From an uncultured Actinomycetota bacterium (GTDB lineage: Bacteria > Actinomycetota > Actinomycetes > JAHEKZ01), in the NCBI GenBank assembly GCA_963743915.1, contig CAVURN010000005.1, forward strand, positions 207,131 through 271,130: a stretch of 64,000 nucleotides of DNA. Direction: 5' to 3'. Under the pieces are notes generated by a model. That model made no database searches. It worked only from the letters and a program-made list of their open reading frames with translations, and had not been told where the DNA came from. A program made the position numbers and the translations under genes. This document shows positions 1-64,000 of this stretch, piece by piece (the first letter of the stretch is position 1; each line of letters starts with the position of its first letter).

Positions 1-257
1 CCTGCCGCTTCCCTGGCTGTCGGCGCTCTGCCGACGCCGCCGGCACCGACCTCGATCACACCGTGCCGTTCCCTGCTGGTGAGACTTCGGCCGGCAACCT
101 CGCCGTCCTCTGCCGACGCCATCACCGCCTCAAGCACCAGGCAGGGTGGAGCGTGTCACTTGCAGCGGATGGCGTGATGACGTGGACCACGCCGAGCGGT
201 CGCACACTGGAGACCCACCCCTGGCAGTACACCGATCCACCACCCGACGACAGCTGA
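1..257 (+). CDS. HNH endonuclease domain protein, C-terminal fragment (5' end outside window)
   Basis: Frame 3 is open from the window edge and reads CRFPGCRR...DLDHTVPF...GNLAVLCRRHHRLKH, a Cys/His HNH nuclease signature like actinobacterial DUF222-HNH proteins. Confidence 0.6.
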   Translation, partial: CRFPGCRRSADAAGTDLDHTVPFPAGETSAGNLAVLCRRHHRLKHQAGWSVSLAADGVMTWTTPSGRTLETHPWQYTDPPPDDS

Positions 258-297
258 TGCCAGGCGTTGGTGGACGGGCGTCCACCACTACGTTTGA

Positions 298-843
298 GTG
301 CGTGCCTTCCTCCGAGGCAATCCGACCCCCGACCTCACCCAGGGTGGGTTCGTCCTTCGTCCGTGGCGCTTCGACGTCGCCGATCTGGCCTTCGTCCGAC
401 AGGCAGCGGCGGACGCCGACATCGCCCGCTACTCGACGGTCGGCGCGGCTCACTCCTCAGCCGCTGCGGAGGCATGGCTGAGGGGTCGCGTGGCGCCCGA
501 TCGCTGCGACTGGGTGATGGAGGCCGACGCCGAACCGGTCGGCCGTGTCAGCATCGCCACCATCGACACCCAGACCCGGAGCGCAGAGCTTGGCTACTGG
601 GTGCTCGCCAGGCACCGGCGCCGAGGCTACGCACGCGCTGGGGTGGCGGTCGCTACCCGCTACGCCGTCGACCGGCTGGGGATGGGCAGCCTTCGGATCG
701 AGCATGAGCGCGCCAACGACGCCTCATGTTCCCTGGCCACTGACGTCGGTTTCGGATCCTGTGCGCCCGCGTCCACGCCGACGCGCGTCGCGGGCACCCT
801 GCGTCACCTGTGGGTGCACACGCGGACCTTCGACAGCCGCTGA
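298..843 (+). CDS. GNAT family N-acetyltransferase (RimJ/RimL-like)
   Basis: 181-aa ORF with the acetyl-CoA binding-type motif ELGYWVLARHRRRGYARAGVAV and a typical GNAT length. Confidence 0.7.
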   Translation: MRAFLRGNPTPDLTQGGFVLRPWRFDVADLAFVRQAAADADIARYSTVGAAHSSAAAEAWLRGRVAPDRCDWVMEADAEPVGRVSIATIDTQTRSAELGYWVLARHRRRGYARAGVAVATRYAVDRLGMGSLRIEHERANDASCSLATDVGFGSCAPASTPTRVAGTLRHLWVHTRTFDSR

Positions 844-845
844 GG

Positions 846-2072
846 TCAGGGCAGCTGGGCCACGGCCTCGGCAAGCCGCGGCGCCAAGTCCCCACGGCGC
901 TTCACCACGACATCGGCCAGGCCGAGCCAGTCGGCCATCCGGCGCAGCTCTGCCGCCAACCGCTCGGCTGTCTCCTGCGGGGCGCCCGGTTCGGACCAGG
1001 AGCTCTGCACGAGCAGCTGGCCGGTCGTCCGCTCGGCCTTGAGGTCGACGCGTGCCACAAGGGAGTCGTCAAGGAGGAAGGGCAGGACGTAGTAGCCGTG
1101 GACCCGCTTGGGCGCGGGGACGTAGATCTCGATCCGGTACCAGAACCCGAAGAGCCGCTCGGTCCGGTCGCGTTCCCAGACCACCGGGTCGAAGGGCGAG
1201 AGCAAGGCGGCCCCGCGGACCCAGCGCGGCAGCCTGACCCCCGGGTCGAGATAGGTGGGAGTGCGCCATCCCTCGACCTGGACGGGCAGCAGCTCGCCGG
1301 CCTCGACCAGCTCGGCGATCCGCGCCCTGGCATCCTGCGCAGGGAGTCGGTAGTAGTCGCGCAGGTCGCGGGCCGTCGCGACTCCGAGCGAGCGGATGGA
1401 GCGACGGAGCAGCTCGCGCTGAGCCTCCGCCCGCCCCGGTGTGGGTGCCGCGATGACCTCGGAGGGCAGCACCCGGTCCGGCACGTCGTAGACGCGCTCG
1501 AAACCACGCCGCTCGCTGGTGGTGATCTCGCCCGCCCAGAACAGGTACTCGAGGGCGCGCTTGACGTCGGACCAGTCCCACCACGGTCCGGTGCGCTTGG
1601 GCAGATGGCGATCGTGCCGTGCGCTGAGCTCGCCTGCGGTGAGCGGGCCGTCCGCACGGACGTCTGCCAGCAGCGTCTCGAGCAGCTTCGGCCGTTCCTC
1701 GGCAATCCGGCGCATGCCTCCCCACGCGTGGTGCTCCGCGTCGTCCATGCGCCACCGGAGCAACGGCTGCGTGTCGACCGGGAGGAGGCTGGCTTCATGG
1801 CCCCAGTACTCGAACAGCAATCGGGGCGGACGGTACGCGGCCCGGTCGAGCAGCTCCACCGGGTAGGGACCCAGCCGGCTGAAGAGCGGGAGGTAGTGCG
1901 CCCGGGCAAGGACGTTGACCGAGTCGATCTGGAACAGACCGGTGCGTGAGAGCACCCGCCGCAAGGAGCGGCGGTCGGGCGCACCCTTGGGCGGCGGGTC
2001 GGTGAAGCCTTGCGCGGCCAGAGCGACCCGACGCGCCTGAGCGAGGGTCAGGAGCTCCGGGATGCGCGGCAT
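846..2072 (-). CDS. Winged-helix DNA-binding protein, YcaQ/AlkZ (DUF1006) family, putative crosslink-repair DNA glycosylase
   Basis: 408-aa ORF with N-terminus LTLAQARRVALAAQGF. Length and overall pattern match the YcaQ family as I recall it. Confidence 0.65.
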   Translation of the reverse strand: MPRIPELLTLAQARRVALAAQGFTDPPPKGAPDRRSLRRVLSRTGLFQIDSVNVLARAHYLPLFSRLGPYPVELLDRAAYRPPRLLFEYWGHEASLLPVDTQPLLRWRMDDAEHHAWGGMRRIAEERPKLLETLLADVRADGPLTAGELSARHDRHLPKRTGPWWDWSDVKRALEYLFWAGEITTSERRGFERVYDVPDRVLPSEVIAAPTPGRAEAQRELLRRSIRSLGVATARDLRDYYRLPAQDARARIAELVEAGELLPVQVEGWRTPTYLDPGVRLPRWVRGAALLSPFDPVVWERDRTERLFGFWYRIEIYVPAPKRVHGYYVLPFLLDDSLVARVDLKAERTTGQLLVQSSWSEPGAPQETAERLAAELRRMADWLGLADVVVKRRGDLAPRLAEAVAQLP

Positions 2073-2103
2073 GGCTCGGGAGCGTAGCCCCGACCTCCGA
2101 CGG

Positions 2104-2823
2104 TCAGGTGATCTCGAGCAGCTTCTCGCGCACGGCGTACACGACAGCCTCCATGCGCGAGTGGAGCTGGAGCTTTTCCAGGATGTTGCGGATGTGGTTC
2201 TTGACGGTGTTCTCCGAGATGAAGAGCTCGCGCGCGATGTCGCGGTTGTTCAGGCCGCGCGCGACGAGCTTGAGCACCTCGAGCTCACGCTCGGTGAGCC
2301 GTGGCGTCGGCACCTGCTGGGTGCGTTCGTGGGATCGCTTCGCCATCAGGGCGAACTCGGTCAGCAGCTTGCTCGCCATCGCGGGGCTGATCAGCGACTG
2401 GCCGTCGTGCACGGCACGCACCGCGGCCGCGACCTCGTCGATCGAGATCTCCTTCAGCAGGTAGCCGGTGGCTCCGGCCTTGATCGCCTCGTAGAGGTCG
2501 GCCTCTTCGTCACTGATGGTCAGCATGATGATGCGGGCGCTCGGTGCGACCTCCTTGATCGCCACGCACGCCTCGATGCCGGAGCCCTTGGGCATCCTCA
2601 CGTCCAGCAGCACGACGTCGGGGAGCAGCTCGGCCGCTCGGTCGACCGCCGCCTCGGCGTCAGCGGCCTCACCGACCACCTCGATGTCGGTCTCCTGGAC
2701 CAGCACCATCTCGAGGCCACGGCGAAAGAGGGCGTGGTCGTCCACGACGAGCACCCGGATGGGGTCCTCACGCCGTTCGCTGCGAGCTGCAGGGGGGACA
2801 GCCCCCTCGGTGTCCGCGGTCAT
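2104..2823 (-). CDS. NarL/LuxR-family two-component response regulator
   Basis: Receiver domain (IRVLVVDDHALFR...DVVLLDVRMP) plus a C-terminal LuxR HTH (LTERELEVLKLVARGLNNRDIARELFISENTVKNH). Confidence 0.85.
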   Translation of the reverse strand: MTADTEGAVPPAARSERREDPIRVLVVDDHALFRRGLEMVLVQETDIEVVGEAADAEAAVDRAAELLPDVVLLDVRMPKGSGIEACVAIKEVAPSARIIMLTISDEEADLYEAIKAGATGYLLKEISIDEVAAAVRAVHDGQSLISPAMASKLLTEFALMAKRSHERTQQVPTPRLTERELEVLKLVARGLNNRDIARELFISENTVKNHIRNILEKLQLHSRMEAVVYAVREKLLEIT

Positions 2824-2927
2824 CTGGTCATGATGGCACGGAATGCCCCCTTCGGGTCACCCATTCGGCCTAGTGGACCACCCGGAAGGACCAGAACTCC
2901 TACCGCCATGGGCTAAGCCCGACCCGG

Positions 2928-3548
2928 TCAGGACGCTGTGGCTCCCGCTGCCGCCGCCTCGACCTCGAGGTGCAGGACTCCGTAGTCGTACCCCTTGCGT
3001 CGGTAGACGACGCTCGGGGTGTCGGTCTCGGCGTCGTGGAAGAGGAAGAAGTCGTGCCCGACGAGCTCCATCTCGTACAGCGCCTGGTCGAGCGTCATCG
3101 CCGGAGCCCGGTGTGTCTTCTCCCGGACCAGGAACGGACCTTCCGGCCCCGACTCCCCGGCGGCCTCAGCCGCAGCTTCTTCGACCATTCCCGCCGTCGG
3201 GGACGCCGCGTGGATGCGCTCGGTGATCGCTCGTCCTTTGCGACGATGGTCGCCGCGACGCTCCGCCGCGCGGCGGAGCCGTTCGACGAGCCGACCGTAG
3301 GCGACGTCGAGCGCTGCATACTTCTCGTCGGCAGAGGCCTCCGCACGGATCACGGGACCTTTGCCATGGCAGGTGAGCTCGACCCGCACGGCGTGGTCAG
3401 CGAGCCGCGGGTTCTGCTCGGCGGACACCTCCACGTCGACGCGGTGGCACTTCCCGTCGTAGCGCTCGATCTTCGTCAACTTCTCGGACACGTGCTCGCG
3501 AAAGCGGTCCGACACCTCGATGTGACGTCCCCGTACGACGATTTCCAT
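2928..3548 (-). CDS. hpf: Ribosome hibernation promoting factor, long form
   Basis: MEIVVRGRHIEVSDRFREHVSEKL N-terminal S30AE domain and a C-terminal dimerisation domain (DFFLFHDAETDTPSVVYRRKGYDYGVL). It sits in the conserved position after comF. Confidence 0.85.
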   Translation of the reverse strand: MEIVVRGRHIEVSDRFREHVSEKLTKIERYDGKCHRVDVEVSAEQNPRLADHAVRVELTCHGKGPVIRAEASADEKYAALDVAYGRLVERLRRAAERRGDHRRKGRAITERIHAASPTAGMVEEAAAEAAGESGPEGPFLVREKTHRAPAMTLDQALYEMELVGHDFFLFHDAETDTPSVVYRRKGYDYGVLHLEVEAAAAGATAS

Positions 3549-3629
3549 GACCCGCCCCTTCGTTGGACCGGCCCCGGCTGCCCGGGGAGGCTCGGCTCTC
3601 GGAACCGAGCTGTGCTCTCACCACGAACG

Positions 3630-4346
3630 CTAGCCCAGCCGCGTGGTGCGGGCGACACCCCATCGGGGTGAGACGGATGCCACGACCGCGGCCCCCACCA
3701 CGCGGCAGCCCGCCGCCTCGAGGGCCCGGTGCGCCTCGTCGAGGGTGGCACCCGTCGTGACGATGTCGTCGACGACGACCACCGAGGCGCCAGCTCGCGT
3801 GACGCGCGCGGCCCGCATGGCCCCGATCATGTTGGCGGCACGCTCCTCGGCACCCAGGCCGCCCTGGTCGGCGACCGACCGCTGCCAGCGCAGCACCGGG
3901 CCGCCACTCACCGAGTCGGGGCACCAGCGGGCTGCCGCACGAGCGAGTCGCCGGGCGTGGTCGTGACCGCGCCCGCGGACGGCAGTGCCTCGGGAGGGAG
4001 CCGAGACCAGGTGGACGCCACCGTCCCGTCGCTCCACACGAGCGTCTGCCAGCAGCGTGCTCAGCCCGGACGCGGCCAGCCGTCCCAGCGGACCTGCCAG
4101 TGACAGCTGGGAGTGCTCTTTGTGCGCGAGGATGGCCGAGCGCACCGGGCCCTCGTAGTCGGCGGCGGCATGGACCAGGTGCCCCCGGGGGGTCCGCACC
4201 ACGTGGGGGTCGTACACCTCGCGGACGCACGCCTCGCACCAAGGGCGACCGGGGCTGCCGCACTGCAGGCAGCGCCGACCGAGGGCGAGGTCGCCCAGGG
4301 AGACCCAGAGTGGTGTCATCCGGACACTGTGCCGACGGGGCGTCAT
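3630..4346 (-). CDS. ComF family phosphoribosyltransferase-like protein
   Basis: N-terminal Cys pairs (CLQCGSPGRPWCEAC) and a PRTase motif (VVVVDDIVTTGATL). It lies between lpqB and hpf as in other actinobacteria. Confidence 0.75.
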   Translation of the reverse strand: MTPRRHSVRMTPLWVSLGDLALGRRCLQCGSPGRPWCEACVREVYDPHVVRTPRGHLVHAAADYEGPVRSAILAHKEHSQLSLAGPLGRLAASGLSTLLADARVERRDGGVHLVSAPSRGTAVRGRGHDHARRLARAAARWCPDSVSGGPVLRWQRSVADQGGLGAEERAANMIGAMRAARVTRAGASVVVVDDIVTTGATLDEAHRALEAAGCRVVGAAVVASVSPRWGVARTTRLG

Positions 4347-4382
4347 CGGCCGCCGCCTCTTCGGTCAGGTGTGGACGAGCCT

Positions 4383-6107
4383 CTACCCGGGGTAGGCGGG
4401 ATCGCGCCCTCGACCGACGGTGCGCCACCCCGTCTCGACGTACTCGGCGATCTCGTTCTCCGCGGTGCCGGCCAGGATCAGCTGGTTCGGCGCAGCCGTG
4501 ATCTCCTTCACCGATGCGAGCGAGATGCCAGTGACGGGTTCCACCGTCCCGTTCACGAAGACCGTCGTCGGCTCGAGCGCCGAGCCTCTGGTCCCCCCGA
4601 CCACGACGAGACGATCCGCTCCGGCCCACGACAGCGCACTGACGTCGACCAACGTGAGCTCCACGGGTCGGAACGCCTCGACTTTGGTGTCCCGGCCCGA
4701 GCGCACGATGCGTCCGATGAGCAGTCGGCCCTGTCCCCGCTGGTCGCGCACGACCACGGCGACCCGGGTGCCGTCGACCGAGACCCGGAAACCGGTCAGG
4801 CGTCCTGCGATCGGGGGGAAGGTCACCTGCCGCCACGGTCCGGCGTCGACCGACCGCGACACCTGCGGCACCTCGGCTCCGGTGTCGACCACCCACACAT
4901 CACCCTGACCGTCCACCGACGCGGGCAGCAGGCGCCTCCCGGAGATCTGTCGCGCGACGCCGTCCGAGACGAAGGGGGTGGTGAGCCACAAGGTCCGGGC
5001 GTCAGCACTCAACCCCGTGACCACCGACCCGTCCCAGGACTGCGAGGGGCTCCGCACCTCGCGGTCACCACTTCCCAGCACCCCTTCGGTGGGGACGGGG
5101 TCGCCGTCATCGCTCCAGGAGCTGACCGTCCCTCCCTTCACGAACAGCGCACCGAGCGCCGACACCAAGGCGTCCGAGTCGTACGTCGCCCAGGTGTCGG
5201 CATCCATCACCGCCGGCGCGGTGGGGAGCTGCAGCGGGTTGCCCTCGACACTGATCGTCACCCCGGTGACCTCGGGGATCTGGAGCATCGTCATCGTCAC
5301 CTGGGCAGCCGCGAGCTCGCGATCCTGCACACCCGTGTCGAGGAAGTCTGTGGACAGATCGACCTGAGCGACGCCGTTCTCGACGGGCACCGAGCTGACG
5401 ACCAACGAGGTCCCCACGGGAATCGTGCTCTGCACCGCGGGCCGCAGCCAACGGGTCGGCCCGTCGAGCAGGGCGCGCATCAGGCTGGTGGTGCTACCGG
5501 CCTGCTCCAGCGGGATGTACACGGGGTCGGGGACCAGGAGCGAGCCGTCAGGGTTGAAGAAGAAGGTGTTGAACGCGCGGTACGCGCGTTCAACGTCGAA
5601 CCGGTTGAGCAGGAGACCCTGCGGCAGGTGCCCGATCCGCCACTCACCGTCCACCCGCTGCAGCTGGAACGAGCGCTGGATGGGGATCCCGGCCTCGGGG
5701 GTGAGAGCGCCGTCGACCCCGATGGTGCCCACCTGACGCGCAGACATCAGCACTCGACTGGCCTCCCGGCGCAGCTCGTACCCCGGGATGTCGTCGATGA
5801 CGGTCACCCCGGCGTTGGGGTCCCACCGGGTGGACGCCGCCGGGGTCAGGAAGAGGCGGGCCACCGCGTGGTCGTTCTCGAAGCTGGCCGACGCCGACAG
5901 GAACCCGTTGACGACCTCTTCCGGCGTGGCACCGCTCGCGGGAGCGCGCGGGAGCACCCGGACGATCGGGTCGTCGGCAGCTGCGCGCACCTGGTCACCG
6001 CGCTCCACCGGACCGCTGGTGGGCAGCTCCGCGCACCCGACCGTCACGGTGGCGAGGAGCGCCACCAGCAGCAGGCGGCGGATCCCGGTCCTCGAGGACC
6101 TAGCCAT
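4383..6107 (-). CDS. lpqB: Lipoprotein LpqB
   Basis: Start chosen at ATG 6107 (MARSSRTGIRRLLLVALLATVTVGC lipobox), overlapping the mtrB stop by 8 nt. This is the conserved partner of mtrAB. Confidence 0.8.
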   Translation of the reverse strand: MARSSRTGIRRLLLVALLATVTVGCAELPTSGPVERGDQVRAAADDPIVRVLPRAPASGATPEEVVNGFLSASASFENDHAVARLFLTPAASTRWDPNAGVTVIDDIPGYELRREASRVLMSARQVGTIGVDGALTPEAGIPIQRSFQLQRVDGEWRIGHLPQGLLLNRFDVERAYRAFNTFFFNPDGSLLVPDPVYIPLEQAGSTTSLMRALLDGPTRWLRPAVQSTIPVGTSLVVSSVPVENGVAQVDLSTDFLDTGVQDRELAAAQVTMTMLQIPEVTGVTISVEGNPLQLPTAPAVMDADTWATYDSDALVSALGALFVKGGTVSSWSDDGDPVPTEGVLGSGDREVRSPSQSWDGSVVTGLSADARTLWLTTPFVSDGVARQISGRRLLPASVDGQGDVWVVDTGAEVPQVSRSVDAGPWRQVTFPPIAGRLTGFRVSVDGTRVAVVVRDQRGQGRLLIGRIVRSGRDTKVEAFRPVELTLVDVSALSWAGADRLVVVGGTRGSALEPTTVFVNGTVEPVTGISLASVKEITAAPNQLILAGTAENEIAEYVETGWRTVGRGRDPAYPG

Positions 6108-7773
6108 CTGCTCGACCCTCGGGAGCCGATGACCGCCGCGGGCCGCCGACACTCAGGGGCATCCGACGGCCGGTACGCATGTCCGGCGGGTCAAGCGGAA
6201 GGGGAGCCTTGTCGATCTCCGCACCCAGTCGGCGCGGCAGGGTCAGCCGGAAGCTCGCGCCGTCGCCGGGTTCACCCCACGCCTGCAGCCAGCCACCGTG
6301 GAGGTGGGCGTCCTCGAGGGCGATGGGGAGCCCGAGCCCGGTGCCGCCGAGCGAACGTGCCCGGGCGGGATCGGCCCGCCAGAAGCGGTTGAACACCAGC
6401 GACGACTCACCGGGCCGCAGGCCGGTCCCGTGGTCGCGGACGCAGACGGCCACCGCGTCGTCCGAGACTCCGACTCGGACGTCGATCGGTTCGCCCTCAC
6501 CGTGCTCGAACGCGTTGGCGAGCAGGTTGCGCAGGATGCGGTCGACCCGGCGTGGGTCGTACTCCGCCGTGGCCGGCTCCGCACACGGGTGCAGCCGGAC
6601 CTCGGTGCCCATCCGCTCGGCCAGCGGACGCATCACCTCGACGACGGAGGCGACGGTGTCACGCAGGTCACCGCGGACCGGGTCGAGGGTCGCGGCCCCG
6701 GCATCGAACCGGGAGATCTCGAGGAGGTCGGCAAGCAGAGCCTCGAACCGGTCGAGCTGGTTCTGCAGCAGCTCCGCCGAGCGCGCGGTTGCCGGGTCGA
6801 ACGAGCCTCGCGCCTCGTGCAGCACGTCGGTCGCCATCCGGACGGTGGTGAGGGGTGTGCGCAGCTCGTGGGAGACGTCCGACACGAAGCGGCGCTGCAC
6901 CCGGGACAGGTCCTCGAGCTGGCTGATCTTCAGCTGCAGGCTCTCCGCCATGTCGTTGAAAGACCGGGCCAGCCGCGCCAGGTCGTCCTCGCCGCGGACC
7001 TTCATGCGTTCGGACAGGTGTCCTGCGGAGAACTCCTCGGCGATCGCCGCCGCATAGCGCACCGGGTCGACGACCTGACGCGTGACGAACCACGAGATCC
7101 ACGCGAGCAGCAGCACCAGGACCAGCCCGGCGAACATCAGGGTCCGTTCGACGAGGTCCAGCGTCTGCTGCTCCTGGGTGAGCGGAAAGAGGTAGTAGAG
7201 CTCCGCGGCGCCGAGACCAGGCACATCCAGCGGCGCACCGACCGCGAAGCCCGGCACCGAGGGCCGGCCGTCGCCATAGCTGATCTCGGTGAACGTCGAC
7301 GCCTGCACACCGTCCAGCTGGACGGCCTCCCGCAGGTCCGCCGGCACACTCGCCTCGCGCACCGGGCTGGAGCTGAACTGCTGGAACGACGTCGACGGGC
7401 TCAGCAGCAGGACGTCGTACAGCCGAGGGGTGCCCGCGCCGCGGTTGGCCATCTGGACGAAGACCTGTTGCACCAGCTGCGGAGCAGTGTCCGGGTCGGC
7501 CTGGTCGGATGCCGCGATCAGCGCCTCGGCCTGGTTGAGCCCGGCGCGTGCCTCGACCAGGGAGGCTCGCTGTCGGGCGTCGAGGAGCCCGGAGGTGATG
7601 CGACCGACGAGGATCTGGCCCAGCACGACGACGACGACCAGGGAGAGCGCGAGGGTCGTGGCGACGACCCGCAGGTACAGCGACGAGCGCCAGCGGTGCC
7701 GGACCGCGCCGACGGTCCGGCCCATCCAGCGTCCGACCGGCCCGCGGCCGAGGCTGCCTGCGTGGAGGTCCAT
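6100..7773 (-). CDS. mtrB: Sensor histidine kinase MtrB
   Basis: Two TM segments, HAMP, H-box FVSDVSHELRTPLT, and N/G boxes (LRNLLANAFEHG, DHGTGL, GGTGLGL). Directly downstream of mtrA. Confidence 0.85.
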   Translation of the reverse strand: MDLHAGSLGRGPVGRWMGRTVGAVRHRWRSSLYLRVVATTLALSLVVVVVLGQILVGRITSGLLDARQRASLVEARAGLNQAEALIAASDQADPDTAPQLVQQVFVQMANRGAGTPRLYDVLLLSPSTSFQQFSSSPVREASVPADLREAVQLDGVQASTFTEISYGDGRPSVPGFAVGAPLDVPGLGAAELYYLFPLTQEQQTLDLVERTLMFAGLVLVLLLAWISWFVTRQVVDPVRYAAAIAEEFSAGHLSERMKVRGEDDLARLARSFNDMAESLQLKISQLEDLSRVQRRFVSDVSHELRTPLTTVRMATDVLHEARGSFDPATARSAELLQNQLDRFEALLADLLEISRFDAGAATLDPVRGDLRDTVASVVEVMRPLAERMGTEVRLHPCAEPATAEYDPRRVDRILRNLLANAFEHGEGEPIDVRVGVSDDAVAVCVRDHGTGLRPGESSLVFNRFWRADPARARSLGGTGLGLPIALEDAHLHGGWLQAWGEPGDGASFRLTLPRRLGAEIDKAPLPLDPPDMRTGRRMPLSVGGPRRSSAPEGRADG

Positions 7774-7776
7774 GCC

Positions 7777-8454
7777 CTAGGCCGGACCGGCCTTGTACCC
7801 GACCCCTCGGACGGTCACGACGATCTCCGGGTGCTCGGGGTCGCGCTCGATCTTCGACCGCAGCCGCTGCACGTGGACGTTGACCAACCGGGTGTCCGCC
7901 GCGTGACGGTACCCCCACACCTGCTCGAGCAGGATCTCCCGGGTGAACACCTGCCACGGCTTGCGGGCCAGGGCCACCAGGAGGTCGAACTCCAGCGGTG
8001 TCAGGGAGATCGCCTCGCCGTCCCGCTTGACGGTGTGACCGGGCACGTCGATCGACAGGTCGCCGATCTCCAGCGACTCCGGGCGGCCCTCGTCTGTGCG
8101 GCGCATCCGCGCGCGGATGCGCGCCACGAGCTCCTTCGGTTTGAAGGGCTTGACCACGTAGTCGTCCGCGCCCGTCTCCAGACCGAGCACGACGTCGACC
8201 GTGTCGCCCTTGGCGGTGAGCATGACGATCGGCACCCCGGACTCTGCGCGGATCTCGCGGCAGATCTCGATGCCGTCCCTTCCCGGCAGCATGAGATCGA
8301 GCAGCACCAGGTCGGGGTTGAACTCCTTGAAGGCCGCCACCGCCCGCTCCCCGTCGGCGCACAGATAGGGCTCAAAGCCTTCTCCGCGCAGCACGATGCC
8401 GAGCATCTCCGACAGCGCGGTGTCGTCGTCCACGACCAGGATGCGTCCCTTCAT
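7777..8454 (-). CDS. mtrA: OmpR-family response regulator MtrA
   Basis: Internal ATG 8454 gives MKGRILVVDDD...LDLMLPGRDG and a winged-helix output (LTPLEFDLLVALARKPWQVFTREILLEQVWGY). The upstream part of the 282-aa ORF is Arg/Ala-rich and has no homology pattern. Confidence 0.9.
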   Translation of the reverse strand: MKGRILVVDDDTALSEMLGIVLRGEGFEPYLCADGERAVAAFKEFNPDLVLLDLMLPGRDGIEICREIRAESGVPIVMLTAKGDTVDVVLGLETGADDYVVKPFKPKELVARIRARMRRTDEGRPESLEIGDLSIDVPGHTVKRDGEAISLTPLEFDLLVALARKPWQVFTREILLEQVWGYRHAADTRLVNVHVQRLRSKIERDPEHPEIVVTVRGVGYKAGPA

Positions 8455-8504
8455 GGCGCCCATCGTCGCACCTCGGGCCCGGACGTGGCACCACGACGCT
8501 CCTC

Positions 8505-9497
8505 GTGCCACCGTGGCACGATGGCGCGATGACCGACGACCCCACGCCACCGGACGCGTCGCCGGGCCCGACCCCGCCCACGGCCTGGACGCCGCCGCCG
8601 CCGATGGGGAGCTGGGGACCCCCACCTCCCGCTCAGAAGCCCGGTGTCATCCCCCTGCGTCCGCTCGGCATCCCCGAGCTCCTGGACGGGGCCATCACGG
8701 CCATCCGCCGGTACCCCCGTTCGATCCTTGTGCCGTCGTTCGTCGTGGCGCTCGCCCTCGGGCTGCTGGGGTTCGTCACGTCGCTGCTCACCATCGGGAT
8801 CTACGACGGCCTCGCCGACCTGGACCCGGAGACCGCGAGCGGCAGCGACATCGTCGGTCTCCTCGGGCCGACCCTGCTGCTGACCCTGGTGTCGGCACTC
8901 TTCCAGCTCGTCGCCACGGTGCTGCTCACCGGCATCGTGACGGTCGTGATGGGTGAGGCGGTGCTGGGGCGCGAGATCAGTCTCGAGGAGGCGTGGCAGC
9001 GGGTGCGGCCGCATGCCTGGGCCCTGATCGGGCTCTCGCTGCTGACGACGCTGATCCTGATCCCGCTGTTCCTGCTCTGCGTGCTGCCCGGCATCTGGGT
9101 GGGCGTCGGGCTCTCGCTGGCGTCGGCTGCGCTCGTGCTCGAGCGCTCCGGCGTCGGGGCCGCACTGAGCCGCTCGTGGCAGCTGGTCAAGGGCGCCTGG
9201 TGGCGTACCTTCGGCGCGCTCGCGCTGATGGTGCTGATCTACTTCGTCATCAGCGCCGCCGTCAGCATCCCGTTCTCCGTGCCCGAGTTCGTCGCGCCCT
9301 CGATCGACCCGGTCAACCTGACGGTGGACGAGACCCGCTTCATCATCAACACGACCATCAGCACGGTGGGCAGCGTCATCGTCTCGACCATCACGCTGCC
9401 CTTCGTCGCTGCCGTGATCGCACTGATCTACATCGACCGTCGGATGCGGGTGGAGGGGCTCGACATCACCCTGGCTCGGCAGGCACAGGGGCTGTGA
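8505..9497 (+). CDS. Polytopic membrane protein with Pro-rich N-terminus (function unknown)
   Basis: 330-aa ORF with a PPPP-rich cytoplasmic head followed by several hydrophobic helices. Its stop overlaps the next start (GTGA). The start is uncertain; ATG 8529 is possible. Confidence 0.5.
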   Translation: MPPWHDGAMTDDPTPPDASPGPTPPTAWTPPPPMGSWGPPPPAQKPGVIPLRPLGIPELLDGAITAIRRYPRSILVPSFVVALALGLLGFVTSLLTIGIYDGLADLDPETASGSDIVGLLGPTLLLTLVSALFQLVATVLLTGIVTVVMGEAVLGREISLEEAWQRVRPHAWALIGLSLLTTLILIPLFLLCVLPGIWVGVGLSLASAALVLERSGVGAALSRSWQLVKGAWWRTFGALALMVLIYFVISAAVSIPFSVPEFVAPSIDPVNLTVDETRFIINTTISTVGSVIVSTITLPFVAAVIALIYIDRRMRVEGLDITLARQAQGL

Positions 9498-10123
9498 CTG
9501 CGCCGTGGGGCATCCCCGTCGACATCGGTGGGCCCGAGGCACGTGACCTGGCGCTGCGCGAGCTCGCCGACCCCGTCTACGCACGGGCGCAGCCGCCGTG
9601 GTGGCAGCGAGCCGCCACCTGGCTCTGGGACCGCATCGGGTCAGCCGTCAGTGATCTCGTCGGTGCCGCCGACGGCGTCGTCTGGATCATCGTCCTGGTC
9701 GCCGTGATCAGCCTGCTGCTCCTGGTCGTCGCCCGCCGGGTCGGATGGGTGGCGCGTCGACACCCCGCACGCGGTGCGGTCTTCACCGATCGCACCGTGA
9801 GCGCCGCCGCGCACCGTGCCTCGGCGTCCGACGCCGCCGCGCGCGCCGACTGGACCACCGCCACCCTGGAGATCTTCCGTGCGCTGGTCCGGTCCATGGA
9901 GGAGCGCGGCGCCGTCGACGCCCGCCCAGGGCGAACGGCCGACGAGGCTGCGGCTGCGGGTGCGGCCACGTTCCCGTCGTCGCGCACTGCCCTGTCCGAT
10001 GCGGCACGCACCTTCGACGAGGTCGCGTACGGCGGACGCCCGGGCACCGCAGCGGGCTACGACCGGTTGCGGGACCTCGACGCCGCCCTGCGGTCCACCT
10101 CGATGGTGGGGCAGCCGGCATGA
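9494..10123 (+). CDS. DUF4129 domain membrane protein
   Basis: GTG 9494 overlaps the upstream stop. One TM (VVWIIVLVAVISLLLLVV) and a C-terminal helical domain ending TFDEVAYGGRPG, typical of DUF4129 proteins next to MoxR/DUF58. Confidence 0.55.
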   Translation: MTAPWGIPVDIGGPEARDLALRELADPVYARAQPPWWQRAATWLWDRIGSAVSDLVGAADGVVWIIVLVAVISLLLLVVARRVGWVARRHPARGAVFTDRTVSAAAHRASASDAAARADWTTATLEIFRALVRSMEERGAVDARPGRTADEAAAAGAATFPSSRTALSDAARTFDEVAYGGRPGTAAGYDRLRDLDAALRSTSMVGQPA

Positions 10124-11250
10124 GTCTGACGACGAGCCGCGCGACCGGACGCCGACGCCTGGCCGTCGCGGCGGGGGTGCTGGTGGGGCTGGGGCTGATG
10201 ACCGCACTGCTGACCCCCGCGACCAGCAGGACCTACCTCGATCCCGATGCCGCGACTCCAGGGGGGACGCGAGCACTCGCCGAGCTGCTGCGCGCGCAGG
10301 GCGCCACGGTGGAGCGGACCACCGATGCAGCGCGCGCTCTGCGATCGCCCCCCGGCACCACCGTGGTGGTGGCGTACCCGGAGATCCTCAGCCCCACCGT
10401 GCTCCGTGAACTGGAGACTGCTCAGGCGGACGTCGTCCTGCTCGGCGTCCCCGCACAGTCACCCGCATACCTCGGCGTGACCCCGATCGACACCGCCGAT
10501 GTCGACGAACGCCTCCCGGACTGTGCCCTGCCTGCGGCAACCGCGGCGGGTACCGCGCTCACCGGCGGTGTCGTCTACGCGGTCGGTCCCCATCCGGAAC
10601 GCGACGACCTGTCCCCAGGCGCCTCGTGCTACCCGGCCGGCGACGGTGGCACCGTCGTCCAGGTGACCACGGCGGCCGGTCAGCGGCACACCGTCCTCGG
10701 CTCCGCCGAGTTCATGACCAACGACCGGCTGGCCGACGACGGCAACGCGGCCCTCGCACTGAACCTGGTCGGTACGCAGTCGGCCGTCGTGTGGTGGTTG
10801 CCCACCCCGGAGTTCACCGGGACGCAGCCGCTCACGTCGTTGCTGCCGGAGGCTGTGTGGCCCCTGTTGGCCGCGATTGTCGTCGTGGCCGTCGCGCTCG
10901 CCGCCTGGAGAGGTCGTCGGCTCGGTCCGGTGGTGGTCGAACCGCTTCCCGTCGCGGTGCGGGCCTCCGAGACCACCGAGGGACGGGCGCAGATCTACCA
11001 GCGATACCGCACGCGCGACCAGGCGGCGCAGCATCTCCGGCGACGGACCCAGACCCTGCTGGTCCGGCGACTCGGACTCCCCAGGGCGTCCGGAGCCGAC
11101 GTCGTCGTCGCTGCGACCTCCCGCGTCGCGGGGCGTCGCGAGGACGAGGTGCAGCGGCTTCTGTACGGTGCTGCGCCACACGACGACGCCAGCCTCGTGT
11201 CGCTGGCCCAGCAGCTGTCCACCCTCGAGCAGGAAGCAGGTCAGCGGTGA
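10120..11250 (+). CDS. DUF4350-like membrane-anchored protein
   Basis: ATG 10120 (ATGA overlap). N-terminal TM/signal anchor, a second TM near the C-terminal third, and a conserved position before MoxR. Confidence 0.5.
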   Translation: MSLTTSRATGRRRLAVAAGVLVGLGLMTALLTPATSRTYLDPDAATPGGTRALAELLRAQGATVERTTDAARALRSPPGTTVVVAYPEILSPTVLRELETAQADVVLLGVPAQSPAYLGVTPIDTADVDERLPDCALPAATAAGTALTGGVVYAVGPHPERDDLSPGASCYPAGDGGTVVQVTTAAGQRHTVLGSAEFMTNDRLADDGNAALALNLVGTQSAVVWWLPTPEFTGTQPLTSLLPEAVWPLLAAIVVVAVALAAWRGRRLGPVVVEPLPVAVRASETTEGRAQIYQRYRTRDQAAQHLRRRTQTLLVRRLGLPRASGADVVVAATSRVAGRREDEVQRLLYGAAPHDDASLVSLAQQLSTLEQEAGQR

Positions 11251-12242
11251 CCGACGGATCCCAGCAGTCCGCACAGCAGCCGGCCCAGCAGGGCGACGAC
11301 CCGCGTTCCGCCCTGCTCGCCGTACGCGCAGAGGTGGCCAAGGCGGTCGTCGGGCAGGACGCCGTGGTCAGTGGGGTGCTGATCGCCCTGCTCTGCCGCG
11401 GGCACGTGCTGCTCGAGGGGGTGCCGGGGACCGCCAAGACCCTGCTCGTGCGAACCCTCGCGCAGACCCTCGCCGTCGACAGCAAGAGGGTGCAGTTCAC
11501 CCCCGACCTGATGCCGGGAGACGTCACCGGCTCCCTCGTCTACGACGCCCGGACCGCCGAGTTCGCCTTCCGGCCGGGGCCCGTCTTCACCAACCTCCTC
11601 CTGGCTGACGAGATCAACCGCACGCCCCCCAAGACGCAGGCCGCGCTGCTCGAGGCGATGGAGGAGCGTCAGGTGAGCGTCGACGGGGTCCCGCGCCCTC
11701 TGCCTGAGCCCTTCCTGGTGGCGGCCACGCAGAACCCGGTGGAGTACGAAGGCACCTACCCGCTGCCAGAGGCGCAGCTCGACCGCTTCCTGCTGAAGCT
11801 GACGATGCCCATACCGGCGCGCGACGACGAGATCGACATCGTCACGCGGCACGCCGCCGGCTTCGACCCGCGAGATCTGGTGGCCGCCGGTATCAGGGCG
11901 GTGGCCGACGTCGCTGCGCTCGACGAGGCCCGGCGGTCGGTCGCCACCGTGACCATCTCCTCCGACGTGGCGGGCTACGTGGTCGACCTGGCCCGGGCCA
12001 CGCGGGCCGCCAGCGGGGTGGAGCTCGGCGTCTCGCCGCGCGGGAGCACCGCGCTGCTCGCCGCCGCCCGGGCGTGGGCGTGGCTGAGCGCCCGCGACTT
12101 CGTCACCCCCGACGACGTCAAGACCGTGGCCAAACCCGCCTGGCGGCACCGCCTCCAGCTGCGGGCGGAAGCGCAGCTCGAGGGAAGCACGGCCGATGGC
12201 GTGCTGGACGCCGTGCTGAGCGCGGTCCCGGTGCCGCGCTGA
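11247..12242 (+). CDS. MoxR-family AAA+ ATPase
   Basis: GTG 11247 (GTGA overlap). Walker A GVPGTAKT, Walker B LLADEINR, and the MoxR pattern VAATQNPVEYEGTYPLPEAQLDRF. Confidence 0.85.
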   Translation: MTDGSQQSAQQPAQQGDDPRSALLAVRAEVAKAVVGQDAVVSGVLIALLCRGHVLLEGVPGTAKTLLVRTLAQTLAVDSKRVQFTPDLMPGDVTGSLVYDARTAEFAFRPGPVFTNLLLADEINRTPPKTQAALLEAMEERQVSVDGVPRPLPEPFLVAATQNPVEYEGTYPLPEAQLDRFLLKLTMPIPARDDEIDIVTRHAAGFDPRDLVAAGIRAVADVAALDEARRSVATVTISSDVAGYVVDLARATRAASGVELGVSPRGSTALLAAARAWAWLSARDFVTPDDVKTVAKPAWRHRLQLRAEAQLEGSTADGVLDAVLSAVPVPR

Positions 12243-12243
12243 C

Positions 12244-13548
12244 GTGCGCATGGACCTGGTCGTCACAGGACGCGCCACGCTGGGTGCCGCCGCCCTGGCT
12301 GTCGCCGTCCTGGTGGTGCCCGGGTGGAGCACGTTCTGGCTCGGTCTTGCGCTGCTGCTCCTCCTGGTGGCCGTCGATGCGCTGCGCGCGCCGAACCCTC
12401 GACAGCTGGGCCTGAGCCGAGAGGGGGACACGCAGGTACGGATCGGCGAGTCCGCCACGACGCGGCTCCGCATCACTCACACCGGCACCCGGTCCGCCCG
12501 CGGCTGGCTGCGGGACGCCTGGCCACCCTCCGCAGGGGCGTGGCCGGCGGCGGTCCCGCTCGACGTCCCGGCGGGAGAGCGGCGGACCGTCACCACCGAG
12601 CTCCGCCCCACGCGCCGCGGCGCCCGCATGCCCGACCGGGTCACGGTGCGCACCCTGGGTCCCTGGGGACTCGCCGGACGCCAGCAGAGCACCGCCGTGC
12701 CGTGGCGGGTCGACGTGCTGCCACCCTTCCTGTCCCGCAAGCACCTGGCGAGCAAGCTGGCCCGGCTCCGGGATCTCGACGGACGCGCCGTCGTGCTCCA
12801 CCGCGGCGAGGGGACGGAGTTCGACTCGCTGCGCGAGTACGTGATCGGCGACGACGTGCGGTCCATCGACTGGCGGGCCACAGCGCGCTCGTCCGACGTC
12901 ATGGTGCGGACGTGGCGGCCCGAACGCGACCGCCACGTGATGATCGTGCTCGACTGCGGCCGCACGTCAGCGGGTCGGGTCGGGGACGCTCCTCGGCTCG
13001 ACGCGGCGATCGAGGCGACCTTGCTGCTGACGGCCCTCGCCAGCAGGGCCGGCGACCGGGTCGACGTCCTGGCCTGGGACCGGCGGGTGCGTGGCTCGGT
13101 GCAGGGACAGACCGGCGCCGGTCTGCTCCGTGCGGTCACCTCCATGACCGCTCACGTCGAACCCAGCCTGGTGGAGACCGACTGGACCGGGCTCGTCCCC
13201 GAGATCGCGCGGCGCTCTCGCCACAGGTCGCTCGTGGTTCTCCTTTCCTCGCTCGACCCGTCACCGCTGCTGCACGGGCTCGCGCCCGTCAGTCCGCTTC
13301 TGGTCCGGCGGCATCAGGTGGTGCTGGCGGGAGTCAGCGACCCGGCCATGGCGATGATGCTCCAGCGACCAGCCGACCTGCACGACACCTACCGCGCCGC
13401 AGCAGCCGCCGGCTTCGCCGAGGAGAGACGTACGGCGTCCGACCACATGCAGCGGATCGGGCTGGACGTGGTGGACGCGCAGCCGGACGATCTCGCACCC
13501 GCGCTGGCCGACCACTACCTGGCGCTGAAGGCAGCCGGGCGCCTGTGA
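12244..13548 (+). CDS. DUF58 domain protein (vWA-like partner of MoxR)
   Basis: GEGTEFDSLREYVIGDDVRSIDWRATAR is the DUF58 signature. It starts 2 nt after the MoxR stop. Confidence 0.75.
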   Translation: MRMDLVVTGRATLGAAALAVAVLVVPGWSTFWLGLALLLLLVAVDALRAPNPRQLGLSREGDTQVRIGESATTRLRITHTGTRSARGWLRDAWPPSAGAWPAAVPLDVPAGERRTVTTELRPTRRGARMPDRVTVRTLGPWGLAGRQQSTAVPWRVDVLPPFLSRKHLASKLARLRDLDGRAVVLHRGEGTEFDSLREYVIGDDVRSIDWRATARSSDVMVRTWRPERDRHVMIVLDCGRTSAGRVGDAPRLDAAIEATLLLTALASRAGDRVDVLAWDRRVRGSVQGQTGAGLLRAVTSMTAHVEPSLVETDWTGLVPEIARRSRHRSLVVLLSSLDPSPLLHGLAPVSPLLVRRHQVVLAGVSDPAMAMMLQRPADLHDTYRAAAAAGFAEERRTASDHMQRIGLDVVDAQPDDLAPALADHYLALKAAGRL

Positions 13549-13552
13549 CCGG

Positions 13553-15397
13553 CTACGAGCTGTTGCCGCCACCTCCGGACCCGCCCTGGGCCTGCTGACC
13601 GGAGTCGGCGGGCTTGTCGCTGGGCTTGTCGCTGGGCTTGTCGCTGGGCTTGTCAGAAGGCTTGTCAGAAGGCTTGTCGCTGGGCTTGTCGCTGGGCTTG
13701 GGATCCGGCTTCGCCGAGCAGATGACCGTCGGTGCCGCGCTGTACGAGGTGGACAGCGGCTCCCGGCGCTCGACCTTCCCGTCACGCGACCAGACGCGGG
13801 TGACCACGATGTCGAAGCCGTCGACTCCGTACTGCGCGACGCAGCCTTCGGCCGGGTCGTAGACGGTGCCCGCAGGGCGGATGTTCGTCCGCGGTCCGAA
13901 CTCCGCCTTGATGTCCCAGTACTTGGTGCTCCACATGGTCGTGGTGACGGAGGTGTCCGTGACCGACGCGGTGATCAACACCCCGTAGGGGGTGTCGTTG
14001 CGGAACTTCAGGTCGAGGTTGCCCCACGAGACCGTCGCCTCGAGGCCGGGAAGGTAGCGGGAGATCCAGAAGCCGTGGGCACGCTGCTCGACCCGTGTCA
14101 TGCCGGCGTAGAACGCGGTGTGCCACATCGCCGTGGTGATGGTCGAGACAGCGCCGCCGTAGTCCTCCACGAGCCGGTTGCCCACGATGATGTAGCCCTT
14201 GACGAACCCGTTCTCCGGCGTCCTCTCACCGACGACCCCGTTCAGGCTGAAGGTCTCGCCGGGCTCGAGGACCGTCCCGGTGATCTTCTCGGCTGCGACG
14301 CCGATGTTCGTGACCCGGTACGCGGCGTAGGGGAACTCCTGGGTGAACGTCGAGATGACCTCGCTCACCCCCAGGTCCTTCGCCTCGCGCGTGGTCAGGT
14401 CCGGGACGACCTTGCCCATCTCGAGCTCTGCCCGACGGTCGTCCGCCGCCAAGGCGGCGACCAGCCCGTCGGCGAGCTGCTGGTCGTCGACACCGAAGCC
14501 GGTCTTGCCGGGAACGACCTTGGGCGTCCCTGAGGACACGTCGAACGAGGCATCCACTGCTGGGGTGCCGACCTCGGCAAGGGGCTCACCCAGCAGCTCT
14601 CGGAGAGCCGCACCGTCGACCGTGGGCTCCATGCCGTCCTCCGTGGCCCGGAAGGACAGGACGGCCGCGATCTGTTCCGGCTCCACCGTGAGCGTGGCGC
14701 CGTCGACCTGGAGCGTCACCGGCGCTGACACGGCCTCGACGGCGGCCGTCGCGGCGGTCTCGTCGAGCTCGGACTCGGAGACCAGCGGCTCCACCGTCTC
14801 CACCGCGATGGCGACCGGTTCCTCGCCGACCAGGTAGGAGTCGGCGATCGCAGTGGCGGCGGCGGCCCGGTCGAGGGCGACACCGGCCCGCGGAGCGACC
14901 GTGACCACCTCGCTGCCGTCGTATCCGATGCGTGGTTGTCGGACGGGCTGGTCGACCCGCCGAGCCAGGGCGCGGACGCCACGGGTGAGCTGGCGCGCGT
15001 CCACGTCGATCGCGGGATCGACCTCCTGCCCGAACACCTGGCCCACCAGGCGCAGGGAAAGCGCCTCACGACGAGGCACGGCGTCCACGCTTGCCTCGGG
15101 GTCGAACTGCAGGCCGAAGCGGGACGCCGGGAGGCTCCGGACCCGACCGTCGACGTCCACCGAGACCGACGCGGCGCGCTCGGCAAGCTGATCGTCCAGC
15201 CGTTGCACGGCGGCCACGTCGTCCAGCCCCCCGATGTCGACGCCGGCGACCGTGGTGCCGCGCGGGATCTCGCTCCCGACCCACAGCAGCGCCGTGGCGT
15301 AGGAGAGCAGGAGCGCCGAGACGACGGCGAGCACGACGAAAGTCGTCGCACGGCGCCGTCGCGCAGACCCCTGCCGCGAGGGAACGGACTCACTCAT
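13553..15397 (-). CDS. VanW family protein with N-terminal membrane anchor and C-terminal KPSD repeat tail
   Basis: 614-aa ORF with one N-terminal TM and a VanW-like core (FSLNGVVGERTPENGFVKGYII...WGNLDLKFRNDTPYGVLI). Its ATG overlaps the upstream flavin reductase stop (ATGA). Confidence 0.7.
   Translation of the reverse strand: MSESVPSRQGSARRRRATTFVVLAVVSALLLSYATALLWVGSEIPRGTTVAGVDIGGLDDVAAVQRLDDQLAERAASVSVDVDGRVRSLPASRFGLQFDPEASVDAVPRREALSLRLVGQVFGQEVDPAIDVDARQLTRGVRALARRVDQPVRQPRIGYDGSEVVTVAPRAGVALDRAAAATAIADSYLVGEEPVAIAVETVEPLVSESELDETAATAAVEAVSAPVTLQVDGATLTVEPEQIAAVLSFRATEDGMEPTVDGAALRELLGEPLAEVGTPAVDASFDVSSGTPKVVPGKTGFGVDDQQLADGLVAALAADDRRAELEMGKVVPDLTTREAKDLGVSEVISTFTQEFPYAAYRVTNIGVAAEKITGTVLEPGETFSLNGVVGERTPENGFVKGYIIVGNRLVEDYGGAVSTITTAMWHTAFYAGMTRVEQRAHGFWISRYLPGLEATVSWGNLDLKFRNDTPYGVLITASVTDTSVTTTMWSTKYWDIKAEFGPRTNIRPAGTVYDPAEGCVAQYGVDGFDIVVTRVWSRDGKVERREPLSTSYSAAPTVICSAKPDPKPSDKPSDKPSDKPSDKPSDKPSDKPSDKPADSGQQAQGGSGGGGNSS
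13610..13700 (-). repeat. In-frame 12-nt tandem repeat (7 full units plus a partial one) encoding (KPSD)n
   Basis: gggcttgtcgct / aggcttgtcaga units read directly in the sequence. They translate as KPSDKPSDKPSD... at the VanW C-terminus. Confidence 0.9.
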
Positions 15398-15897
15398 GCC
15401 TCGGCCTTGACCCCCACCGAGCAGTAGCGACGTCGGTAGTAGAGCAGCGGCTCAGGGTCGACCTTCTCCGGGATCTCCACGTTGGTCACCTGGCCGATGA
15501 CCACGTCATGGTCACCGGCGCGGTGGATGTCCGTGGTCCGGCACTCCAACGCGGCGAGCGAACCGTCGAACCAGGCCACCCCACCGGGCGAGCGGTGGTG
15601 CGCGGTGCGGTCGAGCTGGCCGAGCAAGGGACGACCCTTGGTCGCGAACCACCGCGACGTGGCTTCGGCGTCCGCGGGGAGTAGTGAGACGCCCCACAGG
15701 TCGGTGTCGGTGATCGCCGTGCCGAACCGTGACTCCCGTTCGACGCAGACGAGGACGAGCAGCGGGTCGAGCGACACAGAGGCGAACGCGTTCGCCGTCA
15801 TCGCGTGGTCGGTGTCGTCGACGACGCACGTCACGACTGTGATCCCCGTGGCGAAACGACTGACCGCCTCGCGAAAGGCGTCTGGAGTCGGGGTCAC
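15394..15897 (-). CDS. Flavin reductase family protein (FMN-binding split barrel)
   Basis: 167-aa ORF. FREAVSRFATGITVVT ... MTANAFASVSLDPLLVLVCV is typical of the flavin reductase-like domain. Confidence 0.75.
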   Translation of the reverse strand: MTPTPDAFREAVSRFATGITVVTCVVDDTDHAMTANAFASVSLDPLLVLVCVERESRFGTAITDTDLWGVSLLPADAEATSRWFATKGRPLLGQLDRTAHHRSPGGVAWFDGSLAALECRTTDIHRAGDHDVVIGQVTNVEIPEKVDPEPLLYYRRRYCSVGVKAEA

Positions 15898-15923
15898 CCA
15901 AAGACCCTAACCCGAGGTGCGGA

Positions 15924-16883
15924 CTACAGCGCCTGGACTCCCGCGTAGCGGGCGTTGGCGATCACGATGCCGGCCGGGGAGCTGACCAGCCGCAGCGTGT
16001 TGAGCGACGTCTCGCCGAAGGCGTTCGCCCGAGCGCTGGAGAGCGCGAGGACGCCCACCATGCGACCGCCGGCCTTCAGCGGCATCGACAGGAAGGTGGC
16101 CATCTCCCCTTCGTCCTCGGCGCCGAGGTTGCCCTCAGGGTCGGCAACCCGTGCCTGAAGGTCCCCGACGGCCACGTCCGCGCCGGTCGTGTCGGACGCC
16201 GCGTCCGCAAGTCCCTCGAAGAACTCCGCGTACTGCTGCTGCGACGTCTCGCGGGCCACCCGGATGTATGTGGAGTGGTCGTCGAGCATCAGCACCGAGG
16301 CGAGGTCGTAGTCGACCACGCGACTGAGCACGTCGAGGACCTCTGCGATCGTCTCCTCGAACCCGTGGACACCCGAGGCGATCTGTGTCACCTCAGCAGC
16401 GATCGACGACTCGAACAGCTTGCGGTCGAGCAGGTCGCTCACGCTGCCGAACACGTCGTCGTCCTGCATCTCGACGGGATCGGGTCGAAGGGGCGGACGC
16501 CCCCCGCGGCCGGCGTCAGCGGTGGCAAGCACCTCGTGGACGGCCTCCACCAGCTGGGGAGCCTCGAAGTCCTTGGTGAGGAAGCGATCGGCGCCGGCCT
16601 GCGCGCCCCAGTAACGGTCGCTGGCAGCGTCGAGCGAGGTCAGCAGCAGGATCGGGATGTCCGCTGTGCGCCAGTCGTCCTTGAGCAACCGGGCGGCCAC
16701 GTAGCCGGAGACGCGGGGCATCTGGACGTCCAGCACCACCGCGTCCGGCATGTGGCGGAACACGAGCTGAACCGCCTGAACCCCGTCCTCGCCCTGGACG
16801 ACCGTGAACCCCTCGCGCTCCAGCACCGTTGACACGATGCGACGCAGCGTGGGGCTGTCGTCCGCAATGACCACCGTCGGCAT
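15924..16883 (-). CDS. Response regulator with CheY-like receiver plus GAF-like domain and no recognisable output domain
   Basis: Receiver domain (VVIADDSPTLRRIV...LDVQMPRVSGY...LLLTS...FLTKDF). The C-terminal ~170 aa has a GAF-like pattern (DYDLASVLMLDD...GRMVGVLALSS). Confidence 0.7.
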   Translation of the reverse strand: MPTVVIADDSPTLRRIVSTVLEREGFTVVQGEDGVQAVQLVFRHMPDAVVLDVQMPRVSGYVAARLLKDDWRTADIPILLLTSLDAASDRYWGAQAGADRFLTKDFEAPQLVEAVHEVLATADAGRGGRPPLRPDPVEMQDDDVFGSVSDLLDRKLFESSIAAEVTQIASGVHGFEETIAEVLDVLSRVVDYDLASVLMLDDHSTYIRVARETSQQQYAEFFEGLADAASDTTGADVAVGDLQARVADPEGNLGAEDEGEMATFLSMPLKAGGRMVGVLALSSARANAFGETSLNTLRLVSSPAGIVIANARYAGVQAL

Positions 16884-16964
16884 CAGGCGTCCTCTCTCTT
16901 CACTCCCCGAGGACTTCGGCGGAAATCGCTCGTGACTTAACGGCCGGTCGCCGTCGGGAAGGCC

Positions 16965-19175
16965 TCAGCGGCCCACCAGTCGACGGACGGTGTCCACCAG
17001 CTGGTTCTGGTCGAACTCGCTCTTGAGCAGGTAGGCGTTCGCGCCGGCGTCCAGACCGGCCCGCTTGTCCGCCTCGTCCCCCCGGGAGGTCATGATCACC
17101 ACGGGTACGGACTCCCATCCGCGCGTCCGACGGATCGTCCGGGTCAGGGTGAAGCCGTCCATGCCGGGCATCTCGACGTCGGAGAGCACGAGGTCGACGG
17201 GATCCCCACCCAGGCGGGCGGCGCCGTCGGCTCCGTCCACTGCCGTCACGACGTCGTAGCCGGCACCTTCGAGGATCACCCGCTGGAGCTCACGCACGCC
17301 GATCGAGTCCTCGACCACCAGCACCCTTGCGCGTCCACCGCCTCGAGAGCCGGCGGCGGCCGGCGACGCCGGGGCATCGGTTGCACTCTCGACCGGACGC
17401 GCCACCGGGGCATCGAGCGCCACGCCGCGCGCGTACTGCTCGATGGCCAGCTCGCGGACGTCGAGCAGCAGCATGACACTGCCGTCGCTGTCGATGGTGC
17501 CCCCGCCGATGAAGGGAGGGCGTCCCAGGAAGCCGCCGAGGTCCTTGACCACGACCTCGAGCTCACCCTCCAGGGCGTCGACGGCCCAGGCCAGCTGCTC
17601 GGAGGCGTTGCCGTAGCGGACGACGACGCCCACCTTCGTCTCCCGCTCGCTGTGCGCGCCGAGGGCCCGGCCCAGGTCGGCCAACGGGATCGTCGATCCG
17701 TGCCGCACGAGGACCGGCGCGCCCGCGACGGTCGATGTCTCGACGTCGCCCAGGCTGATCGTCTCCACGACGTTCGTCACGGGGACGGCGTAGCGCTCCT
17801 CGCCGAGCCGTGCCACCAGGCACCGCATGACGCCAAGCGTCACCGGGAGGGTCATCACGAAGGTGGTGCCGACGCCGAACTCGCTCTCGATCTCCACCGT
17901 TCCGCCGAGGTCCTCGACCGCCGTGCGGACCACGTCGAGTCCCACGCCCCGTCCGGAGGTGGACGTGACCTCGTCGCGGGTGCTGAAGCCGGGCTGGAAG
18001 AGCACCGAGAAGAGCTGCTGTCCCGTCACCTGGCTGTCCGCGGGAAGCAGCCCACGGTCGATCGCGGAGATCCGGAGCGCCTCCTGGTCGATGCCGTGGC
18101 CGTCGTCGGCCACCTCGATCACGATCGTCGAGCCGGCAGCTCGGGCCGAGACGGTGACGGTGGCCTGAGGCGGCTTGCCGGCAGCAGCGCGCACGTCGGG
18201 TGCGTCGCAGCCGTGGTCGACCGCATTCGTCACCAGGTGACGAAGGGCGTCCGCCACGCCGTCGAGCACGCGGGTGTCGAGCTCGACGTCCTCACCGACC
18301 AGCCGAAGCCGCACGTCCTTGCCAGTCTCGGTCGCCACCTCACGCACCAGCTGCGGGAACGCGGCCACCACCCGACGGACCGGAACCATGGCCAGACCCA
18401 TGGCGCCGTCGCGCACCTGGGCGAGACGGTTCTGCGCGTCCTCCATCGAGCCGCGCATGTCGCGCACAGCTGCCTGGAACTGGTCCCCGAGAGCCACCAG
18501 GGCGTGGATGTTCTCCGACACCTCTGGCGGAAGGGTGACATCGGTGGCCGTGGCCTGACGCAGCAGTCGCACGACGCGGAGGTGCTCGGCCGACATCGCC
18601 GTCAGCTCCAGCACTCCACGTTCGACCCGTCGGGTCTCGAGCTCGGCCTCACCGACCACGTCCAGCAGGGCATGGACCCGGCGGACCGGGACCCGGACCG
18701 ACTCACCCATCTTCGGCCGGTTGTCGACGGTGTCCGTCTCGGTGTCGTCCTCGACGACCGCAGCCCGCGGCACCTCGACCGGGTTCTCCCCGTCGAGAGC
18801 GCTCCCCAACGCGGACACGAGAGCCGCCAGGTCATCGTCGGCGATCGGACGCTCGGAGCCCGGGAGGCCGCGGCGGATGCCTTCGGCAGCCGCGAGCAGC
18901 AGGTCGACCAGGTCGCGTCGAGGGTCGAACCGGCCGTCCCGCACCGCGCCGAGGAGGTCCTCGGAGAGGTGGGCGACCTCGACGACACCCTCGAGACCGA
19001 GCATGCGTGCCGAACCCTTGACGGTGTGGGCGTCGCGGAAGAGAGCCGCGACCAGCTGCCGCGGCTGCGGGTGGCCCTCGAGCTTGAGAAGCCCGTCGCA
19101 GAGCGAAGCCAGACGGTCCTCGACTTCCTGCCGGAACGTCGCCACCAGCTCCGGGTCGTTGGCCCAGCTGCTCAT
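16965..19175 (-). CDS. cheA: Hybrid chemosensory histidine kinase CheA (Hpt-dimerisation-HATPase-CheW-like-REC)
   Basis: Hpt [15 protein letters not shown]; ATPase boxes [30 protein letters not shown]; a CheW-like P5 domain; C-terminal receiver VLVVEDS...[11 protein letters not shown]...LLKS. ATG 19175 overlaps (ATGA) the stop that MCP1 would use without the extra base at 19230. As sequenced, cheA is part of one 1335-aa ORF 16965..20972. Confidence 0.85.
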
Positions 19176-20912
19176 GCGTCCACCTGCTCTCGATTGTCGT
19201 CGGTGGTTTTGAATTGGGCGATGGAGGAGCGACAGGTCGGCGGCGAGGGTGTTCAGCTCGGTCGCGGCGGCGGCGGCCTGCTTGGAGCCGACCGCGTACT
19301 GCCGGGACACATCAGCGACCTGACCCATCGCCGAGACCACCTGCTCCGACGCCGACCTTTGCTGCTGGGTCGCAATGGAAATCTCCTTGGCCGCAGTGGT
19401 CGTCTCATCGACCATCCCAGAGATCTTCTCCAACGCCCCCACCACATCCCGCGCCAACGCCGACCCCGCATGCACCTGCCGCGACCCCTCCTCAGAGGCC
19501 ACGATCGTCGCGTTCGTCTCCGCCTGGATCTGCGTCACGATCGACTGGATCTGCCCCGCCGACTCCTGCGACCGCTCCGCCAACTTCCGGATCTCCGCCG
19601 CCACCACCGCAAACCCCCGACCATGCTCCCCCGCCCGAGCCGCCTCGATCGCCGCATTCAACGCCAACAAATTCGTCTGATCAGCCAACTCATCAATCAC
19701 CTGCAAAATCCGGCCGATCTCCTGACCCTTCTCCCCCAACCCCAACGCCCGCGACGCAATCACATCCACCCGAGCCGCGATCTGATCCATCGACTCCACC
19801 GACGCCGACACCGCCACCTGACCCTGCTCAGCAAACCCCAACGTCTCCGACGCGAACGCCGCCACCTGCTCCGCCGTCTCCGCGATCTGCGCCGCCGTCG
19901 CCGCCAACTCCTCAATCGTCGCGCTCGTCTCCGCCACCGCCGAGGACTGCTGCGACGCAGCAGCCGCCTGCTCCCGAGCCGCCACCAACACCTGAGACGC
20001 CGCCGCCCCAATCCGCTCCCCACCCGACCGCACCCCAGCCACCAACCCCCGCAACGACCCCAACGTGTGATCCAGGGAGCCGGAGAGGGCGAGGATGTAT
20101 TGGCTGCGCTCGAAGCCGAAGTCTGTTCCCTCGTCGAGGTCGGAGACCTCGACCCGCGCGGTGAGGTCACCCTGGGAGGCCGCCTCGAGTGCGACAGACA
20201 GCTGGCGCACCTGGTCGACGAGGAGGGCCTGGTCCCAGCCGGTTCCCTCGGCCGTGTCGTAGAGGGTGCGGCTGACTCCACGGACGATCAGGAAGGCGGC
20301 GGGCAGACCGATGCTGAGGGCCACTACAAGGGTGAAGGTCTGCGACCCAGGTGCGGGGAGCCCTCCGACGGCGATCCACTGGCTGACCGCTGGCAACAGG
20401 GCGAGCAGTGCCGCCATCGCCCAGCCCGACGCGTAGACCAGGACCGTGCCGAGGTAGGCCGAGCCGACCACGACAGGCAGCCACTCCGCGCTGGTCACGC
20501 CCCCCGTCCAGATAGTGGCAAGCGCCACCACGACAACCTGCGCCATGCCCAGCAGGCCGTCCCACCGGTCCGTTCGGGCGTAGGTGTGGTGCTCCCGGTA
20601 GGCGCGGACCGCCAGCAACGACGCGGCAACGGCGATCACCGCTCCGACCGTCCACACCAACCACAGCTGGGCCTGGATCGGCTCCTTCTCCGCGACGTGC
20701 CACAGGAAGCCGATGAGGACGCTGAACGAGACCAGACCCGTGTGCAGAGAGATCGTCTCGCCGACGTTGCGGCGACTGAAGCTGAGGGAGGCGCCCCCCG
20801 CCTTGGTCCGGTCGATCGCGTCCAGGACAGTGCTGACCGACGACTCACTAGACGGCCGTCCGGACGAGACTGCACCCGGCGACGGGTCGAGCGGCGCGCT
20901 CGTCGTGCTCAC
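19172..20912 (-). CDS. Methyl-accepting chemotaxis protein paralog 1 (six-TM sensor), 3' end shifted by a 1-nt insertion so the ORF reads into cheA
   Basis: GTG 20912 is preceded by GGAGGAG. About six hydrophobic helices are followed by the MCP hairpin tip [36 protein letters not shown]. The feature length is 3n+1. End 19172 is the stop in the uninserted frame (..[18 protein letters not shown]). Confidence 0.75.
19198..20076 (-). repeat. MCP signalling-module repeat, copy 1 of 5 (~870 bp, near-identical)
   Basis: Direct comparison with the other four copies. Variant states: C at 19386, C at 19872, extra base at 19230. Confidence 0.9.
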
Positions 20913-21009
20913 TGCTCCTCCTCGAGGCGTGCTGGGCCGCACTGGCTCAGCCCAGGCAGGGACGAGCCACACGGGTTCCTGATGTCAGATCGGCCCGAAC
21001 CAGGCCCGG

Positions 21010-21029
21010 CTGTAGCCCGTTCGGGGGAC
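21010..21029 (-). promoter_or_regulatory. Conserved 20-nt motif ctgtagcccgttcgggggac upstream of MCP1 (also at 26527..26546)
   Basis: An exact 20-nt match in two otherwise dissimilar upstream regions, 98 nt and 59 nt from the MCP1 and MCP4 starts. Function unknown. Confidence 0.3.
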
Positions 21030-21075
21030 AACGGAAAGCGCCAGCGGGTGCCGGATCTGGCCTTACACTGGCCGC

Positions 21076-21513
21076 ATGGCGAGGACCCGCTACCCGCTCC
21101 TGGTTGCGGGCGCGGGCATGGCGCTGCTCTCGGCATGTCAATCCTCAGGCATCAACGATCAGGACGCTTTCCTTGCCGAGGTACAGCTCTGCCCGGCCAC
21201 CGGACGACTCCCCCAGAACCGCACACCCACCTGTGAAGTGCCACCAGAAGGTTTGATCTCCCTTGGCCTTGACGCCTGCAGCTGGCTTCACGGCCAGCCA
21301 TTGGCCCGTCTCAAGCCAGCGTCCCAGCCTTACTGGAAGGACCCCCACGACGTGCATAACGTGGCCAGCCAGTTTGCACGGCAAGAACGCACCACGGCGG
21401 CCGTGCCACTGCAGGACGCCGAACAGTCGAATGTCGCGTACTTCGCCTGGCGCCATCTGTGCCGGGACCTGGAGACCCGGTACAACTTCAACGTGCACGA
21501 ATACTCCGACTGA
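21076..21513 (+). CDS. Putative lipoprotein, Cys-rich, atypical codon usage
   Basis: The signal peptide has lipobox LLSAC. 145 aa. Roughly a quarter of codons end in A/T by eye count, far more than neighbouring genes. It is convergent with MCP2. Confidence 0.55.
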   Translation: MARTRYPLLVAGAGMALLSACQSSGINDQDAFLAEVQLCPATGRLPQNRTPTCEVPPEGLISLGLDACSWLHGQPLARLKPASQPYWKDPHDVHNVASQFARQERTTAAVPLQDAEQSNVAYFAWRHLCRDLETRYNFNVHEYSD

Positions 21514-21554
21514 CCATCCCACGCGGCCCGGCGGAGTGGTGCGGGCGACGGATC

Positions 21555-22418
21555 TGGCTCAGGCGTCGGTGGTTTTGAATTGGGCGATGGAGGAGGACAG
21601 GTCGGCGGCGAGGGTGTTCAGCTCGGTCGCGGCGGCGGCGGCCTGCTTGGAGCCGACCGCGTACTGCCGGGACACATCAGCGACCTGACCCATCGCCGAG
21701 ACCACCTGCTCCGACGCCGACCTTTGCTGCTGGGTCGCAATGGAAATCTCTTTGGCCGCAGTGGTCGTCTCATCGACCATCCCAGAGATCTTCTCCAACG
21801 CCCCCACCACATCCCGCGCCAACGCCGACCCCGCATGCACCTGCCGCGACCCCTCCTCAGAGGCCACGATCGTCGCGTTCGTCTCCGCCTGGATCTGCGT
21901 CACGATCGACTGGATCTGCCCCGCCGACTCCTGCGACCGCTCCGCCAACTTCCGGATCTCCGCCGCCACCACCGCAAACCCCCGACCATGCTCCCCCGCC
22001 CGAGCCGCCTCGATCGCCGCATTCAACGCCAACAAATTCGTCTGATCAGCCAACTCATCAATCACCTGCAAAATCCGGCCGATCTCCTGACCCTTCTCCC
22101 CCAACCCCAACGCCCGCGACGCAATCACATCCACCCGAGCCGCGATCTGATCCATCGACTCCACCGACGCCGACACCGCCACCTGACCCTGCTCAGCAAA
22201 CCCCAACGTCTCCGACGCGAACGCCGCCACCTGCTCCGCCGTCTCCGCGATCTGCGCCGCCGTCGCCGCCAACTCCTCAATCGTCGCGCTCGTCTCCGCC
22301 ACCGCCGAGGACTGCTGCGACGCAGCAGCCGCCTGCTCCCGAGCCGCCACCAACACCTGAGACGCCGCCGCCCCAATCCGCTCCCCACCCGACCGCACCC
22401 CAGCCACCAACCCCCGCA
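21555..22418 (-). repeat. MCP signalling-module repeat, copy 2 of 5
   Basis: Direct comparison. Variant states: T at 21751, C at the site equivalent to 19872, no insertion. Confidence 0.9.
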
Positions 22419-23118
22419 GGTGGCCGAGCGTTTCGTCGAGGGACCCACTCAGCTCCTGCACGAAGACGGGCGCGTCGGCATCCACCGTTCCCAGGGTCAC
22501 CACGAGGTTTCCGCGGGAGACATCGGCCAAAGCTGACGAGAGCTCCTCCACCTTGGCGTTCACCACGTCACGCTCGGCATTGGCCTCGTACCGAAGGTCG
22601 TACAGGTACGACGCTGACTGCTCCATGAACCACGTGCTGAGGGCCAGTCCCAGGGCCACCATCACCCCGACCGGGATCGTCGTGGGCCCCCAGGTGTCGG
22701 TCACGAAGCCCGTCGACAGGAAGGCGAGCGCGAGTCCGACACTCATGAACCGCAGAGTCTTGGGCACGAAGGTGACGCCGAGAAAGGGGATGACCACGAA
22801 GTAGGGAACCCAGGCCACCCCAGCCGGCCCACCGGTCGTGGCCGTCAGCGCGGTGATCGCTCCGAGCTGGAGCCAGACGGTCGGCTGGTCCCAGATTCCG
22901 GTGGTCTCGATCGGCAGCTGCCGGAGCCAGGCACGCGCCGCGAAGGTGGAGGCGACGGCGCCGGTGACACAGGAGAACACCCAGAGGGCAGCGAGAACCG
23001 GCCAGGCGGCGGCCTCAACGTCCAGGTACCGCACCGTGAGCAGCGCAGCCAGGCCCAGCAGCAGGACCACGCCCACATGCAGGCACAAGGTCGACAGGAA
23101 GTCGCGGCGGGTGAACAC
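21559..23118 (-). CDS. Methyl-accepting chemotaxis protein paralog 2 (six-TM sensor), intact
   Basis: GTG 23118 follows GAGGAG. 519 aa, ending ..[17 protein letters not shown]. The signalling domain is identical to the other copies. Confidence 0.85.
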
Positions 23119-23205
23119 GGCACTCCTCGAGGTTCTGGGTCCGTGGGGATCTCCCAGTGGCCCAGTGAAGCGTCGACAGTTCGAGGACTGACCTGAAGAC
23201 CTGCC

Positions 23206-24837
23206 TCAGTGGTGGCTCAGGCGTCGGTGGTTTTGAATTGGGCGATGGAGGAGCGACAGGTCGGCGGCGAGGGTGTTCAGCTCGGTCGCGGCGGCGGCGG
23301 CCTGCTTGGAGCCGACCGCGTACTGCCGGGACACATCAGCGACCTGACCCATCGCCGAGACCACCTGCTCCGACGCCGACCTTTGCTGCTGGGTCGCAAT
23401 GGAAATCTCTTTGGCCGCAGTGGTCGTCTCATCGACCATCCCAGAGATCTTCTCCAACGCCCCCACCACATCCCGCGCCAACGCCGACCCCGCATGCACC
23501 TGCCGCGACCCCTCCTCAGAGGCCACGATCGTCGCGTTCGTCTCCGCCTGGATCTGCGTCACGATCGACTGGATCTGCCCCGCCGACTCCTGCGACCGCT
23601 CCGCCAACTTCCGGATCTCCGCCGCCACCACCGCAAACCCCCGACCATGCTCCCCCGCCCGAGCCGCCTCGATCGCCGCATTCAACGCCAACAAATTCGT
23701 CTGATCAGCCAACTCATCAATCACCTGCAAAATCCGGCCGATCTCCTGACCCTTCTCCCCCAACCCCAACGCCCGCGACGCAATCACATCCACCCGAGCC
23801 GCGATCTGATCCATCGACTCCACCGACGCCGACACCGCCACCTGACCCTGCTCAGCAAACCCCAACGTCTCCGACGCGAACGCCGCCACCTGCTCCGCCG
23901 TCTCCGCGATCTGCGCCGCCGTCGCCGCCAACTCCTCAATCGTCGCGCTCGTCTCCGCCACCGCCGAGGACTGCTGCGACGCAGCAGCCGCCTGCTCCCG
24001 AGCCGCCACCAACACCTGAGACGCCGCCGCCCCAATCCGCTCCCCACCCGACCGCACCCCAGCCACCAACCCCCGCAACGACCCCAACGTGTGATCGAAC
24101 GACTGGGCGAGTCTCTCCACCGCGACCGCGTCGCCCTCGAGGGTCGAGAGCGCGACGGCGTGTCCCACCTCGGCGTCCAACCGGCCAGAAGCGGCCCGCT
24201 CCATCGCCGAGGACAGCTCCTCGACGCGAGTGTCCAGATGCGCGCGACTGCGGGCCAGGGTGTCGGCCTCGTCGTACAACGCGCGCGACAGTGTCCGGAT
24301 CATCAGATAGCTGGTCGGGAGAACGGCACTCAGCGCCGCCGCCAGCAGGATGTCGAACCGGTCCGACGAGGCGGACATGAGGTACACCGCCCATGGCGAC
24401 GCCAGCAGCACAAGAGCGACGTACCAGCGGAGCTCATGGACGAGGGCGCTTGCGAGGTAGGTGAGCGCCACGAAGGAGAGGATCCACAAGGGGCTCTGGG
24501 CGCCGCCCGTCCAGGCCGCGCCCGCAACCACGGCCAGGGTTGCCGCGGCAGCCGTCGGACCGTCCCAGGGGTCGGTCTGGTCGTAGCCGTAGCCTCGACG
24601 CAGTGCCTGCAGGCTCAGCAGCGTGGTCGCCAGGGCCACCAGGATCTGCACACCCATCACGACAGCGATCTGCGGTGGCACGGTGCTGCCGGTGGCCCAC
24701 ACCCAGCCCCCGGTGAGGACCAGGACCCCGAGCACCAGACCCCAGTGGAGAGTGATGGTCTCGACGGCGTTGCGGACGGAGAACCGGACGGATACGTCGG
24801 GTTCTGTCTCGCGAGCTGCCGCTGGCGACGAGCTCAT
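23206..24837 (-). CDS. Methyl-accepting chemotaxis protein paralog 3 (six-TM sensor), alternative C-terminal tail caused by a 1-nt insertion
   Basis: 543 aa. The insertion at 23254 replaces [12 protein letters not shown] with [18 protein letters not shown] 24837 overlaps the MCP4 stop (ATGA). Confidence 0.8.
23213..24096 (-). repeat. MCP signalling-module repeat, copy 3 of 5
   Basis: Direct comparison. Variant states T, C and insertion present. Confidence 0.9.
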
Positions 24838-26468
24838 GGCCCGGCGCCCCCTGACACCCCCGCCGTCTGGTTCTCAACAGGTACGTCATGCGCCTTGAAT
24901 TGGGCGATGGAGGAGGACAGGTCGGCGGCGAGGGTGTTCAGCTCGGTCGCGGCGGCGGCGGCCTGCTTGGAGCCGACCGCGTACTGCCGGGACACATCAG
25001 CGACCTGACCCATCGCCGAGACCACCTGCTCCGACGCCGACCTTTGCTGCTGGGTCGCAATGGAAATCTCCTTGGCCGCAGTGGTCGTCTCATCGACCAT
25101 CCCAGAGATCTTCTCCAACGCCCCCACCACATCCCGCGCCAACGCCGACCCCGCATGCACCTGCCGCGACCCCTCCTCAGAGGCCACGATCGTCGCGTTC
25201 GTCTCCGCCTGGATCTGCGTCACGATCGACTGGATCTGCCCCGCCGACTCCTGCGACCGCTCCGCCAACTTCCGGATCTCCGCCGCCACCACCGCAAACC
25301 CCCGACCATGCTCCCCCGCCCGAGCCGCCTCGATCGCCGCATTCAACGCCAACAAATTCGTCTGATCAGCCAACTCATCAATCACCTGCAAAATCCGGCC
25401 GATCTCCTGACCCTTCTCCCCCAACCCCAACGCCCGCGACGCAATCACATCCACCCGAGCCGCGATCTGATCCATCGACTCCACCGACGCCGACACCGCC
25501 ACCTGACCCTGCTCAGCAAACCCCAACGTCTCCGACGCGAACGCCGCCACCTGCTCAGCCGTCTCCGCGATCTGCGCCGCCGTCGCCGCCAACTCCTCAA
25601 TCGTCGCGCTCGTCTCCGCCACCGCCGAGGACTGCTGCGACGCAGCAGCCGCCTGCTCCCGAGCCGCCACCAACACCTGAGACGCCGCCGCCCCAATCCG
25701 CTCCCCACCCGACCGCACCCCAGCCACCAACCCCCGCAACGACCCCAACGTGTGATCCAGGCGTCCAGCCAGGGATGCCGTCTGGTCGCCCTGCAGGGGC
25801 AGCTGGGCCATGGCCACCTCGAGGTCGCCCGCTGCGACGACGTCGGCAGCCCCCGACAAGGTGGCGACGTCGGACTCGACCGCCTTCCGCGTCGTGTGTG
25901 CCTCGTGCTGGGCGCGCAGCATGCTCATGGTCATCAGGTCGGTGACGGTGGCCAAGATGATGGCGAGCACGCACAGCCCCACGCCGCGTGCTGCTCCCTC
26001 GCCGGACCAGGTGTCTGTCACGAGACCGACGATGCCGATCGCCCCGGCGATGAAGAAGCCAAGGAACCGGGCCACGAACCCGGCGAAGACGCCGCTGGCG
26101 TAGGTGATCATGACCAGCGACAACACAGGCACCGGAGTTTCCAGCCCGCCCGCGAACGCACCCATCGTCAAAGACACCCCGAGCGTCACCGCGGTCGTCG
26201 GACGGTCCCACCGGTCCGTCTCTTCGAAGGAGTCCCCACGACGGACCGCGCGTGTCGACAGCCAGCACACCAGGGCGACGTTGGTGAGCAGGACGGCATA
26301 CAGGCCGACCAGGGCCGGCACCTGAAGCACGATGTGCGGTTCGAAGACCGCCGTGGCCCAGACCAGGACGGGCGCCGCCACCAGCACCCCGAGGTGGGAC
26401 GCGATGGTCTCGGTGCGAGACCGCGCCACATAGGGGATCTCGCTGTAGTCCACGTCGTCGGCGAACAC
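24834..26468 (-). CDS. Methyl-accepting chemotaxis protein paralog 4 (six-TM sensor), intact
   Basis: GTG 26468 follows GGAGGAG. 544 aa, ending ..[27 protein letters not shown]. Confidence 0.85.
24895..25761 (-). repeat. MCP signalling-module repeat, copy 4 of 5
   Basis: Direct comparison. Variant states C, A and no insertion. Confidence 0.9.
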
Positions 26469-26526
26469 CGGCGCTCCTCCATCTTGATCGGGTGATCAGT
26501 ACCTCTTCGACCAGCCCTGAAGGTGC

Positions 26527-26546
26527 CTGTAGCCCGTTCGGGGGAC
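26527..26546 (-). promoter_or_regulatory. Conserved 20-nt motif ctgtagcccgttcgggggac upstream of MCP4
   Basis: Exact repeat of 21010..21029, in the 130-nt gap between MCP5 and MCP4. Confidence 0.3.
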
Positions 26547-26598
26547 TGCCCACGATCTGTCACATCGCGATCCGGGTCTTCTCCGGCACCGCTCGCGC

Positions 26599-28203
26599 TC
26601 AGACCTTGGAACGCTCCAAGGGGGGTTCGGCGTCGGTGGTTTTGAATTGGGCGATGGAGGAGCGACAGGTCGGCGGCGAGGGTGTTCAGCTCGGTCGCGG
26701 CGGCGGCGGCCTGCTTGGAGCCGACCGCGTACTGCCGGGACACATCAGCGACCTGACCCATCGCCGAGACCACCTGCTCCGACGCCGACCTTTGCTGCTG
26801 GGTCGCAATGGAAATCTCTTTGGCCGCAGTGGTCGTCTCATCGACCATCCCAGAGATCTTCTCCAACGCCCCCACCACATCCCGCGCCAACGCCGACCCC
26901 GCATGCACCTGCCGCGACCCCTCCTCAGAGGCCACGATCGTCGCGTTCGTCTCCGCCTGGATCTGCGTCACGATCGACTGGATCTGCCCCGCCGACTCCT
27001 GCGACCGCTCCGCCAACTTCCGGATCTCCGCCGCCACCACCGCAAACCCCCGACCATGCTCCCCCGCCCGAGCCGCCTCGATCGCCGCATTCAACGCCAA
27101 CAAATTCGTCTGATCAGCCAACTCATCAATCACCTGCAAAATCCGGCCGATCTCCTGACCCTTCTCCCCCAACCCCAACGCCCGCGACGCAATCACATCC
27201 ACCCGAGCCGCGATCTGATCCATCGACTCCACCGACGCCGACACCGCCACCTGACCCTGCTCAGCAAACCCCAACGTCTCCGACGCGAACGCCGCCACCT
27301 GCTCAGCCGTCTCCGCGATCTGCGCCGCCGTCGCCGCCAACTCCTCAATCGTCGCGCTCGTCTCCGCCACCGCCGAGGACTGCTGCGACGCAGCAGCCGC
27401 CTGCTCCCGAGCCGCCACCAACACCTGAGACGCCGCCGCCCCAATCCGCTCCCCACCCGACCGCACCCCAGCCACCAACCCCCGCAACGACCCCACGGTT
27501 CGGTCGAGTGCGTGACCAAGCTCGTCGAGCTGCTCGGCCCGTGCTCCCACGTCGTCGCGCAGCGTCCAGGTGTTCGCCTCACGGTGACCGTCAGGTCGCC
27601 CTCGGCGGTCTCGACGAGCACGCGGGAGAGCTCCTCCACCCGGCTGCTGACCGCCGCCTCGAGCTGTTCGGCGGTGAAGCGCTCGGCATACAGGTCCGAG
27701 GCATAGAAGTAGACGACACCGACCAGGAAGGTCAGCGTGGCGCCGACGAGCAGACCGGTCTGCCAGTGGTCGGTCCAGGTGTCGGAGTACCAGCCGGCGA
27801 TTCCGACCGAGGCACCCACCAGCAGGAGCCCACCGCGCAGCGAGTAGCCCAGCTCCACCGACATCCCCAGGTAGGGCGCCCACAGGAAAGCGAGAAAGAG
27901 GGTCGGCGCCGCCAGCCCGCCGGTGACGGCCACCAGGACGGCGACGAGCAGGATGCTCACGTACGTGGTGACGCTCTCCCAGCGCATCGTGTCGACGAGT
28001 GACTGCCCCTGGTGAACGGCGCGCACCGCGAGTCCGGTGACCGACAGCGCGTTCGCCAGCAGCAGGCCGACCGTGACGGCAGCACCCAGCCGGTGGGCGT
28101 CGGTGTCGATCGTCGACCACGCCATCCAGGTCGTCAGGACGGCCGCCAGCAGGACGATCCAGTGCTGGCCACTCGACTCGATGCTGTTACGACGGGTGTA
28201 CAC
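26599..28203 (-). pseudogene. Methyl-accepting chemotaxis protein paralog 5, disrupted by two frame changes as sequenced
   Basis: The six-TM N-terminus is in the frame of ORF 27193..28203, and the signalling domain is in the frame of ORF 26186..28120. The junction lies after ..AEGDLTVTV, near 27575-27585. The insertion at 26663 also removes the normal stop (26599), so the ORF runs on to 26186. Confidence 0.7.
26629..27495 (-). repeat. MCP signalling-module repeat, copy 5 of 5
   Basis: Direct comparison. Variant states T, A and insertion present. Confidence 0.9.
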
Positions 28204-28232
28204 CGCGCCTCCTCGTGGGGTGAAGGGACGGG

Positions 28233-28739
28233 TCAGACAGCCGCTCGACGCGCTGACGGAAGCTGGTCGCGCAGACGCAGGACCGCCTCGGTCGCGAGCA
28301 GCGCGACCGGACCGTCGACGTCCACGACCCCCTGCACGAGGGGTGCGATACCGGTCGCGATGGTCGCGGGGATCGGCTCGAGCGCGTTGGGGTCACAGTC
28401 GAGCAGGCCCGGCACCATGTCCGCGACGAGACCGACCTCGACGTCGTCCTCGGACAGCACGACGAGGCGGGCACTCGTGGGCATCGGCGACAGCGGTGCC
28501 CCCACAAGCGGCCGCAGGTCGACCACGGGCAGGACGCGCCCGCGCCAGTTCACGACGCCGGAGAGCCAAGCCGGGGCGCCGGGAACGCGGGTCACGACGG
28601 GGACCGGGACCACCTCGGCGACGCTGGCCATGTCCACGGCATAACGGGCTCCGGCGAAGCGCAGGATCACCCCGCCGATCGGCGCGACGTGCTCGTCGGC
28701 CTCGGCGGCGTCGGCAAGGCTGGTCGGTGCTGACTCCAC
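28233..28739 (-). CDS. cheW: CheW-like coupling protein
   Basis: The pattern RFAGARYAVDMASVAEVV...PGAPAWLSGVVNWRGRVLPVVDLRPL...VGLVADMV is typical of CheW. GTG 28739 was chosen because the upstream part of the ORF overlaps the FtsH-like gene in another frame. Confidence 0.75.
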   Translation of the reverse strand: MESAPTSLADAAEADEHVAPIGGVILRFAGARYAVDMASVAEVVPVPVVTRVPGAPAWLSGVVNWRGRVLPVVDLRPLVGAPLSPMPTSARLVVLSEDDVEVGLVADMVPGLLDCDPNALEPIPATIATGIAPLVQGVVDVDGPVALLATEAVLRLRDQLPSARRAAV

Positions 28740-28783
28740 GGACAGACCATCGGCCGTCCGGGTGACGACCTGAAGTGCCGAGA

Positions 28784-30787
28784 TCAGGAGCGCGCGGGGG
28801 CCTTCCCGGGCTCCCGGAGGTCGATCACCTGATCCGTCGAGGCCCCCTGGGCCTCGAGGAGGATGTCCGTGATCTCCCGGCCGATCAGCTCCTCGCGCTC
28901 GAGCAGGGCGTCGCGGAGGGCCTCGACGAGGTGGGTGTTCTCCTCGAGGAGCGCCTTGACGACGACCTTTTGCTCCTGGAGGAGGTCCTCGACAGCGGCT
29001 CGGCCGGATCCGTCGGCCAGCACGCGTCCGACGATGTTGCTGTCGTTGAAGGCGCTGTTCTGCACCGCCGCGAACGAGATCAGCGAGTCGAGCATCCCGC
29101 ACGAGCCCACCATCTCGGCTGCGACGTTCGTGGCATACAGGAGGTCTCCCCCCGGGCCGGTCGACACGTCACCGAAGAAGATCTCCTCCGAGCACTGACC
29201 GCCGAGGGCGATCTGGATGAGGGCCAGCATCTCGGAGCGTGACCTCGTGTAGACCTCTTCGGCGTCACCGTGCGCCAACATGCCGAGCGCCGAACGCCGC
29301 TTGACGATGGTGAGGACCTCCAGGCGGCGCTCCGGCGCCACCAGGAAGGCAGCCGTCGCATGGCCGGCCTCATGAGTGGCGATGAGCCGTCGTTCGTGGT
29401 CGGTGTAGGACACGGGCTGCCCCATGCCGACCTCTTCGACCAGCCGCGCCCGCTCGACGTCCTTCCACGTCATCGCCGAGTCACCCCGGCGAACCGCGTT
29501 CACCAGCGCCTCGTCGAGCAGGTGCTCGATCATCACCGGCGTGTACCCCTGGGTGGCACCGGCGAGCGAGTCCCGCCTGTCGTCGTCGTCCAGCTCCGCG
29601 TTGTGCGACTTGAGGGCCAGGTAGTGGTCGATGATCTCGCGGCGCCCGTTCTTGGTGGGCAGCTCGAAGGTGAGCCGGCGGTCGAAACGTCCAGGACGCA
29701 GGAGCGCGGGGTCGAGGTTGTCCGCGCGGTTGGTCGCGGCGATGAGCAGGATGTTGGTCGGCGGCGGCTCCGGACGCTGCATCTGCCGGTGAGCGGGCAG
29801 GTACAGGTTGGCCCTGTCCACCACCTTGGTCATCAGCTTCTGCCAGCCGGTCGGCTCGTCGAACGACTGCATCTGCACGAGCAGCTCGTTGACCACACCA
29901 CCCACGCCCTCGCTCACCACCGACGCGTTGGTCACCAGCCCGGCCGGCGTCCCGTAGCTGGAAGGCAGCGACGTCAGGCCCCCGCACGCCTGGATGCCGA
30001 GCGACGCCAGCGACTGCGGCATCGAGGTCGCCGACAGACCCCCTCGGGCCATCGCGATGGCGTCGATCTCCTCGATGAAGCCGATCGCACCACCTTCCGA
30101 TCGGGCCACCTTGCGCAGCTGCTTGAAGTACGAGCGGATCTTCCGGGCGGTCGCCCCGTAGTACATCGACTGGAAGGACGTGGCGGACACGAACATGAAG
30201 GGCACGCCGGCCTCGCGAGCCATGGCCTTGGCGAGGAAGGTCTTGCCGGTGCCGGGGGCCCCTTCGAAGAGGAGTCCCCGCCGCGGCGTCCCGCCCATGT
30301 CGTTGGCGAAGGTGCGGTGGGCCAGGAACAGGTTGAGCGAGCGGACGACCTCCTCCTTGACCGGATCGATGCCCTTGACGTCGTCCAGCCGGGTGGCGAT
30401 CTGCTCGGGCCGGTACAGGACGTGTGGCGAGCGGCCCGCGCCGACCGTGGTTCCGACCAGGATCAGCAGCAGCGCACCGAAGAAGAGGATGGGAACGAGC
30501 AGGTACGCGTCGATGCTCGGCAGGCCCCAGCCCACCGGGTCGCCGGTGACGATCCGGTACCACAGGTAGGCGGCGGGGATCCCGAGCATCACCGCGAGGC
30601 TGCGCAGGCGGCGGCGACGGCGCTGCTCACGGGTGGCACCGACGTCGGCGTCGCGTGCGGTCAGCACCGTGGCGCTTCCCAGGCCCGTCGGCTTCTCCAC
30701 CAGCTGATCACGCTCGGTGTCGGACACCGCGCCTCCTTCGCCCCTGCGCCCGGCCCCGCCATCACCGAGCGTCACGATGGTGCCCAC
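28784..30787 (-). CDS. FtsH-like AAA+ zinc metalloprotease paralog
   Basis: Walker A GAPGTGKT, Walker B GFIEEID, and M41 zinc site HEAGHA. The two N-terminal TM helices are separated by only a short loop. An extra segment follows Walker B. The start is uncertain. Confidence 0.8.
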   Translation of the reverse strand: MGTIVTLGDGGAGRRGEGGAVSDTERDQLVEKPTGLGSATVLTARDADVGATREQRRRRRLRSLAVMLGIPAAYLWYRIVTGDPVGWGLPSIDAYLLVPILFFGALLLILVGTTVGAGRSPHVLYRPEQIATRLDDVKGIDPVKEEVVRSLNLFLAHRTFANDMGGTPRRGLLFEGAPGTGKTFLAKAMAREAGVPFMFVSATSFQSMYYGATARKIRSYFKQLRKVARSEGGAIGFIEEIDAIAMARGGLSATSMPQSLASLGIQACGGLTSLPSSYGTPAGLVTNASVVSEGVGGVVNELLVQMQSFDEPTGWQKLMTKVVDRANLYLPAHRQMQRPEPPPTNILLIAATNRADNLDPALLRPGRFDRRLTFELPTKNGRREIIDHYLALKSHNAELDDDDRRDSLAGATQGYTPVMIEHLLDEALVNAVRRGDSAMTWKDVERARLVEEVGMGQPVSYTDHERRLIATHEAGHATAAFLVAPERRLEVLTIVKRRSALGMLAHGDAEEVYTRSRSEMLALIQIALGGQCSEEIFFGDVSTGPGGDLLYATNVAAEMVGSCGMLDSLISFAAVQNSAFNDSNIVGRVLADGSGRAAVEDLLQEQKVVVKALLEENTHLVEALRDALLEREELIGREITDILLEAQGASTDQVIDLREPGKAPARS

Positions 30788-30831
30788 TCTCCCCCAGCGT
30801 CAGCGAGCGCGACAGTGGGCGGAAGGGGGCG

Positions 30832-31746
30832 TCACCCGGTCGGCGTAAGGCCGGCGAACAGGTCGTGCTCGAGGCCGTCGTCACCGGTCGGCCCCAAGGT
30901 GCCGCGGGCCAGCCGGAAGTACTCCACGCCCATGGCTTCCGGACCGGCGAGCTCGGACAGCCGGAAGAAGTCGTTCTCGGTCCCCACCTGACTGAGATGT
31001 TCCCGAAGGGCGGCGATCTTGACCGGCTCGTGCTCCAGCGCTCGCACTCGGGTGGTGACCCACACGTCGTCCAGTGCCCAGTCGAGCTCCTGGCCCTCTT
31101 CGAGTCCGAAGAAGCCCTGACCCCCGGCGGCGACGAAGGCGTCGATGCCCTGCTGAACGGCGGACTGGGGCAGCGCCGTCCAGTACAGCTTGGACACCTC
31201 CCACGCGTCACCCAGCTCGGGGCGGAACGACGGGACCGCCGCCAGCAGCAACGCGTAGCTGGTCACCCGGTGTGCCTGGATGTGGTCCGGGTGGCCGTAC
31301 TGACCGAAGTCGTCGTAGGTGACGACCACCTGGGGCCGCACGCGCCGGATCGTGCTCACCAGGTGCGTCGCCGCCTCGAGCAGGTCGGCCTGCCAGAAGC
31401 AGTCGGGGCGGTCGTTGGTGGGCAGACCCATCATTCCCGAGTCGCGGTAGCGCCCGGGGCCTCCGAGGTACTCGTGGTCGGTGACGCCGAGAGCGGCCAG
31501 CGCCGAAGCCAGCTCGACGCGGCGGTGCCCACCCAGCTCGTCCCGTTCGTGCGCGGCCAGATGCCCCAGCTCGGGGACGAGGACCTCGCCCTCTTCACCC
31601 AGGGTGCAGGTGACCAGCGCCACGTGGGCTCCCTCGGTGACGTACTTCGCCATCGTCACACCGGTTCCGATGGTCTCGTCGTCCGGATGCGCGTGGACGA
31701 GGAGCAGGCGGCGGTCGGCGGTCGGCACCGACGGGGAGGAAGACAT
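30832..31746 (-). CDS. mshB: N-acetyl-1-D-myo-inosityl-2-amino-2-deoxy-alpha-D-glucopyranoside deacetylase (mycothiol biosynthesis)
   Basis: LLLVHAHPDDETIG, VTCTLGEEGEV, GGPGRYRDSGM and VVTYDDFGQYGHPDH closely track the MshB sequence as I recall it. Confidence 0.85.
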   Translation of the reverse strand: MSSSPSVPTADRRLLLVHAHPDDETIGTGVTMAKYVTEGAHVALVTCTLGEEGEVLVPELGHLAAHERDELGGHRRVELASALAALGVTDHEYLGGPGRYRDSGMMGLPTNDRPDCFWQADLLEAATHLVSTIRRVRPQVVVTYDDFGQYGHPDHIQAHRVTSYALLLAAVPSFRPELGDAWEVSKLYWTALPQSAVQQGIDAFVAAGGQGFFGLEEGQELDWALDDVWVTTRVRALEHEPVKIAALREHLSQVGTENDFFRLSELAGPEAMGVEYFRLARGTLGPTGDDGLEHDLFAGLTPTG

Positions 31747-31769
31747 GGAGCCGACTGTACGACTGCTGG

Positions 31770-33878
31770 TTGGATGGAGGAATGACGCACCCCGCTGGTG
31801 ACAGCTTCCCCCGCCAGAACGCCCGGACTCAGCGCTTCACGCTCGGTCGGCCGAGATCGTTCTCGGTGTCGGAGGACGGCAGCACCGTGCTGTTCGTGCG
31901 CTCCGCTTCAGGCTCGGACCGGAGTGGACGTCTGTGGCGCTGGACGGCTGCCGACGGCGAGGTCGAGCTCGTGGACCCCGGCACCCTGCTGTCCGGGGAC
32001 CACGAGCAGCTCAGCCCCGAGGAGCGGGCCCGACGTGAGCGGGCCCGCGAGGCCGCTGGGGGGATCGTGGCCTACACGGTGGACCGGTCCTTCGCCCGTG
32101 CTGCCTTCACTCTCTCCGGTCGGCTCTTCGTGACCGACATCGCCGACGGAAAGACGCAGGAGCTGCCCACCAGCTCTCCAGTGATCGACCCGCGGATCGA
32201 TCCCACCGGGCAGCGCCTCGCCTATGTCGCCGGAGGTCGCCTCTCCGTCGTCGAGCTCGCCGACGGCACGGCGCGCACCGTGACCCCCGAGGAGGGCTCG
32301 GACACGGTCAGCTGGGGCATGGCCGACTTCGTCGCAGCCGAGGAGCTCGACCGAAGTCGCGGGTTCTGGTGGTCTCCGGACGGCAGCCGGCTGCTCGTGC
32401 AGCGGACGGACGAGGCGGAGGTCACCACCTGGCACGTCAGCAACCCTGCCGACCCCACCGCGCCGGCGGTCCCGCACCGCTATCCCGCGGCCGGTTCCGC
32501 CAATGCCAGCGTCTCACTGTGGGTGGTACCTCTCGAAGGTGAGCCGGTTGCCGTCGACCTCCCGGACGGAGCCGAGTACGTCGCGACCGTCCACTGGGGC
32601 GAGGGCGGCCTGCCGATCGTGTCCGTCCTCGACCGGGCCCAGCAGCGCATGACCTGGCTGGCCGTCTTCCCGGACGACGGCAGCACCCGCGCGGTGCGCA
32701 CGGTCACCGACCCGGCGTGGGTCGACGTCGTCCCCGGGACGGGCTGCTGGGACGCCGACGGCCGCCTGCTGACCGTCGAGGTGCGGGACGGTGACTATGC
32801 ACTCTGCTCCGACGGGGAGCGTCGCAGCCCGGCTGGACTCCAGGTACGCGCCATCCTCGACGTCGGCGAGGACGTGCTCGTCCAGGCGTCGGCGGACCCG
32901 GGCGACCAGCAGGTGTGGCGGATGTCTGCGCACGGTGCCGAGATCCTCACCGCGGCACCCGGGTGGCATCTCGCGGCGCGGGGCGGCTCGACCGTCGTGA
33001 CGGTGGCCGCCACCCTCGAAGAGCCGCTGCCCGTCACCACGATCGACGATGGGGAGACGCAGCACCAGGTGGCGTCCTTCGCGGAGCTCCCGCTGCTCGA
33101 GCCACGCGTGACCTTGCTCCCCGCGCAACCCGACCAACCCCGCGTCGCCGTGGTGATGCCGACCGACTGGCAGCCGGGGAGCGGGAAGCTCCCCGTGCTG
33201 CTGGATCCGTACGGCGGCCCGCACTTCGCCAGCGTGATGCACCACCAAGGCGCCTTCCGCGAGAGCCAGTGGTTCGCCGACCAGGGCTTTGCGGTGGTGG
33301 TGGTCGATGGTCGAGGTACGCCAGGGACGCCGGCCTGGGAACGCGCCGTCCGGTACGACGTGGCCTCCGTCGTGCTCGAGGACCAGGTGACCGGCCTCCA
33401 CGCAGCTGCGCACGCGTTTCTGGACCTCGATCTCGACCGGGTGGCGATCCGGGGCTGGTCGTTCGGCGGGTACCTCGCGGCGATGGCCGTCATCGATCGG
33501 CCGGACGTGTTCCACGCCGCCGTCTCGGGCGCTCCGGTCACCGACTGGCGGCTCTACGACACGGGCTACACCGAGCGCTACCTCGGTCTGCCCGACGACA
33601 ACCCCGAGGTGTATGCGCGCACCGGTCTCCTCGAGCGCGCACCCGGCCTCTCCCGGCCGCTCCAGCTGATCCACGGGTTCGCCGACGACAACGTCTTCGT
33701 CGCGAACACCCTGAAGCTCTCACAGGCGCTCACCGAGCACGGGCGCCCGCACGAGGTCGTGCCGCTGACCGGCATCACGCACATGGCCACGCAGGAACAG
33801 GTGGCCGAGAACCTGATGCTGCTGCAGGTCGACTTCCTGCGCCGGGCGCTCAGCCTGCCGGGAGCCGCGTCAGGCTGA
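31770..33878 (+). CDS. S9 family peptidase (dipeptidyl-peptidase IV-like beta-propeller plus alpha/beta hydrolase)
   Basis: The C-terminal catalytic region has GWSFGGY (nucleophile Ser), DDNV and a His near the end. The start is ambiguous: TTG 31770 or ATG 31782. Confidence 0.8.
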   Translation: MDGGMTHPAGDSFPRQNARTQRFTLGRPRSFSVSEDGSTVLFVRSASGSDRSGRLWRWTAADGEVELVDPGTLLSGDHEQLSPEERARRERAREAAGGIVAYTVDRSFARAAFTLSGRLFVTDIADGKTQELPTSSPVIDPRIDPTGQRLAYVAGGRLSVVELADGTARTVTPEEGSDTVSWGMADFVAAEELDRSRGFWWSPDGSRLLVQRTDEAEVTTWHVSNPADPTAPAVPHRYPAAGSANASVSLWVVPLEGEPVAVDLPDGAEYVATVHWGEGGLPIVSVLDRAQQRMTWLAVFPDDGSTRAVRTVTDPAWVDVVPGTGCWDADGRLLTVEVRDGDYALCSDGERRSPAGLQVRAILDVGEDVLVQASADPGDQQVWRMSAHGAEILTAAPGWHLAARGGSTVVTVAATLEEPLPVTTIDDGETQHQVASFAELPLLEPRVTLLPAQPDQPRVAVVMPTDWQPGSGKLPVLLDPYGGPHFASVMHHQGAFRESQWFADQGFAVVVVDGRGTPGTPAWERAVRYDVASVVLEDQVTGLHAAAHAFLDLDLDRVAIRGWSFGGYLAAMAVIDRPDVFHAAVSGAPVTDWRLYDTGYTERYLGLPDDNPEVYARTGLLERAPGLSRPLQLIHGFADDNVFVANTLKLSQALTEHGRPHEVVPLTGITHMATQEQVAENLMLLQVDFLRRALSLPGAASG

Positions 33879-34922
33879 CGGGTCGGCGATCAGGGAAGCG
33901 TCGCCAGCCTCTTCGCCCTGGATGACCGCCACGGTCTCCGGCTCCACCGGGAAGTGGCAGGCGACCTGGTGGCTCGGCGCCATCTCGCGCAGCACCGGCT
34001 TCTCCTGAGCACAGAGATCCTGCGCCCGGGGGCACCGGGTACGGAACACGCAGCCGCTCGGCGGGTCGATCGGGCTCGGCAGGTCACCCTCGAGCAGGAT
34101 TCGCTTCCGCCTGCGCTCGAGGTTCGGGTCCGGCACAGGGACAGCCGACAGCAGAGCGACCGTGTACGGGTGCCGCGGGTTGGCGTAGAGCTGGTCGGCG
34201 GGCGTGTACTCGACGATGTTGCCGAGGTACATGACGGCGACGCGGTCGGAGATGTGCCGGACCACCGACAGGTCGTGGGCGATGAACAGGTAGGCGATGC
34301 CGAACTCGTTCTGCACGTCCTCGAGCAGGTTGACCACCTGCGCCTGGATCGACACGTCGAGCGCCGAGACCGGCTCGTCGCACACGATCAGCTTCGGCTG
34401 CAGGGCGACGGCGCGCGCGACACCGATCCGCTGACGCTGGCCGCCGGAGAACTCGTTGGGATACCGGTTGTAGTGCTCCGGGTTCAGGCCCACCCGCTCC
34501 ATGAGCTCCTGGACGGTCCGCCGTAGACCGCCTTCGGGCTCGATGCCCTGGATCTTGAACGGCGCGCTGATGATGGTGCCGACGGTGTGCCGCGGGTTCA
34601 GCGACGAGTACGGGTCCTGGAAGATCATCTGCATCTCGCGACGCAGCGGAACGAGCTCGCGCCGGGACATGTGGGTGATGTCGCGGCCCATGAACTCGAC
34701 GGTGCCGCCGGTGGGCTGCAGCAGGCGGAGCATCGCGCGTCCGGCCGTCGACTTGCCCGACCCGCTCTCCCCGACGAGTCCGAGGGTCTCACCGGCGTGG
34801 ATCTCGAGGTCGATCCCGTCGACCGCCTTCACCTCACCGATGGTGCGCTTGAACACCACACCCTTCGTCACGGGGAAATGCATGTGCAGACCCCGAGCCT
34901 GCATCACCGGCGCGTCACTCAT
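33870..34922 (-). CDS. Peptide ABC transporter ATP-binding protein (OppF/DppF type)
   Basis: Walker A GESGSGKST, signature FSGGQRQR, Walker B LIVCDEP, and a C-terminal oligopeptide-type extension. Confidence 0.85.
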   Translation of the reverse strand: MSDAPVMQARGLHMHFPVTKGVVFKRTIGEVKAVDGIDLEIHAGETLGLVGESGSGKSTAGRAMLRLLQPTGGTVEFMGRDITHMSRRELVPLRREMQMIFQDPYSSLNPRHTVGTIISAPFKIQGIEPEGGLRRTVQELMERVGLNPEHYNRYPNEFSGGQRQRIGVARAVALQPKLIVCDEPVSALDVSIQAQVVNLLEDVQNEFGIAYLFIAHDLSVVRHISDRVAVMYLGNIVEYTPADQLYANPRHPYTVALLSAVPVPDPNLERRRKRILLEGDLPSPIDPPSGCVFRTRCPRAQDLCAQEKPVLREMAPSHQVACHFPVEPETVAVIQGEEAGDASLIADPSA

Positions 34923-35962
34923 CCGGTCCTCCCCCCGCCGTCAGGACACCCAGCCGTTCCTGGGCGATCTCCCGCCTGCGCTCGGGCGGCAGGTGACAGC
35001 GGACCTCGTGCCCCGGGACCGTCTCGACCATGCGAGGGCGGACGTCCAGGCAGGCGTTGTCCGGCACCTCGTCCTTGTAGGGACAGCGGGGGCGGAAGAC
35101 ACAGCCGGCGGGCAGGTTGATGAGCGACGGAGGCTGGCCGGGGATCGGGTCGAGCCGTGCCGTCCGCGGCTGGTCCATGCGCGGCATGGAGGCCAGCAGC
35201 CCCAGGGTGTACGGCATCTCCGGCCGGTAGTAGACCTCGTCGACGGTGCCTCGCTCGACCAGCCGGCCCCCGTACATCACGGCCACCTGGTCGGCGACCT
35301 CGGCCACCACGCCGAGGTCGTGGGTGATGACGATCAACGCGGTGTGGAACTCCTGCTGCAGGCTCTTGATCAGCTCGAGGATCTGCGCCTGCACGGTGAC
35401 GTCGAGTGCCGTGGTGGGCTCGTCGGCGATCAGCAGGTCCGGTGAGTTGATGAGCGCCATCCCGATCATCACCCGCTGCCGCATGCCGCCCGACAACTGG
35501 TGCGGGTAGTCGTCGATGCGGCGGTCGGCGCTCGGGATGCCGACCTTGTCGAGCATGTCGATGGCCTGGGCCCGAGCGTCCTGCTTGGAGATGTCCTGGT
35601 GCACCCTGATCGCCTCGACCAGCTGCTTGCCGATCCGGTAGAAGGGGTGGAGCGACGAGAGCGGGTCCTGGAAGATCATCGCCATCTCACGGCCGCGCAG
35701 CGACCGCAGGGCCTCATCGCTCTCGGCCACCAGATCGATGCCGTTGATGGTCACCGATCCGCTGACCGAGGCAGCCTTGCGGTTGATGAGCCCCAGGATG
35801 GCCTGACTGGTCACACTCTTGCCAGACCCGGATTCCCCGACGATGGCAAGGGTCTGACCACGCTCGAGGTCGAAGTTGACGCCGTCAACTGCACGGACGA
35901 TCCCGTCCTCGGTCGGAAACTCGACGACCAGGTTGCGGACTGACGAGGTAGGGATCCGTCAC
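34915..35962 (-). pseudogene. Peptide ABC transporter ATP-binding protein (OppD/DppD type) with a 1-nt frameshift near the 5' end
   Basis: VRNLVVEFPTEDG...GESGSGKS lies upstream of the first in-frame start. GTG 35962 (GTGA overlap with the permease stop) is one base out of frame, with the shift near 35941. The feature length is 3n+1. Confidence 0.65.
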
Positions 35963-37018
35963 GTCAGCCTCACCCGGGGGTCGATGGCCGCATACAGGAT
36001 GTCGACGATGAGGTTGGCGATCAGCACGATGACCGAGGTCGACGATCACCACGCCGATGATGAGCTGCAGGTCGGAGTCGCTGATGGCATCGATGGTGGC
36101 ACGACCCAGGCCCGGCAGCGCGAAGACCTGCTCGACGATCACCGCACCTCCGAGCAGGAAGGCAAGATCCAGCCCAGCGGCCGTGACGATCGGGGTGAGA
36201 CCGGCTCGCAAACCGTGCTTGAAGATGACCGTCCGCTCGGGCAGCCCCTTCGAGCGCGCGGTGCGGATGTAGTCCTCCCCCAGCGTCTCGAGCATCTGGT
36301 TGCGCGTGAGCCGTGCGTAGAAGGCGGCATACAGCATGGCCAAGGTGATCCAGGGCAGGATCAGCGCCTCGAACCACCCCCAGGGATTCTCGCTGAGGGG
36401 CACCCACTCCGGATAGGGCAAGGGTTGCCACCCATCGAAAAGCTTCGGGGGCAGGAAGACGACGAAGTAGAGCAGCACCAGCCCGATGAAGAACGAGGGG
36501 AACGAGTACCCGATGAGCGCTGCGCCCATCGTGGTGCGATCCTGCCAGCGCCCACGCCGCAGGGCGGCGTAGATGCCCATCAGGATGCCGACCACGAGGA
36601 AGAGCACGAAGGCTCCGAGCGCCACGCTGATCGTGATCGGCATCGCCTTCACGATGATGCTGGTGACGTCGTCCCCGGTTCGGAAGGAGTAGCCCAGGCA
36701 GGGCGCGGGACACTCGAACTGGCCGTCCTGCGGCTGCAGGGAGTCGTCGAAGGCAGGACAGGCCATGATCGGGCCGTCCGCCGGGTAGAAGCGACCGCAC
36801 GGAATCCCCACGGCGTAGCGGGCAAGCTGCGACCCCATGCTCTCGTCCAGACCAAGACGCTCTCGGATCACCTCGATCTGCTGCGGCTCGCAGTTCTTGC
36901 CGCACGAGAGAGCAGCCGGATCGGCCGGCAGGGCCGAGAACATCACGAACGTGGTGGCCACCAGCGCCACCAGCATGAAGAACACCGCGATCAGGCGGCG
37001 GACGATGAACGCACCCAC
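35959..37018 (-). pseudogene. Peptide ABC transporter permease (DppB/OppB type) with a 1-nt frameshift near the 3' end
   Basis: The canonical tail ..TSVIVLIANLIVDILYAAIDPRVRLT-stop is present but one base out of frame, with the shift near 36040. The feature length is 3n+1. Confidence 0.65.
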
Positions 37019-37126
37019 GCCAGTGAGCTCCTATGCGGACAAGCGACCGACTCGCGGTCGCGCGGAGGGTTGGGGTGTGACGAGGAGGTGGGGTTCCCGG
37101 CTGGCCGGGAACCCCACCTCGTCAGA

Positions 37127-38849
37127 TCACTGCTTGACGTACAGGTCCGCGTACGACCACGAGCCGTACGGGGCCCAGATGTACGCCCCTCCGACGTCAG
37201 TGCCGTGCAGGCGCTGCGTCTTGGTGAAGAAGCGCGGAACCACGTAGCCCTTCTGCACGGCCTCGGTGTTGAGGTCCGCCCACATCTGGATCTGCGTGTC
37301 CTGGTCGGTCTCGACCAGCGCCTCCTGGATCCCGTCCTCGAAGGCCTGGTCCTGGGTCTCGCCACCGGTGTTCAGGCGGGAGAGGTTGAACCCTGCCTCG
37401 GCTCCGAGGAGCTCGGGGATGACGGTCGACGGGTTCGCCCAGTCCGGACCCCAGCCGCTGTTCATCAGCGGGCAGTGCTTGTCCGACAGCACGATCCCGT
37501 AGTACTGACCGGGGTCGATCGGGTTGGCGGTCAGCGTGATGCCGGCGGCGTCCATCGACTCGATGAGAGCCTTGGTGGCCTTGTCGGCCGCCGGGCTCGT
37601 CGCGTAGTCGTAGCAGAGCTCAGGCATGGGCTCGCCGGACTCCTGGATCAGCTGCTTGGCCAGCTCGGGGTTGCCCTCGTCCGGGACGGGCTCGCCGAGG
37701 CAGTCCCTCCCAGAGGCCAGTCGGCACGTACCACGGGTCGAAGTTCGACTTGATGAGGCCGTCGGCGTAGTCACCGGCGAAGTCGCCGCCAGCAGCAGCG
37801 CGGAGCGCCGTGCGGTCGATCGCGGCCGCAATCGCCTGACGGTGCTTCTCGTTCGTCACCTGGGTCACGTCGACCGCGATGTAGGTGACGTACGGGTCGA
37901 ACTCGTCCACTCGGCGGTCCTCGAAGCGCGGGTCGTTGAAGACCGTGGCGAACCGGGAGGGGTCGAGGTCGGAGTAGCCGAGCGACGTGGTGTCCTCACC
38001 GGCGTCGGTGATCAGACGCTCGTCGATGACGTCCTGCGCCAGTCCGAACTCCATGACGATCTTGTCGGGGAGAAGGGTGCGCACCGGGTCGGACTCAGGG
38101 TCCCATGCCTCGTTCGGGACGAGCACCAGCTCGCGCTTCTTCTCGTACGTCTCGATCTTGTAGGGGCCGGAGCTGATCGGCCGGTCGTCGTACGACTCGC
38201 CGGTGTCCTCGGCCTCGGGAACCGGGCTGAACGCCAGCAGGGTGGTGGCGTAGTTGAAGTCCGGCACCGGGCGGGAGAGGTTGAACGTGATGGTGTTGCC
38301 GTCGCACGTCACGGCCTCGTCGAAGCCCTCGACGTTGTTCTTCGCGCTCTTGTCGTAGGGGCCGGTGTAGTCCTCGACGTCGAGCATGGAGATGGCGTAG
38401 GTCGGGCCGTCGCTGATGACGTCCTGGGCGAACGTGCGTGAGACGCCGTACTTGACGTCCTCACAGGTCACGGGGTCGCCGTTCTCGAAGGTGGCACCGT
38501 CGCGCAGCGTGAAGGACCACGACGTCGCGTCCTCGTTCGCCGTACCGAGGTCGGTCGCGAGGTCGGGAACGATGTTCCAGCCGTCGCCACCTTCCACGAA
38601 GTCGTACGTGACGAGCGTGCGGTGCATGTAGGCGCCGGCGAACGCCAGGTCCTCACCCGTGTAGTTGCGCTGCGGGTCGAGGTGCTGGATCTGGCTCCCG
38701 ATGGACAGGAACGTGATCGTGCCGCCTGGTGTCGCATCGCCTGTGTCGGATCCGCCGCCGTCGTCGTCCCCGCCACCGCAGGCGGTCAGCAACAGCGCAC
38801 CGACGCCGACCAGCGCCGCGCCACGCAGGCCAATTGTGGCCTTACCCAT
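37127..38849 (-). pseudogene. Family 5 peptide/nickel ABC substrate-binding lipoprotein, split by a frameshift
   Basis: The N-terminal part (lipobox LLTAC) is in ORF 37620..38849, and the C-terminal part (..YIWAPYGSWSYADLYVKQ) is in ORF 37127..37831. The junction is near 37700-37715. The feature length is 3n+1. Confidence 0.7.
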
Positions 38850-38960
38850 GGGTCTCCTTCGATTCGTGGCCCGGCACGTGCTCCCGAGCCGCCTGATGCC
38901 TCGCCTTGTGAGCGAACTGCCCCGGCCGGGTCGGCCAGGGACGGGTGAGGGGCGTGCCGG

Positions 38961-39983
38961 TCATACCCGGCCCGCCCGCGGGTCGAGCGCGTCGCGCACG
39001 CTGTCCCCGAGCTGGTTGAACACGAGCACCACGAAGAAGAGCGCGGTACCCGGGATGAAGAGATAGGTGGGCATGACCGTCACGTAGGTGACCGAGTCGG
39101 CGAGCATCTTGCCCCAAGTGGTGGCAGGGGGAGCGACACCCACCCCCAAGAAGGCCAGCGCCGCCTCGAAGGCGATGTAGCTGGGCAGGGTGATGGTCGT
39201 GTAGACGAGGATCGGCGCCCAGAGGTTGGGAATGAGCTCCTTGAAGACGATCCTTCGGCCGCTCGACCCCATGGCGACCGCCGACTCGACGAACTCGCGC
39301 TCGCGCAGGCTGATCACCTGACCACGGATGATGCGGGCCAGGTACGGCCAGCCGAAGACGCCGAAGACCAGGATCATGTACGTCACGCGGGCCGGGTTGC
39401 CCGGAGGTACGCCCATGGCTTCAAGCCGCTGCACGAGCGGGGGTTGCAAGGCCAGCAGCATGATCAGCAGCGGGAAGACCAGGACGAAGTCCATGAGCCG
39501 CCCCAGTGCCGAGTCGACCCACCCGCCTGCGAAGCCGCTGATGGTGCCCAGGATCACGCCGATGACGACGGTGATGATCGTGGCCGTGATCGCCACCAGG
39601 AGCGAGATGCGCGCGCCGAAGAGCAGCATCATCGCGATGTCGGTGCCCGTGCCCGGCTCGACCCCCAACGGGTGGGACCAGCTGATCCCGGAGTTGAGGA
39701 AGCCGAAGGGGAGCCCACCGGTGGACATGTCCAGCTGGTCGACGTGGCTCTTGGTGGGGTTGTCCAGGAAGAAGTTGGCGATCGGGGGACCCACCGTCAC
39801 CAGCAGCAGGATCACCACGACCGAGATCAGGGAGAACATCCCCCACTTGTCCCGCCGCAGCCGCGACCAGGCGATGGCCTTCAGCGAGCGGCCAGCGATC
39901 ACCTCGGCCTTTTCGCCGTCACCCAGGGGTTGCGCGTCGAGGATCTCGTCCTCGACGGTGCTGGGAATGATCGGACTGGACAT
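38961..39983 (-). CDS. Peptide ABC transporter permease (DppC/OppC type)
   Basis: 340 aa with six TM helices and a BPD-transporter EAA-like loop (SLREREFVESAVAMGSSGRRIVFKELIPN). Confidence 0.8.
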   Translation of the reverse strand: MSSPIIPSTVEDEILDAQPLGDGEKAEVIAGRSLKAIAWSRLRRDKWGMFSLISVVVILLLVTVGPPIANFFLDNPTKSHVDQLDMSTGGLPFGFLNSGISWSHPLGVEPGTGTDIAMMLLFGARISLLVAITATIITVVIGVILGTISGFAGGWVDSALGRLMDFVLVFPLLIMLLALQPPLVQRLEAMGVPPGNPARVTYMILVFGVFGWPYLARIIRGQVISLREREFVESAVAMGSSGRRIVFKELIPNLWAPILVYTTITLPSYIAFEAALAFLGVGVAPPATTWGKMLADSVTYVTVMPTYLFIPGTALFFVVLVFNQLGDSVRDALDPRAGRV

Positions 39984-40135
39984 ACGGGGCCCGGGACCTC
40001 CTGAACATCACGACGCGCCGGCGGATCGCCGGGACGGGGCGAACCTACGGCATGGATTCGTCACCGCCCAAGGGTTGACCCCACCTCGTGACCTGGTGTG
40101 TCCAAATCGTGACACGGGTCCGGAAGGAGGGGACC

Positions 40136-42013
40136 TTAGGCCCGCTTGGCCCGGGCCCTTTGCCGGTTGCGGTCGTTCTGGTCCAGGATCACTTTCCGTA
40201 GCCGGACGGTCGCGGGGGTCACCTCGACGCACTCGTCCTCGCGGCAGAACTCCAGCGCCTGCTCCATGGAGAGCTGCCGGTGGGGGATCAGCGGCACCAG
40301 GACGTCCCCCGTGGCGGAGCGCATGTTGGTGAGCTTCTTCTCCTTGGTCGGGTTGACGTCCATGTCGTCCGACCGCGAGTTCTCGCCCACGATCATGCCC
40401 TCGTAGACCTCGGTCCCAGGTCCCACGAACATCGTGCCGCGCTCCTGCAGGTTGGCCAGCGCGAAACCGGTCGTGTCGCCACGGCGGTCCGCGACCAACG
40501 AGCCCGTGGGCCGCGTCCGCAGCTCCCCGTGCCAGGGCTCGTAGCGCTCGAACACGTGGTGCAGGAGCCCGGTCCCGCGGGTCTCGGTGAGGAACTCGGT
40601 GCGGAAGCCGATCATCCCGCGGGCCGGCACCAGGTACTCCATCCGCACCCAGCCCGTGCCGTGGTTCACCATCTGCTCCATCCGCCCCTTGCGGAGCGCC
40701 ATGAGCTGGGTGACCACCCCGAGGTAGTCCTCGGGGATGTCCACCGTCAGCCGCTCGACGGGCTCGTGCACCGCGCCGTCGATCTCGCGGGTGACGACCT
40801 GCGGTTTGCCGACCGTGAGCTCGAACCCCTCGCGGCGCATCATCTCGACCAGAACGGCGAGCTGCAGCTCGCCTCGTCCCTGGACCTCCCAGGTGTCAGG
40901 ACGCTCGGTCTCGTGGACCCGGATCGACACGTTGCCGACGAGCTCGGCCTCCAGGCGGGTCTTGACCATCCGCGCCGTCAGCTTGGACCCGCTGTGACCT
41001 GCCAGCGGCGAGGTGTTGATGCCGATCGTCATCGAGATCGACGGCTCGTCGACGGTGATGACGGGCAGCGGACGCGGGTCGTCCGCGTCCGCCAGGGTCT
41101 CGCCGATGGTGATCTCGGGGATGCCGGCGACGGCGATGATGTCGCCGTGGGACGCCGACTCTGCCGGCACCCGGTCCAGCGCCTCGGTGATGAGCAGCTC
41201 GGTGACCTTCACCCGCTCGATCGAGCCGTCCGCTCGGCACCACGCCACCGTCTGACCCTTGGCGATCGTGCCGTTGTGGACGCGGCAGAGCGCCAGACGC
41301 CCGAGGTAGGGCGACGCGTCCAGGTTGGTGACATGGGCCTGCAGCGGAGCCTCGGGGTCGTACCGCGGCGCGGGGACGGTCTCGACGATGGCCGTGAACA
41401 GCGGCTCGAGGTCGGGACTGTCGGGCAGACCGCCGTCCTCGGGCTTGCTGAGCGATGCCCGTCCGTTCTTCGCTGAGGCGTACACGATCGGGAAGTCGAT
41501 CTGGGACTCGTCGGCGTCCAGATCCAGGAAGAGCTCGTAGGTCTCGTCCACGACGTCGGAGATCCGCGCGTCAGGGCGGTCGACCTTGTTGACCACCAGC
41601 ACCACGGGCAGTCTCTTCTGCAGCGCCTTCCGCAGCACGAACCGCGTCTGCGGCAAGGGGCCCTCGCTGGCGTCCACGAGCAGCAGGACGCCGTCGACCA
41701 TCTCGAGCCCCCGCTCGACCTCGCCTCCGAAGTCGGCGTGCCCAGGGGTGTCGATGATGTTGAGGGTGACCTGCTGGCCATCGGCCATGTCATGCCTGAC
41801 CGCGGTGTTCTTGGCCAGGATCGTGATGCCCTTCTCGCGCTCGAGGTCCATCGAGTCCATGACCCGGTCAGCGACGTCGGCGTTCTCGCGGAACGCGCCG
41901 GACTGCCAGAGCATCGCGTCGACGAGGGTGGTCTTGCCGTGGTCCACGTGCGCGACGATGGCCACGTTGCGCAGGTCCGTACGGGCGGCAGTGCGGGCGG
42001 CTGAAGACGCCAT
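40136..42013 (-). CDS. typA: Translational GTPase TypA/BipA
   Basis: G1 AHVDHGKTT, G3 DTPGHADF, G4 NKVD, and the TypA-specific C-terminal region. 625 aa. Confidence 0.9.
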   Translation of the reverse strand: MASSAARTAARTDLRNVAIVAHVDHGKTTLVDAMLWQSGAFRENADVADRVMDSMDLEREKGITILAKNTAVRHDMADGQQVTLNIIDTPGHADFGGEVERGLEMVDGVLLLVDASEGPLPQTRFVLRKALQKRLPVVLVVNKVDRPDARISDVVDETYELFLDLDADESQIDFPIVYASAKNGRASLSKPEDGGLPDSPDLEPLFTAIVETVPAPRYDPEAPLQAHVTNLDASPYLGRLALCRVHNGTIAKGQTVAWCRADGSIERVKVTELLITEALDRVPAESASHGDIIAVAGIPEITIGETLADADDPRPLPVITVDEPSISMTIGINTSPLAGHSGSKLTARMVKTRLEAELVGNVSIRVHETERPDTWEVQGRGELQLAVLVEMMRREGFELTVGKPQVVTREIDGAVHEPVERLTVDIPEDYLGVVTQLMALRKGRMEQMVNHGTGWVRMEYLVPARGMIGFRTEFLTETRGTGLLHHVFERYEPWHGELRTRPTGSLVADRRGDTTGFALANLQERGTMFVGPGTEVYEGMIVGENSRSDDMDVNPTKEKKLTNMRSATGDVLVPLIPHRQLSMEQALEFCREDECVEVTPATVRLRKVILDQNDRNRQRARAKRA

Positions 42014-42071
42014 GGGCGTGCAAACTCGCTCTCGAGAAGGGGAAGGACCACCGAACGGTGACCTGACCAGT

Positions 42072-42938
42072 CTACGGGGCGCGCCTGGGCGTGGTTCGGA
42101 CGGTCATACCGCTGCCGTCGTCGTTGACGGCATAGGCGATGTCGATCGCGCCGAGCTCGTCGAGGCGAGAAAGGTGAGTTCCCCCGCACGGCATCTCCCC
42201 GGTTCCCTCCGGCAGGGCGCAGGTCCAACGACGCCGCCCGGTGACCCGACGGTCACCGTCGTCCTCCACCCGGACCTCGGCCGCCGAGGCGATCCACTGG
42301 GCCAGCTGGGTCTCGACCGCCTCGACCACCTCCGACAGGGACGCGGTGAAGGCCGCGGCATCGAAACCCTTCTTCCGCAGGCTCTTGCCGAACCGGTAGG
42401 TGTCGGTTGATCCCTCCCGGTCCATCACCGAGGAGACCATCGCGATCTGGTCCAGGTCCGGTCTGCCGAGGGAGTCGCTCCGGATGTCCTTCCCCTCACG
42501 CCAGAACCTCGCGGTGGCTTCGTTCATGGCCAGCGCAGCCAGGTGGCAGGCGGTGTGCGAGGCCGACAGGTCCGCGCGTCTGTCGGCGTCCACCACGAGC
42601 TCGGCCACGTCACCTGGCGAGGGGGCCGGCCCGCCCAGCACGTGGGCCACCAGCCACGTCCAGCCGGCCTCGCCACGTCTGACGGGGATGTCGCTGCCGA
42701 CCCGCAGGGCTCCGTCGGGGCCGAGCGCCGCCATCCGGGTGTCGAGGACCGGGACGCCGGACAAGTGCCCGGTGTCCCCGGGCTGGTCGGGCCAGGAGTG
42801 GTCGATCGGGTGGAAGGGCGTGGTGTCCACCACCACGACAGCCCCGTCGGCCCCGCCTGCCACCGTGACGACCTGACCGGTCCCACGGGTGGCGCCGTCG
42901 GCGAAGGTCACCACCGTCTCCTGCAGCTCCTCGGCCAT
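42072..42938 (-). CDS. Alanyl-tRNA editing (AlaX-like) / tRNA_SAD metal-dependent hydrolase family protein
   Basis: The HxxxH (HTACHL) and CxxxH (CGGTHL) zinc motifs are spaced as in AlaX/ThrRS editing domains. Confidence 0.55.
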   Translation of the reverse strand: MAEELQETVVTFADGATRGTGQVVTVAGGADGAVVVVDTTPFHPIDHSWPDQPGDTGHLSGVPVLDTRMAALGPDGALRVGSDIPVRRGEAGWTWLVAHVLGGPAPSPGDVAELVVDADRRADLSASHTACHLAALAMNEATARFWREGKDIRSDSLGRPDLDQIAMVSSVMDREGSTDTYRFGKSLRKKGFDAAAFTASLSEVVEAVETQLAQWIASAAEVRVEDDGDRRVTGRRRWTCALPEGTGEMPCGGTHLSRLDELGAIDIAYAVNDDGSGMTVRTTPRRAP

Positions 42939-43049
42939 GGGTGCCAGCCAACACGACCACTTGGGTCAAGGTGCTGGCGCCCCCGGCGGCCCTCGGCCAG
43001 ACTGCCCAGGACGATGTGACCCACCTCACCGACGAGGAGGTGCTCCACG

Positions 43050-43301
43050 ATGAGCATTCCGCCCCAGGACGTCACGGCCGCGCGTCGTGCCGCCACCGAC
43101 CTCGTGCGCGCTGTCGAGATCCTCAAGGCCCGGCACGGGGACAGCGTCGACATGCGGCGGCTGCTCGCCGATGCCCAGCGGATCAGCGAGGACCTCGACA
43201 TCCTCGCCGGCCCCGAGGCTCCGTCCATGGACGACGAGCCGATCCTGATCCCCGACCACGACTACCCTCCGGAGATGTGGCACGACGCGGACCGCGAATG
43301 A
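43050..43301 (+). CDS. Hypothetical small acidic protein
   Basis: 83-aa ORF with good GC3 bias and no recognisable motif. Confidence 0.35.
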   Translation: MSIPPQDVTAARRAATDLVRAVEILKARHGDSVDMRRLLADAQRISEDLDILAGPEAPSMDDEPILIPDHDYPPEMWHDADRE

Positions 43302-43335
43302 CCTGCCCCCCGGCCGCCTCGACCTCGGAGAGCCC

Positions 43336-44154
43336 ATGACCACCACTGCCCCCTCCGGCCCCCTCAGCTCGGGCACCGGAGCACCGGGCCGTGCCCGCAT
43401 CACGGCGCGCACCCTGCGCACGGACCGGTGGTGGCTCCAGCCAGCCATCACCATGGTGGTACTGCTGGCCTTCGTCGTGTACGCCACCTGGCGCGCCTTC
43501 GAGAACGCGTACTACTACGCCTCGCCCTACCTGTCGCCGTTCTACTCCCCCTGCGTCGCCGAGAACTGCACGCCGGGGTCGGACGACTTCGGCCGGCTCG
43601 TCGGAGACTGGTGGGCGCTGTCACCGGCGCTGCTCATCCTGGTCTTCCCTCTGGGATTCCGGATGACCTGCTACTACTACCGCAAGGCGTACTACCGCTC
43701 GTTCTGGATGTCGCCGCCCGCCTGTGCCGTCGCCGAGCCGCACCGCTCCTACACCGGTGAGACCAGGGCGCCCCTGATTCTGCAGAACTCGCACCGCTGG
43801 TTCTTCTACGCCGGCCTGGCGTTCAACGTCATCCTCACCTGGGACGCCGTCCTCGGTTTCCGCAACGCCGACGGTGAGTGGGGGCACATGGGGCTGGGAA
43901 CACTGTTCCTGGTGACGAACGCGACCCTGCTGTGGCTCTACTCGCTGTCGTGCCACTCGTGCCGCAACACCATCGGCGGTCGCCTCAAGCACTTCTCCCG
44001 GCACCCGATCCGCTACCGCGCGTGGACCTGGGTGAGCCGGATGAACCACCACCACCCGCTCTTCGCGTGGCTCTCGCTCTTCGGCGTCGCGCTGACCGAC
44101 CTGTACATCATGCTGCTGGCCCGCGGAACCATCACCGACATCACCTTCTTCTGA
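43336..44154 (+). CDS. Succinate dehydrogenase/fumarate reductase membrane anchor (Sdh1-type, Rv0249c-like)
   Basis: 272-aa polytopic protein with conserved His residues, immediately upstream of sdhA/sdhB. Size and position match the mycobacterial Sdh1 anchor. Confidence 0.6.
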   Translation: MTTTAPSGPLSSGTGAPGRARITARTLRTDRWWLQPAITMVVLLAFVVYATWRAFENAYYYASPYLSPFYSPCVAENCTPGSDDFGRLVGDWWALSPALLILVFPLGFRMTCYYYRKAYYRSFWMSPPACAVAEPHRSYTGETRAPLILQNSHRWFFYAGLAFNVILTWDAVLGFRNADGEWGHMGLGTLFLVTNATLLWLYSLSCHSCRNTIGGRLKHFSRHPIRYRAWTWVSRMNHHHPLFAWLSLFGVALTDLYIMLLARGTITDITFF

Positions 44155-44182
44155 GCGACGACCGCCCTCACGAAAGGACCCC

Positions 44183-46078
44183 ATGACCGACCTGGAACGC
44201 CACTCCTACGACGTCGTCGTGATCGGCGCCGGAGGAGCCGGACTGCGCGCCGCGATCGAGGCGCGCAGTCACGGGCTGCGGACCGCGATCATCTGCAAGT
44301 CGCTGTTCGGCAAGGCGCACACGGTCATGGCCGAGGGCGGCATCGCGGCCTCCATGGGCAACGTCAACAGCAACGACGGCTGGCAGGTCCATTTCCGCGA
44401 CACCATGCGGGGCGGCAAGTTCCTCAACCACTGGCGGATGGCCGAGCTCCACGCGAAGGAGGCACCGGAAAGAGTCTGGGAGCTGGAGACGTGGGGTGCC
44501 CTCTTCGACCGCACGCCGGACGGCCGCATCAGCCAACGCAACTTCGGTGGCCACGAGTACCCCCGGCTCGCCCACGTCGGCGACCGCACCGGTCTTGAGC
44601 TGATCCGGACGCTGCAGCAGCGCATCGTCGCACTGCAGCAGCAGGACGAACGCGAGCTCGGCAACCCCGAGGCGCGGATCCGGGTCTTCGCCGAGTGCAC
44701 GATCACCGAGATCCTGAAGGACGGTGACCGGGTCGCCGGGGCGTTCGGGTACTGGCGGGAGTCCGGGCGCTTCATCACGTTCAGCGCGCCCGCGGTGATC
44801 CTGGCCACCGGCGGCATCGGCAAGTCGTTCAAGGTGACCAGCAACTCGTGGGAGTACACCGGCGACGGTCACGCGCTGGCACTTCGGGCGGGTGGGTCGT
44901 TGGTCAACATGGAGTTCATCCAGTTCCACCCCACCGGCATGGTGTGGCCGCCCAGCGTCAAGGGGATCCTCGTCACCGAGTCGGTGCGCGGTGACGGCGG
45001 CGTGCTGCGCAACGCCGGCGGGCAGCGCTTCATGTTCGACTACGTGCCCGAGGTGTTCCGCGAGAAGTACGCCCACGACGAGGCCGAGGGCGACCGCTGG
45101 TACACCGACCCCGACACCAACCGGAGACCCCCTGAGCTGCTTCCTCGTGACGAAGTCGCGCGGGCGATCAACTCCGAGGTCAAGGCGGGACGCGGCTCAC
45201 CGCACGGCGGAGTCTTTCTGGACGTCTCGACACGGCTGCCCGCCGAGACCATCCGGCGCAAGCTCCCCTCCATGTACCACCAGTTCAAGGAGCTCGCGGG
45301 GGTCGACATCACCGCCGAACCGATGGAGGTCGGTCCGACGTGCCACTACGTCATGGGTGGCGTGGAGGTCGTGCCTGACGACTGCGCGGCAGTCGGCGTC
45401 CCCGGGCTCTTCGCGGCCGGCGAGGTCGCGGGCGGGATGCACGGCTCGAACCGGCTGGGCGGTAACTCGCTCTCGGATCTCCTGGTCTTCGGACGCCGAG
45501 CCGGGCTGGGCGCAGCACAGTACGTCGCCTCACTCAGCGACGAGCGCCCACAGGTCCCCGCCGCCACCATCGACACGGCCGCCGAGGACGCCGTGCGCCC
45601 CTTCGCCGGCGACGGCGGGGAGAACCCCTACACCCTCCACACCGAGCTGCAGATGACGATGAACGACCTGGTCGGGATCATCCGCCGCAAGGAGGAGATG
45701 GAAGACGCCCTCGAGAAGCTCGAGGAGCTGAAGGAACGTGCCCGCGGCGTCACGGTCGAGGGCCACCGACAGTTCAACCCGGGCTGGCACCTCGCCCTCG
45801 ACCTGGCGAACATGCTTCTGGTCTCCGAGTGCGTGGCCCGCGCGGCACTCATGCGGGAGGAGTCGCGCGGCGGCCACACGCGCGAGGACTACCCGTTGAT
45901 GAGCGACGACTGGCGGCAGTGGAACTTGATCTGCCGGGCGCCGGCAGACGCCGTCGAGGTGGTGAAGCAGCCGCTGCCCACGATGCCCACCGAGCTGCTC
46001 TCGCTCTTCGACCGTGACGAGCTCAGCAAGTACATGACCGAGGACGAGCTGTCCGCGCTTCCGAGGGGCGATGCCTGA
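44183..46078 (+). CDS. sdhA: Succinate dehydrogenase/fumarate reductase flavoprotein subunit
   Basis: FAD motif VVVIGAGGAGLRAA, covalent-FAD His region (AHTVMAEGG) and active-site HPTG. 631 aa. Confidence 0.9.
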   Translation: MTDLERHSYDVVVIGAGGAGLRAAIEARSHGLRTAIICKSLFGKAHTVMAEGGIAASMGNVNSNDGWQVHFRDTMRGGKFLNHWRMAELHAKEAPERVWELETWGALFDRTPDGRISQRNFGGHEYPRLAHVGDRTGLELIRTLQQRIVALQQQDERELGNPEARIRVFAECTITEILKDGDRVAGAFGYWRESGRFITFSAPAVILATGGIGKSFKVTSNSWEYTGDGHALALRAGGSLVNMEFIQFHPTGMVWPPSVKGILVTESVRGDGGVLRNAGGQRFMFDYVPEVFREKYAHDEAEGDRWYTDPDTNRRPPELLPRDEVARAINSEVKAGRGSPHGGVFLDVSTRLPAETIRRKLPSMYHQFKELAGVDITAEPMEVGPTCHYVMGGVEVVPDDCAAVGVPGLFAAGEVAGGMHGSNRLGGNSLSDLLVFGRRAGLGAAQYVASLSDERPQVPAATIDTAAEDAVRPFAGDGGENPYTLHTELQMTMNDLVGIIRRKEEMEDALEKLEELKERARGVTVEGHRQFNPGWHLALDLANMLLVSECVARAALMREESRGGHTREDYPLMSDDWRQWNLICRAPADAVEVVKQPLPTMPTELLSLFDRDELSKYMTEDELSALPRGDA

Positions 46079-47220
46079 TGGGATACACCGCACGTCTCCG
46101 GGTGTGGCGAGGATCCGACGACCAGGGCGAGCTGCAGGACTTCGAGGTCGAGGTCAACGAGGGTGAGGTCGTGCTCGACATCATCCACCGGCTCCAGGCG
46201 ACCCAGACGCCCGACCTGGCCGTCCGTTGGAACTGCAAGGCCGGCAAGTGCGGATCGTGCAGCGCCGAGATCAACGGTCGACCGCGCCTGATGTGCATGA
46301 CGCGGATGAGCACCTTCGACCAGAGCGAGACGGTCACGGTCACACCGCTGCGCGCCTTCCCCGTCATCCGGGACCTCGTCACCGACGTCTCCTTCAACTA
46401 CCAGAAGGCCAGAGAGGTCCCGTCCTTTACGCCGCCGGCCGCCCTCAAGGCAGGCGAATACCGGATGCAGCAGATCGACGTCGAGCGCAGCCAGGAGTTC
46501 CGCAAGTGCATCGAGTGCTTCCTCTGTCAGGACACCTGTCACGTCATCCGTGACCACGAGGAGAACAAGGAAGTCTTCGCCGGCCCCCGGTTCTTCATCC
46601 GGATCGCCGAGCTGAACATGCACCCGCTCGACACCCTGGAGCGCCGTCACTCCGCTCAGGAGGAGTACGGCCTCGGGTACTGCAACATCACGAAGTGCTG
46701 CACCGAGGTGTGCCCCGAGGGCATCCACATCACGGACAACGCCATCATCCCGATGAAGGAGCGCGTGGTCGATGCGAAGTACGACCCCGCGTTCGGGCTC
46801 TTCCGGAAGCTGCGCGAGCGCTCAGGCTCGACGCGCAGCATGACCCGCAACGCGGACGAGGCGTGGGATCTGCTGCTCGCCGTCGAGAGCGGGCAGGTCA
46901 CCTACTCGGAGGTGCGCCGTGAGGTGGAGGAGCGGCTGGGCGAGGCCCGCTCGGCAGCGAGCACCGGCACCGTCCTGGCTCGGGTCGAGGCGGTCAACCA
47001 TCTGCATGCCGGACGCCTGACCGAGGCCGCCGAGGCCGCCGAGGTCTCGCTCAGCTGGCACCGCAGCCGCGAGGAGCAGTCGGACGCCTGGGTGACGCTC
47101 GCTCGCGTCTACCGGGCCGAGGGCAGGGCTGCGTCGATGGACGAGGCGCTGAGCCAGGCCTCCCACCTGTGGCCGGAGAACCCCCGGCTGCGCACCCTCG
47201 CGGATGTGCCGACGTCATGA
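46078..47220 (+). CDS. sdhB: Succinate dehydrogenase/fumarate reductase iron-sulfur subunit with a ~125-aa C-terminal helical extension
   Basis: 2Fe-2S CKAGKCGSCSAEINGRPRLMC, 4Fe-4S CIECFLCQDTC and 3Fe-4S CNITKCCTEVCP within the first ~250 aa. The ORF then continues to 47220. Confidence 0.8.
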   Translation: MGYTARLRVWRGSDDQGELQDFEVEVNEGEVVLDIIHRLQATQTPDLAVRWNCKAGKCGSCSAEINGRPRLMCMTRMSTFDQSETVTVTPLRAFPVIRDLVTDVSFNYQKAREVPSFTPPAALKAGEYRMQQIDVERSQEFRKCIECFLCQDTCHVIRDHEENKEVFAGPRFFIRIAELNMHPLDTLERRHSAQEEYGLGYCNITKCCTEVCPEGIHITDNAIIPMKERVVDAKYDPAFGLFRKLRERSGSTRSMTRNADEAWDLLLAVESGQVTYSEVRREVEERLGEARSAASTGTVLARVEAVNHLHAGRLTEAAEAAEVSLSWHRSREEQSDAWVTLARVYRAEGRAASMDEALSQASHLWPENPRLRTLADVPTS

Positions 47221-47510
47221 GCCCGCGGCTGCTCGACGGAGAGGAGGTCGAGCGACAGCTGGCCGACCTTCCCGGTTGGACCAGCGACGGGCAGAGCCTG
47301 TACACCAGCCTGGACTTCCCCACCTTCCTCGACGCCATCGCGGCGGTCGACGCGATCGCAGCCGACGCCGAGCAGATGGACCACCACCCCGACATCGACA
47401 TCCGCTGGCGCACGCTCCGCATCACGTTGTCGACGCACTCGGCCGGTGGGATCACCCAGCTCGACATCGAGATGGCCCACCGCATCCGGGCGCACTCACC
47501 GAGCGCCTAG
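47217..47510 (+). CDS. 4a-hydroxytetrahydrobiopterin (pterin-4a-carbinolamine) dehydratase
   Basis: The ATG overlaps the sdhB stop (ATGA). The motif DHHPDIDIRWRTLRITLSTHSAGGIT is typical of the PCD family. Confidence 0.8.
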   Translation: MSPRLLDGEEVERQLADLPGWTSDGQSLYTSLDFPTFLDAIAAVDAIAADAEQMDHHPDIDIRWRTLRITLSTHSAGGITQLDIEMAHRIRAHSPSA

Positions 47511-47524
47511 GTGAAGACGCACCG

Positions 47525-47965
47525 TCAGCCGACGATCAGGTCGAACTCCATGTCGTCGTTGTGCGGGTCGCAGACGACGCGGTAGCTGCCGGCGGTCAAG
47601 CGAAGCTTGAACACCCAGCGACCCGTCCCCCGCACGGTTGTCGCGATGGACTTTCCATTGCCGTACAGGTGCCAGTTGTGTCGTACCGTCGAGTCGCGGA
47701 CCACGATCCGGTAGCGGCCCGGGCTGGGTGTCCGGTCACTGATCTCGATGTCGCGGTCGTCGTTCACGATGCCGACCAGCTTGGGGAGAGTCCCGGCCCT
47801 GTTGCTCTTGGCGAGGCTGACGTCCTCACCGCGGTGTCCCGCATCTGTGTGATCCAGGTGACCGGACTCTGCGGACGCCATGCCGATGGCGCCGGCGACA
47901 AGCGCAGCGGCTGCCGCTGACGAGATGAGCAACGAGGAGAGCCTCACCCCGTCAACGGTAGCCAT
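47525..47965 (-). CDS. Secreted cupredoxin-like (type 1 copper) protein
   Basis: Signal peptide, upstream His (RHNWH), and a C-terminal C-x-P-H-x3-M ligand motif (VVCDPHNDDM). Confidence 0.55.
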   Translation of the reverse strand: MATVDGVRLSSLLISSAAAAALVAGAIGMASAESGHLDHTDAGHRGEDVSLAKSNRAGTLPKLVGIVNDDRDIEISDRTPSPGRYRIVVRDSTVRHNWHLYGNGKSIATTVRGTGRWVFKLRLTAGSYRVVCDPHNDDMEFDLIVG

Positions 47966-48029
47966 CCCCAGGCCCCACGTGTCGCAAGTTCACTAGGGTG
48001 GCCCACAGGCCGATCGCGAAGGGAACGCC

Positions 48030-48377
48030 GTGAGCACACCGGCAGGTTGGTACCCAGATCCTGACGATCCCGCGTCCCAGCGCTTCTTCGACGGCACGCA
48101 ATGGACCGAGCAGCGGATGCCGGCCGCACAACCTGGGTTCGAGTCACCACCCGCCGAAGGACCCTCGACGCCGGGCAACGGACTGTCGATCGCGGCCATC
48201 GCCTGCGGCATCGTGGCCTTGCTCATCTGTCCGATCTTGCTCGGTCCTGCCGGGATCGTCCTGGGCGTCATGGCCCTGCGCCGCGACGAAAGCCTCGCGA
48301 AAGTGGGCATCGGCGTCGCCGTGGGGGGCATGATCGGCGGCTTCGTCCTCGGAGCCGTCCTCGCATCGACGAGCTGA
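48030..48377 (+). CDS. DUF2510/DUF4190 small membrane protein
   Basis: N-terminal GWYPDPDDPASQRFFDGTQWT (DUF2510 pattern) followed by two TM helices. Confidence 0.6.
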   Translation: MSTPAGWYPDPDDPASQRFFDGTQWTEQRMPAAQPGFESPPAEGPSTPGNGLSIAAIACGIVALLICPILLGPAGIVLGVMALRRDESLAKVGIGVAVGGMIGGFVLGAVLASTS

Positions 48378-48378
48378 C

Positions 48379-49113
48379 ATGCCCGAGAACTACTTCGACG
48401 AAGCGGTGGCCGCAGGCTACGACGACGACTGCGACGACCTCGACCCCGCGGTGCTCGAGCAGACGGTCGACTTCCTGGTCGACCACGCACGCGGTGGTGA
48501 CGCGCTCGAGCTCGGCATCGGGACCGGTCGGGTGGCTCTGCCCCTCGCCGGCCGAGGAGTCTCCGTGCGTGGCATCGACCTCTCGGCCCCCATGGTCGCG
48601 AGGTTGCGGGCGAAGCCGGGTGGCGCGGATATCGAGGTGATCCTCGATGACTTCGCGCACGCGAAGGTCGCCGGCTCCTTCCGACTCGCCTACCTCGTGT
48701 TCAACACCATCACGAACCTCACCAGCCAGGACGAGCAGGTCGCGTGCTTCAGGAACGTCGCCGATCACCTCGAACCAGGCGGGCGCTTCGTCATCGAGGT
48801 GTTCGTGCCGATCCTTCAGCGGCTTCCCCGGGGTGAGACCACGCGCATCTTCCATCAGGACGCGCAGGGGTTGAGCTACGACGAGTACGACGTCTCCACC
48901 CAGCAGATGTACTCGCACCACTACTCGTTCAGTGACGGCACCTACCGGCTCAACTCCATTCCCTTCCGGTACGTGTGGCCGGCGGAGCTGGACCTCATGG
49001 CTCGCATCGCCGGATTGCATCTCGTGGAGCGCTGGGGCGGCTGGGACCGCGCCCCTTTCACCGCTGAGAGCACGTACCACGTCTCGGTCTGGGAGAAGGA
49101 GCCGTCGGCCTAG
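48379..49113 (+). CDS. Class I SAM-dependent methyltransferase
   Basis: Motif I ALELGIGTGR and a post-I acidic residue (GIDLS). 244 aa. Confidence 0.75.
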   Translation: MPENYFDEAVAAGYDDDCDDLDPAVLEQTVDFLVDHARGGDALELGIGTGRVALPLAGRGVSVRGIDLSAPMVARLRAKPGGADIEVILDDFAHAKVAGSFRLAYLVFNTITNLTSQDEQVACFRNVADHLEPGGRFVIEVFVPILQRLPRGETTRIFHQDAQGLSYDEYDVSTQQMYSHHYSFSDGTYRLNSIPFRYVWPAELDLMARIAGLHLVERWGGWDRAPFTAESTYHVSVWEKEPSA

Positions 49114-49397
49114 ACATCCACCGTCAGGCCGATGGTCACGGTGTGCCCCACTTGGAGCTTCTCCGCCCTCCGCACCTTGTCCTTCACCGGCACGATGTAT
49201 CCGCCGTCCTTCGGAAAGAGCGAGGTCGTCCACTCGGTGCGGCCGATCTGCGCGGAGACCGGGATCATGCCCCATCCATAGCTCACGAGGGGCGAGACGG
49301 CCTCCAGCTGCCCACACTCATCGTCCGGGACGGAAACGAAGTGGAACGGTGAAGGCCCCTTCCAGAACCACATCTGCCCGCTGAACTCCAGGATCAT
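49110..49397 (-). CDS. DUF1905 domain protein
   Basis: 95 aa; WFWKGPSPFHFVSVP...GWGMIPV pattern. Confidence 0.6.
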   Translation of the reverse strand: MILEFSGQMWFWKGPSPFHFVSVPDDECGQLEAVSPLVSYGWGMIPVSAQIGRTEWTTSLFPKDGGYIVPVKDKVRRAEKLQVGHTVTIGLTVDV

Positions 49398-49442
49398 GCG
49401 TCGAGAATAGGCGTCGCACTAGAGTGCACTCCTGGTCTGCGG

Positions 49443-50261
49443 ATGGGGTACACCATGAACGCACACGACGATCCGGTCGCGACCTTTCGCCAGCTGCACT
49501 CCACGGGATGTTTCGTCATGCCGAACCCTTGGGATGTCGGCAGCGCCCGTGCCCTCGAACGGATGGGCTTTCCTGCTCTGGCCACGACGAGCGCCGGCTT
49601 CGCGTGGACACAGGGGCGAGCCGACAACCACGTGACGCTCGAGCGGATGCTCGAACATCTTCGGGCCGTGGTGGGAGCCGTCCAGGTTCCGGTGAACGCC
49701 GACTTCGAAGGCGGCTTCGCGGTAGACCCGGTCGACGTGGCGACGAACGTGAGGCTGGCGACGGAAACCGGCATTGCGGGGATCTCGATCGAGGACTCAT
49801 CGGGTGACAGTGGTGATCCGCTCTTCGAGCTCGAGCTCGCGGTGGACCGGATACAGGCCGCTCGCAGCGCGATCGACAAGAGTGGCTCAGGCGTCTTCCT
49901 CACCGGTCGTTCCGAGGGGTTTGTCTGCGGGCGCCCCGACATCGACGAGACGATCCGAAGGTTGCGCGCCTACGCCGACGCCGGAGCGGACTGTCTCTAT
50001 GCCCCGCGCATCAGCAGCCTCGAGCACGTGGTCGCGATCGTGTCAGCGGTGGCGCCCAAGCCGGTGAACCTGCTGATCAACTCCCCCTTCACCACGGTCG
50101 CGGAGGCGGCACGGCTCGGCGTCCGGCGGATCAGTGTCGGAGGAACGCTCGCGCGCACTGCCTGGAAGGGCTTCTTCGAGGCCGCGAAGGAGATCGCTGA
50201 CACGGGAACCTTCACGCGCTTCGAGCACCTGCCGGATGTCGATGCCTTGATGGACAGGTGA
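49443..50261 (+). CDS. Isocitrate lyase/PEP mutase superfamily enzyme
   Basis: FVMPNPWDVGSAR ... GISIEDS pattern of the PEP mutase/ICL family. 272 aa. Confidence 0.7.
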   Translation: MGYTMNAHDDPVATFRQLHSTGCFVMPNPWDVGSARALERMGFPALATTSAGFAWTQGRADNHVTLERMLEHLRAVVGAVQVPVNADFEGGFAVDPVDVATNVRLATETGIAGISIEDSSGDSGDPLFELELAVDRIQAARSAIDKSGSGVFLTGRSEGFVCGRPDIDETIRRLRAYADAGADCLYAPRISSLEHVVAIVSAVAPKPVNLLINSPFTTVAEAARLGVRRISVGGTLARTAWKGFFEAAKEIADTGTFTRFEHLPDVDALMDR

Positions 50262-50276
50262 CGTTCGAGGTCACCG

Positions 50277-50591
50277 TTGATCGAGCGGTACCAGCCGGGT
50301 CAGAATCGGGCCATGTACCGGTCGGCGGATCCCGAGGATGGCGCCTCTCCCGCGGTGGATCCGGTCCAAAGGACGTACGACACCACCCTCACCGTGGAAG
50401 TCGACGGAGAGCTGTTTGCGGTCAGCGTGGGGACGGACGGCGACAATGACTACGTCTGGCTGACCGGCCCCAACCCCGGTTACGGCTTCGGTGAGAGTGG
50501 CCCGTTCGAGCGTTCGCTGGTCGACCACCGTGCGGCGATCCGGAACTTCCTCGACCAGATCGACCCGGAGACGGGCTACATCGAGGAGTGA
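50277..50591 (+). CDS. Hypothetical protein
   Basis: ORF with coding-like GC3 bias and no motif recognised. The start is uncertain. Confidence 0.35.
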   Translation: MIERYQPGQNRAMYRSADPEDGASPAVDPVQRTYDTTLTVEVDGELFAVSVGTDGDNDYVWLTGPNPGYGFGESGPFERSLVDHRAAIRNFLDQIDPETGYIEE

Positions 50592-50603
50592 GAGTGTGAG
50601 AGC

Positions 50604-51020
50604 TCACTTCGGAGTGGGCCAGCCTCCATAAGGCACCGTCAGGATCTCCAGGACGTGACCGTCAGGGTCGTCCCAGTACAAACCACGGCCACCGTCGTTG
50701 GTGTTGATCTGCTGCTCGAGCTCGTGGGAGGGGTCGGCCCAGTAGGGCAACCCCCTGTCGACCAGACGCCCGTGGATGGCGTCGAACTCGGCCTCGCTGA
50801 CCAGGAATGCGTAGTGCTGGGCGTGCACTTCTCCCTCCAGAAAGTCCAGCGAGATCCCGTTCGCCACCTCCACGACCGCGAAGGGGCCGAAGCTGCCTGG
50901 CTCGGGCAATCCGAGCAGCTCCGCCAAGAACCGCGCCGACCTGGTCTTGTCGCGGCAGTAGACGATGGTGTGGTTCAACTCGACCGGCATCATGTCCTCC
51001 GGAGGCGTGTGGCTGCTCAC
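50604..51020 (-). CDS. VOC (glyoxalase/bleomycin resistance) family protein
   Basis: 138 aa; LNHTIVYCRD ... HYAFLV ... GHVLEI metal-ligand pattern. Confidence 0.7.
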   Translation of the reverse strand: MSSHTPPEDMMPVELNHTIVYCRDKTRSARFLAELLGLPEPGSFGPFAVVEVANGISLDFLEGEVHAQHYAFLVSEAEFDAIHGRLVDRGLPYWADPSHELEQQINTNDGGRGLYWDDPDGHVLEILTVPYGGWPTPK

Positions 51021-51183
51021 TCTTCACTCTGGCACGAGCATCGTCCAGTGCTCTCCGCCAATCCGGTCTTCCGTAGCTCGGCACGGACGCCCTCCCGGTC
51101 AACGTCACGACACGCTGAAGTGGACCCCACCGGACGCGGCATCTGGTGGATCTCACCCGCCGGTGGTTGCCTACGATGCGTCC

Positions 51184-51378
51184 ATGAACGACGAGCCCTC
51201 CTTGCCGAAGGTCGGCGCACCCGCGACTCGTGCGCTCAACGCCGCTGGCTATCACTCGGTCAAGGACCTCGACGGTGCAAGCCGTAGGGCGTTGCTGGCA
51301 CTTCACGGAGTGGGCCCCCGCGCTCTCCGAATCCTGGACGAGGCCATGCGTGAGGGCGAGTTCTCACTGACCGACTAG
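51184..51378 (+). CDS. Small helix-hairpin-helix-like protein (hypothetical)
   Basis: 64 aa from ATG 51184. LLALHGVGPRALRILDEAM resembles an HhH motif. The upstream part of the ORF lies antisense to the VOC gene. Confidence 0.4.
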   Translation: MNDEPSLPKVGAPATRALNAAGYHSVKDLDGASRRALLALHGVGPRALRILDEAMREGEFSLTD

Positions 51379-51393
51379 AACCGTCGCCACTGA

Positions 51394-52467
51394 TCAGACG
51401 TTGAAGCGGAACTCCACCACGTCGCCGTCGTGCATGACGTAGTCCTTGCCCTCCATGCGGACTTTGCCCGCAGCTTTGGCATCTGCCATCGAACCGGTGG
51501 AGACCAGGTCGGCGAACGACACGACCTCCGCCTTGATGAACCCACGTTGGAAGTCGGTATGGATCACGCCTGCGGCCTCGGGGGCCGTGGCGCCCTTGCG
51601 GATCGTCCAGGCCCGGGCCTCCTTCGGGCCGGCAGTCAGGTACGTCTGAAGACCGAGCGTGTCGAAGCCGACCCGCGCCAGCAGATCCAGCCCACTCTCC
51701 TCCTGGCCGATCGACTGCAGCAGCTCCAGAGCCTCGGCCTCGTCGAGCTCGACGAGCTCGGCCTCGATCTTGGCGTCGAGGAAGATCGCCTCGGCGGGAG
51801 CCACGAGGGCGCGCATCTCGTCCTTCAGGGACTCGTTGACGAGCTCAGACTCGTCCATGTTGAAGACGTAGAGGAACGGCTTGGCTGTCAGCAGGAAGAG
51901 CTCACGCAGCGGTTCGAGGTCGAGACCCGCCGCGAACACGGTCGTTCCGGAGTCGAGTACGGCCTTGGCCTCCTCGACCGCCGCGACTTGGTCGCCCTTG
52001 CCCTTCACCAGGCGCGCCTCCTTCTGGAGTCGAGGCAGCGACTTCTCGAGGGTCTGCAGGTCGGCGAGGATCAGCTCGGTGTTGATGGTCTCGATGTCGT
52101 CCTTGGGTGACACAGCGCCGTCGACGTGCACGACGTCCGGGTCGTCGAAGACCCGAATCACCTGGCAGATCGCGTCGGCCTCGCGGATGTGGGAGAGGAA
52201 CTTGTTGCCCAGGCCTTGTCCCTCGGACGCCCCCCGCACGATGCCCGCGATGTCGACGAAGGAGACCGTTGCTGGGAGGGTTCGCTCCGAACCGAACATC
52301 TTCGCCAGCACGGGGAGCCGTTCATCGGGTACGCCGACGACCCCCACATTGGGCTCGATCGTGGCGAACGGGTAGTTCGCCGCGAGGACGTCGTTCTTGG
52401 TCAAGGCGTTGAAGAGCGTGGACTTTCCGACGTTGGGAAGCCCGACGATGCCGATGGTGAGTGCCAC
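51394..52467 (-). CDS. ychF: Redox-regulated ribosome-binding ATPase YchF
   Basis: GIVGLPNVGKSTLFNALT, DIAGIVRGASEGQGLGN, and the C-terminal TGS-like domain ending VVEFRFNV. Confidence 0.9.
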   Translation of the reverse strand: MALTIGIVGLPNVGKSTLFNALTKNDVLAANYPFATIEPNVGVVGVPDERLPVLAKMFGSERTLPATVSFVDIAGIVRGASEGQGLGNKFLSHIREADAICQVIRVFDDPDVVHVDGAVSPKDDIETINTELILADLQTLEKSLPRLQKEARLVKGKGDQVAAVEEAKAVLDSGTTVFAAGLDLEPLRELFLLTAKPFLYVFNMDESELVNESLKDEMRALVAPAEAIFLDAKIEAELVELDEAEALELLQSIGQEESGLDLLARVGFDTLGLQTYLTAGPKEARAWTIRKGATAPEAAGVIHTDFQRGFIKAEVVSFADLVSTGSMADAKAAGKVRMEGKDYVMHDGDVVEFRFNV

Positions 52468-52529
52468 GAGCCACCATCGTACGGACGCGCCTGACCGGAC
52501 TTGTCAGTCCCTCCGGGCACTCTGGTGCC

Positions 52530-53648
52530 ATGGACGTCACCACTGGTCTGCTGCTCACGCTCCTCGCACTGCTCGTCGGCGCCGCCATCGGCGCCGGACT
52601 GACGTGGCGACTCGCCACCCACAGGCTCCAGGACGCCCGCTCGGACACCCTCCCGACGGTCGCGCCCGAACAGCTCATCGCGCCGGTGACCGAAGCACTC
52701 ACGCGGGTCGAGCAACAGCTGTTGGACGCCGAACGCCACCGCGCGCAGGCCCACGGCCAGCTGCAGGCCGAGGTGAAGGCGATGAACGAGACGTCCCAGC
52801 TGCTGCGCACCGAGGCGTCCTCGTTGGTGGCCGCTCTCCGGGCCCCCCAGACACGCGGTCGCTGGGGTGAGGTGCAGCTTCGCCGAGTCGTCGAGCTGGC
52901 CGGTCTGGTGGAGCACTGCGACTTCACCGAGCAGCTGACGGTGGGCCGCTCCGACGACCGCCAGCGCCCCGACCTCGTCATCCACCTCGCCGGCGGCAAG
53001 AACATCGTGGTCGACGCCAAGGTGCCCTTCGCTGCCTACCTCGAGGCGAGCGCAGCGACCGATGAGGCGACCGCGCTCGACCGCCGGGCCGCCCACGCAC
53101 GCCATCTGCGCACCCACATCGACCAGCTCGCAGCCCGCGGGTACTGGGAGGCGCTCGCGCCCACCCCCGAGTTCGTCGTCCTGTTCGTCCCTGCGGAACC
53201 GTTCCTGTCGGCCGCACTCGACCACGACCCGACGCTGCTCGAGCACGCCTTCGCGCAGCAGGTCGTCGTGGCGACGCCGAACACCCTGGTGGCGCTGCTC
53301 CGGACCGTCGCCTACACGTGGAGGCAGGACGCTCTCACCGACAACGCCCAAGCGGTGCTGGCGACCGGACGCGAGCTGCACCAGCGGCTGGGCACCCTCG
53401 GTGGCCACCTGACGAAGGTCGGGTCCTCCCTGGAGGCCAGCGTCCGGGCCTACAACCAGGTCGTCGGCTCGCTGGAGTCCAGGGTGCTGGTGACCGCCCG
53501 TCGGTTCCACGACCTCAAGGTGGTCGACGAGCCCGTGGCCGCCCCGCACACCATCGACCTCGCCCCTCGGTTCCCGCAGGCGGTCGAGCTGTCCGACTCG
53601 CTCGAGCCACCGGGGTCCGACACCGAGCTGCCCCGGGCCACCGGGTGA
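52530..53648 (+). CDS. rmuC: DNA recombination protein RmuC
   Basis: N-terminal TM, a coiled coil, then RGRWGEVQLRRVVELAG...PDLVIHLAGGKNIVVDAKVP, typical of RmuC. Confidence 0.8.
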   Translation: MDVTTGLLLTLLALLVGAAIGAGLTWRLATHRLQDARSDTLPTVAPEQLIAPVTEALTRVEQQLLDAERHRAQAHGQLQAEVKAMNETSQLLRTEASSLVAALRAPQTRGRWGEVQLRRVVELAGLVEHCDFTEQLTVGRSDDRQRPDLVIHLAGGKNIVVDAKVPFAAYLEASAATDEATALDRRAAHARHLRTHIDQLAARGYWEALAPTPEFVVLFVPAEPFLSAALDHDPTLLEHAFAQQVVVATPNTLVALLRTVAYTWRQDALTDNAQAVLATGRELHQRLGTLGGHLTKVGSSLEASVRAYNQVVGSLESRVLVTARRFHDLKVVDEPVAAPHTIDLAPRFPQAVELSDSLEPPGSDTELPRATG

Positions 53649-53684
53649 CCTGACGGGACTGCTGAAGGCCTTACGGTAGGCGGT

Positions 53685-54149
53685 GTGTCCGCAACCGTCA
53701 GCAGTGATCGGCGCCCCAGCGTGAGCGCACCGGAAGGTCCACGGGAGCCCGAGGGTCGGCTGGTCCGATCCACCGCCCGGCTCGGCCTGACGTCCACCGG
53801 GGTGGCCCTGATCAGTGTCGCCGTCGGTCTGGTGGCGTCGATCATCGCGGAGCTGGTGACCGATGGGCTCGGCTGGGTCTTCGCCGTTCCCTTCATTCTG
53901 GTGTCGGTCTACTGCGCCTTCGAGGTGTCCGCCTCACAGCTGCGGGCCGCCGTCGTCACCCCGCCCCTCGTGGCCCTGCTGGTGGCGGTGATCAACCCGA
54001 TCTGGGCATCGGGCCAGGTGGCCGGAGTTCGCGGCTGGACCGTCAAGACCCTGACCACGCTCACGACGATGGCTCCGACTCTGCTGCTGGCGACCGGCCT
54101 GGCCGCGGCGATCGTCGGCTGGCGTTACTGGCGCGGTCGTTCGACCTGA
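53685..54149 (+). CDS. Hypothetical four-TM membrane protein
   Basis: 154-aa ORF with four hydrophobic segments and no functional motif. Confidence 0.45.
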   Translation: MSATVSSDRRPSVSAPEGPREPEGRLVRSTARLGLTSTGVALISVAVGLVASIIAELVTDGLGWVFAVPFILVSVYCAFEVSASQLRAAVVTPPLVALLVAVINPIWASGQVAGVRGWTVKTLTTLTTMAPTLLLATGLAAAIVGWRYWRGRST

Positions 54150-54161
54150 CGGTGACCCCCG

Positions 54162-55124
54162 TCACGCCTTGGCGGCCGCCTTCAGGTCCCGCCGCAGCTC
54201 CTGCGGCAGCGAGAAGACCAGCGACTCCTCGGCCGCGTTGACCGTCTCGACGTCGCCGTAGCCGCGCTCGGCGAGCCACGACAGCACACCCTCCACCAGG
54301 TCCTCCGGCACCGAGGCGCCGCTGGTGACGCCGACCGTCGACACCCCTTCGAGCCAGGCGGCGTCCACCTCGTCGGCGTTGTCGACGCGTATTGCGGACT
54401 TCGCGCCGGCATTCAGAGCGACCTCGACGAGGCGGACCGAGTTCGACGAGTTGCCCGACCCCACGACCAGCACGAGGTCGGAGTCCGAGGCCATCAGCTT
54501 CACGGCGGCCTGGCGGTTCTGCGTGGCGTAGCAGATGTCGTCGCTGGGTGGGCTCATCAGGTTGGGGTACCGCTGGCGCAGCCGATCGACGGTCTCCATG
54601 GTCTCGTCCACCGACAACGTGGTCTGCGACAGCCACACCACCTTGTCGGGGTCAGGGACGTGCACGTCATCGACGTGGTCGGGTCCGTCGACCAGAGTGA
54701 TGTGCTCCGGCGCCTGGCCCGAGGTCCCCACGACTTCCTCATGACCCTCGTGGCCGATGAGCAGGATCTGATACCCCTCGTTCGAGAACCGGCGCGCCTC
54801 GTGATGCACCTTGGTCACCAGGGGGCACGTGGCGTCGATCGTCCGCAGGTTCCGCTGAGCCGCCTCCTCGTGCACCGAGGGTGCGACCCCGTGGGCGGAG
54901 AAGATCACCAGGGCGCCCTCCGGCACCTCGTCGTTCTCGTCGACGAAGATCGCCCCGCGGGCCTCGAGGTCCTCGACCACGTGTCTGTTGTGGACGATCT
55001 GCTTGCGGACGTACACCGGGGCACCGTAGAGCTCCAGCGCCTTCTCGACCGTGACCACGGCTCGGTCCACACCGGCGCAGTAGCCCCGGGGGGAGGCGAG
55101 GAGCACGCGCTTGGCCGACGACAT
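54162..55124 (-). CDS. ispH: 4-hydroxy-3-methylbut-2-enyl diphosphate reductase
   Basis: [34 protein letters not shown] and SSNS motifs. Confidence 0.9.
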
Positions 55125-55177
55125 GCCTCCATCGTAGGTGGCCGAGTCAGGGACGCGACCGGTGGAAGAGCGGCGGC

Positions 55178-56425
55178 GTGAGGGTGGGGGCCCGTACGCT
55201 CGGCGCCGTGGCCCTGCAGACCTCTCCTGAGAAGCCGGCCGCCGTTCGGACGGTGGCCAAGGCGGTCGCGGGTTGGATCGACCGGCTCGGCGCCATCTGG
55301 GTCGAGGGGCAGGTGGCGCAGCTGAGCCGGCGGCCCGGTGCCGGCATGATCTTCCTCACCCTGCGGGACACCGCCGCCGACCTGTCCGTCACCGTGACGT
55401 GCTCGCGACGCGTCCTGGACGCCGCCGAGCCCACCATCGCCGAAGGTGACCGGATCGTCGTCTTCGCCAAGCCTTCGTTCTACGCCGCCCGCGGCACCTT
55501 CTCCCTCGCTGCCAGCGAGATCCGGCACGTCGGGCTCGGCGAGCTGCTTGCGCGTCTCGAGCGTCTCAAGTCCACCCTGGCCGCTGAGGGGCTCTTCGCG
55601 GTGGACCGCAAGCGGCCACTGCCGTTCCTGCCACGCGGCATCGGCCTCATCTGCGGACGGGCGTCCGCCGCCGAGCGCGACGTCGTCGAGAACGCGCGAC
55701 GGCGCTGGCCCTCCGTGCAGTTCGTGACGCGTGAGGTGGCCGTGCAGGGGCCGACAGCTGCGGCTGCGGTGACCGCCGCGCTGCGTGAGCTCGACGCGGA
55801 CCACCACGTCGACGTGATCGTCATCACCCGTGGGGGCGGTTCGGTGGAGGACCTGCTTCCGTTCTCGGAGGAGGGCCTGATCCGGGCGGTGGCGTCCGCG
55901 GCCACCCCGGTCGTGAGCGCCATCGGGCACGAGCAGGACTCCCCCCTGCTCGACCTCGTCGCCGACGTGCGGGCCTCCACACCGACGGACGCCGCGCGCC
56001 GGGTGGTGCCGGACGTCGAGGCGGAGCTCGACGCAGTGCTGAAGGCCCGGGGCCGAGTCCGCGAGGCAGTGCTGCTCCACCTCAACCGCGAGCAGCAAGG
56101 TCTCGACCACCTGCGGAGCCGGCCGGTGCTGGCCCAGCCCCAGACACTCGTCGATGCCCAGCAGTCCCTGGTCACCGACCTCGTCCGCCGGGCCCGGCGG
56201 AGCCTGACCACCCGCCTCGAGAACGCCACGCACGACCTGGCCCACACCCGGGCGCGGGTCCGGGCACTCTCTCCCCAGGCCACGCTCGACCGCGGCTACG
56301 CGCTCGTACAGACCGCTGAAGGAGCGGTCGTGCGTGAGCCGCCGCCACTGCATGCGCCGTTGCTCGTCCGCGTGGCAGCTGGCTCCTTCTCCGCCACCCG
56401 CACCGAACCCACGGAGGCCCCATGA
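55178..56425 (+). CDS. xseA: Exodeoxyribonuclease VII large subunit
   Basis: OB-fold N-terminus, [28 protein letters not shown]. Followed by xseB with a 4-nt overlap. Confidence 0.85.
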
Positions 56426-56640
56426 CCGACGCCGCAGCCACGCCCGAGATCGGGTACGAGGCGGCCCGCGACGAGCTCATCGACGTGGTCAAAAGACTCG
56501 AGGGTGGAGGCTTGACGCTCGAGGAGTCCATCGCGCTCTGGGAGCGCGGCGAGGCACTGGCCACCATCTGTCAGACCTGGCTCGAGGGCGCGCGCGCCCG
56601 GTTGGCGGCCGTGGCCCCCGAGGACGCCGAGGAGGCCTAG
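56422..56640 (+). CDS. xseB: Exodeoxyribonuclease VII small subunit
   Basis: 72 aa; [32 protein letters not shown] is the XseB pattern. Confidence 0.85.
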
Positions 56641-56651
56641 CCACGCAACCG

Positions 56652-57335
56652 TCAGCGCAGCGACGAGGCCAGCTCGGCCAGCTCAGGGACGTCTGCCTTT
56701 CCCGTCACGACGACGGTCACCGGCGGGTTGAGCCGATCGCGCACCAACACCAGTGCCTGCTGTCGGGTGGTCTCGGACTCCAGCTGCTGCCACGCCACCC
56801 CGTCGATCTCGACCTCACCCACGGGTAGCGCGCCGTCGAGCCACTCGTCGATGACGATGGCCGTCGAGGCGTCCGTCTGCTTCACCTCGGCATAGGAGTC
56901 GTCCGGCGTCACGTATCCCACGTGCAGGACACCGCCGTCGACGCCCGAGACGGTTGCACTGTCGAACCAGGCGCTGGTCGCCGTCCAGCCCTGGGGTGGC
57001 TTCGGCTCCCAGACCGCGAACGGTTCACCGGAACGCACCTGCGTCACCACGCGCTCGACGTCGACCGCTGGGCGGATCGGCCCTTGCACCTCGGGCCGCT
57101 GCCAGGCCACGACCCAGTAGGTGGCGAGCACCACGACGCCCACGACCGCCATGGACAGCACGATGTCGCGGATCGTCTCCGACCCTCGTCGGCGTCCCGG
57201 CCCGGAGCCAGCGGTGGATGTCACACGTCCATGGTTCCTCATGAACGGCCGAAGGGCGTCTTTGCGGGCGCATCGGACACTGATCGGCGTACTCCGGGCC
57301 ACGTGCTCCATCCGGGGGCCGAGGGGACTGAGCAC
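56652..57335 (-). CDS. DUF4245-like membrane-anchored protein
   Basis: One TM ([18 protein letters not shown]), in the conserved position between xseB and glpX. The start is uncertain; ATG 57242 is possible. Confidence 0.5.
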
Positions 57336-57411
57336 TCCGATTCACGTTGGCACCGATGAGAGCCGGATCCGCGACGGATACGATCGACCCAGCCGACGTG
57401 AGGGGACCACC

Positions 57412-58410
57412 GTGACCGAGAGCTCGACCAAAGAGACGCCCGACCGCAACCTGGGACTCGAGCTCGGCCGGGTCACTGAGGCCGCCGCGATCGCCGCCTC
57501 CCGTTGGGTCGGGCGCGGCGACAAGAACGGCGCGGACGCCGCGGCCGTCGAGGCCATGCGTCAGCTGATCAACACCGTGAGCATGAACGGCACCGTCGTC
57601 ATCGGCGAGGGCGAGAAGGACGACGCACCGATGCTCTTCAACGGCGAGAAGGTGGGCGACGGCACCGGCCCGGACGTCGACGTCGCGGTGGACCCGGTGG
57701 ACGGCACCACGCTGACCGCCAAGGGCATGAACAACGCTGTCTCGGTGATCGCCGTCGCGGAGCGAGGCACCATGTTCGACCCCTCCGCCGTCTTCTACAT
57801 GGAGAAGCTCGCCGCCGGCCCCGAGGCGTCCGATGTCGTGGACATCCGCCTGCCGGCGAAGGAGAACATCCGCCGAGTGGCCAAGGCCAAGGGCATCGAG
57901 GTTCAGGACGTCACCGTCTGCGTCCTCGACCGTCCCCGTCACGACGGTCTCGTCCAAGAGATCCGCGCCACAGGCGCTCGGATCAAGTTCATCTCGGACG
58001 GCGACGTCGCCGGCGCGATCATGGCGTGCCGCGAGGACACCGGCGTCGACCTGTTGCTCGGGATCGGCGGTACCCCCGAGGGGATCATCTCCGCGGTGGC
58101 CATCAAGTGCTTGGGCGGCGTGATCCAAGGACGCCTGTGGCCGCAGGACGACGATGAGCGACAGAAGGCGATCGATGCCGGACACGACCTGTCGGCGATC
58201 CTGGCGACCGACGACCTCGTCAGCAGCGACAACTGCTTCTTCGCCGCCACCGGTGTCACCGACGGCGAGCTCCTGCACGGGGTCCGCTTCCACTCCGAGG
58301 GCGCTACCACGCAGACGCTGGTCATGCGCAGCAAGAGCGGCACGATCCGGTTCATGGAGAGCGACCACCGGCTCGGCAAGCTCAGGCGCTACGCGGCGGT
58401 GCAGTTCTGA
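57412..58410 (+). CDS. glpX: Class II fructose-1,6-bisphosphatase
   Basis: GTG 57412 follows [45 protein letters not shown] and GGTPEG motifs. Confidence 0.9.
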
Positions 58411-58439
58411 CCTCCGAGGGGGCGATCGTCCTCGACGAG

Positions 58440-59318
58440 GTGGTCAAGCACTACGGTCCGATCACCGCCGTCGATGGGATCTCACTCACGGTTCCCCGCG
58501 GCATCGTGCTGGGGCTCCTGGGTCCCAACGGCGCAGGCAAGTCCACGACCATGCGGATGCTGACCGGGCAGACGCGACCCTCGTCCGGCCGCATCACCGT
58601 GCTCGGCCACGACGTCGCCACGGAGTCGAAGCAGGCACGCGCCCGCATGGGGGTGGTCCCGCAGCTGGACAACCTCGACACCGAGCTCACCGTGGAGCAG
58701 AACCTGGCGATGTTCTCGGTTCTCTACCGGATCCCGCGACGCGAGCGGCACGACGCCGTGGAGCGCGCCCTCGACGTCGCACAGCTGCGCGACCGCCGGG
58801 ACGCGAAGGTCACCGAGATCTCCGGTGGCATGAAGCGCCGGCTGCTGATCGCTCGGGGTCTGGTGCACCAGCCGGAGCTCGTGCTGCTCGACGAGCCGAC
58901 TGTGGGTCTCGACCCACAGGTGCGCCAGGAGCTCTGGTCGCTCATCGACGCCCTGCGCAGCCAGGGAACGACCGTTCTGATGTCCACGCACTACATCGAG
59001 GAGGCCGAGCGGCTCGCCGACGACGTCGCCGTCGTCTCCCACGGGAAGATCGTGGCGCAGGGCAGGCCCCACGAGCTGCGCGCCGCCCACGTCGGGGAAC
59101 GCACCACCGAGTACTACGGACCGCCGGACCGGCTGGCCGCCATCGAGCAGGACGCCCACGGGGCCGGGCTCGCCACTCGGCGCACCGGCCCTTCCATCGC
59201 CGTCCTGAGATCCGAAACAGCTTCGGAGGAGCTGCTCACCCGGCTCGGCGACGGCGTCCACCGTCCGGCCAGCCTCGAGGACGTCTTCGTGCTGCTCACG
59301 GGCGAGGTGCTGGATTGA
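58440..59318 (+). CDS. ABC transporter ATP-binding protein (ABC-2/DrrA-like exporter)
   Basis: Walker A GPNGAGKST, signature SGGMKRRL, Walker B LVLLDEPT. Confidence 0.85.
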   Translation: MVKHYGPITAVDGISLTVPRGIVLGLLGPNGAGKSTTMRMLTGQTRPSSGRITVLGHDVATESKQARARMGVVPQLDNLDTELTVEQNLAMFSVLYRIPRRERHDAVERALDVAQLRDRRDAKVTEISGGMKRRLLIARGLVHQPELVLLDEPTVGLDPQVRQELWSLIDALRSQGTTVLMSTHYIEEAERLADDVAVVSHGKIVAQGRPHELRAAHVGERTTEYYGPPDRLAAIEQDAHGAGLATRRTGPSIAVLRSETASEELLTRLGDGVHRPASLEDVFVLLTGEVLD

Positions 59319-60100
59319 GCGCGCCACGCGCCGTGCGGCGTTACGAGTGGGCGACCTTCGAGGGCGTCTGGAACCGTGAGCTGACGCTGTTCAAGCGCTA
59401 CTGGGCGTCCACCACGGTCTCGTCGGTCGTGCAACCGATCATCTACCTGCTCGCCTTCGGCCTCGGGGTCGGCACCCTGGTGAGCTCGGTGGGCGGCATC
59501 ACCTACGTCGAGTTCGTGGGAACAGGATCGGTCGCGACGGCCGTGCTGTTCGCGTCAGCCTTTCCCGGCATGTTCAACACGTACGTGCGTCGCGTCTTCC
59601 AGCGCACCTACGACGCCATCCTCGCCGCACCGGTCAGCGTGGACGAGCTCGCGCTCGCCGAGGGGAGCTGGATCGCGGCGAAGGCGGGTCTCTACGGTTC
59701 CATCCCCTTGGTGGCCACCTTCTTCTTCGGGCTGCAACCGTCACCAGGCATGGTGCTCGTCCCCTTCATCGGGTTCGTCACCGGCCTGGGGTTCGCGTTC
59801 TTCGGCATGTGGGTGTCGGCGATCATCAAGACCATCGACGAGACGACCTACATCACCTCCGTCGTGCTGACCCCACTCTTCCTCGTCGCGGGCACCTTCT
59901 TCCCCATCGAGAACCTCTCGCCCGCCCTGCAGGTGGCGGCGTGGTTCAACCCGCTCTACCACTGCGTCGAGCTGGTCCGGGCGGCCAGCTTCGGCTGGGA
60001 CATGCCCGTCGACCTGTACCACTTCGCGTTCCTGGCCGTGTTCGCCGTCGCCATGTGGGCACTGGCCGTCCGCCAGCTGCGCCGTCGGCTCGTCGACTGA
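59315..60100 (+). CDS. ABC-2 type transporter permease
   Basis: TTG 59315 overlaps the ATPase stop. Six TM helices, with the N-terminal pattern RELTLFKRYW. Confidence 0.7.
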   Translation: MSAPRAVRRYEWATFEGVWNRELTLFKRYWASTTVSSVVQPIIYLLAFGLGVGTLVSSVGGITYVEFVGTGSVATAVLFASAFPGMFNTYVRRVFQRTYDAILAAPVSVDELALAEGSWIAAKAGLYGSIPLVATFFFGLQPSPGMVLVPFIGFVTGLGFAFFGMWVSAIIKTIDETTYITSVVLTPLFLVAGTFFPIENLSPALQVAAWFNPLYHCVELVRAASFGWDMPVDLYHFAFLAVFAVAMWALAVRQLRRRLVD

Positions 60101-60142
60101 GCCGTGGCAGCCTCCAGCTGGACGACTCCTTAGGCTGACCCC

Positions 60143-61795
<1,653 letters not shown>

Positions 61796-61859
61796 TCCCG
61801 GTTTGGCGTCGCTGGGTATTTCGCGGGATGCGACTGCTTCGAACCGGGACACTGGGGCC

Positions 61860-63065
61860 ATGCCCGATGTAGCCAGTTCCGCCATGCTCCCCGACGGCGC
61901 CATTGTCCGCGGGGCACGGATCGAAGACGTCCCCGCGATGATGGAGATCGAGTCCGCCCGAGAGGGTGAGGACGACGCCGTCGATCTGGAGCTGGTGGCC
62001 AGCACCCCAAGCGGACTGCAGCTGATGAGCGTCGTCGAGCACGACGGGCGCGTCGTGTCGATCGCCACCCTGCTCGACGAGTCCGTGCGAACGGGCAGCG
62101 TCACTCTTCCCGCTGGCCAGATCGAGATGGTGGCAACCGCCAAGCATGCCGAGGGCCGCGGCTACGTACGCGCGCTGATGGGACGCTGCCACGAGCTGTC
62201 GAGAGCACGAGGACATGTGCTGCAGGTCATGATCGGGATCCCCAACTTCTACCGCCAGTTCGGGTACTCCTACTCGATCCCCATGCACCCGTGGGCAACC
62301 GTCACACCTGGAATCCCATCGCCAGATGGCTTCACCGTGACCACGGCGACGGCTGACGACATGGCCACCTGCCACGCGCTGCAGGAACAGATGCAACAAG
62401 CCTTCGACGTCGCAATGCCTCACAGCGCCGACTGCTGGAGGTGGCTCCTCACCCACACATCCAGCAGGCAGGCGCTGGTCCGCGACGCAGCGGGAGCCGC
62501 CGTCGGGTTGGCCCGCGTCTACGCCGACGACGGGTCGGTCGACATGGGTGAGATCACCGCCCACAGTCCCGAGGCGACAGACGCGCTGCTCGCCCATGCA
62601 CTGGGACTGACGTCGGACACCGGATCGTGTCGGGTCGGCGTACGTCCCCACGTTCCCGGGCTGGCCGCCCGGACCCAGGACACCGAACGAGTCGACTGGT
62701 ACTACGTGCGGATCGAGAACCCGAGCGCGCTGTTCACAGCCATGGCGCCCGTCCTTCTGCGACGACTTCACGACGCTGGCAACGCCGAAGGCTCCGCGCT
62801 GATCTCGTTCTGGGGTTCACACCTACGGCTGCACTGGACTGCCCAGGACCTTCGGGTCGAGGCTGGCGGGCCGATGCAGGCACCCATCTCGTCTGGCGGG
62901 TCCGGTCTACCGCTCGACGCGCTCGGTTCCCTGATGTTCGGCAGCGGTGCCGCCGGGCTCGAGGACCGCTACCCGGATGCCGGGCTGGGACGGCAGGCCG
63001 ACGTCATGAACACACTCTTCCCACCGCAGTCTGCAGATCTGCTGACCTTCTACTTGCCGTCCTAG
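61860..63065 (+). CDS. GNAT acetyltransferase with Eis-like C-terminal domain
   Basis: ATG 61860. GNAT core (GQIEMVATAKHAEGRGYVRALM) followed by a second GNAT-like domain and a sterol-carrier-like tail. Confidence 0.55.
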   Translation: MPDVASSAMLPDGAIVRGARIEDVPAMMEIESAREGEDDAVDLELVASTPSGLQLMSVVEHDGRVVSIATLLDESVRTGSVTLPAGQIEMVATAKHAEGRGYVRALMGRCHELSRARGHVLQVMIGIPNFYRQFGYSYSIPMHPWATVTPGIPSPDGFTVTTATADDMATCHALQEQMQQAFDVAMPHSADCWRWLLTHTSSRQALVRDAAGAAVGLARVYADDGSVDMGEITAHSPEATDALLAHALGLTSDTGSCRVGVRPHVPGLAARTQDTERVDWYYVRIENPSALFTAMAPVLLRRLHDAGNAEGSALISFWGSHLRLHWTAQDLRVEAGGPMQAPISSGGSGLPLDALGSLMFGSGAAGLEDRYPDAGLGRQADVMNTLFPPQSADLLTFYLPS

Positions 63066-63192
63066 AGTCCCGCCGTACACCCCACCGTTGACTTGCGGGC
63101 CACTCAGGGCGTAGGACCGGACCCAGGTTGTTCATCCCATCGGGACTTCAGCGCCGACGCCGGTCCAGGTCTCGCGCCAAGGAGAGTGCATC

Positions 63193-63576
63193 ATGACACC
63201 AAAGTCATTGACGATCATCGCTGCCGGAGCTGTCGCCCTCGGTCTGATAGCACCGGGAGTCGCCACGGCGGGCGGCAAGATCGAGAGCACCGTCACCATC
63301 CGGGCCGAAGGCGCTGACCTCAGCGGCTACGTCAAGTCTCCGCGACCGCGGGTGTGCGCGAAGGACCGCAAGGTCGTCGTGTTCAAGCAGGTCGGAACCG
63401 AGCAGGACCCGCGCAACGACGACCGGATCGCCAGCGACATCGCGTCCCTCAACGGGGACAGGGCCGAGTGGAGCACCGGCAACACCGGTGTCTATGGAAG
63501 GCTCTACGCCCGGGTGGCGCCGACGCCGGACTGCAAGTCGGACACCAGCGAGACCATTCGCGTCCGGCGCCCGTAA
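63193..63576 (+). CDS. Secreted hypothetical protein
   Basis: Signal peptide (LTIIAAGAVALGLIAPGVATA). 127 aa, two Cys. Confidence 0.45.
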   Translation: MTPKSLTIIAAGAVALGLIAPGVATAGGKIESTVTIRAEGADLSGYVKSPRPRVCAKDRKVVVFKQVGTEQDPRNDDRIASDIASLNGDRAEWSTGNTGVYGRLYARVAPTPDCKSDTSETIRVRRP

Positions 63577-63594
63577 AGGACGCACACCCTCACC

Positions 63595-63628
63595 GGTCGG
63601 GGTGGGTGACAGGTCACCCACCCCGACC
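63595..63628. terminator. Perfect 16-bp inverted repeat (GC-rich hairpin) between convergent genes, likely a bidirectional terminator
   Basis: ggtcggggtgggtgac-ag-gtcacccaccccgacc read directly in the sequence. It lies 19 nt after the plus-strand stop and 16 nt after the minus-strand stop. Confidence 0.6.
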
Positions 63629-63643
63629 CAAGGTGATGGAGGG

Positions 63644-64000
63644 CTAGTTCGGCAGGAGCACGATGGTGAACATCGTCGCCTTGCCGGACGACGCGCTCGC
63701 CGTGGCCGTCAGGCCGGAGCGTGCGCCGGACGCCGACGGCTGGTTGTCGTCGGTGAAGAGGCCGGTCACCCGCGTCGTCGTCGTCCCGACGAGCGCTGGG
63801 TCGACGACGGTCTCACGGACCGTCTGACCGGCAGGCGCCGTCCAGCCGGTGGTCGCCGCGTTCTTGTCCGCCCAGTACGACAGCACCCAGGCACCATCGG
63901 TCGGAACGTTGACGCCTGGCGTCGTGTGCGCAGCACGCGCAGTCGTCTCGATGGCACCGACCGCGCTCGGCGTCCCGCTCACCCCGGAGTACGCGGCCAA
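63644..64000 (-). CDS. C-terminal part of a hypothetical (probably secreted) protein; 5' end outside window
   Basis: The ORF is open to the window edge, has coding-like GC3 bias and shows no motif. Confidence 0.35.
   Translation of the reverse strand: MAAYSGVSGTPSAVGAIETTARAAHTTPGVNVPTDGAWVLSYWADKNAATTGWTAPAGQTVRETVVDPALVGTTTTRVTGLFTDDNQPSASGARSGLTATASASSGKATMFTIVLLPN

Follow-up and report, generated by a model that had tools for sequence, protein, structure and literature searches.

Gene content and layout of the cluster

The window analysed here is a 64,000-nucleotide stretch of DNA from an uncultured soil actinobacterium, a member of an Actinomycetes lineage, mostly without cultured representatives, to which MAGs carrying the labels Sporichthyaceae, Ca. 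Nanopelagicales, Frankiaceae and Acidothermaceae also belong. It contains a chemosensory gene cluster on the minus strand, in which ORF calls and Pfam searches recovered all genes and domains described in a first-pass annotation, in the same order: cheW, MCP5 to MCP2, a lipoprotein gene on the opposite strand, MCP1, a hybrid cheA and a gene for a REC-GAF protein. The cluster and its flanks comprise the following features:

4383–6152: lpqB
6100–7776: mtrB
7777–8646: mtrA
15924–16883, minus strand: REC-GAF response regulator (Response_reg 5e-24, GAF_2 6e-13; also GAF and GAF_3)
16965–19175, minus strand: hybrid cheA with Hpt, dimerisation region, HATPase, CheW-like and receiver domains; ATG at 19175
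19172–20972, minus strand: MCP1 (MCPsignal), fused in frame to cheA as assembled
21076–21513, plus strand: small lipoprotein gene (lipobox LLSAC) within the receptor array
21559–23118, minus strand: MCP2, intact, with normal tail (MCPsignal 3e-43)
23206–24837, minus strand: MCP3, with a tail altered by an extra G at 23254 (MCPsignal 3e-43)
24834–26468, minus strand: MCP4, intact, with the normal C-terminal tail SSSIAQFK (MCPsignal 2.7e-43)
26599–28203, minus strand: MCP5, start at 28203, doubly broken as assembled
28233–28739, minus strand: cheW, coupling protein (Pfam CheW 8e-30)
28784–30787, minus strand: FtsH-like AAA+/M41 protease gene (Peptidase_M41 6e-29, AAA 2.5e-28)
30832–31746, minus strand: mshB, at the head of a conserved co-directional gene string (TIGR03445 331 bits, cutoff 224)

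MCP1 to MCP4 match MCPsignal with 146–148 bits, compared to a Pfam cutoff of 34.6, and the conserved hairpin tip is readable in the MCP sequences; together these two features define the family. MCP5 carries the identical module, but in a shifted frame. The true start of MCP1 is likely a GTG near 20909, which is preceded by a GGAGGA motif. Methylation-site-like EE/QQ motifs, among them ATQQQRS, occur in every MCP copy, as had been noted beforehand.

The spacing within the cluster also largely agrees with the earlier description. The stop codon of MCP4 overlaps the start codon of MCP3 (ATGA, 24834–24837), cheW begins 44 nt past the stop of the FtsH-like gene and lies 29 nt ahead of the MCP5 start, and the gap before MCP1, given as about 160 nt, is a divergent gap of about 165 nt. 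A gap of 130 nt before MCP4 appears only after removal of an extra G at 26663, since the normal MCP5 stop is lost as assembled. MCP1 and cheA, described as separate genes, can be told apart by their domains and by the cheA ATG at 19175, but as assembled they constitute a single ORF of 1335 aa (16965–20972).

The lipoprotein gene located in the receptor array encodes the N-terminus MARTRYPLLVAGAGMALLSAC, a lipobox, and its product has no Pfam or NCBIfam match. The one homologue encountered in the fetched loci, 75% identical, belongs to L013 and lies about 8.4 kb past cheA on the downstream side. The gene is not part of the conserved system. Elsewhere in the window an SBP_bac_5 gene is split, and many split genes are likewise observed in related long-read MAG loci.

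Conserved neighbourhood and class assignment

The flanks of the cluster had been regarded as housekeeping genes. While mtrAB, mshB and the FtsH-like gene are indeed present, the latter two accompany the cluster as conserved partners: the string mshB, FtsH-like gene, cheW, MCP, cheA-REC and REC-GAF is kept in dozens of genomes of uncultured Actinomycetes, as a rule containing a single MCP. Of the 49 loci that extend 9 kb or more upstream of cheA, 46 have CheW and 41 have the FtsH-like gene ahead of cheW; in 39 of these 41, mshB precedes the FtsH-like gene. Downstream of cheA, a REC-GAF gene follows in 63 of 66 loci. The spacing between the FtsH-like gene and cheW varies from roughly 60 to 650 nt between matched segments across loci. 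In the FtsH-like protein itself the Pfam AAA match is split into two stretches, and the NCBIfam FtsH_fam score of 286 bits lies below the cutoff of 600; the protein is a divergent paralogue whose AAA domain carries an insertion.

In the window CheA, Pfam detects Hpt (3e-16), HATPase_c (8e-23), CheW (2e-18) and Response_reg (9e-25) domains, and no match to a P2/CheY-binding domain. This architecture, with a C-terminal receiver, a single CheW domain and no P2 match, is the usual make-up of CheA proteins of the ACF type, which mostly lack P2 (PMC10782961). Over the aligned N- and C-terminal regions, CheA is 63–66% identical to P0396, whose 90%-identity cluster includes CheA WP_011720708.1 of Acidothermus cellulolyticus 11B, an ACF-class CheA reported as verified with MiST (Table S3, PMC10746217).

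The ACF cluster of A. cellulolyticus 11B (CheA WP_011720708.1, CheW WP_011720706.1; PMC10746217) is orthologous to the window cluster. Both clusters have the arrangement PIG-L/mshB, large FtsH-like protein (691 aa in A. cellulolyticus), CheW, MCP, CheA-REC, REC-GAF, and they share a chromosomal neighbourhood with sdhAB, xseAB, glpX and fumarase nearby. In contrast to the window, with its five MCPs and their homogenised signalling modules, A. cellulolyticus possesses one MCP; it also has an additional ORF of 175 aa separating the FtsH-like gene from cheW, and a longer CheA (824–839 aa). The genes called in the surroundings of the orthologous cluster include no member of the CheR or CheB family; the ACF system of A. 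cellulolyticus has its CheB, its CheR and another CheW at a distant locus (WP_011719060-62; Table S3, PMC10746217), which fits the caveat that adaptation enzymes may sit elsewhere in the genome.

Within the 64-kb window, Pfam searches of every sizeable ORF called gave no CheR, CheB, stand-alone CheY, CheZ/X, flagellar or pilus domain, consistent with the absence of cheR, cheB, stand-alone cheY, cheZ/X and flagellar genes from the earlier annotation. The lack of flagellar or pilus linkage and an output candidate that is a REC-GAF protein instead of a motor-binding CheY both conform to the ACF type, whereas CheR and CheB, which count among its members, are not found in the window. In MCP2, 141 residues extend from the repeat start to the hairpin-tip Glu and 143 follow it, which by length count only amounts to about 40 heptads; 40H receptors were paired with ACF in the mBio paper (PMC10746217). 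Assignment of the cluster to the ACF (alternative function, non-flagellar) chemosensory type is thus supported by an orthologue classified by others and by the receptor length count, and the alternative function proposed in the first-pass annotation gains support from the same orthologue, the CheA architecture and a REC-GAF protein that carries no further domain. Membership in F5, the flagellar class of later-branching Actinobacteria characterized by two CheW domains in CheA, the order AW...BR and 38H receptors (PMC10746217, PMC10782961), was considered and rejected, as CheA has one CheW domain, cheB and cheR are not nearby, and the receptors comprise about 40 heptads by length count.

An ordinary flagellar chemotaxis system, with cheR, cheB, cheY and flagellar genes elsewhere in the genome, would have to be reconciled with a partner regulator of the REC-GAF type in 63 of 66 loci. 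Such a system is quite improbable, even though the genome beyond the 64-kb window is unseen, the methylation-type EE/QQ motifs are retained and the related families Sporichthyaceae and Motilibacteraceae include motile species. The location of CheB and CheR at another locus in A. cellulolyticus would be in keeping with it (PMC10746217). However, F5 needs two CheW domains and 38H receptors, while the window CheA has one CheW domain plus a receiver, and the window receptors, again by length count, amount to about 40 heptads. Moreover, A. cellulolyticus has a separate F5 flagellar system beside the ACF-listed CheA orthologue (Table S3, PMC10746217).

The receptor array and its shared signalling module

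According to hydropathy, each receptor of the window is predicted to have about 3–7 TM helices, with a degenerate HAMP and no large extracellular domain; Pfam found no HAMP domain in the window MCPs, and one relative gave a weak HAMP match. A profile of the sensor module returned only 97 matches among 1.84 billion representative proteins. The full-length matches that were tested are all MCPs, and many truncated matches of 240–290 aa end at the profile end.

Although five MCPs had been recognised before, it was not noticed that their signalling halves are repeats identified by DNA identity among the copies:

19196–20060, minus strand: signalling-module repeat, copy 1 of 5
about 21561–22425, minus strand: signalling-module repeat
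about 23220–24100, minus strand: signalling-module repeat
about 24881–25765, minus strand: signalling-module repeat
about 26629–27500, minus strand: signalling-module repeat

The five modules, about 825–850 nt each, start where the HAMP-like linker ends, reach the C-terminal tail and display at least 99.8% DNA identity. Variation is confined to two SNP sites, both synonymous, and one 1-nt indel. These three variable sites give rise to five haplotypes, with all four combinations at every site pair (there being only three sites), and the 5' ends of the identical tracts differ from copy to copy. Mosaic variants and shifting tract ends are thus both observed, on the basis of only three sites.

The polytopic sensor halves behave in the opposite way. 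Among the window MCPs they are 29–40% identical to each other, compared to 46–74% with positional orthologues in other species; the sensor half of MCP4 is 74% identical to its L013 orthologue, and MCP5 has an intact orthologue in L015 with 63% identity. Module DNA, on the other hand, is mostly 99–100% identical within each of nine genomes (95–99.6% in L031), but only 81–88% identical between the window and those genomes. Paralogues are therefore closer than orthologues in the module and orthologues closer than paralogues in the sensor half, a sequence pattern that identifies the five modules as subject to concerted evolution by gene conversion. Since conversion keeps the signalling modules identical, every copy fits one CheW and one CheA.

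Polishing of long-read metagenome assemblies can over-homogenise repeats, and there is one assembly of this exact genome. Nevertheless, it is hardly credible that the near-identity of the modules reflects an assembly or polishing artefact or a very recent duplication in place of long-term gene conversion. The pattern is repeated in eight other independent MAGs of different species, and short-read contigs of relatives end 140–190 nt upstream of cheA, inside the repeat, as would be the case for a true multi-copy identical segment. The truncated sensor-profile matches of 240–290 aa, too, stop at the end of the sensor profile. A recent duplication is excluded by sensor halves that share 29–40% identity and have closer orthologues in other species.

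The same division, with the output half homogenised and the input half diverging, is found in Tlp2, Tlp3 and Tlp4 of Campylobacter jejuni, which have identical signalling domains and sensor domains of only about 30% identity (PMC9769880). In contrast to the tandem array of five in the window, the C. jejuni genes are dispersed and three in number, their sensors are periplasmic dCache_1 domains and the proteins serve a flagellar system as 28H receptors; the study did not demonstrate gene conversion (PMC9769880).

Three of the modules, those of MCP1 (19230), MCP3 (23254) and MCP5 (26663), carry an extra G at one shared site, which is absent in MCP2 and MCP4. In MCP1 the G fuses the receptor in frame to cheA, yielding the 1335-aa ORF; upon its removal MCP1 ends with the stop TGA at 19172–19174, overlapping the cheA ATG. 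In MCP3 the normal tail is swapped for a new one. MCP5 harbors two lesions: its HAMP-like linker is frameshifted near 27560, and the extra G abolishes the normal stop at 26599–26601, so that the reading frame continues for about 140 codons into the MCP4 start. As a result, MCP5 is found in pieces, an N-terminal ORF (27193–28203) and the signalling module in an ORF of another frame (26186–28120). All relatives are free of the extra G, including short-read contigs with CheA 96% and 93% identical to that of the window, and their MCP stop overlaps the cheA start as ATGA. In all relatives the DNA encoding the normal tail ...IAQFK is conserved. Because the relatives lack the G, these lesions, namely the fusion, the changed tails of MCP3 and MCP5 and the frameshift of MCP5, are probably indel errors of long-read metagenome assembly.

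A genuine G would imply a 1335-aa MCP1-CheA receptor-kinase, a new tail of MCP3 and an MCP5 pseudogene, with the allele spread by conversion. This is possible, if somewhat doubtful. The G is not situated in a homopolymer, and it is present in three copies and missing from two with identical local context; MCP2 and MCP3 are identical for at least 34 nt to either side of it, so that a purely context-driven basecalling error is not an easy account and the G may be real. Moreover, the two SNPs indicate that the assembly tells the copies apart, both are synonymous as true variants would be, and the shift happens to place MCP1 in the frame of cheA. Against this stands that the G occurs in no relative, the two short-read contigs included, and that the best 120 of 2714 CheA homologues are all separate proteins, nearly all of 729–788 aa, none of them fused to an MCP. 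The G would also destroy the ...SIAQFK helix end, invariant in DNA across relatives, and carry MCP5 into the start of MCP4. In addition, other frameshifts are present in the window and in related long-read MAGs, and no other record contains the exact MCP3 protein. Assembly errors remain the preferred explanation of the lesions.

Putative signalling route and output

The REC-GAF protein is presumed to be the output of the pathway. As had been claimed, it carries no standard output domain: neither Pfam nor the AlphaFold model reveals any domain beyond REC and GAF, the model being made up solely of REC, GAF and a long helix. Direct reading of the sequence gives the receiver residues D8, D9, D52, T82 and K104, and there is no cysteine anywhere in the GAF region. 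A search with this protein gave 817 matches, the full-length ones listed being REC-GAF proteins with lengths near 320 aa. Among solved structures, the closest folds are those of the dual-sensor histidine kinase 6OAQ/6OAP, with a similar layout of REC, helical linker and GAF (Foldseek E = 6e-14), and the response-regulator GAF 3P01 of Nostoc PCC 7120, which has no assigned function and is the best match to the GAF domain alone (TM-score 0.65); sequence identity of 6OAQ and 3P01 to the window protein is only 12–16%. Whereas 6OAQ combines a bilin-binding GAF with a kinase output, the window protein has a GAF without cysteine and no output domain.

The favoured reading, held with a probability of about 0.75, is that of a vertically inherited, ACF-type non-flagellar pathway, whose receptor array has been homogenised by gene conversion and whose lesions are most likely assembly errors. 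Domain content and conserved residues suggest the signal, the phosphotransfer route and the output. The membrane-embedded receptors would sense a signal in or at the membrane and, via CheW, control the hybrid kinase CheA. CheA would phosphorylate its own receiver, as a sink or relay, and in addition the REC-GAF protein. Because the latter has no enzymatic or DNA-binding domain, it would most likely work via phosphorylation-controlled dimerisation or via binding of a partner or ligand by GAF. The FtsH-like membrane protease conserved upstream is a candidate partner, a possible functional role to which synteny alone points; the adjacency may merely mirror shared ancestry of the neighbourhood. 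With regard to the array, a single ancestral receptor gene has been amplified in tandem in the window genome and close relatives, with repeated gene conversion holding the kinase-control module identical while the sensor halves diverge freely. In this way gene conversion keeps many sensors compatible with one kinase.

It is unlikely that the tandem array is, all at once, a recombination-driven sensor cassette system, the source of a frameshift-made MCP-CheA receptor-kinase and part of a pathway in which REC-GAF controls the FtsH-like protease. If so, the identical 0.85-kb modules would allow frequent unequal crossing-over, by which sensor modules are added, deleted or reordered, and the receptor repertoire would differ between strains. 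The frameshift allele, spread by conversion, would then give a single-chain MCP-CheA receptor-kinase, and control of the FtsH-like protease by REC-GAF would tie membrane sensing to regulated proteolysis.

The Wsp system of Pseudomonas, the ACF prototype, resembles the window cluster in that a receptor of about 40 heptads and CheW work with WspE, a hybrid CheA bearing a C-terminal receiver, and with a response regulator whose output is non-motor. In contrast to the window cluster, CheR (WspC), CheB (WspF) and two CheW-like proteins are encoded in one operon, the output is a REC-GGDEF protein (WspR) instead of REC-GAF, and a single receptor with a periplasmic domain takes the place of an array of polytopic receptors. 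Two MAG homologues of the window CheA, P0109 and P0356, bear the KEGG-style name WspE.

Gene content and class of the cluster

The chemosensory genes lie in a minus-strand series running from cheW through the five receptor genes MCP1–MCP5 and a hybrid cheA to the REC-GAF gene, as proposed in the first-pass annotation and borne out by ORF listing and Pfam.

Chemosensory genes and the intervening lipoprotein gene in the window
28233–28739, minus strand, cheW (ORF listing and Pfam)
from 28203, minus strand, MCP5, frameshifted as assembled
24834–26468, minus strand, MCP4 (ORF listing and Pfam)
23206–24837, minus strand, MCP3 (ORF listing and Pfam)
21559–23118, minus strand, MCP2 (ORF listing and Pfam)
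21076–21513, plus strand, lipoprotein ORF with lipobox LLSAC
16965–20972, minus strand, MCP1 and hybrid cheA, a single ORF as assembled, with the cheA ATG at 19175
15924–16883, minus strand, REC-GAF (ORF listing and Pfam)

The spacing reported earlier was verified as well: MCP4 and MCP3 overlap in an ATGA at 24834–24837, 29 nt separate cheW from MCP5, and the gap of about 160 nt before MCP1 corresponds to divergent intergenic DNA of about 165 nt. The domain set and the catalytic residues can be read directly from the sequence. CheA of the window carries the Hpt histidine motif, and both receivers (CheA and REC-GAF) keep the acidic pocket, the Asp that accepts the phosphoryl group, and the conserved Thr and Lys. 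In agreement with the claimed absence of adaptation and flagellar genes from the 64 kb, a Pfam survey across the window detected no CheR, CheB, single-domain CheY, CheZ/X, flagellar or pilus domains. The remaining genes assigned by Pfam are mtrA, mtrB, lpqB, a MoxR/DUF58 set, VanW, flavin reductase and mshB, together with peptidase S9, an Opp transporter, typA, sdhAB, xseAB, glpX and fumarase. Scanning of 15300–31900 yielded no promoter-like site and one terminator-like site, which is below the count in shuffled sequence and uninformative on transcription units.

CheA of the window is 63–66% identical to P0396, a homologue whose 90% cluster includes WP_011720708.1 of Acidothermus cellulolyticus 11B. 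The latter is listed as the CheA of the alternative (non-flagellar) function class, ACF, in an organism that also has a separate flagellar system of class F5, and the ACF CheB, CheR and a second CheW are encoded at another locus (Table S3, PMC10746217). In its architecture the window CheA fits ACF, not F5: it has a single CheW domain and a receiver, and gave no match to P2. Moreover, the helical arms of the MCP signalling domain, about 141 and 143 residues long, suggest by length count 40 heptads, the receptor class paired with ACF. The pathway belongs to a class described before, and its orthologue in a cultured species is already listed as ACF. At the A. cellulolyticus locus the order is PIG-L, a 691-aa protein, a 175-aa ORF, CheW, one MCP, CheA and REC-GAF, followed by xseAB, glpX and fumarase, all three of which are also present in the window.

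Homogenised signalling modules and divergent sensor halves

The C-terminal signalling modules of the five receptors are direct DNA repeats of about 825–850 nt each. The copies differ at two sites, both synonymous third-codon positions, and by one single-base indel, and the 273 encoded residues are the same in all five. DNA identity begins where the degenerate HAMP-like linker ends, with 5' end points that vary slightly among the copies. The N-terminal sensor halves are 29–40% identical among the window MCPs in global alignment and, by hydropathy prediction, polytopic with about 3–7 helices and without a large extracellular loop. Neither they nor the lipoprotein matched any family in Pfam and NCBIfam. 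A sensor-module profile search gave 97 matches in 1.84 billion representative proteins and every full-length match tested was an MCP; the sensor module is therefore restricted to this lineage and to MCPs.

Homogenisation is also seen at related loci. Within every multi-copy locus the module DNA is 99–100% identical between copies, except in L038 (98–99.5%) and L031 (95–99.6%), and the window module is only 81–88% identical to the modules of other genomes. The sensor halves follow a different pattern: that of MCP4 is 74% identical to a gene of locus L013, that of MCP5 63% identical to the first MCP of locus L015, and that of MCP1 55% and 53% identical to the last MCP of L013 and L015, respectively. 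Paralogous sensor halves reached 23–37% in the same search, far below these cross-species matches. Since the sensor halves are closer to orthologues of other species than to their paralogues, the receptor duplications predate the species splits, and homogenisation is confined to the C-terminal module. The three variable module sites define five haplotypes and show all four combinations at every site pair, a mosaic as expected from patchy conversion tracts.

Short-read contigs of relatives stop 140–190 nt upstream of cheA, and the sensor-profile search contained many truncated matches of 240–290 aa ending at the start of the repeat. Both observations argue independently for a genuine repeat. 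Short-read metagenome assemblies break at this locus because of the module homogenisation, and receptor counts taken from them are underestimates. RecA-dependent conversion between long identical tandem repeats probably reinforces itself and thereby sustains homogenisation, to which selection for the fit of every receptor to one CheW/CheA array probably contributes as well.

As a natural case of modular evolution the array is unusually clean: in five or more receptors the kinase-control module is held identical in DNA by gene conversion, and the sensor modules have diverged to about 30% identity. In the searched literature, the only bacterial chemoreceptors with a precedent for gene conversion or for signalling domains that are identical, and the nearest parallel to the DNA-identical modules of the tandem array, are Tlp2/3/4 of C. 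jejuni, with identical signalling domains and sensors of about 30% identity (PMC9769880). That literature describes neither a REC-GAF output nor the polytopic sensor family specific to this lineage, nor a tandem array whose signalling modules are DNA-identical.

Some receptors of related loci depart from this arrangement. L013 (2126–2977) and L015 (5684–6532) each contain one MCP with a module outside the homogenisation, 60% identical to the window module. In L056–L082, labelled Frankiaceae or Mycobacteriales, a second MCP at about 9100–9950 adjoins cheA and is 37–49% identical. The short-read contig L012 carries a single MCP (8389–9953) whose sensor half matches that of window MCP5 only over residues 1–143, followed by a frame change; the assembler seems to have collapsed an array here through the repeat.

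Across the MCP array (20001–28000), the GC skew takes strongly negative values (-0.08 to -0.195), and the GC content, at 0.67–0.69, is slightly lower than in the flanks. The composition of the signalling modules, which are repeated, rich in Ala and Gln and encoded on the minus strand, is taken as the cause of the skew. The sole homologue of the lipoprotein gene (21076–21513) among 80 related loci is located at 20650–21084 of L013, about 8.4 kb downstream of the cheA end, and is 75% identical. Due to this lone, differently placed homologue, the gene appears to have moved into the receptor array in the window genome.

Frameshifts and the apparent MCP1–cheA fusion

As assembled, MCP1 and cheA form one ORF of 1335 aa. 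The fusion is caused by an extra G at plus-strand position 19230, which recurs in MCP3 (23254) and MCP5 (26663) and is missing from MCP2 and MCP4. In silico removal of the G brings back the usual C-terminal tail in all three receptors: MCP1 then stops at a TGA that shares bases with the cheA ATG, and the MCP5 stop returns at 26599–26601. MCP5 contains a second frameshift near 27560, where its L015 orthologue is intact.

That the extra G, and hence the MCP1–CheA fusion, is real appears less likely than an assembly error. In favour of a genuine insertion, the base does not lie within a homopolymer and tells apart copies with identical surrounding sequence. However, it is found in no relative, and in short-read contigs encoding 96% and 93% identical CheAs the stop of the MCP gene and the start of cheA share an ATGA. 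With the G, three receptors lose the ...CATCGCCCAATTCAA... (IAQFK) segment, which is unvarying across relatives. Since MCP signalling domains canonically end their helix with this segment, its loss in three receptors should be costly. Split genes moreover occur elsewhere, with at least one other in the window (an SBP_bac_5 gene) and many at related long-read MAG loci. The G site, with or without the G, had no match in a JGI metagenome scan, and no recorded protein is an exact match to MCP3 or MCP4. L002, a short-read contig of the same species, breaks off 52 nt upstream of cheA and so misses the site by 3 nt.

Programmed frameshifting at the G site was rejected, as there is no slippery motif and the tail is in frame in relatives. 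The SBP_bac_5 gene (37127–38960, minus strand), encoding a family-5 solute-binding protein of an Opp-type transporter, is broken into two ORFs that overlap, 37620–38960 covering Pfam profile positions 1–240 and 37127–37855 covering positions 262–363; the break, which lies outside the che cluster, reflects either a frameshift or an indel of the assembly.

Presumed REC-GAF output and conserved neighbourhood

Alternative-function chemosensory systems are common in genomes, and an output is known for few of them. The AlphaFold model of REC-GAF (pLDDT 82) consists of a receiver (1–126), a long helix (141–170) and a GAF fold (175–314) with no other domain, which upholds the initial description of a regulator with a GAF-like region as its sole extra domain. 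Homology search gave 817 matches; among the 120 listed, the full-length ones are REC-GAF proteins of about 320 aa with 66–93% identity. Among solved structures, the nearest are 6OAQ, a dual-sensor kinase with REC and GAF, and 3P01, the GAF domain of a Nostoc response regulator (TM-score 0.65); generic GAF domains come next. At the sequence level, the 60 PDB matches shown of 251 were all to the receiver; a full-length fold search matched mostly receivers, and a search with the GAF-only model returned generic GAF folds and no clue to ligand or partner. REC-GAF or CheY-GAF as a chemosensory output was not found in the searched literature; REC-GAF belongs to an uncharacterised regulator type. A membrane-associated cue would be sensed by the polytopic receptors and passed by CheW and CheA-REC to REC-GAF, which may act through dimerisation or partner binding. 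From synteny alone, the FtsH-like protease is a candidate target.

The best 120 of 2714 CheA homologues are nearly all stand-alone proteins of 729–788 aa from metagenomes, assigned to Actinomycetes or Sporichthyaceae where an organism is named. A locus scan limited to one genome per species gave 80 loci. All are from MAGs, many of them long-read 'MFD' assemblies, and their labels are Actinomycetes, Sporichthyaceae, Ca. Nanopelagicales, Frankiaceae, Mycobacteriales, Acidothermaceae or Motilibacteraceae. Mapping of the window proteins onto these loci reveals a conserved co-directional string of mshB, FtsH-like, cheW, MCP, cheA-REC and REC-GAF, often with flavin reductase and VanW next. Among loci with enough flank, CheW (46/49) and the FtsH-like gene (41/49) lie upstream of cheA, mshB upstream of the FtsH-like gene (39/41), and REC-GAF directly after cheA (63/66). 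One MCP is present in 28 of the 49 loci, two in 13, where the second is divergent (37–49% identical), and three to six in 8. The system is kept beside mshB and the FtsH-like protease in many soil and freshwater Actinomycetes including the culturable A. cellulolyticus, so that pathway function could be tested genetically.

A set of DUF4350, MoxR-type AAA (AAA_3) and DUF58 genes at 9655–13548 (plus strand), between the mtrAB-lpqB region and VanW, has no counterpart at the equivalent position in L013, L015, L016, L031 and L038, the close relatives that were compared. The FtsH-like protease (28784–30787) carries an insertion of about 95 residues within its AAA domain, which causes the Pfam AAA match to fall into two stretches, and scores 286 bits against an NCBIfam FtsH cutoff of 600; it is a distinct FtsH paralogue travelling with mshB and the che genes. 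The wider neighbourhood (30832–47220 and 55055–61795), with typA, the opp transporter, mshB, sdhAB, xseAB, glpX and fumarase, is common to the A. cellulolyticus locus (L089), and the che cluster therefore belongs to a chromosomal core region that is old and conserved, and does not lie on an island.

Follow-up and report, generated by a model that had tools for sequence, protein, structure and literature searches.

The relatives of the DNA analysed (the window, 64,000 nt) are MAGs of uncultured Actinomycetota that bear the label Sporichthyaceae or Frankiales, and the host, a soil actinobacterium, has a genome GC content of 69%. On the minus strand the window carries a minimal Che-type signalling operon which consists of cheW, five MCP genes and cheA-REC, followed by a REC-GAF gene (Table 1). 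The receptor array is thus flanked by cheW upstream and by cheA-REC downstream, and in the ancestral arrangement the stop codon of the last MCP gene overlaps the cheA start. CheA aligns with its L004 counterpart as one tblastn segment, at 82% identity. The REC-GAF gene is kept 3′ of cheA in all related loci, and its product is likely the output of the pathway. A Pfam screen of about 40 large ORFs in the window returned no CheR or CheB domain, and cheR and cheB could lie elsewhere in the genome. Flagellar genes were not found among the window ORFs screened.

Table 1. Features of the receptor operon, in window coordinates.
Feature	Position	Strand	Remarks
cheW, first gene of the cluster	28233..28754	-	Pfam CheW E=3e-29; tblastn, one segment 28754-28239, 82% identity to L003 CheW
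Sensor half, MCP gene 5 (6 TM + HAMP-like linker)	27485..28203	-	GTG start, GAGGAGG ribosome-binding site; frame broken at ~27550-27580; orthologues L002_1, L001_1, L005_1, L006_1
Module copy 5	26642..27484	-	Haplotype T/A/ins; wobble G 0.71, C 0.14
Sensor half, MCP gene 4	25737..26468	-	ORF 24834-26468; normal wobble composition; orthologues L002_2, L003_2, L005_5, L006_6
Module copy 4	24895..25736	-	Haplotype C/A/none; canonical tail
Sensor half, MCP gene 3	24076..24837	-	ATG overlaps the gene 4 stop codon; orthologue L002_3
Module copy 3	23233..24075	-	Haplotype T/C/ins; frameshifted tail
Sensor half, MCP gene 2	22417..23118	-	Sequence taken for the structure model
Module copy 2	21575..22416	-	Haplotype T/C/none; canonical tail; Pfam MCPsignal E=3e-43
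Sensor half, MCP gene 1	20052..20912	-	Likely GTG start at 20912; GAGGAGGAG ribosome-binding site; orthologues are last-position sensors L002_5, L001_4, L003_3, L005_6, L006_7
Module copy 1	19209..20051	-	Haplotype C/C/ins; shifted frame runs directly into cheA
Synonymous SNP 1	19386; equivalents 21751, 23410, 25071, 26819		States C/T/T/C/T
Synonymous SNP 2	19872; equivalents 22237, 23896, 25557, 27305		States C/C/C/A/A
1-nt indel	19230; equivalents 23254, 26663		Extra base in copies 1, 3, 5
cheA with C-terminal receiver domain (Hpt-HATPase-CheW-REC)	16965..19175	-	Pfam; ATG at 19175-19173
REC-GAF response regulator	15924..16883	-	Pfam Response_reg + GAF

The six-TM sensor postulated in an earlier note on this DNA is borne out by a confident AlphaFold2 model of gene 2 (pLDDT 91.4), in which six transmembrane helices precede a helix that runs on into a HAMP-like two-helix unit. 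The gene 2 sensor belongs to no Pfam family, and its model has no fold match in the PDB at E<=0.001. At the linker, Pfam HAMP gives weak matches below cut-off (E=0.02-0.07), and the modelled two-helix unit carries a conserved G-D-L motif. Among 21 sensor-plus-linker sequences from the window and its relatives, protein identity is 25-56%. The signalling half is readily recognised as MCPsignal (PF00015) in genes 1-4 (Pfam E=1e-42 to 3e-43). When copy 2 was aligned with TM1143 of T. maritima (2CH7), the alignment was nearly gapless and included the tip motif (E=1.5e-26). Compared with the part of E. coli Tsr that aligns with it, the module has about 28 additional residues.

The five MCP genes have in common a homogenised module of 843 nt, present as five direct repeats in register, with plus-strand starts at 19231, 21596, 23255, 24916 and 26664. 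Within an 823-nt core only two columns vary, and both changes are synonymous, since the translations are identical. Together with the 1-nt indel, these two sites give all four gametes at each of the three possible site pairs. At the HAMP/signalling junction identity is lost over some 10-30 nt, copy 2 diverging first, copy 5 next and the others last; at the 3′ edge it stops just beyond CAATTCAA, close to the stop codon. The description in the earlier note is thereby reproduced nearly throughout: a near base-identical 3′ module in five minus-strand genes, the three variable sites, the five haplotypes with every pair of sites in four combinations, and abrupt edges lying at copy-dependent points. 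Its estimate of about 285 identical residues has to be corrected, as the identical stretch, from RGLVAGV to DLS, comprises 274 aa.

Comparison with related genomes supports the view, based on sequence patterns, that the identity of the modules results from concerted evolution through repeated gene conversion within the array. In eight related multicopy long-read assemblies, module identity within a genome is 98-100%, a figure which leaves out three divergent or broken copies, and between genomes it is 86-95%. The sensors behave differently: those of the window share 85-93% of their nucleotides with their L002 orthologues, whereas sensor paralogues are nearly unalignable, with only ~65% nucleotide identity. 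Modules therefore cluster by genome and sensors by array position. The earlier note had proposed repeated short-tract conversion rather than one recent duplication, and the two checks that it named as able to refute this, applied to the related genomes, both favour concerted evolution. Four-gamete mosaics are also found in L005 and L006, and in L003 and L004, two strains that are 99% identical, the same two module positions distinguish both copy 2 and copy 3 from the corresponding copies of the other strain. Copy number in the array varies from 3 to 7 among close relatives, with the first and last sensors conserved; in some 20 relatives at a greater distance, among them the isolate Longivirga aurantiaca, there is one MCP only.

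Paralogues commonly arise by tandem duplication, and the signalling domain is generally the most conserved part of an MCP, so that recent duplications of whole genes whose sensors then diverged very rapidly, or else strong purifying selection on the signalling domain, might be invoked without any exchange between copies. We give this account next to no credence. The sensors have clear orthologues in other genomes, so the paralogues are older than the species splits, and yet the modules coalesce within each genome. Nor can purifying selection explain the identity within a genome, because differences between genomes are mostly synonymous: the window and L002 modules differ by 29 synonymous and 5 non-synonymous codon changes, whereas only 2 differences, both synonymous, separate the five window copies, whose identity thus extends to synonymous sites. 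The four-gamete mosaics, too, are at odds with duplication and selection alone.

The related contigs are Nanopore metagenome assemblies belonging to the Microflora Danica MAGs (PMC12313526), and the window very probably is one as well. Copies that truly differ might then have received one consensus from multi-mapped reads, the SNP/indel mosaic being polishing noise. In favour of such an artefact, many genes are broken in some sister contigs (L002, L005, L087), and the only frame disruptions of the window lie within or beside the array. We nevertheless consider it very improbable. More than eight assemblies, made independently from different samples, show the pattern, every one of them with a genome-specific module sequence, and the repeats, being only 0.84 kb long and flanked by unique sensors, should be spanned and anchored by long reads. 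Furthermore, nine neighbouring genes of the window each match their orthologue in one segment with a consistent frame, contigs from short reads end within the module, as would be expected of a true repeat, and the G/T-only wobble composition described below is also seen in a JGI contig and in a contig of a short-read MAG.

Single-base errors are a separate matter. The indel site does not lie within a homopolymer. Relatives read GACCTCCGCTCCTCC (DLRSS) at this point; the window allele with the extra base, GACCTGTCGCTCCTCC, puts the last ~12 codons out of frame, and the allele without it reads GACCTGTCCTCCTCC (DLSSS), with the frame restored. In gene 1 the former allele leads to fusion with the cheA reading frame. 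In addition, the reading frame of gene 5 is disrupted, by a net -1, within the HAMP linker unique to this gene; relative to L002_1 the gene shows indels of +1, -1 and -1, which place sensor and module in different frames. The indel states, the four-gamete pairs that make use of the indel and the gene 5 frameshifts could all be consensus errors of a Nanopore metagenome assembly. As assembled, not more than four of the five genes are intact, owing to the break in gene 5. The picture of one module wired to five membrane inputs given in the earlier note thus stands as regards the shared module; with gene 5 disrupted and three tails frameshifted, five inputs are an upper bound only.

What is new in the analysis is the strand-biased composition of the converted tract. 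At synonymous sites of its coding strand C and A are nearly eliminated, and the wobble base is G or T: wobble frequencies in the module are 0.59-0.71 for G, 0.02-0.15 for C, 0.00-0.01 for A and 0.13-0.33 for T, while in the sensors of the same genes G and C stand at ~0.3-0.5 each. The comparison value for wobble C, 2-15% in the module, is ~45%. GC skew in the module amounts to +0.34 to +0.46 over all positions and to +0.67 to +0.94 at wobble positions, as opposed to wobble values of -0.07 to -0.13 in cheA, cheW and ftsH. Measured against 15 single-copy orthologues, C occupies 8% of 4-fold sites (54% in the orthologues), 74% of Y-ending 2-fold codons end in T (8%), and 79% of leucines are encoded by TTG (6%). 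Each module contains 18-26 runs of at least three G and 0-3 C runs of the same length, as compared with 2-14 and 2-12, respectively, in single-copy orthologues. The bias was found neither in the sensors, nor in cheA, nor in the 15 single-copy orthologues. There is also a slight drift of the amino acids towards G/T-rich codons, Gly and Val being increased and Thr, Asp and His decreased.

The bias follows the homology tract and not the protein domain. Its profile is step-like at the 5′ boundary of the tract, and in the independent JGI contig wobble skew rises from -0.19 in the sensor to +0.91 in the module and falls back to +0.03 in the gene that follows. In both L003 and L005 the repeat common to two paralogues reaches ~300 nt further upstream, and this extra stretch is also G/T-only; the orthologous stretch is unique in the window, L002 and L006, where it encodes nearly the same residues with a normal, C-rich wobble. 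At the 3′ end conversion and bias are imperfectly coextensive, because C is not depleted in the final ~12-30 codons of the homogenised stretch. The CheA tree contains two multicopy clades, each sister to a single-copy, unskewed lineage, and the reading that the bias had two origins rests on this unsupported neighbour-joining tree.

Selection acting on mRNA or translation (RNA structure, tuning of codon speed, avoidance of antisense products) would account for a bias which is limited to coding sequence, preserves the amino-acid sequence and spares the last codons of the tract. It is an unlikely source of the bias, in our opinion, because codon usage for this domain is normal in single-copy orthologues, codons for TM6 and HAMP are biased only where a genome carries that stretch in repeated form, and in two clades the gain or loss of the bias went along with a change in copy number. 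The slight amino-acid drift points the same way.

We favour instead a single explanation, with a probability of roughly 0.85, that combines an amplified receptor array, gene-converted modules and a strand-biased tract arising either as a footprint of exchange or as a composition that promotes it. According to this explanation, the single receptor found at the locus in most relatives, with its six TM helices, HAMP-like linker and long signalling hairpin, would have been amplified here to a tandem array. The sensor-plus-HAMP halves would then have evolved independently and been inherited as orthologues, while frequent, short, non-reciprocal exchange between copies, that is, gene conversion, would keep the 843-nt kinase-control module identical; unequal crossing-over between modules could change the copy number. 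Every receptor would presumably offer the same hairpin to the sole CheW and CheA, and receptors sensing different membrane-level inputs could mix in one array.

Two origins of the bias can be envisaged. It may be a mutational footprint of a coding strand that is repeatedly single-stranded in D-loop or R-loop intermediates; deamination, both C-to-T and A-to-G, would then be favoured, and G would accumulate as a sink in a GC-rich genome. Simple deamination would not be expected to give the many C-to-G changes seen at 4-fold sites (103, as against 155 C-to-T). Alternatively, the composition may promote exchange, through the preference of RecA for GT-rich single-stranded DNA, through G runs possibly forming G4 structures, or through R-loops, the vls cassettes of Borrelia serving as the comparison; RecA is known to prefer TGG-repeat and Chi-like single-stranded DNA (PMC3763553). 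We put forward, as a tentative proposal with less than even odds, that the module is a recombination-specialised DNA element whose wobble positions on the non-template strand are G/T-only and nearly free of C, recoded on both occasions when it became multicopy, and that this composition either drives RecA-, R-loop- or G4-dependent exchange or is its strong, strand-specific mutational footprint. If so, the locus would be tied mechanistically to the vls system of Borrelia, and a sequence signature for active gene-conversion tracts would be available for any bacterial genome.

The locus is a clean, replicated natural case of partial-gene concerted evolution in bacteria, and it bears on how a receptor repertoire can grow and still match the one kinase and the one coupling protein. 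Since short-read assemblies break within the repeat, homogenised arrays of this kind are difficult to detect in MAGs built from short reads. The strand bias may show how such copying between genes works. Were its link with conversion mechanistic, the question why some bacterial repeats convert efficiently would become testable, and conversion tracts could be traced computationally by the purge of C and A.

Several known systems can be compared with the array. Clustered receptor paralogues with more conserved C-terminal halves occur in B. subtilis (mcpA-mcpB-tlpA-tlpB), E. coli (tar-tap) and P. aeruginosa (pctABC); to our knowledge, they are diverged at the DNA level and not base-identical. In rRNA operons and tuf genes, homologous recombination keeps paralogues within a genome more alike than orthologues between genomes. 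In the window, however, only part of each gene is homogenised, with the 5′ boundary at a domain junction, and the result is chimeric genes composed of a shared and a private half.

The earlier note had found no described system to match this organisation, but there is a precedent in C. jejuni, whose group A receptors Tlp2, Tlp3 and Tlp4 (and Tlp11) have identical signalling domains and sensors of ~30% identity (PMC9769880, PMC6433261). There the signalling-domain tree follows the genome tree and the sensor tree does not, and the identical C-terminal halves are large recombining DNA repeats. The likeness lies in the identical modules joined to sensors of low identity. The C. jejuni genes differ in being dispersed or separated by other genes and in mediating large inversions, and their products have periplasmic dCache sensors, belong to class 28H and act in flagellar chemotaxis. 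The window, for its part, has a head-to-tail operon array, 6-TM membrane sensors without Pfam match, a longer hairpin and a Che cluster without detected cheB or cheR. The passages of the two papers drawn on here make no mention of strand-specific codon bias.

As regards composition, the closest likeness is to the vls cassettes of Borrelia, in which the coding strand has a GC skew of ~0.52 that a non-variable homologue lacks (PMC11499132); the G runs and GC skew are thought to be important for exchange and are absent from the non-recombining homologue (PMC11499132, PMC3585125). The purge of C and A at silent sites, recurring in two clades, resembles that skew. Both systems are contiguous arrays with segmental gene conversion, and in both coding-strand GC skew and G runs are specific to the converting units. 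Because the genome has 69% GC, the signal in the window takes the form of C depletion and not of raised GC. In Borrelia, sequence passes in one direction only, from silent cassettes into a single expression site, and the conversion diversifies a surface antigen, whereas each copy in the window has its own start codon and ribosome-binding site (gene 5 being frame-disrupted as assembled), and exchange homogenises a cytoplasmic signalling module.

The five MCP genes are arranged head to tail between cheW and a hybrid cheA (see the table below). The cluster also includes a REC-GAF response regulator, and is flanked by an FtsH-like protease on one side and by a flavin reductase and a VanW protein on the other. 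Neither cheB, cheR nor flagellar genes were detected among the ~40 large ORFs screened in the 64-kb window. A GAGGAG-type ribosome-binding site precedes every MCP gene, and genes 4 and 3 overlap as ATGA. MCP genes 2 and 1 are separated by a gap of ~650 nt with lower GC content (0.63-0.66); it holds, on the opposite strand, a 145-aa ORF that encodes a lipoprotein-type signal sequence (..LLSAC..), and tblastn found no homologue of this ORF in any of the fetched related loci. The ordinary actinobacterial housekeeping genes listed in the table show no link to the MCP array.

Coordinates of features in the window
Feature	Position	Strand	Detail	Basis
cheW	28233-28754			Pfam
Five MCP genes	19.2-28.2 kb	minus		ORF listing, repeat finding
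Direct repeats in register	19231, 21596, 23255, 24916, 26664		3' parts of the five MCP genes	repeat finding
Hybrid cheA	16965-19175		Hpt, HATPase, CheW, REC	Pfam
REC-GAF response regulator	15924-16883			Pfam
Variable site	19386		C/T/T/C/T in copies 1-5	column comparison
Variable site	19872		C/C/C/A/A in copies 1-5	column comparison
1-nt indel	19230 (equivalents 23254, 26663)			column comparison
Last ~12 tract codons	19209-19245 and equivalents		TCC ATC GCC CAA TTC AAA/G	
MCP-CheA-REC ORF, as assembled	16965-20912		1315 aa	
Gene 5 HAMP linker indels	~27550-27580		+1, -1, -1	
145-aa ORF	21076-21513	plus		
mtrA-mtrB-lpqB, hpf (ribosome hibernation factor), rmuC, ispH (LytB), xseA	4383-8625, 2928-3548, 52461-56425			

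Each homogenised signalling half (the module) is 842-843 nt long and runs from a first codon CGG (the Arg of RGLVAGV) to CAATTCAA near the stop; the protein stretch identical in all five copies comprises 274 residues. When the five copies were compared column by column over an 823-nt core, two columns alone were found to vary. Both are synonymous, and they are the only sites at which the five modules differ from one another; copies 1, 3 and 5 carry in addition one extra base at the 3' end. The resulting haplotypes match exactly those listed in an earlier note made from the sequence alone, and all four allele combinations occur at three of three site pairs, as that note had claimed in its four-gamete argument. 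Its observation that the end point of identity varies slightly from copy to copy holds at the 5' end, where identity is lost within 10-30 nt. Diversity-generating retroelements and integron cassettes were considered and rejected, as the copies are identical, not diversified; that no reverse transcriptase or integrase occurs among the Pfam-screened ORFs of the window also counts against them.

This tandem receptor array, with its homogenised kinase-control module, displays the pattern of concerted evolution. Searches by protein and by contig led to orthologous loci in which 3 to 7 MCP genes stand in tandem, and a CheA scan of the genome collection yielded ~50 actinobacterial loci. As the earlier note would expect of concerted evolution, signalling modules cluster by genome and sensor halves by position. 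Modules within each multicopy genome share 98-100% DNA identity (three outliers left out), whereas those of different genomes share 86-95%. Sensor halves pair across genomes according to array position, with conservation widest for the first and last sensors and variation among those in the interior; between the window and the related locus L002, orthologous sensors are 85-93% identical, whereas paralogous ones are near unalignable at ~65%. Codon differences between the modules of these two loci are synonymous in 29 cases and non-synonymous in 5. Regarding the outliers, copy 2 of locus L001 (L001 8397-10004) shows 74% identity to its neighbours and a wobble composition still rich in G and T (skew +0.71), copy 3 of locus L006 (L006 6630-8255) shows 63% identity and normal wobble (skew +0.10), and copy 5 of L002 is a broken copy with 94% identity. 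The first two are array genes that escape homogenisation.

Four-gamete patterns were also observed in loci L005 and L006. Further evidence comes from L003 and L004, two strains from different samples whose loci are 99.0% identical. Copies 2 and 3 of one strain differ from those of the other at an identical pair of module positions, and at one variable site shared by both strains the alleles reside in different copies in each. Divergence between the two strains is lower in the module (about 0.24%) than the locus average (about 0.9%). Synonymous identity, mosaics, sensor orthology and the parallel changes in L003 and L004 all favour gene conversion over a recent duplication, the choice made in the earlier note, and the cross-genome results exclude a recent duplication of whole genes, a polishing artefact and purifying selection on its own. 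The process that the sequence comparisons support is repeated gene conversion within the array, accompanied by unequal crossing-over.

Among the more distant relatives, most possess a single MCP gene, which adjoins cheA; the isolate Longivirga aurantiaca is one of these. Two short-read MAG contigs of close relatives (L007 1-206 and L046 1-193) start within the final ~90-130 nt of the module, just upstream of cheA, and three other contigs (L010, L038 and L048) start at or within cheA. Breaks inside the module are what a true repeat would be expected to cause in assembly, and short-read assembly probably collapses or breaks up such arrays. Nanopore metagenome assembly produced the related contigs (PMC12313526) and very probably the window as well. 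Nine neighbouring genes of the window each align to their orthologues as a single segment; the window is therefore not generally error-ridden, and widespread frameshift errors were rejected.

The array, as assembled, contains two frame disruptions. The site of the 1-nt indel is not a homopolymer, and classical slipped-strand phase variation was rejected for this reason. Relatives read GAC CTC CGC TCC TCC (DLRSS) at this site. The allele of the window with the extra base, GACCTGTCGCTCCTCC, shifts the frame over the last ~12 codons, and the allele lacking it, GACCTGTCCTCCTCC (DLSSS), restores the frame. In copy 1, the shifted frame enters cheA and generates, as assembled, a single MCP-CheA-REC ORF; in the ancestral arrangement, the stop codon of the MCP gene and the cheA ATG overlap in the sequence ATGA. 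Both tail alleles are present in the array, and conversion could in principle switch an MCP-CheA fusion on and off. The second disruption affects the unique HAMP linker of gene 5, which carries three indels when compared to its L002 orthologue, so that sensor and module are out of frame, as assembled. This break reflects either a pseudogene or a consensus error.

The converted tract is also characterized by a strand-specific depletion of C and A. In the composition profile, GC skew of the plus strand over each module ranges from -0.4 to -0.48. Wobble positions on the module coding strand contain G at 0.59-0.71, T at 0.13-0.33, C at 0.02-0.15 and A at 0.00-0.01. In the sensor halves of the same genes, G and C each account for about 0.3-0.5, and wobble GC skew in cheA, cheW and ftsH is -0.07 to -0.13. 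A transcription-wide strand bias was rejected, since the sensor halves of the very same genes are unbiased. We compared codons of multicopy modules with those of 15 single-copy orthologous modules. At 4-fold sites, C amounts to 8% in multicopy versus 54% in single-copy modules and G to 69% versus 37%; T ends 74% versus 8% of Y-ending 2-fold codons, A ends 2% versus 9% of R-ending ones, and Leu is encoded as TTG in 79% versus 6%. Where the single-copy consensus has a wobble C, multicopy modules show T 155 times, G 103 times and C 54 times, and a consensus wobble G is retained in 211 of 224 cases. Modules contain 18-26 runs of at least three G and 0-3 such runs of C, and TGG, GTG and GGT together reach about 105-120 per kb, versus 35-80 per kb in single-copy orthologues.

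The bias changes as a step along the gene, switching on at the first module codon and fading 12-30 codons before the stop. In an independent JGI contig, wobble skew is -0.19 for the sensor, +0.91 for the module and +0.03 for the gene that follows. The last ~12 tract codons are C- and A-rich and include the rare CAA and AAA; they are conserved at nucleotide level in the clade of the window (loci L001-L006), whereas CAG and AAG or CGG are found in more distant relatives. They may constitute a boundary element or a translational-coupling element.

The bias tracks repeat status, not protein domain. In L003 and L005, identity between two paralogues reaches a further ~300 nt upstream of the module, over TM6 and HAMP, and this stretch is also G/T-only; in the window, L002 and L006 the orthologous stretch is unique and encodes nearly the same residues with ordinary C-rich wobble. 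In an unsupported neighbour-joining tree of CheA, the window and L006 are sister to L009, and L012 and L013 are sister to L011. As L009 and L011 are single-copy, unskewed lineages, each sister to one multicopy clade, the trait would have changed at least twice in step with copy number. The idea that the module passed horizontally from one multicopy clade to the other was rejected on protein distances; the window module differs by 57 non-synonymous codons from that of L012 and by 52 from that of its single-copy sister L009. Its additional synonymous similarity to L012 is convergent codon usage.

Exchange between modules would be homologous, involve short tracts and probably depend on RecA. The constant 5' boundary would be self-maintaining, because homology stops there and conversion into the sensors would erase specificity. 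The bias has two candidate readings. It may be a mutational footprint of C-to-T and A-to-G deamination on a coding strand exposed as ssDNA in D-loops or R-loops, with G acting as a sink in a GC-rich genome; the C:T ratio, equal at 2-fold and 4-fold sites (about 0.35), agrees with this. Alternatively, the composition may itself promote exchange between copies, considering that RecA prefers TGG-type, Chi-like ssDNA (PMC3763553). The Borrelia vls cassettes, which undergo segmental gene conversion, offer a parallel: they show a coding-strand GC skew of about 0.52 and G runs, features that are missing from a non-variable homologue and are thought to be important for conversion (PMC11499132, PMC3585125). 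Taken alone, neither deamination nor promotion of exchange neatly explains the frequent C-to-G changes and the unbiased last tract codons. A search of the general R-loop and GC-skew literature returned eukaryote-centred reviews only. That the wobble recoding is mechanistically tied to conversion is a tentative proposal, to which we assign a probability of about one in three.

The module aligns almost gaplessly over 244 residues with the hairpin of T. maritima TM1143 (2CH7). Receptors need a common hairpin length and tip sequence to pack as mixed trimers of dimers on one CheA/CheW lattice, and such mixed packing could provide the functional rationale for a homogenised module. For the sensor halves, no Pfam family was matched. 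A confident AlphaFold2 model (pLDDT 91.4; 21 sequences from the window and relatives) predicts six TM helices, the last continuing into a HAMP-like two-helix unit. Foldseek retrieved no solved PDB structure at E<=0.001 with this model; the nearest loose resemblance, to the 6-TM part of human adenylyl cyclase 5 (TM-score 0.56, E=3.5), is not significant. A His in TM1, Trp-Asp after TM2, Gly-Gly in TM3 and a Tyr in TM4 are invariant in the family, which suggests a common ligand or cofactor site.

The earlier note had found no described match for this cassette-like receptor organisation. Two reports on C. jejuni supply one: Tlp2/3/4/11 likewise combine identical signalling domains with divergent sensors, and inversions are mediated by their shared halves, which are repeats at the DNA level (PMC9769880, PMC6433261). 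The concept is therefore not new. A literature search on concerted evolution of chemoreceptors gave nothing relevant, and a parallel to the tract-specific strand composition was found only in the unrelated Borrelia vls. Unlike the C. jejuni Tlp receptors, the array described here is operon-like, head-to-tail and located in Actinomycetota, carries uncharacterised 6-TM sensors and belongs to a minimal Che cluster with REC-GAF output; its modules are identical at base level, an arrangement replicated in many genomes, and the converted tract has undergone strand-specific wobble recoding.
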